Source: a virus (lineage: Duplodnaviria > Caudoviricetes). Taken from it: 41,741 nucleotides of DNA. The DNA lies in the IMG/VR virus record IMGVR_UViG_3300010413_000076, positions 1-41,741 of that record; one strand, 5' to 3'. The notes below the pieces were generated by a model. It saw nothing but the letters and a program-made list of their open reading frames with translations, made no database searches and had not been told where the DNA came from. The translations under genes and the position numbers were made by a program. Position 1 is the first letter of the stretch. Each line of letters begins with the position of its first letter. This document shows, piece by piece, positions 1 to 41,741 of the stretch.

Positions 1-124
1 GCCTCCTCTGCCTCCTCTGCCTCCTCTGCCTCCTCTGCCTCCTCTGCCTCCTCTGCCTCCTCTGCCTCCTCTGCCTCCTCTGCCTCCTCTGCCTCCTCTG
101 CCTCCTCTGCCTCCTCTGCCTCCT
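1..124. repeat. (GCCTCCTCT)n 9-bp tandem repeat, about 13 copies; encodes (EEA)n on the minus strand
   Basis: Read directly; the same unit occurs at the right end of the window. Confidence 0.98.
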
Positions 125-833
125 TCTCCTTCTTTAGTTCTTCTATCGCTTCAGCCAATAGCTTCTCGTGGTACGCTTTGGTCTCTATTTCGCACGCGAA
201 CATGGCGCGACATACGGCATGGCTTAAATGATCATTGCTGCGGTCACCTGCCAGCCACGCAAATAAATGAACAATGGCGCGGCCTACGTGAACGTCAGTG
301 GCCAGCTTGCGCCAACCTTCCCGCTCATGTCCTGTAGCGATGCCTTCCTTCATAACTCTCGATACTTCAAGGATCGTTAAAGGTGGAATAAGTTCAGCCA
401 TGTAGGGGCGCGTAGAGGCTAGACCATTCAATGCTGGGTCAAGCTCTCGGTTGGCCTCTAAGCCTATACACAAAGGAGGGAGTTTAGGCTTTGGGGCGTC
501 CTCGCCGCCTTCGTTGATGAGCTTTGCCAGAGTAGGACACTTGGCCATTACGTCTGCGTGCATCTTGGTCACAGGCTGGCCTACCTCATCATCGTGTTCG
601 GCTGCCTCGTGTTCTCTGGTCAGCAGTTCTGGCGCGTACGCGTTGGTTGCTTCGCCTGCTCTATCGGCCAGACCTTGTAGGCGTTTGAACTCGGCATCTG
701 CCCCTGTCGCGCCTTCCGTTATGTCCTCCGCTTCTCTCATCTTAAGCTTAGCCACAAATTCTTTGGCCGCGTCCATGTTTATCAGGCTGACTATTCCTTC
801 TTTTTCGGTGTTGCCGTCTAGGCTGCCACTCAT
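1..833 (-). CDS. dATP/dGTP diphosphohydrolase (DUF5664/PF18909-like) domain protein, 5' part; continues across the window junction
   Basis: Hand translation from ATG at 833, which overlaps the purZ stop (ATGA): MSGSLDGN...RPYMAELIPPLTILEVSRVMKEG...EGWRKL...HVGRAIVHLFAWLAGDRSNDHLSHAVCRAMFA...(EEA)n. The LIPP / WR / GDxSxDHLxHAxCR pattern is typical of this family. Absent from the ORF track because there is no stop before position 1. Confidence 0.8.
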   Translation of the reverse strand, partial: MSGSLDGNTEKEGIVSLINMDAAKEFVAKLKMREAEDITEGATGADAEFKRLQGLADRAGEATNAYAPELLTREHEAAEHDDEVGQPVTKMHADVMAKCPTLAKLINEGGEDAPKPKLPPLCIGLEANRELDPALNGLASTRPYMAELIPPLTILEVSRVMKEGIATGHEREGWRKLATDVHVGRAIVHLFAWLAGDRSNDHLSHAVCRAMFACEIETKAYHEKLLAEAIEELKKEKEAEEAEEAEEAEEAEEAEEAEEAEEAEEAEEAEEAEEAEE

Positions 834-1930
834 CGCGACACCTCAAGTTCTCCACGGTCGATCATATGTTCATGCTTTTTGCCGGTACCTATATACCTAA
901 CCGGAACGCCGTAGTTCTGCTCAATGTCGTGGACGAACCTGTGGGTCTTGGCGGTCAATAAGCTGTAATCGGTCTCTTCGTGGTTTGACCAGTCAATGTA
1001 GTTAGCGAACTGCAGGCACAACACAGTGGGGGCGCATACGCGCATAAAATGGTCAAATCTGTAACTAGACCACGTAAATACGCGGCGAGGCAGCTTCGTC
1101 GTCGTGGTGATTTCGGCAAAATCTTCCATTGGGCCTGTATACTCGCATTTCTTAGCCACTTGCGCCCACGATATTTCAGTTGCGCCGTAGTATGGACCAG
1201 AGGACCCAGTACGGTTATTTACACGAATCGGGTATGGGCGAAATACGCCATAAACGTCACCCACCCAAGACGGCGGCACTCCTGCCTCAGCCATAGCCAT
1301 GGCGGGATTAACCATCTTAGACGTACAGTATGTGGGGTGGATGCCGTGTTCGAGGTCTAGGTCAAATCCCTGCGTCATCTCACACAGGACGGTTAGCCCG
1401 TTCATTCGCATAGCGCTCAGCTCAACGGTCGTATCTACCAACATGAACCCCAAATTCTGCAAAAACCCTGCGCTTTCTTCGGCTAGCGCCACTTTGCCTG
1501 CGTGTCCTCTCATCATCTTGGTTACACGGGCAGCCCCTACACCCTGAAGCGTAGAACCTAGCCCTGATAGGCCAATGTCCATTTCAGTTGCTAAATGGTC
1601 CGACGTAATGAGTGACGCTCGTGGATGAATATGAATCCTGGACGGGTCGATGCCGAGTGCGTTGACCTCCTTGGCTAAGTTGTTTAGATTAATGACGGAC
1701 GCTGGTCCGAGTAACACAGGACACTCTGTTGTTATGCACGAGACCGGTAGGTGGTACGACACGTACTTTGCGTCACCGATCCACAACGTATGGCCTGCGT
1801 TAGGCGATGACGTCATGAATATCGCGTCTGGGTTAACGTCTCCGTTGGTTGCTACCCATGCCGCCAGTTTACCTTTAGCCTCAGACCCTGCCTGAGCACC
1901 AATGACGATGTTAAACTTACCTTTTTGCAT
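830..1930 (-). CDS. purZ: PurZ-family adenylosuccinate-synthase homologue (2-aminoadenine pathway)
   Basis: GAQAGSEAKGK (Ser in place of the PurA catalytic Asp of GDEGKG), SPNAGHT, GST, TQGFDL, YCT, RPYPIRV, SGP, TTTTKLPRR, LQFANY; 366 aa, shorter than bacterial PurA. Confidence 0.9.
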   Translation of the reverse strand: MQKGKFNIVIGAQAGSEAKGKLAAWVATNGDVNPDAIFMTSSPNAGHTLWIGDAKYVSYHLPVSCITTECPVLLGPASVINLNNLAKEVNALGIDPSRIHIHPRASLITSDHLATEMDIGLSGLGSTLQGVGAARVTKMMRGHAGKVALAEESAGFLQNLGFMLVDTTVELSAMRMNGLTVLCEMTQGFDLDLEHGIHPTYCTSKMVNPAMAMAEAGVPPSWVGDVYGVFRPYPIRVNNRTGSSGPYYGATEISWAQVAKKCEYTGPMEDFAEITTTTKLPRRVFTWSSYRFDHFMRVCAPTVLCLQFANYIDWSNHEETDYSLLTAKTHRFVHDIEQNYGVPVRYIGTGKKHEHMIDRGELEVSR

Positions 1931-1980
1931 TTCGTTTTCCTCCCAAGAGGTTAGAGTGTTAGCGTGCGCACGCCATACTT

Positions 1981-2154
1981 TTAGTTGTCGCCGAAGAAAC
2001 CCGATTCCCCGTCGTCCCAGTCATCACAGCCCCTGCTGTCTACGTGATCTACCGGGAGCGGCACAACAAGACCACCTCCACGCCACTGTTCTTGGTTATC
2101 TTGTGGTCCGTGGCATGCTGGAGGTGGTAATACTTCTTTCTTTTTGGGCGTCAT
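1981..2154 (-). CDS. Small hypothetical protein (57 aa, MTPKKKEV...GFFGDN)
   Basis: Hand translation; AGGAG upstream; fills the gap before purZ. Confidence 0.5.
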   Translation of the reverse strand: MTPKKKEVLPPPACHGPQDNQEQWRGGGLVVPLPVDHVDSRGCDDWDDGESGFFGDN

Positions 2155-2341
2155 CCGTTTTTCTCCTGTGCTTGAGTGTTAATACGTGTACGTACATTTA
2201 TATGTTAACCCTTGGGGCGTCTCCTACACAACCCGTCGTATGTTGCTTCGTGTAACGACCCCAACGGGTGGGTACTGTTTTTCGGTCATACACTATTTCG
2301 TGCAACAACTACCACCCGTCGTATATCTTTTCTCGGAACAA

Positions 2342-2647
2342 CTACCATCCGTGGGTGTTCTTTCTCGGTCCTACATTCTTTCCATTCAGTATGTCCTGCG
2401 ACATCTTCTTAGCCTTTAACGCCGTTTCGCGTCTAATAGTTACGTTCTTACACTTCTGGCAGCAGTAATTTTCCCAGTCGCCTTCGTCGTTCTTGCGTTT
2501 GAGCCAGCCAGCATCTCTGAAGTCCCTCGCTATGGCTTTAAATTCTTCCCTGGTTTCGCCCCCACGCTTAACATCAAATTTGTCACAGCTCAGGTTGTCA
2601 CACTCGATGGTAGTCTCGTCTAGTTTGTCGTCATATTCCATCGCCAT
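2342..2647 (-). CDS. Hypothetical protein with Cys pairs (CDNLSC, YCCQKC)
   Basis: ORF with AAGGAG RBS, co-oriented with neighbours. Confidence 0.7.
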   Translation of the reverse strand: MAMEYDDKLDETTIECDNLSCDKFDVKRGGETREEFKAIARDFRDAGWLKRKNDEGDWENYCCQKCKNVTIRRETALKAKKMSQDILNGKNVGPRKNTHGW

Positions 2648-2670
2648 AACCAGTCTCCTTTAGGTTTAAG

Positions 2671-5343
2671 TTACGCTTTCCACTTTTCCATGTTGGCCCA
2701 ACATCCATTGCCGTCTAAGTCAGACACCTTAACGTCTACCTTAAGCCCCATGTCTAACGGCTTACCGGCAAACACGTCTGCAGCTTCCATTATATCCACC
2801 ATCTCAGGCACAAAGTCATTCACAATGCTCTTGTGCACTCGCATTATTAAGTCATCATGTATTTGCATGACCGGATCACACGTAAAGTTTCTTTTGCGCC
2901 ATTTGCGGTATACTGGCACCATGCGCCCCATAGCCTCTTTCATGTAACCCTGTGCGCTTGACTGTATAGGTGCGTTGCCTGCTTCACGTTCAGCAGCTCT
3001 GCGCAACCACCTAGCCTTTGACTTGGCGTGAGGAACTGGCCTACGTCGGCCAAACATGTCCACTACAAAGCCACACCTTTTAGCCTCTGCGGCTACTCTA
3101 GACATAAACGCCCCGACCTCTGGGTACGTCTCGTACTTATAGTTGTATATTAATTCAGCACAACGTTCAAGCGGCCACTGACTTCTGGGTATCCCAGCCT
3201 CTATCATAGTACGCTGCAGTCCCTCAGGGCTGATGCCGAACACCACACCAAAGCCTGTGCGCTTGGCTGGGTACCGATGCAGCTTCTCTTGCACTTCTAC
3301 TAGCGGGATGTTGAACATGGTTGCTGCCGTTATGGCGTGCGGGTCGTCTCCTTCAATGAACGCACGTATCAGGCGCTCCACTCTAGCCGCGTGAGCTAAC
3401 ACTCTAAGTTCTACTTGGCTATAGTCTGCCGACACCAACACGCAATCTTTACCAGCAACGAAACACTCACGGATTCGTTTACTCTCCTTGGTGCGCGTAG
3501 GTTGTGCCATCAAATTTGGATCTGCCGTGGCTAGTCTTCCAGTCACTACCCTGGTTGTCTTAATTCTGGCGTGTACTCTACCGTCTGGCTTTACGTGCTC
3601 CAGTATAGAGTCAAGGAAGCTTGAAATCATCTTGTCTGCGTGACGCCACTCCTGTATTAGGCGTGCTGCTTCATTCTGCTCGGCTAATTCTTTGAGTATA
3701 CCTGACTTGGTAGACCTGCCGTCTATTTTGGGGAGTTTAAGCTGATCAAATAAGTATTCAGCGCACTGGAGGGCCGAATTAGGGTTGAACTTGCTATGTA
3801 CTCCGTGGTCTCGCTTAAGCTCATCTAACACCTCGTCCTTAATGTTGGTATAGAAGGCTCTAAGCTCCCTAAATTTAGCAGGCGGCGCTATTTCCCAACC
3901 TGAAAGCGACATGTCCACCACCATAGGCAGCATTCGCATATCTCGGTTGAATGCATCGCGTTGGCCAGTTTCGTCTATTTCGGCATTTAGTTGCTTCCAT
4001 ACTCTGTGCGTGACGTCGGGGTCTTTGCCTGCGTACTCGGTCACATCTGACTGCGGCTGAACGTCGCGCAGGTCTGCGCCCAGCATAGGACCAAGGACCT
4101 TTTCCACCATGGCGCGGCCATCTTCAGGCTCGACGCTCTTCCAACGCTTTCGTACGTCTGTGTCATCTGGCTTGGCTTCTGCATCATCTAGTATCTTCTT
4201 TATCCGCTTACGTATAGGCGTAATTTTCTTCATTCTGTAGCCTGCGGTTTCCTTGATGAGTCGTTCTTTGGGCTGCTGTGACCATTCAAGTTCAGCAACA
4301 TTGCACAGGTAATTAATATACTTGGCACGAGAAAATGGGCTGACTAGGTCCTCATAGTCTTGCATCTTCATGTTAAGCCGCCTAAATGCTAGGGTCTTCA
4401 ACGCCTGAGGTTCACCCAACAAGTACGCCATGGCCATCGTGTCATGAATCAACTTTGGGTATATTTCCAGCTTGGCCAGTACGTCGAGGTCATAGGGGGC
4501 GTTGTGGGCTATCACAAGTTGGTTTCTGCGGTGTAACGCCAACCTCAGCACGCCCACCATAAATACGTTGGTTGCATCAAGTATGTAGCCTATTCCTTCA
4601 GTCCACGTTATTTGGACTGTCCAGGGGTCACCCGCAGCAGTGGACTCAGTGTCAAGCGATATAGGCTCGTTTACGTTGTGGGCAGTTATAAGGTCTCTCA
4701 GTTCGTCAACTTTGTTTACCCACCGATATTTGCCCGTATTCGCCCACTCACCTACCACACGAGCATTTTTTACGTCGCCGGTATCCATCAACTCTCGAAC
4801 AATCGGCCTGAAGCCCTTCACATCCCTCAACCACATCTCAAAGAAATCGGCGTCCCTCATACCTGCAGCAGGGTGAACCATGGGGTATACTAACATGCCG
4901 TCCTTGCGCCGATACAAGATGCCGTGTATCTGTTCCACGCGATAATTTTTCATCTGAGGCAAAAAAGTTCTGATGGCAGCGCCGCCACACGCCACCATCA
5001 GCTTTAAGTTGCCCATTCTAGCCAGCGCCTTGTTAGTCCATGACCTGCAGTTGTTTAGTTCGTGCCATCTAGGAGCAGTGTCGTCCTCTGGCGGCTTGCA
5101 TCTAATGACGTTATCCACGCGTACGTGTGTTCCTCGCTCTAACCCTACGTGGTTTAACGCCGCGTCCACCTCGTCACCTGACGCCCCGATAAACGGACAA
5201 CCCTTTTCATCCTCCTTGGGGCCAGGAGCTTCACCGAACCACACTATTGGGGCGTCATACGACCCTTGACCAGGGACTACGCGACTACGCGACTTGCACA
5301 AACGGGAACAACGCCGACATTTACGGAGCTGGGCAGAAGACAT
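2671..5343 (-). CDS. polA: Family A DNA polymerase with N-terminal family-4 uracil-DNA glycosylase domain and 3'-5' exonuclease (candidate DpoZ)
   Basis: UDG: CxxCxxLC, GEAPG, PFIGASG, NVIRC, HPAA. Exonuclease: LDTES, HNAPYD, YAGKD. Polymerase: TGRLA..PNL, ADYSQVELRVLAH, RYPAKRTGFG, NAPIQS, QIHDD. Confidence 0.95.
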   Translation of the reverse strand: MSSAQLRKCRRCSRLCKSRSRVVPGQGSYDAPIVWFGEAPGPKEDEKGCPFIGASGDEVDAALNHVGLERGTHVRVDNVIRCKPPEDDTAPRWHELNNCRSWTNKALARMGNLKLMVACGGAAIRTFLPQMKNYRVEQIHGILYRRKDGMLVYPMVHPAAGMRDADFFEMWLRDVKGFRPIVRELMDTGDVKNARVVGEWANTGKYRWVNKVDELRDLITAHNVNEPISLDTESTAAGDPWTVQITWTEGIGYILDATNVFMVGVLRLALHRRNQLVIAHNAPYDLDVLAKLEIYPKLIHDTMAMAYLLGEPQALKTLAFRRLNMKMQDYEDLVSPFSRAKYINYLCNVAELEWSQQPKERLIKETAGYRMKKITPIRKRIKKILDDAEAKPDDTDVRKRWKSVEPEDGRAMVEKVLGPMLGADLRDVQPQSDVTEYAGKDPDVTHRVWKQLNAEIDETGQRDAFNRDMRMLPMVVDMSLSGWEIAPPAKFRELRAFYTNIKDEVLDELKRDHGVHSKFNPNSALQCAEYLFDQLKLPKIDGRSTKSGILKELAEQNEAARLIQEWRHADKMISSFLDSILEHVKPDGRVHARIKTTRVVTGRLATADPNLMAQPTRTKESKRIRECFVAGKDCVLVSADYSQVELRVLAHAARVERLIRAFIEGDDPHAITAATMFNIPLVEVQEKLHRYPAKRTGFGVVFGISPEGLQRTMIEAGIPRSQWPLERCAELIYNYKYETYPEVGAFMSRVAAEAKRCGFVVDMFGRRRPVPHAKSKARWLRRAAEREAGNAPIQSSAQGYMKEAMGRMVPVYRKWRKRNFTCDPVMQIHDDLIMRVHKSIVNDFVPEMVDIMEAADVFAGKPLDMGLKVDVKVSDLDGNGCWANMEKWKA

Positions 5344-5702
5344 TATAGAGGCCCTTTATCCGCCAAAGGGCCTTGGGGTGTAGGTACGTCAGGCGCGTGA
5401 CCCAAGTTACCTAACGTCTGCGGTAGGTGTGCTTTCACGTCAGGAGGTGGGGGTACGCTGTTACGTTCTGGATTTCCGTCTGATATTACAACTTTTTTGG
5501 CTCTGACTATGGTTTCTATCTTAAACAGGCCATCACGTAGCTGTTCCAGGTCGTCTGCATCTTCGGCTATTCTTTGCTTGAACCTAGCCTCAGCAGCGCA
5601 TACAGGACATTTGCCCATACAACGTTGTCGGTCAAACACCACAAGTGCGTTGTCGTGCAATTCACATATCAACTTCAAGTCGTTTACCGTCATGTCTATC
5701 AT
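5343..5702 (-). CDS. Hypothetical protein, CxxH...VVF...CPVC motif plus coiled coil
   Basis: Start moved to ATG 5702 after GAAGGAG; stop overlaps the polymerase start. Confidence 0.65.
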   Translation of the reverse strand: MIDMTVNDLKLICELHDNALVVFDRQRCMGKCPVCAAEARFKQRIAEDADDLEQLRDGLFKIETIVRAKKVVISDGNPERNSVPPPPDVKAHLPQTLGNLGHAPDVPTPQGPLADKGPL

Positions 5703-5704
5703 AT

Positions 5705-5971
5705 TTATTCTCCTTCCTTCGGTTCGAATTTGGCGCATGCCCTAGAAGTCGACATCAGTCCTATCTTGGCTTCATAACAGTACGACATGCCGTCCTTGAC
5801 GTTGGTAGGCGCAAATCTACATTCCATACATAGACGCGTGTTTATTGCTTCAGTTAGCTGCTGCCTCAGGTTGGCTAACTCGTCACACACTGGGCATTCT
5901 GCTTGTACCTCAGGCATGTGAGATCCGAACACTACTACAGCCCTGCTATGCTTCATACAGACTTGTACCAT
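5705..5971 (-). CDS. Hypothetical Cys-rich protein, CxxH...VVF...CPVC motif
   Basis: Start moved to ATG 5971 after GAGG; tightly packed with neighbours. Confidence 0.65.
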   Translation of the reverse strand: MVQVCMKHSRAVVVFGSHMPEVQAECPVCDELANLRQQLTEAINTRLCMECRFAPTNVKDGMSYCYEAKIGLMSTSRACAKFEPKEGE

Positions 5972-5985
5972 TTTTACCCTCTTTC

Positions 5986-6282
5986 CTAGTCTGCCAGCGT
6001 ACACGCTATCTTAACTGCCGCGTCTATGTCCGACTCCACACCTTCGCCGCCGTTAACTCCCCCAACAGACATATCAGTAGGCGTCTCCAGCGTTACGCTA
6101 TACTCGCCACGTCTAACGCTCAATACCAACACTGCATCCTCTGGTAAATACTTGACTGCGCGTTTAATTGCTTCGTCTATACTACTCGACGCCTTAGCCA
6201 TAACCTCTTTTCGTTCAAGCGACAGGTTAATCTCTCTGAGAGATCTGCCACCACTGTTGTCGTTGCTTCCGTTGTTCGTCAT
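5986..6282 (-). CDS. Hypothetical protein
   Basis: ATG 6282 overlaps the upstream stop (ATGA). Confidence 0.6.
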   Translation of the reverse strand: MTNNGSNDNSGGRSLREINLSLERKEVMAKASSSIDEAIKRAVKYLPEDAVLVLSVRRGEYSVTLETPTDMSVGGVNGGEGVESDIDAAVKIACTLAD

Positions 6283-6803
6283 GGCGTTTTCTTCCTTGTA
6301 AGTTTGCTGAGGTCTCCCGCACACACCTTTTCTAGGTCCCAATTGTGCTTACACCACCCCTCGACGTCAGCTAGCCATATCGGCATCCCTAGAGACTTTG
6401 CCAACGCTATTTCCCTGGTGGTACCTTCCGATCCTTGCCAACCACTCAACACTACGACGGACGCACACTTCTTGAGGAAGAAAAGAGACCCGCCCATATA
6501 TAGACTGTCTGGCGCTGCACCGTCCATATATCCTGAGTTCGCGTGAGGGCAAAACACCACGTAGCCCTGAGACCATAACCAACGCGCCAAACTTCGCGCT
6601 CTTTGTATGTTGGCATCTATTTCCGCTAGCGTGTCAGCCCTGTACGTACCAGCTACGTATACTGGTCCCACCAAGTCTTCTATGTTGCCCTTAGTCTCAC
6701 CCGCCACCGTGATGCATGACGCCACCATTTGCGGCTTTACTGCTTTAATAGCCGCGTTGTCTGGTACTCCCGTCACGCTGCCTACGTTGCTTTTGCTTGT
6801 CAT
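6279..6803 (-). CDS. DUF4406/DUF1937-like protein (nucleoside 2-deoxyribosyltransferase-like fold)
   Basis: VYVAGTY, VFCPH, CASVVVLSGWQGSEGTTREIALAKSLGMPI; start moved to ATG 6803. Confidence 0.75.
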   Translation of the reverse strand: MTSKSNVGSVTGVPDNAAIKAVKPQMVASCITVAGETKGNIEDLVGPVYVAGTYRADTLAEIDANIQRARSLARWLWSQGYVVFCPHANSGYMDGAAPDSLYMGGSLFFLKKCASVVVLSGWQGSEGTTREIALAKSLGMPIWLADVEGWCKHNWDLEKVCAGDLSKLTRKKTP

Positions 6804-6805
6804 GA

Positions 6806-7075
6806 TTACACCCTCTCCACTGCCGAGACGCTTGCGCCATCCTTGATTAATTTGAACACTCTGTCGTTGTACCACATGTACAGCTCTTCGCCATCCACCA
6901 TGTTTGCAGGGGCTAGCGCCGCTCCAAGCATCTTTTGTGACTGGTCTATTCTAGTTATTGCGGCAGTTAACAACGCTTGAGCGTCGTTTGCGCTAACTTC
7001 CACTGCCGTCTTGTCCGTTGCTGCTGCGTCGTACTCTGCCACTGCCGCATTCGCTATGTTTACGTCTATAGCCAC
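6806..7075 (-). CDS. Hypothetical protein
   Basis: GTG start with GAGGAG RBS; tightly packed. Confidence 0.6.
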   Translation of the reverse strand: MAIDVNIANAAVAEYDAAATDKTAVEVSANDAQALLTAAITRIDQSQKMLGAALAPANMVDGEELYMWYNDRVFKLIKDGASVSAVERV

Positions 7076-7089
7076 TTGTTTTTCTCCTC

Positions 7090-7845
7090 TCAGCCGTCAA
7101 GCTGCTTTATTAAGTCCTCTGCAGTCTTCTTGCCTATGCCGTCCACCGTCAACAGGTCCTCTACCGTCAATTCTAGCAGTCCTCTCGGCGTTTTAGCCAT
7201 CTTAGCTATGGCCTTGGCCTTGTCGCGCCCTACTCCTTTAAGTTCTGACGTCATTCTCACTACCAAGCTGGGCGCTTTAAGTTGTGCTTTGTCCACTCCT
7301 CGCTGCCACTTGAGGTGGCTTGAGTGCGTTTCCTTCTGCCACCACGCATGCAAGAACGTAATTATACTCGCCGTATGATTAGGGTCTCTAGCCTCATGGA
7401 CGTGTACGCCGCACATAACCGCTAGCGTGTTCAAGTACCCGTACAGCGCTGACCCTGTGAACGTCCGCTTACCTATGCGCAGTGGAACTATTTGCCCTCC
7501 TCCTTTCTTCATGCGCCATACCATGATCAACCCTGTATTAGGATCTACACGCCACTTACCTTCCACCACTAAGTGTATCTCGTGGTAGAGTTCTTGCATT
7601 TTGACCATCTGATGACCTGACAACCTGCCCGACCCCATAGAGTTAAGTAAATCACTTAACCGCTTCACTTCGACGCCTATCATAACAGACTTGCCGGACC
7701 CGTCAGGGTTCTTGCCTAGAAACGCCGCGTCTGCTGCTTCCAGCCTAGTAAGCGTGGCGCGGCCTTTAGGCAGCAGAGGCACTAGGTGCTTTGACCCCGT
7801 GCGGTCATCCACTAGAATTTTGGGCCATCCCTTAACTTTAGCCAT
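7090..7845 (-). CDS. ERCC4 (XPF/Mus81)-domain nuclease with C-terminal helix-hairpin-helix pair
   Basis: LVDDR, ADAAF, VEVKRLSDLLNS..SGRL..Q, LVVEG; KGVGRDKA and DGIGKKTA HhH motifs. Confidence 0.85.
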   Translation of the reverse strand: MAKVKGWPKILVDDRTGSKHLVPLLPKGRATLTRLEAADAAFLGKNPDGSGKSVMIGVEVKRLSDLLNSMGSGRLSGHQMVKMQELYHEIHLVVEGKWRVDPNTGLIMVWRMKKGGGQIVPLRIGKRTFTGSALYGYLNTLAVMCGVHVHEARDPNHTASIITFLHAWWQKETHSSHLKWQRGVDKAQLKAPSLVVRMTSELKGVGRDKAKAIAKMAKTPRGLLELTVEDLLTVDGIGKKTAEDLIKQLDG

Positions 7846-8027
7846 TAGAGTGAATCCACAACATCTGCCACTGCCTCACTGCAACTACCGCATAAATGCC
7901 TGTCCTCTTCGGCTAGCGCGGTGACGCCCGTGTTTATCCTGACGGTTACCCAGTCATCTGGCAGTACGTCTGCTTCTTTTTCGTTCTCAAGACTGCACAA
8001 GTCGCACTTGTATATGATTCGCTTCAT
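7845..8027 (-). CDS. Small zinc-finger-like protein (CDLC...HLCGSC)
   Basis: Start and stop overlap both neighbours. Confidence 0.65.
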   Translation of the reverse strand: MKRIIYKCDLCSLENEKEADVLPDDWVTVRINTGVTALAEEDRHLCGSCSEAVADVVDSL

Positions 8028-8788
8028 CCTACCAGCTCCTCTAGTAACACCCCCAAGTCGCAGTCTTCGCCCCAGTATTCGTCTCCTATCACGTCGCCGT
8101 TTATGCCGCAGTCTGTGATTTCGAAGCCGTAAAACACATCCTTGCCGCCGCCCTTGGCTGGCTTGCTATCTCTGTTTACTCGCACATTTACGTCGACGTC
8201 AAATACGGTACTTTTGTGTCCTACCGGTTCAAACCTGTTCGTCCTTGTGTCGCCTACCCATAACGGTCTAAGTTTGCGCGTCAAGATAAAGTTCTTGTCG
8301 GTCTCTCTTGCTGTGTGGATTAACATCCTGAATTCCGCGTTCACCGGCGCGTATCTGTATGTATGGTGTTCTTTCTTGCCGCTCTTCTTTACTTCCTCCA
8401 TCGGCTTCAGTCGCGCAAATTGTATCAGGTCCCACGAGTCAGACTCGGTATCCAGTATTACAGACTTGACGCCAGGACAGTCAAACGCGTCAAATATCGT
8501 ACCTTTCAGCTCATCCCATGCCTTAGCCGCTTCTTTCATGTTAGCAGGTTTTTCGATTACTTTCTCCAGTATACCAGACCGGTGGGCCTTATATCGACCG
8601 GCTAGCAGGTGTTCAATCCCTTTGTCCAAGTTCACAATTACAAGAGGCTTTGGCGCTGAAAGGCTTAAGTCGGTTTTTCCTCGCTTTTCCAGTCCCTCGA
8701 CCGCCACAATGATTCTTTCTTTTACTTTCGAGTCTTTCCCTGCCTTGAGCTTGTGTTTTGTCTTTAACTGCTCCATATTTACAACCAC
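8024..8788 (-). CDS. P-loop ATPase, Sak4/AAA_24-like
   Basis: Walker A GLEKRGKT, Walker B VILDT; adjacent to an SSB-like gene. Confidence 0.75.
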   Translation of the reverse strand: MVVNMEQLKTKHKLKAGKDSKVKERIIVAVEGLEKRGKTDLSLSAPKPLVIVNLDKGIEHLLAGRYKAHRSGILEKVIEKPANMKEAAKAWDELKGTIFDAFDCPGVKSVILDTESDSWDLIQFARLKPMEEVKKSGKKEHHTYRYAPVNAEFRMLIHTARETDKNFILTRKLRPLWVGDTRTNRFEPVGHKSTVFDVDVNVRVNRDSKPAKGGGKDVFYGFEITDCGINGDVIGDEYWGEDCDLGVLLEELVG

Positions 8789-8823
8789 CGCGTGTCTCCT
8801 TTAAGTCTCCTTGGTACCAAAGG

Positions 8824-8860
8824 AAAACGCCCGATCATCTGTTCGAATCACGGGCGTTTT
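8824..8860 (-). terminator. Intergenic hairpin, possible terminator or processing site
   Basis: AAAACGCCCG (8824-8833) / CGGGCGTTTT (8851-8860) inverted repeat. Confidence 0.5.
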
Positions 8861-8892
8861 AGTTTCCTTTACGTTGTTGGCGTTACTTCACG

Positions 8893-9732
8893 CTATACGG
8901 CGTATACGGTGTCGTCGCTTTCGTCGAATTCCCAGTCTTCGGCATGATCGGCACTGCCGAGCCAGTCAGCGTCCAGTATGATGTTCAAGACTGCCTGTTT
9001 GCCGCGTCCTGTTACGTTGCTGTACGCCCTGCTGCCGAGGTCTTCACGGTTGACGCCTTGCTCTTTGGCTTCGTCGCCCATTTCTTCGAGCGTGGCCAAG
9101 ATAGCTGCCTTGGCGCGGGATTCGTCATCGTCACCACCCTTGTCAGTTGCTTTTGACTTGCTGCTGGCCTTATCAGCAGGCTTAACCTTGCTGCTGGCCT
9201 TAGCCGTCTTGCTGCTGGACTTGCTGGTCTTGCTCGATCGGCTGCTGGCTTTGCTTCCACCCTTCCCAGGCATGTTGACGATTTGATCTACGATCGGCAC
9301 CGTACCTACTTTTCGCTTGTGGCCGTCTTCGTCTTCCAGATCCTCTCGGCCTTCGGGCTTTACCTGGATAAAGTGGTACTCGCCGCCTTCAAACACTGAA
9401 ATGTCTTCGTCCACGTCCTCTTCAGGGAAGCCTGAGTTAATCAAGGACGCCAGCAACATGCCAGCATTTGACTTTTCGTGCAGGCTTGTTTTGCTGCTCA
9501 GGGGCAACAACTCTCTGCCGTCTTCGCTTGGAGACCAGTCACCTTCTTTGCCACAACTCCAAGCCTGTACGCGTTCTTCGCCGTCTTCAGTTTCACCTCT
9601 GAACACGATGGCCGGTCTTTCCCCTGAATCGCCAAATGCGAACATTTCGAACCTGGATGAACTTACAGACATAACAACATCGTTGAGTATGCCGCCAGAT
9701 GATAAATTACTCGGTTTAATGCTTACACCCAT
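8893..9732 (-). CDS. Putative single-stranded DNA-binding or annealing protein
   Basis: Beta-rich acidic N-terminal domain, K/S-rich linker and acidic C-terminus; lies between helicase and ATPase. Function inferred from context. Confidence 0.45.
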   Translation of the reverse strand: MGVSIKPSNLSSGGILNDVVMSVSSSRFEMFAFGDSGERPAIVFRGETEDGEERVQAWSCGKEGDWSPSEDGRELLPLSSKTSLHEKSNAGMLLASLINSGFPEEDVDEDISVFEGGEYHFIQVKPEGREDLEDEDGHKRKVGTVPIVDQIVNMPGKGGSKASSRSSKTSKSSSKTAKASSKVKPADKASSKSKATDKGGDDDESRAKAAILATLEEMGDEAKEQGVNREDLGSRAYSNVTGRGKQAVLNIILDADWLGSADHAEDWEFDESDDTVYAV

Positions 9733-9789
9733 TTCAATTCTCCTTACGGCCTTTGCCGCACATACGTTGTTGATTCGTTTTGTTTGGCG

Positions 9790-9805
9790 TGTTTCACGTG
9801 AAACA
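9790..9805. promoter_or_regulatory. parS site (perfect consensus)
   Basis: TGTTTCACGTGAAACA, the canonical bacterial chromosomal ParB/Spo0J-binding palindrome; intergenic. Confidence 0.85.
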
Positions 9806-9828
9806 CTTAACTGATGTAACTACGTAAT

Positions 9829-11421
9829 TTACGCCGCGTGTCTTTCTCCTTCCTGTTGCGGGTCTAGTGGTTTAGGTACCGTCCTGAGCGTTTTTATAGC
9901 GTCTATGAAGTAGTTAGGCAGAAATCTAGCATAACGTCGAATGAACCACGTAATTGAGTCGTCTATTATAAACGTCTCGCACCAGTCACCCAATCCTCGT
10001 GGGCCTCTTCCTGCTGCTTGCACTAGCTTGAGCGACGTCAAATAACTCATGTATGCATCGTCGTCTTTAGCTCTGGCCTTAAGCAGCAAATCCTGTGAGG
10101 ATGGGTACGGCAATTTAGCGATTATCTGCCACCTACATTGATCATGCGGGAAGTCAAGGCCAGTAGATACTGACGGACTCACCAGTATTCTGGCCTCAGG
10201 TTTATCAGCGTAATGCTTGAACTCTTCCATGGCAAGCATCAGACCGGCGCTGTCGTCATGCGTCAACATCAGGTCCTTCAACCTAGATCTACTTATTATA
10301 TGCTTTGCTCGTGAGTATGACTGTGTGTGTATAATTCCGTTGCGACCAAGGTCTACTCTAGGCCCAGCTATCTGGTCTATTCTGGCGTGCCACTTATTAA
10401 GTTCTAGCGTGTCAGTCTTGAAGTTGAGTCTTACGGTGGGGATGTGGATTATCTGTCTGCGCCACTGTTCTATTCGTGGTTCTGTTCTGATGACGTTCCA
10501 GGGCTTTGGCGGTCCTGCTATCTCAAGGACCTTATCTGTCACGATGGCTGACGTAAGAAATCTTCCGCTAGTCGTCTGCCATAATGCTGCGTCGGCTAAC
10601 CACTGCGTGTCCTTGGCTCTGAGCAACGTTCCTTTCTTTTTGCGTTCTATGATTAACTCGCTATGGGATGCCGCCCCTGCTATGGCCTCAAGTCCATATT
10701 TCAACTCAGTCATAGCTATTCGGTCTCCATCCGTCATGATGCCCTTTTCCAGCCTTAACGCCACTGTATCGTAAGCATCGTCTAGCCAGTCCACTAACGC
10801 CCTTTGTCCTCCTGACGTAGGCGGCACCCCACACCATTTGTCGTGCGCATACACAGTTGCTGCACTGTCTACATGGTCCATCAGTTCGTGGGCCTCATCA
10901 CATATCAAGTAATCGAACTCGCCCAACGTCTTTTTCTTCCAGTGAGCCAACCACATAGCGTATGATGTAACCACCACTCGTGCCATGGAAGCGTCATATA
11001 ACTGTTGCCGATATGGACAGCCAAACTCCTTCCACATCTTCCGTTTGCCGCGCACTACGTTTTGACCCTCAGCGTATTTACACCTGTACCCAGTCCTACA
11101 TGGCCCTATGGCACATGACCGCTTTATTACTCTACACTCAAATGCTGCCCTACCCCTAACGTCCACAACTTTTCCACCAGACCCGAAATCCTTGTTTAGC
11201 TGGTCTTGTAGCCCTTTAGTACCAGTCAGTATGCACGTTCTACCTTTTTTGAGCAAAGCGCCGGCCACGTAGGCTAGAGATTTGCCGAACGCGGTTGGAC
11301 ACTGAGCCACTAGCGTTCCGTTGCCGTCGTCTTCCATGATGGCCTTAGCCACTTCGTCTTGTCTTGGCTGCCATGTCGTGAACTTGCTTCCAAGTCCTAG
11401 AGCGTTAGGGGTGGGCAACAT
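9829..11421 (-). CDS. DinG/XPD-family SF2 helicase with putative Fe-S cysteines
   Basis: Q motif (WQPRQ), CPTAFGKS, LQDQL, Cys cluster ending CPY, DEAH, GLDFP, KLPYP, QAAGRGPR. Confidence 0.9.
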   Translation of the reverse strand: MLPTPNALGLGSKFTTWQPRQDEVAKAIMEDDGNGTLVAQCPTAFGKSLAYVAGALLKKGRTCILTGTKGLQDQLNKDFGSGGKVVDVRGRAAFECRVIKRSCAIGPCRTGYRCKYAEGQNVVRGKRKMWKEFGCPYRQQLYDASMARVVVTSYAMWLAHWKKKTLGEFDYLICDEAHELMDHVDSAATVYAHDKWCGVPPTSGGQRALVDWLDDAYDTVALRLEKGIMTDGDRIAMTELKYGLEAIAGAASHSELIIERKKKGTLLRAKDTQWLADAALWQTTSGRFLTSAIVTDKVLEIAGPPKPWNVIRTEPRIEQWRRQIIHIPTVRLNFKTDTLELNKWHARIDQIAGPRVDLGRNGIIHTQSYSRAKHIISRSRLKDLMLTHDDSAGLMLAMEEFKHYADKPEARILVSPSVSTGLDFPHDQCRWQIIAKLPYPSSQDLLLKARAKDDDAYMSYLTSLKLVQAAGRGPRGLGDWCETFIIDDSITWFIRRYARFLPNYFIDAIKTLRTVPKPLDPQQEGERHAA

Positions 11422-11433
11422 AATTTAATCCTC

Positions 11434-13462
11434 CTAGTATGCCGGACAGCCGATGCAGTCGTATCGTTCGTCGCAGTCTTCAACGTCGTCGCAGGTTATA
11501 TGATGTTTCTTGGGGGCGTCTGCGCCGTCTGCGCCGTCTGCGGTTTCATCCTCAGGTTCGGGTTCAGGTTTTTTCTTTCTGGCCCACTGGGCAGCTTTCG
11601 CAATGCTCGGTGCTGCAGCCGTCCGCGTCTGGACAGTTTGCAGCACCATCACTGCCTTCAACCGGTCCTTCAACCGGTCCTTCCATCTGGTCGTCGACGA
11701 CTACGTCGCCAGTACCTGCTGCGTTAGTTGTAGGGCATTCAGGCGAATCATGGTACACTGACCGATCTGCGCCGCCAGCATCGCTACAAGCAGCACATTC
11801 TATTGTGTCTGGTTCTACTTCTGGTTCTACTTCCACTTCTACTCCCGCTTCGCCCTCGTCCGCGTCGGATCTTTTAGCCTTAGCCGCTTCTATCTCGGCC
11901 TCTTCTGTTGCCTTGTTGCGCACTATTATAGGACACTCCAAGCATAGAATGCCGCCACATTCCTTGACGTTTCCACAACCGAATTTCGGGTCTTTAGCCC
12001 CCTCAGCAATTGTAGTCGTCCTTCTCAGCACTGCTTCCTCGTGAGTCTCCTCCTTCGCGGCTTCGGTCTCCTCGTCGTCCGTGGCCCCATCTACGTGGTC
12101 ATCTACGTGACCCATAACTTTGCCTTCGTCGTTCGCGTCGTCCTCGCCGCCATCCTTGCTCGTCATATCTATTTTAGGCAGGGTTTCGTTGTTGTCGTCC
12201 GCTTCCGACGGCGTTGGCGCTTCGACTATTTCAAACTCAGAAGCTGTCGTGGGTTCTCCTGCCTTGTCTTCATCTATAATCATAGGACATTCAGCACATT
12301 TCACCCCTGTACAGCTTTCCACATCGATACACGCATATGGTGGCGTTGCCTCTGGTCTAAGCACTAGACCAAGTCTATCGGCTTTCGTCCGTGAGTCTTC
12401 CTCTTCTTCCTCTTCTTCCTCTTCTTCCTCTTCTTCCTCTGCCTCCTCCTCGTCTTCCTTGGTAGTCTCCTTTAATTCCACGGTGAAGGGTTCCTCCGTC
12501 AGGCCAGGGTCACCCCCTGCTACGTCTTCTGTTAAGTTTCCTTTGCTCTCGTCAGCAGAAACGGCGGGGTTGTCTACTACTACTGCTTCCCCCACAAGCT
12601 TTCCGTCTATTTCCACGTTCACTACCCTGCCGACGGCATGTCCTGTGAGCTTCTTGTCTTCCTTGTCGTCGTATTCCGTCACCCCTGCCGTCAACAACTT
12701 GCGCATTAGATCGGGTCCTGTAAGCAGAGGGATACCAAACATATGGCGCGGTTTGAATTCAGGCTCACGCCTTCCGGCAGGAGGGCCACCGAAGATCTCT
12801 TTAAATAGGTCTTCCAGATCCACGTTGCGCGCCATGCCCATGATTCTGTCATCCGTTTTAACCGCCCTTGCGTATTCTACTTCTACTCTTACGTCCTGAC
12901 CGTGAGTCATAACGGAATCTGCAGCAGCCGAAATGGTGCAACCCAAACACGCACCCACTGCGGCGTGCTCTATTTTGCTTGTACGCCTTGCGCCCGACGC
13001 CGCCCCTTTCCGGTCAACTATGGGCGTACATTCTTGACCATCAGGAAGGCTGAAGCACACGTCATACGTAGTGCCTTTGGCGTTGACGTCTTTGGACATT
13101 TTAACGCTCCAACCTTCCTGCGCCAGATGGAACATCTTGATTGCTGCCGTTATGTGACATTCGCTTATACCGGAAGGCCCCAGTACAAATCCTTCCGTTC
13201 TACTGTCCGGTCTGTGGTCATGGCGCGGTCGAGGATCATCGAACCTGCCGACTCTATTCATTTCTTGCATGGCGCTCATGTCGTCCAGGTCGTCTGTGCC
13301 TACAAAGTCACTTACACCCACGCCGAATACGCTGTTAGGTCCGCCAGATCTGTCGAACGCCTGATGCATGACTGCCATAGCGCTCAAAAGCCCCGCTATA
13401 TTAAGTCCGCGTCTTCCACCACTTCCGCTACTTCCACACCCGTTACCGTTCCCCGCGTTCAT
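11434..13462 (-). CDS. Large acidic protein with repeated 4-Cys modules; frame break near 11570
   Basis: 632-aa ORF 11564..13462 plus a +1-frame tail to 11434 carrying another copy of the Cys module; poly-Glu tract. Confidence 0.65.
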
Positions 13463-14016
13463 TTTTTATCTCCTCTGGTTGTGAGTTTCGCCTTACGCGC
13501 CCCTCGTTTTAAGTGTCCAAATCTTGACGTCAGTTCCTCTTCGTACCTCGTCCTCCTCTTAGATTCTTTAGGCATTTGCTTTATGATGCTTTCGATCCTT
13601 AGCAACAGCGCCTGCGCTTCTCCATCTAAACCTTTGCCCATCTTGTAGTCAATGGCTGTGCCTAGTCGGCCAAACGTTTCTTCGAATTCACGTTCGAATT
13701 CCTGTTCGGCTATAACTTCCATAATCAGATCCGTCTGCACCAACCCCATAGATAGCGCTAATTCGCTAGCATCGTTCTCGTCCAACCACTTGAGATGTCT
13801 AGTCATGGCATGACGCATGAATTGCCCTTTGTTCTCGTATAGTTTGGTTTTATTTACTACTTTAGTCATGGCAGCATCATGACCGGGTTGACATCTAAAA
13901 TACTGTTTGATGCTGTTGCCCTTGGAGTCTGACGGAGGTATGCGGAAATTTTCCTTTTTTGCTGCTTGTTCACGTTTCTTGCTTGTGGCCTTCGTTGAGG
14001 GCTTAGTTGTCGCCAC
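13459..14016 (-). CDS. Hypothetical DNA-binding protein, possibly ribbon-helix-helix
   Basis: QYFRC...LYENKGQFMRHAMTRHL resembles an RHH; basic termini. Confidence 0.5.
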   Translation of the reverse strand: MATTKPSTKATSKKREQAAKKENFRIPPSDSKGNSIKQYFRCQPGHDAAMTKVVNKTKLYENKGQFMRHAMTRHLKWLDENDASELALSMGLVQTDLIMEVIAEQEFEREFEETFGRLGTAIDYKMGKGLDGEAQALLLRIESIIKQMPKESKRRTRYEEELTSRFGHLKRGARKAKLTTRGDKK

Positions 14017-14458
14017 GCTCTATTCTCCTGTCCTCAAGCCAAGCAACGGCTTTGGCGTACGGTACTTGTAAGTAGTTGGCCAGCTTTAACATTGACGCCT
14101 CTCTTGGGTTCCTTTTGCGTTTGATCCAACACGATACAGTGGAAGACGACAGCCCCAGTTCTCTAGCCAAAGCGTTTACCGGTACTTTATCGGCCTTCAG
14201 CATCTTTTTTGGCGTCCAACTATTCTGTTTGCCGTTCATGTCCTCGTTCCCTTCCATCCCCATGGTATGTGACAGGGCATCTCCTACACAAGCGTTCATC
14301 TCTGCTAGCACGCTGCACGTAGTCACCTTGTCGGCGTTCTTCCTCAACTTCTGTATTTCGCGCTTTATCCTTCTATACTCTAAGCTGTTACTGCCGTGGC
14401 GTTCTCTGGCAGCGTCTAGGTCTACTTGCAACAAGGCCATTTTGATGCCGTCATCCAT
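14003..14458 (-). CDS. XRE/Cro-type helix-turn-helix regulator
   Basis: VNALARELGLSSSTVSCWIKRKRNP...KLANYLQV. Confidence 0.8.
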   Translation of the reverse strand: MDDGIKMALLQVDLDAARERHGSNSLEYRRIKREIQKLRKNADKVTTCSVLAEMNACVGDALSHTMGMEGNEDMNGKQNSWTPKKMLKADKVPVNALARELGLSSSTVSCWIKRKRNPREASMLKLANYLQVPYAKAVAWLEDRRIERGDN

Positions 14459-14711
14459 CTTTTGGCGACCTTCTCATGCCGAAATGCTCTTCTGCACATT
14501 CTGGACAGTAGAATACGCTACAATATAAACATCTAACCATCTGCCACCACGGAAGCAGTTTGTTACACCCACAGCGTATCTTTAGCTTAGTTAGCGGCAT
14601 GCCCAACTTCTCTTGGTCGAACATCAACCTTATTTGGCTGGCCATAAACTCAAGTTTACGTCTGCGTTCTTCCGGCGTTGCGTTACTTTGATATACAGGC
14701 AGGTCTATCAT
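14451..14711 (-). CDS. Small zinc-binding protein (CGC...CLYCSVFYCPECAEEHF)
   Basis: GAAGGAG RBS; Cys/His motif. Confidence 0.65.
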   Translation of the reverse strand: MIDLPVYQSNATPEERRRKLEFMASQIRLMFDQEKLGMPLTKLKIRCGCNKLLPWWQMVRCLYCSVFYCPECAEEHFGMRRSPKDG

Positions 14712-14789
14712 GATGCTCCTTCACATGCTCCAGAGACCCCCAGAAAAGAAAAGATCTGCGCACGCACGCACGCGTGGTCCGAGGGGTCG

Positions 14790-14935
14790 TTGACAGAGAC
14801 AAGAAGACAAGAAGACAAGAAGACAGTGGACGTCGGACAAGAAGACAAAGGACAAAGGACCAAAGACTATATATACATAACTTACCGTCACCCGTCCTAC
14901 CGTCCACTATTAAGTTATCATTATTATTATTATGC
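14790..14935. repeat. Iteron-like GACAAGAA repeats next to an AT-rich tract; candidate replication origin
   Basis: GACAAGAA x3 in tandem plus degenerate GACAAAG copies, then TATATAT and (TTA)n; intergenic. Confidence 0.5.
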
Positions 14936-15384
14936 TAACTTCTGTCTCCTCTGCCGTCTCCTCTGCTCCTCCACTCGCGCATGTAACGCGTCCTGTGATC
15001 TTTGTTTTTGTTGCGCCAGCGTTTCTGTCTGGCCTTTTTGTTGTCGGCTATCGTGTCTGCGTCCGTCTCTAGCCACGCAATTACTCTGTCTAGCCTGTCC
15101 GCCACGTTGGCCAGCACTGCCCACACGTGTTGTTGCGTCAGCCACCCTCTACATTTGCCGCAGGTGATCCACCTACGCTGCATTTGCGTCGACAAGTCCC
15201 ACACGTCAATGTTGCCTTCTAGTAAGCTGACATGTGTTTGGCGTGCTTTATTTTGCCAGCACACACACGTAATTACCTTGACTGAATGGCCCACTAACGC
15301 ACATGTCACTGGCCTTGCCCCGTCGTCCGCCTTACACGTCAGAACCCTGAAACACTTCCCGTCGTTCTCACACAATTTACTCAT
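14935..15384 (-). CDS. Cys-rich hypothetical protein with Arg-rich tail
   Basis: AGGAGG RBS; co-oriented. Confidence 0.65.
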   Translation of the reverse strand: MSKLCENDGKCFRVLTCKADDGARPVTCALVGHSVKVITCVCWQNKARQTHVSLLEGNIDVWDLSTQMQRRWITCGKCRGWLTQQHVWAVLANVADRLDRVIAWLETDADTIADNKKARQKRWRNKNKDHRTRYMREWRSRGDGRGDRS

Positions 15385-15400
15385 TAGACCCCCTCCTGGT

Positions 15401-15649
15401 CTACATCGCGTCGGCGTTCTTAATCCCCTCGAAGTCTAAACAGCCAGCTAAACACTCTGGGTCGTCGGTAGCGACATTACGGCATCTACTGGCCTTTCCA
15501 GCATCTTCCACCTCTACCCCTATGGCACAAAATTTTTCGTGTTCGGGCGAATTGCACCTTTGCGCCTTGGTGCACATAAAGCAACAGGTGGATCGGCACG
15601 TTGCTGTTAGTGCCTCACCACCTGCCGTCGCCCCGTGTGTGGGGGCCAT
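15401..15649 (-). CDS. Cys-rich hypothetical protein
   Basis: Tightly packed between neighbours. Confidence 0.6.
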   Translation of the reverse strand: MAPTHGATAGGEALTATCRSTCCFMCTKAQRCNSPEHEKFCAIGVEVEDAGKASRCRNVATDDPECLAGCLDFEGIKNADAM

Positions 15650-15651
15650 GA

Positions 15652-16131
15652 TTAACTTTTGTCCGCTTTGGAGGGCTTCAGGCTGCTGGACTTGCGGTCT
15701 TTATTGCCAGGACGTACAGTTTTAGGTTTTGACGCTGGGGGTGTCTCTGCCGTCTCCTCTGCCGTCTCCTCTGCCTTTGTCGCCTTACCCCCTGCCTTAG
15801 TGCCTACTGCTGCCTTCTTTACTTCCCTTTCAGTCTTCTTTGACTCCTTGAGGTCTTTCTGTTTGGGCTTACCTTTACACGCACCAAACAGCTGCTTACA
15901 TACATCCTGCCCTGCTTGCGTCATCGCCCACACATCGCGTTTAATTTTGGTTATAATGTTTTTGCGCTCCATCGTGGCCATGATGCCTGCTGCAGCGTGG
16001 CCGCTAAGGTCACTATTGGTCGAAATCGTGTGGCGATTAAATTGGCAGCGGTAATCATCCGCGTGGATGGCCTTCAGCGCCTGTTCCTCTTTGGGGGTAA
16101 GTCCAAGTTCTTTTGCCGTTACTTTTGCCAT
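15652..16131 (-). CDS. Winged-helix-like protein with Lys-rich tail
   Basis: LTPKEEQALKAI...MATMERKNII...WAMTQAG wHTH pattern; AGGAG RBS. Confidence 0.6.
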   Translation of the reverse strand: MAKVTAKELGLTPKEEQALKAIHADDYRCQFNRHTISTNSDLSGHAAAGIMATMERKNIITKIKRDVWAMTQAGQDVCKQLFGACKGKPKQKDLKESKKTEREVKKAAVGTKAGGKATKAEETAEETAETPPASKPKTVRPGNKDRKSSSLKPSKADKS

Positions 16132-16190
16132 GGTGCGTCTCCTACAAGTTGTGGGGCTGCGTTATTGCTGCCCTCCATCGTGTTAACTAC

Positions 16191-16220
16191 ATTTTATCAT
16201 AGGTGTTGACATCGTGTCAA
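16191..16220 (-). promoter_or_regulatory. Sigma70-type promoter with overlapping palindrome
   Basis: Minus strand TTGACA-18 bp-TAAAAT with extended TG; TTGACAcgaTGTCAA palindrome. Confidence 0.8.
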
Positions 16221-16426
16221 TATCCTGATGACTGCTGCCTTAAATTTGCCTCTTCCATCATCATGTCGTCGCATGCTGCAGGGGCGTGCTGCACTACTCG
16301 CCTCAACGCCTTACAACAGAAGCAATACCCACAACGGCATCTATGCCTGATTGCTGTGCGCGCTGACTCTAGGTACGCGTCTACTACATTATTGCCGTCC
16401 TGGTCTGCTAGGTGGGGGTAACTCAC
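16217..16426 (-). CDS. Small Cys-rich hypothetical protein
   Basis: GTG start just after the upstream stop. Confidence 0.45.
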   Translation of the reverse strand: MSYPHLADQDGNNVVDAYLESARTAIRHRCRCGYCFCCKALRRVVQHAPAACDDMMMEEANLRQQSSGY

Positions 16427-16428
16427 GT

Positions 16429-16773
16429 CTAGCCTTTCACCACTTCTCGTGTTGCGTTACGCGCTTTGTACGTCTCACACCACATGTCGCACTCTTCGTC
16501 TGTGCACCACTCATCCGTGGCCACGTACCCGTGCGCAATATGCCTTAGGATTGTATCAGGCGTGAGGCTGTAAGGCTTGTGCATCAACTCCACCAGTTCT
16601 GGCATTCGGTACTTCAACATTGACGCTATAAACATTGACGCAGGATCATGCCTTTTAGGCTCTACCACCCATATGCCGTGGGGGTATATGCTAACTTCAA
16701 CTATACCACCATTTTCCGGCAATAAGATTAACGTTCGTCTTATCCCTTCAGTCTTTATTTCCGCCTTAAACAT
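16429..16773 (-). CDS. Hypothetical protein
   Basis: GGAGG RBS, downstream of a promoter. Confidence 0.65.
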   Translation of the reverse strand: MFKAEIKTEGIRRTLILLPENGGIVEVSIYPHGIWVVEPKRHDPASMFIASMLKYRMPELVELMHKPYSLTPDTILRHIAHGYVATDEWCTDEECDMWCETYKARNATREVVKG

Positions 16774-16814
16774 TTCGTCCCTCCAGGTTATTAGTTGCCG
16801 CTAGCTACAACTAC

Positions 16815-16844
16815 ATTTTATCATAGGCGTTGACTCCCTGTCAA
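16815..16844 (-). promoter_or_regulatory. Sigma70-type promoter with overlapping palindrome
   Basis: TTGACA-18 bp-TAAAAT with extended TG; TTGAC-aggga-GTCAA. Confidence 0.8.
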
Positions 16845-16968
16845 TACTTCTTCTTGCTTCCCGCTACCTGCCACCTTCTACGTCATTGGCCGATCGGTCC
16901 TACGTCTCACTAACATTTACAGCAGGACGCAGGACCTAGCAGCTCGTGACTATTGCTAGTCTATCTAG

Positions 16969-17367
16969 CTATTTGCCGTCCCCACCATTCCTCCCGTGTT
17001 TTTCTCTATGCTTGATGTGCGGGTCTGGTACGTTGAAGTAATCTCTACCAGCTTTTCTCATCCAGCCAGTTCTCAGTATTACGCGTTGCGGTACGCCTGC
17101 ATTATCCCTGAATACCTTAGCTATAATACGAGTACCGTACGAGTTGTCAATCATGTGAGCATGTCTGGCCTGCGCCGTCTTACTGGTACATTCCATGTGT
17201 GGTACTCGCCCCTCGAACGTTAGTATGTCATTTAACCCTGACCCTTTAGGCTGGAATGCCAAACCTCGTACTACTGCCTGTATCGTCGTTGCGTCGTGCG
17301 TCTCCCTGTCGCAGTATTGCTCCATCTGTATATGTCCGTCTACGGATTCCTTTACCAATATTATCAT
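16969..17367 (-). CDS. Hypothetical protein
   Basis: ORF with purine-rich upstream sequence. Confidence 0.6.
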   Translation of the reverse strand: MIILVKESVDGHIQMEQYCDRETHDATTIQAVVRGLAFQPKGSGLNDILTFEGRVPHMECTSKTAQARHAHMIDNSYGTRIIAKVFRDNAGVPQRVILRTGWMRKAGRDYFNVPDPHIKHREKHGRNGGDGK

Positions 17368-17441
17368 CTTACCACCTTCCCGCGCCTACGCGCCGTTAGT
17401 TGGAGGGCTGGCCTGCATTGCACCAGCCCCGCCGTTATTGC

Positions 17442-17774
17442 CTAGTTATCCTTCTGTTCTACGTCTACCGTGGAGTACGTACCCACCTGTACGCTATGTC
17501 TGCTGTCTGACAGTCTTATCACGTATCCACTATTCTTCGTAGCAGGGAACCACCCTAACCAATCTTCGAAGGGGTGGAATATTGTAAATTGTTGTACGTT
17601 GAACCACCTACCCTCATGTAGGAAATACCCGTCTTTTACGTCCTCGAACGTGGGCAGCACATCTTCCGGTACCTGATCTCTGGTCAGTAGTGGGTACAGC
17701 AGCCCGTTAGTTTTTACCTCCATCAACTTAACTCTTTTCATGTGGGACTCTTTCTGCCGCCCATCGACGGCCAT
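17442..17774 (-). CDS. Hypothetical protein (first leftward gene)
   Basis: ORF downstream of tandem promoters. Confidence 0.6.
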   Translation of the reverse strand: MAVDGRQKESHMKRVKLMEVKTNGLLYPLLTRDQVPEDVLPTFEDVKDGYFLHEGRWFNVQQFTIFHPFEDWLGWFPATKNSGYVIRLSDSRHSVQVGTYSTVDVEQKDN

Positions 17775-17832
17775 TAGTCATACCCCCTATGTCTAGGAGG
17801 CCGCCCTATTGCCGCCCCCTCTTTGTAACTTC

Positions 17833-17861
17833 ATTTTATCACGCTGTTGACTTTCTGTCAA
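17833..17861 (-). promoter_or_regulatory. Sigma70-type promoter with overlapping palindrome
   Basis: TTGACA-17 bp-TAAAAT with extended TG; TTGAC-agaaa-GTCAA. Confidence 0.8.
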
Positions 17862-17867
17862 TACCTA

Positions 17868-17896
17868 AGTCTAGCGTTACGTTTACACTGTGTCAA
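17868..17896 (-). promoter_or_regulatory. Fourth leftward promoter
   Basis: TTGACA-17 bp-TAGACT; imperfect palindrome TTGAC-acagt-GTAAA. Confidence 0.6.
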
Positions 17897-18063
17897 TGCT
17901 TAACAGCCTACAACCCCTAAACAGCCGAAAGCCTCCGTCGTACGGGCAACTTAAGACATCAGCATTCCGGGCACTCCATTCTGCGTCATCACCATACTCC
18001 TCTATATACCCCCCTACAACTACCATACCTTCCTGTATGCCCTCTGCTGTTCCACTCCCGCCC

Positions 18064-18093
18064 TTGACAGGGCGTCCATCGCAGCATTATACT
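18064..18093 (+). promoter_or_regulatory. Rightward sigma70-type promoter for the packaging/structural arm
   Basis: TTGACA-18 bp-TATACT upstream of terS. Confidence 0.65.
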
Positions 18094-18168
18094 GCTCACA
18101 TATGCCGAACGCACAGAAGACACTGGCAAGCCTTGACAGGGGAAGATTTAATAGCCGAGGAAGCTAAC

Positions 18169-18873
18169 ATGTCAACCACCAAACGCAAAAAGTCTACCAC
18201 CAAGCCTACCACCAAGATCAAAGTTAAATCAGTCACTAAACACAGACATGATTCTGCCACCACTACTACTGCTAACCCAACCAACGCAGAACTGGATGCC
18301 TTAGACTTAAGTTGTCTAACTGACCTACCCTGCACAACCTGCACGTCCAAAAAAGTGAAGCGGTTCATAGAGTTGTTAGCCACCACTAACAACGTAACTC
18401 ACGCCTGCAACCACTCACAGCTCCCTAAACGTACGGCGTATGCTTTACGCCAACGCTCCACGGCTTTTGCTGCCGCGTGGGACCAAGCCGTATCTTTCTC
18501 GTTGGATGACCTAGTTGGTGAGGTGTACGACCGTGCCAGGGACAGAGGCGACGACAAGTCGCACATGCTGCTTATGTTTGCCATCAATCGAGCAGACCGG
18601 CAGGCAGCCCAACGCGCCAACGACCAGACCGGCGCAATTAGCGACTTTGTGGCCGCTATGACTGCACTAAGGAAGGAAGTGGACGACGGCAGTCTAGTGC
18701 TGGACGACGGCCTTGACGGCGAAGAACTAAAGGAAACTAGCGAGTACGACGACGGGTACGATGGTGTAGACGACAACCAGGACGCCACAGGAAACCAAAA
18801 CGAGAGCGCCCCGGACGCCCCGGACGACCCCCCAGCGCCGCCAACCAAAAAGAGGAGCGCCGTTTATGGTTGA
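18169..18873 (+). CDS. terS: Terminase small subunit
   Basis: FIELLATTNNVTHAC...TAYALR..STAFAAAWDQA pattern; overlaps terL; start moved to ATG 18169 after GAGG. Confidence 0.8.
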   Translation: MSTTKRKKSTTKPTTKIKVKSVTKHRHDSATTTTANPTNAELDALDLSCLTDLPCTTCTSKKVKRFIELLATTNNVTHACNHSQLPKRTAYALRQRSTAFAAAWDQAVSFSLDDLVGEVYDRARDRGDDKSHMLLMFAINRADRQAAQRANDQTGAISDFVAAMTALRKEVDDGSLVLDDGLDGEELKETSEYDDGYDGVDDNQDATGNQNESAPDAPDDPPAPPTKKRSAVYG

Positions 18874-20149
18874 CATTCAGGCTAGGATACGGGCGTACAC
18901 TGAGGCACACATTAGCAAGTCCTCGTCCATCGGCCTTCCGTCACTTAAAGGTTGGGGGTACCTACTCAATTCAACAGCCAAAATAAACCTAGCCGTGGGA
19001 TCTGTACGTTCAGGCAAGACCGTAACTGCCGGTATTAGGTGGGCAGATTACGTGGCCAATGCGCCCCCTGGTTTGCTTCTCGTTGCTGGCAAATCTGAGC
19101 GTACCGTAAAGCGCAACGTAATAGACCCCCTGACAGAGTTTCTCGGGTCCGATCAAGTCAAGATACGTTGGGGATTGGGCGAAGGTACCATACTGGGGCG
19201 CGACGTCTTCGTAGTTGGAGCAAACGACGAACGCGCAGAGGGTAAAATACGTGGGTCCACGCTGGCAGGGGCGCTGGGCGACGAGATAACTTTATGGCCT
19301 AAGTCATTCTACTACATGATGCTTTCACGTCTATCTGTCAGGGGGTCAAAGTTCTTTGGTACCACCAACCCTGACAGTCCGCGCCACTGGTTGAAGCAGG
19401 ATTTCATCAACAACCGTAGACTCAGGCGCTGCGGCGATATGCGGGTATTTAACTGGAGACTAGACGACAACCCGTACCTTGACCCGCTTTACGTGGCGTC
19501 GTTGAAGCGGCAGTATTCAGGGCTGTGGTATAAGCGTTTCATCCAGGGGTTATGGTGTCTGGCCGAAGGGTCAGTATATGACATGTTCGACGAGAAGCGT
19601 CACGTATACTCAGGTGACGTACCTTTCGTCGTTGACCACTTCATCACAGGCATAGACTACGGTACCGCAAATCCATTCACAGTAGGGCTATACGCTATAG
19701 GACAAAAACCCTTATACAATGGTTACGCTGCCCTAGTCAAATCCTGGAGGTGGGACGCCAAAAAACAGGGACGCCAAAAAACAGACAGTCAACTGGCCGA
19801 CGCATACAATAAGTTCATCGACGGCGTCCAGGTAAAAGCTAACTACGTTGACCCTTCTGCGGCATCCTTTATAACAGAACTTAGAGCACGCAATATAAAG
19901 GTCACTAAGGCCAACAACTCAGTAGTTGAAGGCATACAGTTCATTTCTTCCATGTTCAATACTGGAAGATTTATGATGCATGAATCTTGCACCGACGACA
20001 TAGCGGAATACAACGGTTACGTATGGGACGAAAAGAAAGTGGCCAGAGGAATAGACGCCCCACTCAAAGTAGACGATCACGCCCCTGATCGTGACAGATA
20101 CGCACTCAATACTCACTTAGGTGGCAAGGGTCTAGTCATCTTTGCCTGA
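18866..20149 (+). CDS. terL: Terminase large subunit (PBSX-like)
   Basis: GSVRSGKT, IRG, GDEIT, TTNPDSPRHW, GIDYG, VDPSA, DDHAPD. Confidence 0.95.
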   Translation: MVDIQARIRAYTEAHISKSSSIGLPSLKGWGYLLNSTAKINLAVGSVRSGKTVTAGIRWADYVANAPPGLLLVAGKSERTVKRNVIDPLTEFLGSDQVKIRWGLGEGTILGRDVFVVGANDERAEGKIRGSTLAGALGDEITLWPKSFYYMMLSRLSVRGSKFFGTTNPDSPRHWLKQDFINNRRLRRCGDMRVFNWRLDDNPYLDPLYVASLKRQYSGLWYKRFIQGLWCLAEGSVYDMFDEKRHVYSGDVPFVVDHFITGIDYGTANPFTVGLYAIGQKPLYNGYAALVKSWRWDAKKQGRQKTDSQLADAYNKFIDGVQVKANYVDPSAASFITELRARNIKVTKANNSVVEGIQFISSMFNTGRFMMHESCTDDIAEYNGYVWDEKKVARGIDAPLKVDDHAPDRDRYALNTHLGGKGLVIFA

Positions 20150-20164
20150 TAGGAGGAAAACATA

Positions 20165-20374
20165 ATGGGAAACTTAAAATGGTCCAAAGTAGCCTGGAAG
20201 GTAGTCAAACACGGGGTCATTACGGCGTTGTCCGGGGCAGTAGTTGCTATACGCAATACCCCAGAGGGCCAAGCCGTAGACCCTGGAGCAGTGTTGTCGT
20301 CTGCCTTGCTGGCTCTGGTTGCTGGCGGCGGCATAGGCGGCGGGATGAACTACCTGAAGCACCGAAAGGACTAG
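20165..20374 (+). CDS. Small membrane protein, holin candidate
   Basis: Two hydrophobic segments, basic C-terminus, AGGAGG RBS. Confidence 0.55.
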   Translation: MGNLKWSKVAWKVVKHGVITALSGAVVAIRNTPEGQAVDPGAVLSSALLALVAGGGIGGGMNYLKHRKD

Positions 20375-20381
20375 TTAAATC

Positions 20382-21935
20382 ATGTTTGACGTATTCGGCA
20401 GCACTAGACGTGTAAAACAGCTAAAACAGGAACATAAACGACAGCTTAGTGCTTTCCATAACGCCGTCGCCACTTCTGTGCGTCGAATATCCACATTATT
20501 ATCTCGTATGGGGGTATCGCACAACAAGAAGCGTGATTTGTCGTTTGTGTTTGGGTACCCCGACGAGTCAGAACTTACATACGAGTTCTATGACGAATGG
20601 TGGAGACGTAGCGGATTTGCTAATGTCCTCATATCTAAACCGGCTAGGTCTTGCTGGCGTGATGGCGCGAAAATAAAGAATGACGAGGACGACGGAAAAG
20701 AATTGCTTGTCGACGAAATGAAGGTTCTTACTCGTGCTGGATTCTTTGGGGCTATAGAACGTGCCGACATAGAAAACCGCAAAGGCCACTTCTCGGTGTT
20801 ATATGTGGGCATACCAGGAGACGGCGACCCTAAAGAACCTATAACGCGCAGATCGCGTAAAAACATGTTAAAGGATGTATATTTTACGGTATTTAGCGAA
20901 TCAGCAGTGTCTATATCTGAATATGACGATGACCCAACGTCAAAAAACTTTGGAGGTCCGTTAATTTATACTCTTACGCCGTCCAGTTCGTACGCCACGG
21001 AGACGTCCAGGGTCAAAGAAATTCAGGAGTCTATGGAGGTTCACCGAGACCGCATTATACACTTGGCCGAGGGGGCCACTACGAGCAACTTTGTAGGGCT
21101 TCCTTTCCTTGAGCCGGTAGTTAACAGACTGGTCGACCTGAACAAGACTATGGGAGGATCAGCAGAGGCGTTTTTTAGGGCGGGCGACCCCAAACGAACT
21201 ATAGATGTGGACCCAGACGCCACTATAAGTGACGAGGACTGGGAAGCGTTTCAGACCAAAGCTGAAGAGTGGGTCAACGACTGGAAGACGTTTATCGGCC
21301 TGCGCGGAGCTAAAGTACGTAATTTAGTCGACCAGATATCTTCACCCAAGGATGCCGTAATGGTCAGCATACTTGAGATTGCGGCGTACAGTGGGTGGTC
21401 GTTACGTCAGTTTACTGGCGAAGGAGGGGGCCAGTATACGGGGCAGGAGGACAAAGCAACGTATAATCAAATAATCGCTGACCGGCAAAACCAGTTTTGC
21501 TCCCCTCTGGTTATACGACTGCACGAAATCTTGTCTGAAGCTGGCTTCTATGAATTTCCCGACGACGCCGTAGTGTCATGGCCTATAAGTGACGCATTAG
21601 ATGAGAAGTCAAAGGCAGAAGCCAAGAAAAACGAGGCGGCTGCAGCGGCTAGCATAACTGCAGCATTAACCAACTACGTAATGTCAGGGGTGGACAGCCT
21701 ACTTGGGTTTAAGGACTTCCTGATAGAGGTCGTGGGGTTGGACCAAGCCAGGGCAGAAGAGCTGGCCAAGAAAGCTGAAGAAATACAAGCCAAGTTGCCT
21801 GAGATAGACCCCCTGGAAGAGGATGAACTCGACGTAACACAAGACGGGCAAGGAGACGAAGACAACCCAAACAACCCAAACAACCTAGACGATCAAGGCA
21901 GCCAAGGCAACCAAGATAGTCAGGGCGACGCATAG
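20382..21935 (+). CDS. Portal protein (DUF1073-like)
   Basis: Position after terL; VFGYP, DDDPTSKNFGGP..Y, VHRDRII, GGSAEAF, D..TYN..I..RQ. Confidence 0.88.
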   Translation: MFDVFGSTRRVKQLKQEHKRQLSAFHNAVATSVRRISTLLSRMGVSHNKKRDLSFVFGYPDESELTYEFYDEWWRRSGFANVLISKPARSCWRDGAKIKNDEDDGKELLVDEMKVLTRAGFFGAIERADIENRKGHFSVLYVGIPGDGDPKEPITRRSRKNMLKDVYFTVFSESAVSISEYDDDPTSKNFGGPLIYTLTPSSSYATETSRVKEIQESMEVHRDRIIHLAEGATTSNFVGLPFLEPVVNRLVDLNKTMGGSAEAFFRAGDPKRTIDVDPDATISDEDWEAFQTKAEEWVNDWKTFIGLRGAKVRNLVDQISSPKDAVMVSILEIAAYSGWSLRQFTGEGGGQYTGQEDKATYNQIIADRQNQFCSPLVIRLHEILSEAGFYEFPDDAVVSWPISDALDEKSKAEAKKNEAAAAASITAALTNYVMSGVDSLLGFKDFLIEVVGLDQARAEELAKKAEEIQAKLPEIDPLEEDELDVTQDGQGDEDNPNNPNNLDDQGSQGNQDSQGDA

Positions 21936-21937
21936 AA

Positions 21938-22960
21938 ATGTACCTAAACACGCGCCAGTATAGGGCACCACAGGCTAGGATACTCAGACGTAAACGCGAA
22001 TATACGTCTAGTGCTGTACTGGCGGGGTGGGCATATAATGCCAGCAATGGTAAAATTACGATGCCTGCGGCGCGTCAGGACCCCACAAGGACTAAGGCAC
22101 TACGCGACAGGCTAGCACAACAAATCAGTGCCAGATATGACGCCATAAAGCAGGCTATAACGCGGTCTATAGTGGACAATGACTGCTTTGGTCTGCGTAA
22201 GTTTGCCAACCAAGAAGTTGCTGGTATAACGGTCTTATCCAAACAACAACTGGCGGCGCAGGCTATGCAACAGCAGGTAGAAGCATTCCATAATTGGCTG
22301 AAGTACGCTACCGACTTAGCAGTAGTGGAACGTGACGCAGCAGGCCAACCTTGGTCCGACGCCCAAATACAGCAAGCATACAACCGAGGCGTAGTTAGAG
22401 GCAACGTTCAGGTGCGGCAGGCTACTGGTTCTCACATGATTCAACCTATCGATGGCTCAAACGTCGTAGGTCTTCTGGGTCACCCAGCTATACGTGAACC
22501 GCTTGTGGTGGCTAAAGACAAGTTCTGGACTGCTTTAAACGGCATCAACGCCCAAATGCAGCTTCAGATAAACCATGAACTCTCCAGAGGGCTGGAAGCT
22601 GGGCTAAGCCCGTCAGAGATAGCGCGAAACATAAACCTCAAGGTCGACACCGTAGGCAAGGTTCGCGCCAGAATGGTAGCCAGAACGGAAATCGTCAGAG
22701 CGCACAATAGCGGGTCCGTGGCCGAGTATGACAGGTTGTCAGAGGTTATAGGGGAGGAAATACTCAGTCAGTGGCTTGCCACATTAGACGACCGCGTCAG
22801 GTCAAAGCACGAACAACGACACCTTAAGGTGTTCAAGTCAGTGGATGCCAGGGCGCTGATGGGTGAGCCAAATTGCCGTTGTGGGCTAGCGCCATACGTT
22901 AGGTCAGTAGAAGGACCGGTGGCAATATCTACGCGGAATAACCTAATTGACCCTGCGTAG
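21938..22960 (+). CDS. Minor head morphogenesis protein (Mu gpF/SPP1 gp7-like)
   Basis: DPTRT, RARMVARTEIVRAHN, WLATLDDRVR..H, PNCRC; start may be 22061. Confidence 0.88.
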   Translation: MYLNTRQYRAPQARILRRKREYTSSAVLAGWAYNASNGKITMPAARQDPTRTKALRDRLAQQISARYDAIKQAITRSIVDNDCFGLRKFANQEVAGITVLSKQQLAAQAMQQQVEAFHNWLKYATDLAVVERDAAGQPWSDAQIQQAYNRGVVRGNVQVRQATGSHMIQPIDGSNVVGLLGHPAIREPLVVAKDKFWTALNGINAQMQLQINHELSRGLEAGLSPSEIARNINLKVDTVGKVRARMVARTEIVRAHNSGSVAEYDRLSEVIGEEILSQWLATLDDRVRSKHEQRHLKVFKSVDARALMGEPNCRCGLAPYVRSVEGPVAISTRNNLIDPA

Positions 22961-23094
22961 AAGGTAGGGGTAAAACCTGAAACGCCAGCAACGCCGAAAC
23001 CTAAAGCAAAGACCCCCACCGCGTCTGTTAAAGGGAAGGCCAAGGAAACTTCAAAGAAGACTGCCAGGAAATTGAGCAAATAAAGGAGCGTACC

Positions 23095-24642
23095 ATGTCA
23101 AAAGCACACATCAGGCCGAATGAAGGCGAAAAGCTAAACGATTTTGTTTCACGGTTTATGTCGCACCCTCATAACATAGACACGTACCCGGACGATAAGC
23201 AACGTCTAGCGATTGCCCACAGTTTGTACGAGGAAGCCAAAAAGAAAAAGAAAGCAGATTTCGGCAACTCAGGCGCTGATGCCGACGTACATGCTGACAT
23301 GTTCATCAACTCCCGCACGTCTGGTACTGTTCGTACCGTAATGGAAAATGGGCGTAGTCATCTAGTGTCGCCTGCCGTACCGATAGTGGGTGATATAGTC
23401 ATGAACGAGATATTCTACCCCGATGACGTAGTAACCAATTCAATGAGTCAGTTCGAGATGCTGCCAGCGCCAGCCAACCATCCTCGCGTACGCGGCATTA
23501 GAACGTCCATTAGGAATCCGCTAGCGGCCAATGCCCATAACATAGGCGGGTTTACGCGAAAGCCTGTCAAGGAGGGCAAAAAGGTAAAAGTAGAATTCTG
23601 GTTGGATGAGTCAATAGCTAAATCCAGCGAGAAAGGTCTCAGAGTGTATAGCGCTATGGAAAATGGGCAACGCCTAGGCATATCGACTGGTGGCAGGGCC
23701 AACATGAGTTGGGAGGAGGGCGTAGGGCCGACGGATGGCAAATCGTTCAAGCGTAGAGCGCACGCATTGTCGTATGACCACTGTGCTGTGTTGCTGGACG
23801 AGGAAGCCGCAGGTGCTCATGCCGGTACAGAGCTTGTTACCAACGAAAACGGCGTCGATCTGTTCGTATGTAACGTAAGTCAAGCTCTGGCCCACTTACC
23901 AGGGTTAGCGCCCACCAACCCTATGACGTACAACGAACTGATGGATGTATTCAGGGACGCAGTAAATAAAGCCTTCGCGGCAGGGTATGAAGACGCATAC
24001 GCACGTGATCTTGTCTTAACTGAACCGGCAATATTGGTATCAGCAAAGCCTAAGAGCGAACCAACGTACGTACTGCTTAAAGTTCCGTTCTCCGTGAATG
24101 AGTCTAACCAGATAATGCTTAAAGTGGACGAGGCCCAGAGGCTCAAGGAGCGGACTATATACGAGGTTGACAGAATACAAAACAACCGAAGCGGCAACGA
24201 TAACCCCAAACAAACCGAGGACACTAAACAGGAGGATGAAAGCATGGACTTCACCAACGAAGAGGCAAAAAAACAACTTGAAGCGGCAGGATTCAAGGTC
24301 TTGAGCACTGCAGAATTCAGCAACATGGAAAAAGATCAAAAGGAGCTGGCCGGATTCAGAGATGCTGAGGAAAAACGGCTGCAGACGAAGCGCGACCAGA
24401 TAATCGAAAACGGACTGATGACAGCCGAGGACCTTGAAGGCATGGGCGAAAAAGGACTTGACAAGCTATTGACTTTGAGCGACGGTGCAGGCTCAGGCTC
24501 AGGCACCATCAACAACGCACTAAGGCAAGGAGGCAACGGAAGCCACAGGAGCGACAACAAAGGAGGCAAAGGCAAAGCGGTTGAAGCTTCCGACCTTGCC
24601 GACATCGAAAACGCAGCAGAAAGCGACAAAGCAGACGCATAA
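23095..24642 (+). CDS. Prohead protease/scaffold (DUF2213-like)
   Basis: VMNEIFYP, HP, GISTG, DHCAVLLDEEAAG; coiled-coil C-terminus; precedes the capsid genes. Confidence 0.8.
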   Translation: MSKAHIRPNEGEKLNDFVSRFMSHPHNIDTYPDDKQRLAIAHSLYEEAKKKKKADFGNSGADADVHADMFINSRTSGTVRTVMENGRSHLVSPAVPIVGDIVMNEIFYPDDVVTNSMSQFEMLPAPANHPRVRGIRTSIRNPLAANAHNIGGFTRKPVKEGKKVKVEFWLDESIAKSSEKGLRVYSAMENGQRLGISTGGRANMSWEEGVGPTDGKSFKRRAHALSYDHCAVLLDEEAAGAHAGTELVTNENGVDLFVCNVSQALAHLPGLAPTNPMTYNELMDVFRDAVNKAFAAGYEDAYARDLVLTEPAILVSAKPKSEPTYVLLKVPFSVNESNQIMLKVDEAQRLKERTIYEVDRIQNNRSGNDNPKQTEDTKQEDESMDFTNEEAKKQLEAAGFKVLSTAEFSNMEKDQKELAGFRDAEEKRLQTKRDQIIENGLMTAEDLEGMGEKGLDKLLTLSDGAGSGSGTINNALRQGGNGSHRSDNKGGKGKAVEASDLADIENAAESDKADA

Positions 24643-24714
24643 CAGACACTAAACGGCGGCTTTTATGACTGACGATTAAGACGCTTTAAACACCTAAAAC
24701 AGGAGGAATAAGCT

Positions 24715-25146
24715 ATGGCGGTAACCTCAATCTTAGGATCACCCATTGACCACGAAAAACAGGTCAAGGAGTATCAGGTAGGGACAGCCTACACGCCAGG
24801 AGACTTGCTGGAGATTTCAAGCGGCAAGACCCAGCGCCACAGTACGGCAGACGGTCAGGTACGCCCAATGTTTAGTATAGAGAACGTCTCCAATGCTGGA
24901 ACGATAAGCACCGACACCGTAGCCGACGAACGAGCGCCCGTGGTCATCCCTCGTGCGGGTGACAAAATTTACGCGTGGATAGCCAACGCAGTGGTGGTAG
25001 TCGCAGGCGTAACCAAACTAGTCAGCAACGGTGACGGGTCGTTGAAGGCTGCAGCAGGAACCGAAGCTGACACGGACGTTGTCGGCACAGCTCTTGACTC
25101 CAAAACGGCATCCGGTAAAACTCGGTGCTGGATTGAAGCCGCATAA
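24715..25146 (+). CDS. Head decoration/cement protein
   Basis: Lies between scaffold and capsid; TPGDLL, LVSNGDGSLK. Confidence 0.7.
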   Translation: MAVTSILGSPIDHEKQVKEYQVGTAYTPGDLLEISSGKTQRHSTADGQVRPMFSIENVSNAGTISTDTVADERAPVVIPRAGDKIYAWIANAVVVVAGVTKLVSNGDGSLKAAAGTEADTDVVGTALDSKTASGKTRCWIEAA

Positions 25147-25170
25147 TACGGCAAGGAAGGAGGAGTTACA

Positions 25171-26154
25171 TTGAATCCTATGCAAAGAAACGAACTGGCA
25201 GCACACATCGTAGCTCGGTACGCTACGTGGTCTAGCATGATCAACTCTGGAAGGTTTTCTGACCAGTTCAGCAATGCAGCCACAGTCCGCAAGGATGACT
25301 TTGAGCGAATCATTGCGGCGCTCAAGGAAGTACAGCGTCACGACTTGGTTGCCGTCGCAGACTTGCGCTCCCGTGGACTGGTAGAAAATACCAGGATTAC
25401 TGATACCGTCGTGGGCGTTGAGAATACGTCAGAGATGGAAGCTGCGCAGAACTCCATGAACGTGGCCCAGCTAGGCATGAACAAGTCCGTATATGCCCAG
25501 ACGTACACACCCAACCCGATAGTTCACCACACCCACGGCATTGATTGGAGGCAGAATTTCGGCTACAGCGTAACCAACGGAAACAAAGAGTCGATGCGCA
25601 AGGTTATGGAGAGGTCAGAGGCCAACGTGGTCAACGGCGACTCAACCTTGGTGGTCAGGTTTAATGGGGCCAACCAAGTCATGTACGGGTACACGTCTCA
25701 TCCTAACCGTACAACCGTTGCCGTCGATGACTGGGCAGTAAGCACAACCAACTTGCTGGCTAACGTCAACTCCCTGATGTCGGCAATGTACAACACGAAC
25801 AAGATTAAAGCGGCCAGGGGCACAATAATAATGTATGTGCCGACCAACTCGTATATGGTGCTCAGGCAGCAGGCTTTCAGCAACAAAGGCGACATGACTT
25901 TTGAGCAGCAAATACTTACCAGTTACCCGGAAATAGCCAAAATAGAACCGCTCCCTGATCTGGCCACGGGTAACCCGCTCCTGGTCTACATGAAGCCGCA
26001 ACACGTATCGTTGGCTATATCTCAAGCGCCGGTCACCGTTCCACACCTCAAAAACCTTGAGATACTGCCTCAACTGTTCACCACCTATGCCGTGTGGACT
26101 TTGATCATCCACGTAGACTCCAACAGTCTGACTGGCATCGTACAAGGCACGTAG
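25171..26154 (+). CDS. Major capsid protein (HK97 fold)
   Basis: 327 aa, position, strong RBS, VADLRSRGL, PIVH, YGYTSHPNR. Confidence 0.85.
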   Translation: MNPMQRNELAAHIVARYATWSSMINSGRFSDQFSNAATVRKDDFERIIAALKEVQRHDLVAVADLRSRGLVENTRITDTVVGVENTSEMEAAQNSMNVAQLGMNKSVYAQTYTPNPIVHHTHGIDWRQNFGYSVTNGNKESMRKVMERSEANVVNGDSTLVVRFNGANQVMYGYTSHPNRTTVAVDDWAVSTTNLLANVNSLMSAMYNTNKIKAARGTIIMYVPTNSYMVLRQQAFSNKGDMTFEQQILTSYPEIAKIEPLPDLATGNPLLVYMKPQHVSLAISQAPVTVPHLKNLEILPQLFTTYAVWTLIIHVDSNSLTGIVQGT

Positions 26155-26167
26155 GAGGGCCACGAAA

Positions 26168-26473
26168 ATGGCAGACAACAAAGACACTGCTGGCGCTAAG
26201 GCCAGCGTTAAAGCTGGGGATGCAATACAGGAAGCCACGGCAGGCGTAAACGTGTTTGAACGAAGGCTATCAAGTCCTCTAGTTATTACAAGGGACGAAA
26301 GCAAGTTCGTTAAGGCAAAAGTCTTGCATCGTGGGTGCTTTGTGCCCTCTGACCCCCTAAAGCCTCAGATACTGACCGAGTTGGAAGTAGGCAAGATATA
26401 CGAGTTCTCGGTTGGGCGTGCTGACGGCATGACGGGCAAAATTGAAATAGTGGAAGGACCCTACAGCAAGTAA
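26168..26473 (+). CDS. Hypothetical protein
   Basis: AGGAGG RBS after the capsid gene. Confidence 0.65.
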   Translation: MADNKDTAGAKASVKAGDAIQEATAGVNVFERRLSSPLVITRDESKFVKAKVLHRGCFVPSDPLKPQILTELEVGKIYEFSVGRADGMTGKIEIVEGPYSK

Positions 26474-26495
26474 CATCGGTTAGTTTACAGTATAG

Positions 26496-26557
26496 ACCGC
26501 TTGCGTCTCATGCTTCCTGCCTTCCCCACAGGCGGTTGTGAGCGCAAGCGGTTTTTT
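26496..26557 (+). terminator. Intrinsic terminator after the capsid genes
   Basis: ACCGCTTGCG...CGCAAGCGGT followed by a T-run. Confidence 0.7.
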
Positions 26558-26580
26558 CCTTATCGTGGGAGGATTTCAGG

Positions 26581-27150
26581 ATGTTCGGACAGACGCCAAC
26601 AACACTATATGATAACCTAGGCAACTTGGTTTACCCGTCTAAGGCCTTCGTGGATGGAGGGCAAGGCGTGAATACGCAGCGCCATGACGTAACCAGAATC
26701 CACAGTGGAGTGATGTATACTGTCTCGATCGCACAGGCGTCCCTAGGCGCTTCAGGACTTATGGAAATAGCCTTTAAGGCTAACGGAACTAATGACCTCC
26801 ATTATTACTTCAAAGTGGCTGCAGAGGGTAAAGGGTGGATTAACATACGACGTAACGCAACCAGCATTGTGGGTGGGACAGTTCAGACACCAAGAAACAG
26901 AAACGGCAGTTACTCTGACAGCTCAACGGCTCTGGTCACGTTAAACCCCTCAACAGTCACAGGTGGAACGTCTATATTTGATTTGTTCGTACCTGGAGGC
27001 TTTGGTGGGATGGCTTCAGGGGCAGTAGGGTCAATGTGCTCTGAGTGGGTTGTCCCTGCAGGGACTATGGACGTTTTAGCATTCAGCAACACGGCTGGAG
27101 TTGCTCGTGACGTATCGTTCGAGATATCGTTCTACGAAGTGGCCCCATAG
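26581..27150 (+). CDS. Putative virion structural protein (beta-rich)
   Basis: GGAGG RBS; G/T/S-rich; lies in the head-neck region. Confidence 0.55.
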   Translation: MFGQTPTTLYDNLGNLVYPSKAFVDGGQGVNTQRHDVTRIHSGVMYTVSIAQASLGASGLMEIAFKANGTNDLHYYFKVAAEGKGWINIRRNATSIVGGTVQTPRNRNGSYSDSSTALVTLNPSTVTGGTSIFDLFVPGGFGGMASGAVGSMCSEWVVPAGTMDVLAFSNTAGVARDVSFEISFYEVAP

Positions 27151-27172
27151 TAACCGTGAGGTAAGGTGAACC

Positions 27173-27559
27173 ATGGCTATAACTGAGGGACTAGTACGGC
27201 AGGTCAACCCGTTCCCAACCATCGACAGTGCCAGAATCGTCGACTTCATTGCCGACGCTACTGAATGGTTAGAGGCTCTTGGCGTAGACGTTGCGCCATG
27301 TCATACTGCCTTGAGCTATGACTTAGTGGTCAAGTATCTGGCCTGTCATTACGCCGCATTATGTGAAAGACAGCTCAAGGCATCCAAGATTGGGCCAGCG
27401 TCTGAGCAATATGGCGGCGAGTACGGAAAAGGCCTAGAGTTTACACAGTACGGACAGAAGGCGCTCTTGTACGACTGCTCAGGAATCTTGCAAGAGCAGG
27501 GCAAGAAAAAAGTTTCCGTGGGCTTCTTTGGCGGGGCCGACAACAGGAATGAAACATGA
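27173..27559 (+). CDS. Head-tail adaptor (DUF4054-like)
   Basis: FIADA, KYLACH, GLEFTQYGQ. Confidence 0.75.
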   Translation: MAITEGLVRQVNPFPTIDSARIVDFIADATEWLEALGVDVAPCHTALSYDLVVKYLACHYAALCERQLKASKIGPASEQYGGEYGKGLEFTQYGQKALLYDCSGILQEQGKKKVSVGFFGGADNRNET

Positions 27560-27909
27560 ACGTTAGCAAATACTTCATCCATACTGCTGTTCACTGGGCC
27601 AAGTCAACCCTTCAAGGTTCTGGCTACACGTCCTACTCTACTGGCGTGGAAATAAGCGCTAGGTGGGACCTCGTCAGGAAGCTGTTCACCAACGCAAACA
27701 ACGAAGACCAGATGTCTAAGGCCTTCGTATATATGGACGGAACAACAGGTATAAGCGTGGACGACAAATTATACCTAGGTACTTTGGCCTCACTACCATC
27801 AGGCGCTGACGTAAATCCCAACCTTGAAAGGACGGCGTACAGGGTTGCTGCCGTTGAAGATAGTGCTTCGTTGAGTGGTAGTCAGTCAATCAAGACTGCT
27901 AAGCTGTAG
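27556..27909 (+). CDS. Head closure protein
   Basis: Synteny; TAVHW, ISARW. Confidence 0.65.
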   Translation: MNVSKYFIHTAVHWAKSTLQGSGYTSYSTGVEISARWDLVRKLFTNANNEDQMSKAFVYMDGTTGISVDDKLYLGTLASLPSGADVNPNLERTAYRVAAVEDSASLSGSQSIKTAKL

Positions 27910-27916
27910 GGCCAGT

Positions 27917-28483
27917 ATGCGACAAAAGGGTAAAGTTACCGGGCTTAATAACTGGGTTGACGGCTTCGAGGACCTCAAACAACACATGATGGATGGTAGA
28001 CGCCAAGGAATAATCAAGTGGTGTTTGATGATCAAGAAAAAATCAATGGGCAACTGCCCTGTCAGGCAGGGAAATTTGAGAGCCTCAGCCCTTGTAGTGT
28101 TAGACGACGGGCAACATGGAGAAGAAGGTCAAGCAGGATTCACGGGCGTAGACTCGTATACGCTCAATACAGACCACCAAGAAGTAGCTGACCAGGAGAC
28201 TAGGACGGTTGCCGGTATGACTAATGAAAACCAAATAGTTGGAGCAGTTGCCCACTCAGCACATTATGCTGCGGTAGTTCACGAAATACCCACTGCAGGA
28301 ACGCCAGGGTATAACCCCGAACATTCGACCGGCAAAATAACGCGTGGGCCGAGAAAAGGTAAAAGGCGCAGGGCGGAAGAAGTACACAGCAAGGTTGGAG
28401 GGTGGAAGTTCCTCGAAAAGGCTATCGACGAATCACACGAACAAGGCATGAGAATCCTACAACAGGAACTAAAGGTTGACTGA
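27917..28483 (+). CDS. Neck/tail-completion protein (HK97 gp10-like)
   Basis: PVRQGNLRAS, AHYAAVVHE, KFLEKA; start moved to ATG 27917. Confidence 0.8.
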   Translation: MRQKGKVTGLNNWVDGFEDLKQHMMDGRRQGIIKWCLMIKKKSMGNCPVRQGNLRASALVVLDDGQHGEEGQAGFTGVDSYTLNTDHQEVADQETRTVAGMTNENQIVGAVAHSAHYAAVVHEIPTAGTPGYNPEHSTGKITRGPRKGKRRRAEEVHSKVGGWKFLEKAIDESHEQGMRILQQELKVD

Positions 28484-28485
28484 CT

Positions 28486-29451
28486 ATGGCAGAGAAATCA
28501 ACAGCAGAACACCTAGCTGAAACTATTCTACCAGGAGCGTCTCTAGGCACTCTAGGTACTGACTTATTCTTCGACCTAGCACCAGATGAGAAACCGGTTG
28601 ACGTGGCCATTGCAGTGGTCAAAAACGCGGGAGGACCAGACCCAGCCAAGAACGCTCACAGGACGCATTATAGCCCAACAATTCAGATAGTGGTATACGG
28701 TCCACCAGAGGACTGGACAACAACATGGAATAAGGCAGAGGACATACGGAAGTGGATAGTAGAGACGTTCACGCCCACAGTGGTGGATGCCACCAAGTAT
28801 ACTGGCGTATACCAACGCGGCGACATGTTTTCCCTTGGGCCGGACGAAAACAAGCGCCCACGCGTAACGATGAACTTCGAATTTAAGAGGCAAGCATACA
28901 TAGCGCCGCTAGTAGACACGCTTACTGAGGCGCTAGTCACCCAAATATACAATCATACGTCGGATTCCGGTCACGGATACCTATACATACCGTCAGCCAA
29001 CCACGTCCTTATATATAACAACGAAGCCAACGCCAACGGCGTTTTCAGCATGGCTGTGTGTGACAGTGATTTCGGCAACAGCCTTAACGGGATACTCAAG
29101 TTTCAGGCGGTATACATACCGCCAACAACCACTCTGTCAGCCATTTTGAGGTACAAGGATCAAACAGACCCAGGATACTTGTTGCGATATCTGGCTACAC
29201 AAGTTACCATATATCGCAACGGGGCACTTAAGACTGTCATTCCGATCACCCCCAGCATAATTAACGGCGAGTACATTCAAACCGAAATGCGTGGTGACAC
29301 CATATATATAACTATAGACCCCGGAGGAGTGAACGAACGCACGTACAACTGGACAGACCCCACACCTATAGTAGGGCAATACAAGGCAGGGTTTAGATGT
29401 GACTCAAACACATGCAAATGTGACAACTTGACATATACCCCAACAGTATAG
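28486..29451 (+). CDS. Tail terminator-like protein with extra C-terminal beta-sandwich domain
   Basis: First ~135 aa: GTDLF, PTIQIVV, LGPDENKRPRVTMNF; remaining ~185 aa lectin/LamG-like. Confidence 0.7.
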   Translation: MAEKSTAEHLAETILPGASLGTLGTDLFFDLAPDEKPVDVAIAVVKNAGGPDPAKNAHRTHYSPTIQIVVYGPPEDWTTTWNKAEDIRKWIVETFTPTVVDATKYTGVYQRGDMFSLGPDENKRPRVTMNFEFKRQAYIAPLVDTLTEALVTQIYNHTSDSGHGYLYIPSANHVLIYNNEANANGVFSMAVCDSDFGNSLNGILKFQAVYIPPTTTLSAILRYKDQTDPGYLLRYLATQVTIYRNGALKTVIPITPSIINGEYIQTEMRGDTIYITIDPGGVNERTYNWTDPTPIVGQYKAGFRCDSNTCKCDNLTYTPTV

Positions 29452-29463
29452 GAGGAAAGTATT

Positions 29464-29679
29464 ATGGCGAAACTAAACGAAGAAGCCAAACCAACCATCG
29501 AAATCAGAATCGACAAGCCAGGGTGTCGGTGGAAAGGAAGAATGCGCAAACCTGGAGACGTCATAAGGACGAACGAAATTAGTGGCCTGCCGCCTCTATG
29601 GAGAGGTAGAGCCACCGTCACCGACTACGGCACAGGGGCTGCTAACAAGACTGCGCAGCCGGACAAGGGAGGTAGATAA
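29464..29679 (+). CDS. Hypothetical protein
   Basis: AGGAGG RBS; stop overlaps the next start. Confidence 0.6.
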   Translation: MAKLNEEAKPTIEIRIDKPGCRWKGRMRKPGDVIRTNEISGLPPLWRGRATVTDYGTGAANKTAQPDKGGR

Positions 29680-30128
29680 TGCCTGCATCAACCGAAAACT
29701 TAGAAGGTAGCTCAGCGCTGCCTATATTCTCGTACAGCACCAACGGTGGGTCTACTTGGACGCCTGTGGCCGAGCTGATCGGTGAGCCTTCAATGGGTGA
29801 ACCAACTACAGACTCACACGAACTCACCAACACCGACATCACAGACGGCAGACGTACATTCACGTATGGGTGGGTAGACGAAGGCGAGATGGCGATGGAA
29901 TTTAACTGGCGTGAAGACTCGCTAGCGGCGCTTAGGGCGCTGTTGCGTCAGGATCTTGACTGGAAGATATCATGGACGGACCCAGCACATACGCTGACGG
30001 ACTCAGAGTTTACCGTGGGCGGGTTCATCTCCAAGGGACCAAAGCCGATTCAGCCGATGAAGGGTGAGTGGAAGATAACTATGTCGATCAAAAATTCTGG
30101 CATAGTTACTCATACGCTAGGAACGTAA
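29679..30128 (+). CDS. Major tail tube protein
   Basis: WTPVAEL, GWVDEGEM...FNW; precedes chaperone and tape measure. Confidence 0.8.
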   Translation: MPASTENLEGSSALPIFSYSTNGGSTWTPVAELIGEPSMGEPTTDSHELTNTDITDGRRTFTYGWVDEGEMAMEFNWREDSLAALRALLRQDLDWKISWTDPAHTLTDSEFTVGGFISKGPKPIQPMKGEWKITMSIKNSGIVTHTLGT

Positions 30129-30139
30129 CACACACAATT

Positions 30140-30155
30140 TGTTTCATGTGAAACG
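30140..30155. promoter_or_regulatory. parS-like site (14/16 match)
   Basis: TGTTTCATGTGAAACG; intergenic. Confidence 0.7.
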
Positions 30156-30233
30156 CTGCTCAACAATTAACTAATTAAACAGGGGTTGCGGCGTTTAGGC
30201 GTCGTGGCCCCACTATTCAAAAGGAGACACATC

Positions 30234-30719
30234 ATGGGGAAGGCATTAGATCTACTAAGAAAACTTAAGACCATCAGGGAAAAGAAAGCTACCATTATCG
30301 GCAAAGATGATAACGGCGAAGACCTTAAAATAGAGGTCTTATTTGTCGAGCCTAACAGCAGCGAACACAAAGCCGCCAAAGACAGGTATCTTAAGTGGGA
30401 CCAAAAAATCAAGAAGAAAGAGTACGTGGGGCGCGGCAAATACAAAGAAAAACAGTCTAACGGCCAAGAAGCTGAAACGGAACTGACGCTGAACAACACG
30501 GCGTCCGATATGTACAGCTATCATCGCGAACTGATTATAATGACGGCACGCGACCCGGACACCAAAGAGCGGATGTTCGAGGACGTTTCCGCATTCAATG
30601 GAATCTTCGGCAAAGTGGACGGCGAGACCAGAAACGGTGACGTACTGCTGAGCCAATTCGTCGAACACGCTCAGGAGGTCTCGGTACCTTACACCAAAGA
30701 GGACCAAACAAAAAACTAA
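30234..30719 (+). CDS. Tail assembly chaperone (gpG-like)
   Basis: ATG 30234 after AAGGAG; ends in the slippery A AAA AAC TAA. Confidence 0.8.
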   Translation: MGKALDLLRKLKTIREKKATIIGKDDNGEDLKIEVLFVEPNSSEHKAAKDRYLKWDQKIKKKEYVGRGKYKEKQSNGQEAETELTLNNTASDMYSYHRELIIMTARDPDTKERMFEDVSAFNGIFGKVDGETRNGDVLLSQFVEHAQEVSVPYTKEDQTKN

Positions 30720-31120
30720 CAGAGTCCCCTGAGACATTTTTCTTGTTTCAGTTGGGACTCATGTTTAAAGACCCTCTGTTGTCCACGGTAGGACAATTAC
30801 CAGAATCAGCACTTAATGCATGGGCGGCGTTCCTTTCTCTGTTTCCTGCTGGGGAGGACGCCGCAGACGTAAGGATTATGACGCTAAGACATGACATATA
30901 TGAACTGCTAGATCATTTACGCCATACTATAGGTGTGGCGCATAATTGCTCTGACGTGCCTTTACCAAGAGAAAAGGACCTATCAGAGTACAAGATATTT
31001 AAGCGGTTTCCAGATGATGGACAAGTCAAGCGTAAAAGTGGGGATTTCAGAGGTATGGACGCCAGCGACATAGCTAGTTCTATGTCAGCGATGGCTAAGA
31101 TGTTCACAGGAAAGGCATAA
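30716..31120 (+). CDS. Tail assembly chaperone -1 frameshift extension (gpT-like)
   Basis: The -1 frame is open from the slippery site to 31120; no RBS of its own. Confidence 0.75.
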   Translation, partial: LTESPETFFLFQLGLMFKDPLLSTVGQLPESALNAWAAFLSLFPAGEDAADVRIMTLRHDIYELLDHLRHTIGVAHNCSDVPLPREKDLSEYKIFKRFPDDGQVKRKSGDFRGMDASDIASSMSAMAKMFTGKA

Positions 31121-31123
31121 TTG

Positions 31124-33601
31124 ATGGCTCGATCTATCGGCGAAGTTAAAGGCTACATAGGGGCAGATAATACAGCATTCCTTAAGGCTCTGGCTCAGTC
31201 AGAGAAAGAGGCCAGGAGCTTTGCGGCCAAGACTGAGCGGTATTTCGACTCAATCGGAAAATCGATGACCAAAATGGGCCAGACCGCTACCATTGGTGTA
31301 ACTGTACCTGTGGTAGCGGCTGGCACCGCTATGGCTATGGCAGCCATAGACGCAGAGGAGACGCGCAGCAAGTTTGCCGTCGTATTCTCTGACATACAGG
31401 CAGAAGCAAACGCTATGGCCGAAACTCTGCGCGATGCTTATGGTTTAGGGCGCGTTGAAAGTCAGCAACTGCTGTCAGACACTGGCGACCTTTTGTCTGG
31501 GTTTGACTTCACACAAGAGGCAGCACTAGACATGTCGGCAGCAGTAAACAAACTAGCAGTAGATTTGACGTCATTTAGTAACTTTAAAGGCGGCGCTGCT
31601 GAAGCATCTAGGATACTAACCAAGATGCTGCTGGGAGAAGCCGAAGCGGCCAAATCTTTAAGCATCGCAATCAATCAGGACACAGACGAGTACAAGGCCA
31701 TCTTCGCCCAAATGTCTAAAGTGGAAGGGGTGTCAAAACTCCAAGCCAAGGCCATGACGATATTGGAAATCGCAACGAAGCAAAGCAAAAATGCGATAGG
31801 TGATTACGCCAGGACGGCTGATTCTACGTCTAACTTGCTGCGTTTACTCTGGACCAGAACCAAGGACCTAGGAACCGAGATCGGCGTTAAACTGGTACCG
31901 TACGTGCGTCGATTCGTCCTGATGGGGCTGGAGACCATCAAGGTACTCGAACGCATGTCGCCTGAGACGCTTAATATGGTAATCCAAGTAGCTGCTTTAG
32001 CTGCTGCTATGGGACCGGCGCTGCTAGTCACCGGTAAACTGGCGTCTTCCATTAGCTCCATTATTCACGTGGGACGTCTGTTTCTGCCGGTCATAATGGG
32101 CGTAACGTCCACGGTCATAGGTGCTGTTGCTCCAATATTGGCTCTGGTTGCTGGGGCTACCCTTTTGTGGGCTGCATTCGGCGACCTAGTACCGGTGTCC
32201 AAGATTGTAGGTACGGCTAACGAGTGGATGCAGAAGGCGTTCAAGTCCACGGCTACTTTTTTTGATGAATTCAAGCTTTGGTGGGGCGATTCTAACGCCG
32301 ATATATCGGAGAGTACCCGCACGGCGATAGACTTTATATCCAAGGCGTGGTTGTCTCTCAGGTTCGCGTGGAATGCCGTCCAGGTAGGGCTGCAGTCCAC
32401 GGTACAAACTATAATAGGCGGGTTGGATGGTCTATTGTCAGGTTTCGCCGCCGTGGCTGAATTCGCAGGGCTAGACGGGTTAGCTGATGGGGCCAGAAAA
32501 GCCTCTAGCGTGCTCAGAGATTTTGTAGTGGACATCGAGGACGTAAAAAGTGCTAACCTTGCCACAATGAAGAAGATCCAGGATTCTTGGTCAAATGCGC
32601 CTGAACAACTAAAGAAAGACGTCACGAAATTTACGAAGACTGTACAAGAGCTAGGTACGCAAGCCTTCGAGCTACTAGAGTCCTCTGCTCCTGAGGCTGT
32701 AGAATCTGTGAAAAAGTTAATCGCTCAAATCAACGAAATAGTGGCTGCTGGCAACGCTGGGACTATAAAGCTGCCGACGACGGCTGACGGCGTAGGACCC
32801 AAGACAGAAAAAGCGCCATTGCCCATGGTTATGGGCGCGGGTGAGACGTCGGGGCTAGCCTTCCTACGACAACTGGAGGACGAACAACAGGCACATGATG
32901 ACCTTATGCTACAGAAGCAGTGGGAATTCAGCGCTAACTGGGCGGAGCAAGAAAACGCAAGGATGGAAGCATCTAAGTCGTCGTGGGATACGTGGGTGGA
33001 ACACACAAGGCTGTCCTTGGACAACATCAAAGATCAGGCGGCAGAATTTGGCACATCTATTGTTAAGTCGTTCGCGTCAAACATGGCTGCCGTGGCTATG
33101 GGTACGAGGAAATGGTCTGCGGTCATGACTAGCATGTTTCAGTCTATGGGGCAACGTCTACTTGAAATAGCGATAGAGGACACAATAGCTACAATAGCCT
33201 GGGCGTATGCTGCTGCTATAGGTAAGGCTGCGGGGTCTGCTCCCACACCCTGGTTGATTCCAGTATACGTGGCTGCTGCTATAGGATTCTTTTCTGCAGC
33301 AATGTCAGGAACTGTGGCAGGAGGGGCTAGTGGTGGTAGTGGTGGGGGCGGCGCTGCAGCAGAACCGGCAGTGGAAGTGGCGACGGCATCTAGGTACGAA
33401 ACCAATTCACCAACCATAAATTCAGTCACCGACACCACAACAGGTATGAGTGGACCAGACCAAGGAGACGGCACCGTTAAGTTGGTGGTAATAGAATCCG
33501 AATTCGAGGATCAACTGATGAGCTTTGGCGTCAAGGCTACTAAGAATGGGGCTGGAGACGGCAGCGACAGATTCTTAACTACGCAAGACTTGAAGGGCTA
33601 G
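31124..33601 (+). CDS. Tape measure protein
   Basis: Long Ala-rich helical protein; EETRSKFAVVF, AVDLTSFSN, GDYART; follows the chaperones. Confidence 0.92.
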   Translation: MARSIGEVKGYIGADNTAFLKALAQSEKEARSFAAKTERYFDSIGKSMTKMGQTATIGVTVPVVAAGTAMAMAAIDAEETRSKFAVVFSDIQAEANAMAETLRDAYGLGRVESQQLLSDTGDLLSGFDFTQEAALDMSAAVNKLAVDLTSFSNFKGGAAEASRILTKMLLGEAEAAKSLSIAINQDTDEYKAIFAQMSKVEGVSKLQAKAMTILEIATKQSKNAIGDYARTADSTSNLLRLLWTRTKDLGTEIGVKLVPYVRRFVLMGLETIKVLERMSPETLNMVIQVAALAAAMGPALLVTGKLASSISSIIHVGRLFLPVIMGVTSTVIGAVAPILALVAGATLLWAAFGDLVPVSKIVGTANEWMQKAFKSTATFFDEFKLWWGDSNADISESTRTAIDFISKAWLSLRFAWNAVQVGLQSTVQTIIGGLDGLLSGFAAVAEFAGLDGLADGARKASSVLRDFVVDIEDVKSANLATMKKIQDSWSNAPEQLKKDVTKFTKTVQELGTQAFELLESSAPEAVESVKKLIAQINEIVAAGNAGTIKLPTTADGVGPKTEKAPLPMVMGAGETSGLAFLRQLEDEQQAHDDLMLQKQWEFSANWAEQENARMEASKSSWDTWVEHTRLSLDNIKDQAAEFGTSIVKSFASNMAAVAMGTRKWSAVMTSMFQSMGQRLLEIAIEDTIATIAWAYAAAIGKAAGSAPTPWLIPVYVAAAIGFFSAAMSGTVAGGASGGSGGGGAAAEPAVEVATASRYETNSPTINSVTDTTTGMSGPDQGDGTVKLVVIESEFEDQLMSFGVKATKNGAGDGSDRFLTTQDLKG

Positions 33602-33614
33602 AGGAGATCAGCAA

Positions 33615-34391
33615 ATGCAGCTATTCTATGACTTCAACCTGAGCGACAACGGAACGCTGACGGCTACGTCTACGGCGGCAGGTTACGACGTGAGCAACCT
33701 CCAACTAGGCGTAAGGTCTAAGAGATGGAAGTCGGCCAGCGTAACATCAGTAACCTTGACTATGGACAGAGGAACCAGCGAAATAGTGAACGCTGTAAGC
33801 ATGCTTGGGTGCAACTTCTTCGACCCTGTCACGTACACAGTCAACGTGACCATACAGGCGGCAGACGACGCCGGATTTACCACAGGCGTTGTGACTGTGT
33901 ACACTGAGACGCCGACGGTACTACAAATGACAGACTTTACGTACTACTTTAACGCCACAGTAAAGCGCTACTGGAGGGTACAACTAGTGGCATCGTCCGC
34001 AATGCAGTTCACGCTTGACCGTCTTGTATTCGGCAGGTCATACACTACCAACCACGGACTAGCGCCAGGGTTTCAGTTGGGTCCAGGGAAGTCGCTCAGC
34101 AAAAACGTCATAACTAGAGGAGGGCAGAAGTATACTAACAGAGGAGCTACGCTAAAAGTGGCCAGAGGCATAGCCAAGGGACTAGATTCAGATGATTTCG
34201 ACGAGATAACGGAGTTGGCGGACGTCAACGGCACCGGCACGCCTTTCATCCTTAACATTGACGGCGCTTTCCCTTCGTTTGTAGCATCAGAACAACGGTC
34301 AATATACGGAACGCTAGACAACCTGCAACCACCAACCAACGCAGCATTTAATAAGTGGGACTGGCGGGTATCTATAACAGCGCAAAAGTGA
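33615..34391 (+). CDS. Distal tail/tail-tip protein
   Basis: Synteny; RYWRV, TRGGQ. Confidence 0.65.
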   Translation: MQLFYDFNLSDNGTLTATSTAAGYDVSNLQLGVRSKRWKSASVTSVTLTMDRGTSEIVNAVSMLGCNFFDPVTYTVNVTIQAADDAGFTTGVVTVYTETPTVLQMTDFTYYFNATVKRYWRVQLVASSAMQFTLDRLVFGRSYTTNHGLAPGFQLGPGKSLSKNVITRGGQKYTNRGATLKVARGIAKGLDSDDFDEITELADVNGTGTPFILNIDGAFPSFVASEQRSIYGTLDNLQPPTNAAFNKWDWRVSITAQK

Positions 34392-34395
34392 CGAT

Positions 34396-34953
34396 ATGAC
34401 GACATACGCAGAGGCTATAACGCACCCAGACGCCAGGAATCTTGTATTCGCCATTGCACGCTTCCGCAAGCAATTTTACGCGTGGGTAGCTAGCGGCACG
34501 TCGGGCATCTGGTACCAGGAAACGTTGGAGCCTGTGGATCTTTTACGCGAAAACGACGCCGACGCCACAGAATGTGCCAGTTGGACAGCGTTGCTGGCTC
34601 AGTCAGTCACCACCGTAGGCGCTTGGTGGTATGACGCCGACACGGACAGAGTCTATTATAAGGCCAAATCAGGTACTACAGCATTCGAGAACTTTGTCGT
34701 GGGTACGCTGGTATTTTACTTTGACGAGACCGGCGAAGTAGACGACGCAGGGCAACCCTATGACGCTAAAATTGTAGATGGGGCTGTTCCATCGGTTAAG
34801 CTGTCTGTAGGCAAGTCATTCAAAGCTGAAATGTCGCCTACAGGTACAGGTTCTATGTCTATTAGCGGGGCAGACAACGTATTTTCACGCCTAGACATAG
34901 AACCGGATGGTGACGTAACCATCGAGGAAGCCATAGAGGTGATTTATGTCTAG
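34396..34953 (+). CDS. Tail-tip protein
   Basis: Synteny; GAWWYD..TDRVYY. Confidence 0.6.
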   Translation: MTTYAEAITHPDARNLVFAIARFRKQFYAWVASGTSGIWYQETLEPVDLLRENDADATECASWTALLAQSVTTVGAWWYDADTDRVYYKAKSGTTAFENFVVGTLVFYFDETGEVDDAGQPYDAKIVDGAVPSVKLSVGKSFKAEMSPTGTGSMSISGADNVFSRLDIEPDGDVTIEEAIEVIYV

Positions 34954-36313
34954 AGCTAGAACGCCGCAACAGTCAGTAGGCTTCTGGCAGATAGAGCAAA
35001 TTAGTCTGTCAGACGTTAAAACATCGTTTAGCCTAACGGAATCAAAGGAAGTGCTTAAGACCAAGCTGCCACTAACAGAATTCACTAGAGCAGCCTACCC
35101 TTATATAGCAGAAGACCTTATAGGCACATCGATACCTGTGGGGTACGGCAAAAACCAGGGCGCGTGGGCCTACCCTATAAATCCTCTAACTAAGCGCTTC
35201 AAGTGGATAGGTCACTCCGTACTGACGGCTGATGCCTTCTATGATGAGAGCGTCGTACCGTTTACGCCTGACTCAGTCAACTTATCTACCGGTGAGTTCA
35301 CGTATAGCGCGTGGGATGGCGAGACTGAGTTGTATGTTGACTACACGGCTGACAGCGCCAACCCTGTTGACTTGGCCAAGGTGTTGCTGACGGATACGGT
35401 CAGGGGCGGCAGCCTTCCTCTGTCTTCTCTGGACACGACAAGTACCAAGAAGGGCTTCGGGTCCACAGGAGCTAGAACGTGTTACATATGGGGTACAGAC
35501 CCCAACACAGGAGCTGAAACGCCGCTTTATCCTTTAGGCTTCCACGTCAAAGAACCTACTGAGATCAAGGCGTTGCTAAGCAAAATACAAGAATCCTGCT
35601 TCGGCTTCATATTTAGAGATTTTAGGGGGCTATGGCAATTTAAACCGTGGAGACCGGTACCGTCTGACGGTCTAACCACCATCACTGAGGACAACATAGT
35701 TGGCGAACTTAAGCCCACCATATCTGTGGCCGATTCGGCAACCAAGGTAATAGCTAAATGGTTAGTGAACGAAGCTACTAACTCGGCCCAACGAATGGTC
35801 AAGTCGAGCGAAGAGCTACGACAACTCAGAAACCTGCTGGCACACAAAACGCTTGAACGAACGCTGCCTATAACGGCCAGACACGGAGCAGACACGTGGG
35901 CCAGCAAGGCGTTGTACTCTTGGGGCAACCCAAGACGAGTGTACAAGTTTAGGGCTACATCTGAACTTAAGCTACATGAACCAGGGGATTACATTCGCCT
36001 CATATACGGACCAAAGAATATAGACGTAATAGTGTTGTTGACGTCGGTAACTAAGCGACCAGGGGACATCACGGTGGACGTTGAAGCAGTATATAACTAC
36101 GGGTTCGGCGACCGCGTAGGGTATTGGACCGGCGCACCACCTCTGAGCTACCCGTCTACTATAGGCGGGTCATTCACTAACTGGAGTAGCACAGGAACTG
36201 ACGAAATAAAGCAAAACCACGTGCGGCGCAACTGGGCTGTGTGGGCTAACGACAACGGGTATGCTAGCGAGACTACCCCAGACTTAGGGTATAAGGTGAC
36301 AGTATGGTGGTAA
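34946..36313 (+). CDS. Baseplate hub/tail-tip protein
   Basis: IPVGYG, NPVD, EPGDYIRL hub-like motifs. Confidence 0.7.
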   Translation: MSRARTPQQSVGFWQIEQISLSDVKTSFSLTESKEVLKTKLPLTEFTRAAYPYIAEDLIGTSIPVGYGKNQGAWAYPINPLTKRFKWIGHSVLTADAFYDESVVPFTPDSVNLSTGEFTYSAWDGETELYVDYTADSANPVDLAKVLLTDTVRGGSLPLSSLDTTSTKKGFGSTGARTCYIWGTDPNTGAETPLYPLGFHVKEPTEIKALLSKIQESCFGFIFRDFRGLWQFKPWRPVPSDGLTTITEDNIVGELKPTISVADSATKVIAKWLVNEATNSAQRMVKSSEELRQLRNLLAHKTLERTLPITARHGADTWASKALYSWGNPRRVYKFRATSELKLHEPGDYIRLIYGPKNIDVIVLLTSVTKRPGDITVDVEAVYNYGFGDRVGYWTGAPPLSYPSTIGGSFTNWSSTGTDEIKQNHVRRNWAVWANDNGYASETTPDLGYKVTVWW

Positions 36314-36513
36314 CCCCTAAAACGTTGAGAAGGGCGACGGCCAGGGATATAATTAAACAAAAAACAGAGTACGACATGGAATTCGATGCTGGGGCTATTT
36401 GTTCCTGCTACCCTAACCACTGTGAGAACCCAGCCCACGGTATATGCTGGTGCAGCCCTTCAATAGAGGAGCGGTCACACGGTAGACTTGAAATACATAG
36501 ACGCGAAATGTAG
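36304..36513 (+). CDS. Small Cys-rich hypothetical protein
   Basis: Fills the gap; overlaps the hub gene stop. Confidence 0.45.
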   Translation: MVVTPKTLRRATARDIIKQKTEYDMEFDAGAICSCYPNHCENPAHGICWCSPSIEERSHGRLEIHRREM

Positions 36514-36538
36514 CCGACAACATACAAGGAGTTAAGCA

Positions 36539-37534
36539 ATGGCATATAGTCAACCACCTGATGTAGCTGCTGGAGACGCTGCAGAGGCATCAAACCAGAA
36601 TGCACAAAACGCCGCACTGGCCAACCTTAATGCAAGGACCGCAGGAATAGAAACGCTCGTGTTGCCAAACGGGTCTATGGAGTTCGATCTAGACTTAGAC
36701 GGCGAACCTGACAACTGGAACATTACTGACTTGGGGTCAGCTGGGGCAACCCACGTTATAGACACCACAGCGTCCAGTGACGGGTTAAATTCCCTTAAAT
36801 GCTCAATAACCAATACGGGCGGGTATGTAGAAGCGTTAAACGACACCATACTGCCTATATACGAAGGAGCTAGGATAGAGGTAGGATTCGGGTATAAGTC
36901 GTCGTTGGCTACTGCCAGGGTACGAGTCAACATCAGATGGTTAACTGGTGCACTTCCTGGGTCTTTAGTGACTGAAGTTAGCGTATTTGACAGCGCAGCT
37001 AACCACCCTAGCTCGTTCGAGCACCGCAATGGTGTTCAGGTGTCGGTTGTTGCTCCAGCCACCACTAGGTGGTTCCAGGTCAAACTTATAGCAGGAGAGT
37101 CAGGTAACACAACCAACGCAGACGTATACTTCGACTCCATTATACCGCGCATATATCACGGGTTAGTCCCTGTCGACCAGTCGCTTGCTGCTGCACTTAT
37201 TACATCAGGAACAGGTACAAATGTGAGCGTTACACTACCCGCGTCAATAGTTGGAACAGAGCGCCCATGGTGTGCTCTACTAGACGTATACTGTGAATGG
37301 TCTACAGGTGGAGGTACTAACGAGATGGTGTTCTCCGAAAATTCAAGCGGTACTGGGCAAGTCTGGGGGCGCATATTTAGTGACCCCACAAACATCCCAA
37401 ATGAGGGGTGGTACCCACAAAAGCGTGCGCCTGTTAGGTTAACTGACAAGGGCTTTTACATCTTTGAACAGTCGCTGACAGGTGCAGACAACATGGTACG
37501 TAGGCGCGTTTACTTGGCTGGTTACTATGTGTAA
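36539..37534 (+). CDS. Putative receptor-binding protein with carbohydrate-binding-module-like domain
   Basis: PNGSMEFD...PDNW...VYFD pattern; last large tail gene; AAGGAG RBS. Confidence 0.65.
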   Translation: MAYSQPPDVAAGDAAEASNQNAQNAALANLNARTAGIETLVLPNGSMEFDLDLDGEPDNWNITDLGSAGATHVIDTTASSDGLNSLKCSITNTGGYVEALNDTILPIYEGARIEVGFGYKSSLATARVRVNIRWLTGALPGSLVTEVSVFDSAANHPSSFEHRNGVQVSVVAPATTRWFQVKLIAGESGNTTNADVYFDSIIPRIYHGLVPVDQSLAAALITSGTGTNVSVTLPASIVGTERPWCALLDVYCEWSTGGGTNEMVFSENSSGTGQVWGRIFSDPTNIPNEGWYPQKRAPVRLTDKGFYIFEQSLTGADNMVRRRVYLAGYYV

Positions 37535-37594
37535 ACGTGACGATCAACGCCAAGGAAGGCTTCACATGATACACGGAAAAGAAGAGGGGCAAGC

Positions 37595-38032
37595 ATGGCA
37601 GACCCAGCAACTACAGGGATTACAGCAGCCGCAAAAGTCGTTCAAGGGGTTGATCCTCTGGCGATTACTCAGATACCTAATTGGGTCTGGATGGTTGGCT
37701 TTACTGTGGGCATGGCGGCTAGTTACTTGGTTGCTTGGTCTCTTCATCTGGTTAAACTCGCTATTAGTAGAGCAAAACCAGGAGATAGCGCAGGCTCTGA
37801 AACCGGCGGGTGCAACATCACGACAGGAGTGCACACGGAGTGCCAAAACAACTGGCAAGAGCAGATAAGGGAACTAAAAGCTTACATCAAGGAGGTAGAC
37901 AATAACGGCAAAGCTACGGACAAGAGGCTCTGGAGCTTATTGCTAGGGGAAGTAGTCAAACAAAAACATGGACACCACGAACAACATGGACACCACGAAC
38001 ACCACCACGCCAACAAATCCGATCACACATAA
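37595..38032 (+). CDS. Single-pass membrane protein with coiled coil and His-rich tail
   Basis: One hydrophobic segment; GAGG RBS. Confidence 0.6.
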   Translation: MADPATTGITAAAKVVQGVDPLAITQIPNWVWMVGFTVGMAASYLVAWSLHLVKLAISRAKPGDSAGSETGGCNITTGVHTECQNNWQEQIRELKAYIKEVDNNGKATDKRLWSLLLGEVVKQKHGHHEQHGHHEHHHANKSDHT

Positions 38033-38036
38033 AAAG

Positions 38037-38067
38037 AAGGGGCGCCTCGGTCTATTGAGCGCCCCTT
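38037..38067. terminator. Probable bidirectional terminator between converging arms
   Basis: AAGGGGCGC / GCGCCCCTT stem with an A-run on the left and T's on the right. Confidence 0.7.
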
Positions 38068-38157
38068 TAAGGGGAAACCTTACGTTCTGTTATGTGTGAT
38101 CATTCTCGCGCCTTCCTTGCGCTAGACACCCTCCGTTAGGTCCTACCCATGGCTACG

Positions 38158-38757
38158 TCAGCCACTATTATCACCTCCTTTCACCTCTGAGGGAGGAGAG
38201 GTTTTACCGATCAAGTCAGAGTCGGAGTCCACATCGGCGCTTTCGCCTGTTTCGGCAACTTGGCAGATGCTTTTTTGGTTGGCAGCGTTCGCGCCGTGTT
38301 GGTTCTCCTCTACTTCTTTGTCGGTACCTCCCTCCATGTCACCTTCCAAGTTCAAGAACGTATGTCGGTTTATTTTGACAGTTACTCTATCCTCTCTGAA
38401 CCAATTAGGTAATGACCCCCTAGAGCGCACAGTTACGTCTATGTTCAGATAGTGATCAGCTCCTTTGCTGACGTCTTCAGCCTGCCCACTTAGTGCTTTG
38501 TGCGCCACCATGCAACATTCATGCCATGCTGGGTCATTTTCGTCTATCTTGGCCAGGGCCATTCGGGCGTCTGATGAATTCCAACCTGAGAACTGGTAAG
38601 GCTGCAACACCACTTCACCTACTGACATATTGCGTCTGGTTGCCCTGTTCATAACCACGTTAGCTACCGCAAGCTTGCCTAGCTCAGGTTCGCCTCTAGC
38701 CTCAACCCATAACGTCAGGGCCAACCACATCCACGAGGATACTGCTAATCTAGCCAT
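38158..38757 (-). CDS. SleB/Hydrolase_2-family cell wall hydrolase (endolysin)
   Basis: LALTLWVEARGE..GKLAVANVVMNR, QPYQFSGWN, GADHY, INRHTF; start moved to ATG 38757 after AGGAG. Confidence 0.9.
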   Translation of the reverse strand: MARLAVSSWMWLALTLWVEARGEPELGKLAVANVVMNRATRRNMSVGEVVLQPYQFSGWNSSDARMALAKIDENDPAWHECCMVAHKALSGQAEDVSKGADHYLNIDVTVRSRGSLPNWFREDRVTVKINRHTFLNLEGDMEGGTDKEVEENQHGANAANQKSICQVAETGESADVDSDSDLIGKTSPPSEVKGGDNSG

Positions 38758-38784
38758 TTTTCTGCTCTCCTGTTTTAAGTTAAA

Positions 38785-38843
38785 GAAAAAAGCCGCCTGC
38801 CCACTGGAGGGGAACACACGAGCAGCGCGTGTGGGGCAGGCGG
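38785..38843 (-). terminator. Terminator-like hairpin upstream of the endolysin
   Basis: CCGCCTGCCC / GGGCAGGCGG stem with a U-tract on the minus strand. Confidence 0.65.
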
Positions 38844-38854
38844 GGTTCCATCAG

Positions 38855-39118
38855 TTAACGAGGACGCGTTGAGTACTTGTCAGGATGTGCCAGAGTTAAA
38901 CCTATACTCTCAAACCCTGACTCAGCAACTCTGTGCCTTTCAGTTCTTCGGTCTATGTCGTTTACGGCCACTTCCACCACGGATAGATTGGTAGCTATGT
39001 CAACAACACAATCAAGCAGCTCTTGTACATCCTCACGCAACATAGACCCTTCGGATAGCTTTTTCTGCAGCTTCTTTGCTCTACTCAATACGTCCACCAT
39101 CGAGGGTATTTTAGCCAT
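38855..39118 (-). CDS. Hypothetical protein
   Basis: AAGGAG RBS. Confidence 0.65.
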   Translation of the reverse strand: MAKIPSMVDVLSRAKKLQKKLSEGSMLREDVQELLDCVVDIATNLSVVEVAVNDIDRRTERHRVAESGFESIGLTLAHPDKYSTRPR

Positions 39119-39173
39119 GTCGCGTCTCCTTTATAATCATTCTACCCTGACCTACGTCTCCTACACAATACCC

Positions 39174-39485
39174 CTATCGCAATACCCCTACCATACCATG
39201 ACGTACGGCTGACCGTGGGGCCATCTTCTCTGCGGCCTTCTTGGTCTTGAACATCTTCTTAGACCACGCCTTGAATTTTTGTCCGTACGTCACGCCAGGG
39301 CCGCTAGGGCGACAGAACGACGCAGAGTCCATGCCGCCCAGCCAAAATAATAGAATATTGCGTGCCTTGCGCCGGTCTCGCTTATTACGTGCAACTTCCT
39401 TCATCATAAGCTTTTGTTCTCTAGTCTGTGGGCGCGTGTGCCTTCCTCCCTTGTACGCTCTAGTCATGGCCCTGACCCTCATCAT
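39174..39485 (-). CDS. Basic hypothetical protein
   Basis: Co-oriented; fills the gap. Confidence 0.5.
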   Translation of the reverse strand: MMRVRAMTRAYKGGRHTRPQTREQKLMMKEVARNKRDRRKARNILLFWLGGMDSASFCRPSGPGVTYGQKFKAWSKKMFKTKKAAEKMAPRSAVRHGMVGVLR

Positions 39486-40383
39486 ACTTAATGTGTGGAC
39501 GACTCAGTTTGCACTCTGGACGACTGTCCAGAGCCAGCCTATTTAGTTCGTCCAGGTCGTCTGCGTCTGGGTTAAAGCCGCATTCACTGCATAGCAGCGG
39601 GGCGTCAGTACATGCCGAACAAGGCGGGTTACCCGTGTGGCAAATGCAAGGATCTACGCGCCGCACATCCATCACGCCGACGCACCCGTATACCGGACAA
39701 GGGTCACCTATGCTTAGGTTGTCCAGGGCTGTCTGTATGTTTGGCTGCGACACATTAGCAGTGGTCTCTATGCTCCAGCGTTCTGGTTCATCGTCCAACA
39801 TGCCGCCATGTTCGGGCATCCCCAGCAGTCTATGTGTTGCGTCCACCTGTTCCAGGTATTTCTCCGTTGATGACTTCAACCGTTCGTTCAACGTGTCATC
39901 GTCTTCCTTGGCTGCTCTTATAGCCCTACCTATCGACTCCGTTATACCTCTTTTTACTTGGTCCAGCTTAAGCCTAGAAGGACCGCCATACTTGCAGGAT
40001 CTGAGCGCCCCCCAGAGGGACTGTTCATAGTAGTTCGCCGCCTCCCAGTCACTGTTGCTGAAGTTGGCTAGTATTCCGTCATTCGGTGCGTTAGCCTGTA
40101 CTGCCTCACTCACCGTCTGTATTATGTCTTCTACTAGGCTGTTGAAGTCGTCGTCATTCAGTAGTGCGTATATGGCTGCCAGCGTGTTTAGGTTGCCACC
40201 TTTTATCATCTGAAGGCTTCTCACTACCTCCACCAACCCTTCCACGTCTCGACCAAAGGCAGCAGCGCCGACCGACGCCGGTTTACCCTTCGCCTCGTCG
40301 TCTGACAACTTGAGCATCTCACCTATAGCCATAGCCAGATATGGCAGCACCCTTAACAGTACCTCTAACAGTTTAAGATTCAT
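39460..40383 (-). CDS. Hypothetical protein with C-terminal Cys/His cluster
   Basis: AGGAG RBS; CP..GC...CICH..PPCSAC....CSECG. Confidence 0.7.
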   Translation of the reverse strand: MNLKLLEVLLRVLPYLAMAIGEMLKLSDDEAKGKPASVGAAAFGRDVEGLVEVVRSLQMIKGGNLNTLAAIYALLNDDDFNSLVEDIIQTVSEAVQANAPNDGILANFSNSDWEAANYYEQSLWGALRSCKYGGPSRLKLDQVKRGITESIGRAIRAAKEDDDTLNERLKSSTEKYLEQVDATHRLLGMPEHGGMLDDEPERWSIETTANVSQPNIQTALDNLSIGDPCPVYGCVGVMDVRRVDPCICHTGNPPCSACTDAPLLCSECGFNPDADDLDELNRLALDSRPECKLSRPHIKYDEGQGHD

Positions 40384-40505
40384 GTCGTTTTTCTCCTGTG
40401 TGTGTTCTTTGGTAGGTTATAAAGTACGGGAGGTACGCTCTTGAACAAAGAGAAAGTATTTTCCTTGCCATAGAAACATGTACCCCCCTACATCAGGCCA
40501 GATTC

Positions 40506-41318
40506 CTATATCGCGTTAAGTTTTATGTGGGCTTCTCTTGTTCTGTGTATGTCAGCAACGCAATGATCCACCACGGCGTCTACGTCACCCAGCTTTAGGC
40601 GTTCCCACACGTCAGCGCCTGTGATTGAGTCGTCGATTTCGATGCCTAGCTGTCTGCACATTTCGTCGAGGGTCTCACCTTTTTGAGGGTGGTAGCTGAA
40701 CCACCACGGGCGTAAGTCTATCACGGCGTCATCGTAACGTTTGCGTTGGTGGAAGTTGAAGCCGTGCGTATCAGCGCCCAGCACGATCGACCTCTTCCAC
40801 AGAAAGTTAAGATCGAACTCGCCTATGTTGAACCCTACCCAGTACGCGGGGTTGATGCCAGCCACGATGCTGAAAAAGTCTTCAAGCATGGCCTTTTCTC
40901 TTAAGGCGTCTTCCTTCAAACCGGCTGACGTAAATCCGTCAATAAGGACCTCACGGGATAACACAATGGGTTCCTCGTTGTCGAACGCAAAAGCTAGGAC
41001 GACTAAGCGCCCCAGACCACCACTGAGCGACGTTTTGAGGAGTTCCTTCTCTACTAAACTGGGCTTTACATTGGCGTACCAGTCAGCTATAGACTCAGGC
41101 TTCTTGTAACTCGAAGGTATGACGACCGACTCCTCTATTGCTTGGCGCGTTTTAGGGTCTAGCGTCGGCGCTGTTTCCGTGTCCAAGTAGCCGAATGTAG
41201 CCAACTTTTTAGCCTTGCCGCGTTCAGGCTCGTTAGCTAGATCTTCGCCGAATGATGACGGCAGCGGCGTTGGTTCGTGTATAATTTTTTCCTCTGGTTG
41301 TTTCTTTTTGCTCCCCAT
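40506..41318 (-). CDS. DnaQ/PolB-like 3'-5' exonuclease
   Basis: LDTET, VGFNIGEFD, IDL, HCVADI. Confidence 0.85.
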   Translation of the reverse strand: MGSKKKQPEEKIIHEPTPLPSSFGEDLANEPERGKAKKLATFGYLDTETAPTLDPKTRQAIEESVVIPSSYKKPESIADWYANVKPSLVEKELLKTSLSGGLGRLVVLAFAFDNEEPIVLSREVLIDGFTSAGLKEDALREKAMLEDFFSIVAGINPAYWVGFNIGEFDLNFLWKRSIVLGADTHGFNFHQRKRYDDAVIDLRPWWFSYHPQKGETLDEMCRQLGIEIDDSITGADVWERLKLGDVDAVVDHCVADIHRTREAHIKLNAI

Positions 41319-41328
41319 TATAATTCTC

Positions 41329-41547
41329 CTATCTATACACTACTAAGGTTGTTAGCTGCCAGAACGCCTTGAGCGTTTCCGGCGTAATCAGGTAAAAGAT
41401 GGCTAAGGCCACCAAAGCTGACGACGCCAACCCAATAAAAACGCCGAGCAGCAATGATGGCCCATGAATGTTTGTTCGTTTAGGCCTACGTTTGCGTTGT
41501 GCTGGTAGAGGACACGACAGACAAGGCTGCAAACCGGGCACCCACAT
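41329..41547 (-). CDS. Small membrane protein
   Basis: AGGAG RBS, TAATG overlap, one long hydrophobic helix. Confidence 0.6.
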   Translation of the reverse strand: MWVPGLQPCLSCPLPAQRKRRPKRTNIHGPSLLLGVFIGLASSALVALAIFYLITPETLKAFWQLTTLVVYR

Positions 41548-41741
41548 TACGCTGATCTCCTATCTGAGTTAGCGTCTTTGAGTATAGGCTCCCATGTCTT
41601 ATTAACTTCTGCCTGTATGCGTTGCCTCTCCTCTGCCTCCTCTGCCTCCTCTGCCTCCTCTGCCTCCTCTGCCTCCTCTGCCTCCTCTGCCTCCTCTGCC
41701 TCCTCTGCCTCCTCTGCCTCCTCTGCCTCCTCTGCCTCCTC
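41547..41741 (-). CDS. 3' end of the junction-spanning diphosphohydrolase gene
   Basis: (EEA)n then ERQRIQAEVNKTWEPILKDANSDRRSA*; in frame with 1..833 once the terminal overlap is trimmed. Confidence 0.7.
   Translation of the reverse strand, partial: EEAEEAEEAEEAEEAEEAEEAEEAEEAEEAEEAEEAEERQRIQAEVNKTWEPILKDANSDRRSA
41628..41741. repeat. (GCCTCCTCT)n tandem repeat, about 12 copies
   Basis: Read directly; the last 107 nt are identical to the first 107 nt. Confidence 0.98.

Follow-up and report, generated by a model that had tools for sequence, protein, structure and literature searches.

Two described phage systems for 2-aminoadenine (Z) resemble the locus analysed here. The phiVC8/SH-Ab 15497-like/S-2L system consists of PurZ-MazZ/DUF550(-DUF5664-2)-DatZ-DpoZ-2 (PMC8342488, PMC8599892), and the Wayne/Ghobes system, from an Arthrobacter and a Gordonia phage respectively, of PurZ0-DutZ-DmtZ(-DUF5664-1)-DpoZ-1 (PMC12884076). 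Z phages without DatZ are already known (PMC12884076; bioRxiv 2025.10.22.683976). A DUF5664 enzyme turning dATP and dGTP into dNMP and an NDT-fold dAMP hydrolase were characterised in such DatZ-less PurZ0 phages (PMC12884076); the DUF5664 enzyme of Wayne is slow (kcat 0.48/s on dATP) and favors dATP tenfold over dGTP. Furthermore, UDG-PolAs with an N-terminal UDG, its catalytic motifs and an exo-pol core are found in SPO1-like and SP15-like phages, where they are tied to thymine modification (PMC10201439; bioRxiv 2025.03.26.645540).

The record IMGVR_UViG_3300010413_000076 of an uncultured phage (Caudoviricetes) was analysed over its whole length of 41,741 nt, here termed the window; CheckV estimated a completeness of 70%. 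Searches with Pfam (31 ORFs) and PHROGs (52 ORFs) recovered all genes named in the initial annotation as one co-oriented run, all on the minus strand, as are the other features described below. A 307-aa ORF (39460-40383) and several small ORFs had no annotation after the DatZ searches. The window termini overlap by 107 nt, which is merely a 9-bp (EEA)n repeat. Because this repeat is confined to the two ends and EEA is read in the hydrolase frame on either side of the junction, the record is most simply read as a circular genome; segment 41547..41741, an open EEA frame with a stop at 41547, would then probably encode the C-terminus of the DUF5664 protein.

With the phiVC8/S-2L system the window shares the ATP-type dGMP pocket of PurZ, a PF18909 domain and Phe at polymerase position B4; however, its PurZ is just 30-31% identical and forms a separate clade, DatZ and DUF550 are absent, and the polymerase lineage differs. 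As in Wayne/Ghobes phages, DatZ and MazZ are missing, a stand-alone DUF5664 gene directly follows purZ (Wayne), an NDT-fold gene is present, at times fused to the dNTP hydrolase, and B4 is Phe. In contrast to that system, PurZ is of the ATP type (QFANY) and not PurZ0, the dUTPase-like DutZ is absent, the NDT-fold protein is without Asp12 and Asn77, and the polymerase is UDG-fused and unrelated. Phage vB_BpsS-140 has a PurZ-like enzyme with an NFANY pocket and, like the window lineage, no HD_3 match, but carries a DnaE-type polymerase (judged from ORF motifs), a dUTPase and an adenylate kinase. The window polymerase resembles SPO1-like and SP15-like UDG-PolAs in domains and motifs, whereas in its lineage the tie is to purZ and the O-helix Tyr has been lost.

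The PurZ-like enzyme and the coupled hydrolase

The core of the system is an ATP-type PurZ-like protein of 366 aa (830..1930), identified by PF00709, phrog_1211 (E 6.6e-58), pocket residues and trees. Eleven mapped side-chain residues of the S-2L dGMP pocket (S23, G130, S131, T132, R146, Y203, C204, T205, R240, V241, R280) are identical in this enzyme; S-2L Y21, which has a backbone role only, is Ala. S16, T275, V237, R282 and Q307-F308-N310-Y311 occupy S-2L pocket positions, and the dGMP pocket with its 2'-OH gate is kept (S-2L V241, T273 and R280 correspond to V237, T275 and R282). V237 is accompanied by the PurZ loop insertion. The ATP pocket is formed by Q307/F308/N310/G350, and the ATP-selective motif N-F-x-N/Q-Y reads QFANY, with Gln first; the F/Y12 position is Ala and the S-2L P336 position Lys. 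The catalytic Asp of PurA is replaced by Ser (S16), as in 118 of 120 homologues. Three plasmid-borne bacterial enzymes carry this Ser too; therefore, Ser16 by itself was rejected as proof of PurZ.

In a FastTree tree, the window enzyme belonged to a clade of 41 rows (support 0.994) nested in a group of 141 rows (support 0.905) that includes S-2L, phiVC8, Bhz9, Bm1 and BpsS-140, with PurZ0 falling outside; in a separate quick tree, the join of the window clade with canonical PurZ reached an SH-aLRT of 84. The best cultured match was Bacillus phage vB_BpsS-140 (33.8%). Neither the GTP-type, Asp-bearing S/T-F/M-x-D pocket of PurZ0 (Asn310 is present here) nor membership of the Ghobes/Wayne/Goodman clade was found. 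Profile searches, proposed earlier as a check, detected PF18909 and neither DatZ nor DUF550, but the PurZ model NF038379 scored 172.9, below its cut-off of 300 (phiVC8 397, Ghobes 346), a tie with the short-PurA model (172). Judged by residues and tree, the enzyme is a clade of its own within the ATP-type PurZ group, and it is predicted with high confidence to synthesize dSMP from dGMP and aspartate with ATP or dATP.

The adjoining gene (1..833; ORF 3-833) encodes a stand-alone PF18909/DUF5664 dATP/dGTP diphosphohydrolase domain at about residues 142-219 (E 2.7e-11; 43.7 bits, threshold 27 bits) and an acidic (EEA)n tail extending off the window end. Its ATG and the purZ stop share 4 nt, and the coupling of a DUF5664-like hydrolase to purZ, noted in the initial annotation, was thus borne out. 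The suggested comparison of related contigs gave the same picture: PF18909 occurs in 14 of 19 purZ-clade records, pairs with purZ in 10 of the 11 near-complete ones, and is present in 1 of 8 purZ-less relatives. The complete relative G003 is without PF18909, and the ORF after its purZ falls in no named family. L063, L054 and L047 carry fusions of PF18909 with an NDT domain, recalling the DmtZ-DutZ fusion, and in L084, L035, L038 and L085 PF18909 adjoins an NDT gene. G, W, H, H and A columns are common to the window and Wayne DUF5664 and invariant in 12 rows; the D-x-E-x-G segment seen in Wayne and in Bhz9 is missing, and a PDB sequence search with the protein returned no match. The predicted role of the enzyme is to provide dGMP and deplete dATP, replacing DatZ/MazZ.

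An HD-domain DatZ, reported absent before, was again not found: no HD domain appeared among the Pfam-scanned and PHROG-scanned window ORFs, no DatZ-type motif (HD regex) in six-frame ORFs of the window, no DatZ in two Atlas searches, and no HD_3 in any of 13 near-complete virus records, of which 11 belong to the purZ clade, the phiVC8 control being positive. PF04447 and the dUTPase family PF00692 matched neither the window nor any of 19 purZ-clade records, again with positive controls; PF04447 was the measure for DUF550, whereas MazZ-1 and MazZ-2, which have no dedicated model, lie outside the profile search of the relatives. The canonical purZ-mazZ-datZ cluster is thus not found in the window, DatZ and MazZ/DUF550 being absent.

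The UDG-fused polymerase and the replication module

A family A polymerase of 890 aa (2671..5343) combines a family-4 UDG with a 3'-5' exo domain and a pol domain, according to Pfam, a motif table and a tree. Position B4 of motif B (residue ~702, the E. coli Y766 site) is Phe, an O-helix change from Tyr that is absent from the initial annotation. Among 23 purZ-clade rows, B4 is Asn in 21, Phe in one and Tyr in one, whereas it is Tyr in all 11 purZ-less module relatives, three of them complete. The sole Tyr-bearing clade member (G010/L017, a 68%-complete record) is without DUF5664, NDT and HD genes and shows the strongest avoidance of A-containing palindromes (O/E 0.30, the other 15 lying at 0.66-0.87); the complete relative G012 is without the polymerase. 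Tyr-to-Phe at B4 is the sole change common to both DpoZ clades (PMC8599892), although both DpoZ papers consider it unlikely to decide A versus Z, and the polymerase of Spocter (PurZ0 group) retains Tyr.

In the polymerase tree the window lineage formed a separate 41-row clade (SH-aLRT 100). Assignment as DpoZ was rejected, since the NCBIfam DpoZ-1 and DpoZ-2 models scored 95.3 and 35.5 bits, below cut-offs of 500 and 350, and the protein lies outside the Wayne-like and phiVC8-like clades. It is a candidate for a Z-adapted, UDG-fused polymerase unrelated to either DpoZ. Whether replacement of the O-helix Tyr by Phe or Asn favors dZTP is, as a prediction from sequence, evenly balanced.

The UDG domain aligned to 1ui0 (E 1.3e-20) and scored 101.5 with TIGR00758 (cut-off 125.3). 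Fe-S cysteines, GEAPG, Asn and HPA, which we take to be the family-4 motifs, are intact, and no change specific to purZ-bearing members was seen by eye in the alignment. Although UDG is listed as dZ-associated (bioRxiv 2025.10.22.683976), the domain probably does ordinary uracil repair.

The run also holds genes for an ERCC4-HhH nuclease (7090..7845; Pfam; tblastn match in 7 of 8 purZ-less relatives), a Sak4-like AAA ATPase (8024..8788; AAA_24; Pfam, PHROG; 6 of 8), a conserved protein (8893..9732) and a DinG/YoaA-like helicase (9829..11421; Pfam, PHROG; 7 of 8). The conserved protein, present in 30 of 38 loci and matched in 6 of 8 purZ-less relatives, found only unnamed viral clusters in an Atlas search; by position and acidic tail it is probably a single-strand binding protein. 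These four genes are the general replication/recombination module of the phage. For a PolB-type 3'-5' exonuclease (40506..41318; PF10108), a search of the fetched portions of 23 related genomes gave no match. The initial annotation had counted ERCC4, Sak4, DinG, the exonuclease and UDG among the Z-system members; this was not sustained, since the module occurs without purZ and the exonuclease is not conserved. No primase was named among the long ORFs scanned, non-exhaustively, from the complete relatives G004, G005 and G012; its lack as a sign of a lost piece was therefore rejected.

NDT-fold and HD-fold genes and palindrome counts

An NDT-fold protein (6279..6875; DUF4406/DUF7768/phrog_355; 174 aa in the database gene call) is a candidate dAMP N-glycosidase and an optional part. 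Its structure model (pLDDT 89.6) matches MilB, NDTs and DNPH1. In a distant alignment (21% identity), DmtZ Tyr6, Pro57 and Glu103 are kept, whereas Asp12 is Arg and Asn77 is Ser. D12R inactivates DmtZ, and identity with DmtZ was rejected for the missing Asp12 and Asn77. A word-index search of low sensitivity with the NDT domain returned the self-match only. Of 19 purZ-clade records, 12 lack NDT, whereas 2 of 8 purZ-less relatives have it.

In these 19 records, NDT occurs in seven, an HD-fold gene in eight, both in none and neither in four (Fisher p 0.013, kinship uncorrected). The previously unannotated HD-fold family is named here as a candidate dAMP phosphatase. Its best VIA Z was 7.4, under 8, with nearly all top rows being HD/PDEase proteins, and PDB profiles matched weakly (E 0.18-0.47). 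The family is frequent in purZ-less phages (PurZ profile 0 of 19 on records G060-G078); the whole-record purZ search covered 50 loci, with 30 more HD-family loci left out.

Palindromes served as a proxy for base modification. GC-only 6-bp palindromes were observed four times in the window versus 50 expected, those with two A/T 215 times versus 279; these counts are compatible with protection of A-containing sites. The pattern set the purZ clade apart from 36 further phage loci (p 5e-6), but not from the 8 purZ-less relatives (p 0.14; 0.07 post hoc minus G010), and was weaker in known Z phages than in the purZ clade. A methyltransferase regex, run without positive control, matched none of 24 genomes.

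Proposed pathway and alternatives

Because PurZ active-site residues, an adjoining nucleotide hydrolase and a rare polymerase active-site change occur together, the phage likely builds its DNA with Z replacing adenine, and we infer that virion DNA would contain Z. We consider it rather probable that the PurZ-type enzyme makes Z nucleotides before replication, that DUF5664 stands in for DatZ/MazZ and that the UDG-polymerase copies Z-rich DNA. DUF5664 would convert dGTP to dGMP and dATP to dAMP, as shown for the Wayne homologue, and PurZ, judged from its pocket, would very probably couple aspartate to dGMP with ATP or dATP. Host PurB and kinases, established in this role in other Z phages, would complete dZTP; the window itself showed no lyase. 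Somewhat doubtfully, the NDT-fold protein would release adenine from dAMP and keep host kinases from remaking dATP, with the HD-fold protein as its counterpart in relatives. Finally, the polymerase with Phe/Asn at the O-helix Tyr may prefer dZTP, an even chance in our estimate. The initial proposal of Z made by a different enzyme set held in part: the pathway is probably DatZ-less with another pool toolkit, but DUF5664 and NDT-fold enzymes are already published Z parts.

DNA of mixed A/Z composition, with dZTP made, adenine weakly excluded, NDT/HD genes as cargo and an unselective polymerase, is unlikely but deserves consideration. DatZ, DUF550 and DutZ are all absent, both the NDT and HD families are also found without purZ, and partial Z-clusters lowered substitution in E. 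coli (PMC8342488). Moreover, the clade still mildly avoids A-containing palindromes (median O/E ~0.72), more than six known Z-phage stretches (p 0.006). The tenfold dATP preference of Wayne DUF5664 and the consumption of dATP by S-2L PurZ itself argue against weak exclusion, and additional adaptation is suggested by the PF18909-NDT fusions together with the residues found at B4. It is less probable still that the PurZ-like enzyme works on IMP as an auxiliary adenylosuccinate synthetase, or uses another substrate, in a phage with canonical DNA: its score under the curated cut-off, tied with short-PurA, and its Ser-bearing plasmid relatives would fit, whereas the loss of the PurA Asp, T275, V237 with its loop insertion, the F/N/Y ATP pocket, the nesting among characterised PurZ enzymes and the tight linkage with a dGTP hydrolase family speak against it.

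The initial annotation had also considered base editing or repair after replication. Removal of adenine by UDG-PolA, NDT, ERCC4, Sak4 and exonuclease appears highly improbable, because the same module, with intact family-4 UDG motifs, exists in relatives devoid of purZ, three complete ones among them. Catalytic UDG motifs are intact here as well, UDG domains co-occur with dZ contigs, and dU excision and abasic-site bypass are known from other UDG-PolAs (bioRxiv 2025.03.26.645540); however, no purZ-specific change was seen by eye in the UDG alignment, the substrates of NDT-fold enzymes are free nucleosides or nucleotides, and the exonuclease is not conserved.

The combination of an ATP-type PurZ, a lone DUF5664, an NDT-or-HD gene and a UDG-PolA without the O-helix Tyr is new and was not found in the literature searched. 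More tentatively, and with considerable doubt, the lineage may possess its own Z toolkit, in which lone DUF5664 replaces DatZ/MazZ beside ATP-type PurZ, NDT and HD proteins are swappable dAMP sinks, and a Z-selective UDG-polymerase of third origin lost the O-helix Tyr repeatedly. The clade does not reach the curated cut-offs for PurZ and DpoZ and would therefore be overlooked by model-based surveys. If the Z-DNA reading is true, purZ and DUF5664 would be a two-gene route useful in engineering. For the question of how DpoZ polymerases prefer Z over A (PMC8599892), this lineage offers a set of related polymerases, some from purZ-bearing and some from purZ-less phages, whose difference lies at the one residue changed in both DpoZ groups, so the choice between Z and A could be tested with few enzymes and point mutants. 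If the third-origin reading is true, the purZ-less, Tyr-bearing sisters would be a natural paired set for Z-versus-A discrimination.

Contig layout and the PurZ-like enzyme

The window, a 41.7-kb contig of a tailed phage, has its replication genes on the minus strand and the genes from terminase through to tail on the plus strand; every gene named in the initial annotation was found in its place. Its terminal overlap consists of a 9-bp repeat alone, coding EEA. As this repeat is absent elsewhere in the window and its reading frame runs on to a stop at 41547, the sequence suggests a genome that is likely circular; CheckV completeness was 70%. An ORF of 632 aa (11564-13462), acidic, of low complexity and with recurring Cys-rich motifs, gave no match in the family search, and an endolysin, a cell-wall hydrolase (Hydrolase_2; 38158-38817), is located on the early-gene strand. 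Neither the window nor the scanned long ORFs of three complete relatives contained a recognisable primase.

The PurZ-like protein (830-1930, minus strand) was compared with solved structures; phiVC8 PurZ and S-2L PurZ ranked top, narrowly above a Pyrococcus-type PurA. Residues were mapped onto the S-2L numbering of PMC8342488. The protein retains the residues of the dGMP pocket, the Val of the 2'-OH gate, and Phe, Asn and Gly of the ATP pocket; departures are Y21 to Ala, N305 to Gln and P336 to Lys. The closest cultured match is Bacillus phage vB_BpsS-140 (33.8%), metagenomic homologues show 44-66% identity (best 119 among the matches listed), and 12 of the 50%-level representatives score at least 400 bits, after which scores fall to 339. 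A quick tree of 57 rows set the PurZ-like clade apart (SH-aLRT 99). Furthermore, a FastTree of 197 rows (141 of 147 new representatives retained, one degenerate row removed) placed a clade of 41 rows within the ATP-type group, to which S-2L and phiVC8 also belong, with PurZ0 outside. The protein scores 172.9 with the NCBIfam PurZ model, which requires 300, and the Ser at the PurA catalytic Asp position is also present in three plasmid enzymes; identification as PurZ therefore depends on the pocket as a whole, on the tree and on the neighbouring genes. Very probably, the enzyme acts on dGMP.

The three plasmids, from Sinorhizobium, Burkholderia and Agrobacterium (L274, L275, L276), encode short PurA-like enzymes in which Ser takes the place of the catalytic Asp and the pocket is of GTP type. 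Intein or Hint insertions were observed within the PurZ genes L033:10001-11557, P0085 and P0117.

The purZ neighbourhood and the absence of DatZ

The purZ stop and the start of DUF5664 (PF18909; 1-833, minus strand) share four bases. A PurZ-profile search yielded 99 loci, 63 after rough de-duplication, of which 38 span at least 7 kb; a PF18909-family gene is present in 30 of these 38, nearly always directly after purZ. On whole records it was found in 14 of the 19 from the clade, in 10 of the 11 relatives that are near-complete and in one of eight purZ-less relatives. HD_3 (the test for DatZ), PF04447 (DUF550) and dUTPase gave zero matches in whole clade records; phiVC8, Bhz9 and Ghobes served as positive controls. 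The profile searches and synteny comparison proposed initially have returned neither DatZ nor DUF550 and have identified PF18909 as a frequent purZ neighbour. The remark that an HD-domain DatZ is missing holds for window and lineage: because whole records of relatives also lack HD_3, its absence is a lineage property and not a contig artefact.

Three relatives deserve mention. In the complete 44-kb record G012, purZ and PF18909 are present, and the searches for the polymerase, NDT and HD genes found nothing; a polymerase of the host may serve this phage. G003, the sole complete relative without PF18909, encodes directly after purZ a 108-aa helical protein (L007:11055-11381, phrog_6802) presumably resembling Nmad1/DUF1599, a likeness without Pfam confirmation. 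The clade contig G027 (L102) was binned in a Dehalococcoidia MAG holding three partial matches to the window polymerase, which is either a host hint or a binning artefact.

By itself, DUF5664 would leave dAMP, rechargeable by host kinases. An NDT-fold gene (6279-6875 in the window, minus strand) occurs in seven of 19 clade records; three loci have it as a fusion with DUF5664, and in four more the two are adjacent. In eight of the 19, a gene of HD-type fold with an invariant H-HD-H-H-D set and no Pfam or PHROG match lies beside the polymerase or DUF5664. The two genes never occur in one record, and four records lack both (Fisher p 0.013, uncorrected for kinship). The structure model of the window NDT protein matches MilB, NDTs and DNPH1; compared with DmtZ, Tyr, Pro and Glu are retained, while Asp12 is replaced by Arg and Asn77 by Ser. 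Since both families also occur without purZ, their filling of a dAMP-sink slot is a lead only. The HD-fold phage family (L042:2659-3189, alignment A3; same invariant set) comprises 96 related viral stretches, most of which have no purZ.

The UDG-fused polymerase and the replication block

The window polymerase (2671-5343, minus strand), a family-4 UDG-exo-PolA, has its UDG motifs intact; it scores far below both DpoZ models and falls in a separate 41-row clade. Its motif-B O-helix position B4 (E. coli Y766 site) is Phe. PMC8599892 and PMC10201439 describe Phe at B4 as the only change common to both DpoZ groups, and both doubt that it decides between A and Z. Among 23 purZ-clade rows B4 is Asn in 21, Phe in the window and Tyr in L017; Tyr occupies B4 in each of the 11 relatives that share the module and in which no purZ was found, three of these relatives being complete. 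In further phages that have a PurZ-like gene, B4 is Phe (L120, L040, L092) or Thr (L162); Tyr is found in Spocter and in L116, which has a degenerate PurA-fold gene. In a polymerase tree with a weakly resolved backbone the window enzyme lies on a long branch away from the Asn groups, which hints that Tyr was lost separately in each. In Taq, according to bioRxiv 2025.03.26.645540 and PMC7155079, the B4-site Tyr helps dATP insertion opposite abasic sites, so the role of the B4 change might lie in bypassing lesions or in processivity on Z:T-rich DNA, and not in selection.

G010 (L017) has kept purZ with B4 Tyr; DUF5664, NDT and HD were not found in this 68%-complete record. Its 21-kb locus has zero GATC sites and avoids A-containing palindromes most strongly; possibly, it is reverting to A-DNA. 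A relative with a Tyr polymerase has in the purZ slot a degenerate PurA-fold gene (L265, G040:3033-3965) with His at the Ser site and the pocket lost.

The helicase (9829-11421), SSB-like gene (8893-9732), Sak4 (8024-8788), ERCC4 (7090-7845) and UDG-PolA, all on the minus strand, form a recurrent block, matched in 7, 6, 6, 7 and 8 of the eight purZ-less relatives, respectively, and the position of purZ shifts around it. The PolB-type exonuclease (40506-41318, minus strand) was unmatched in the first 30-60 kb of each of 23 genomes. The suggestion that UDG-PolA, ERCC4, Sak4, helicase and exonuclease carry out post-replicative editing is not supported; no evidence links any of them, or the SSB-like gene, to Z.

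Virion genes at 17890-36313 (portal phrog_146, major tail protein, tape measure) had no tblastn match in 23 relatives sharing the replication and Z module. The head set of relatives checked (portal phrog_156, capsid phrog_283, head closure Hc3) is unlike that of the window. It appears that the module was transferred to a long-tailed virion of unrelated type.

Relation to known Z systems and probable Z content

DUF5664 of Wayne converts dATP, dUTP and dGTP to monophosphates, and the NDT-fold DmtZ hydrolyses dAMP and is able to pass its sugar-phosphate to Z; PurZ0 phages use both in place of DatZ/MazZ, whereas DatZ is "mostly" present in phages with PurZ (PMC12884076), most of these phages having it. 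bioRxiv 2025.10.22.683976 associates NDT and UDG domains with dZ-enriched contigs. With these two sources each part of the window system is already known; of the non-canonical toolkit first proposed, the DatZ-less purZ pathway remains probable, and the parts (DUF5664, NDT fold, UDG association) are not new. The literature search returned no account of an ATP-type PurZ with a lone DUF5664 and without DatZ, nor of a UDG-fused Z-phage polymerase, in sources whose figures and supplementary tables may contain clade members. The window system works like the DatZ-less system of Wayne/Ghobes, but is not a member of it.

Restriction-palindrome counts agree with Z-DNA, yet do not tell purZ-positive from purZ-less relatives; dZ blocks only 53% of enzymes, according to PMC12944874. 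The chance that Z substitution is near complete appears about even, and it is fairly likely that virion DNA contains much Z. Judged from its genes, this phage probably encodes a real, functional Z-nucleotide pathway.
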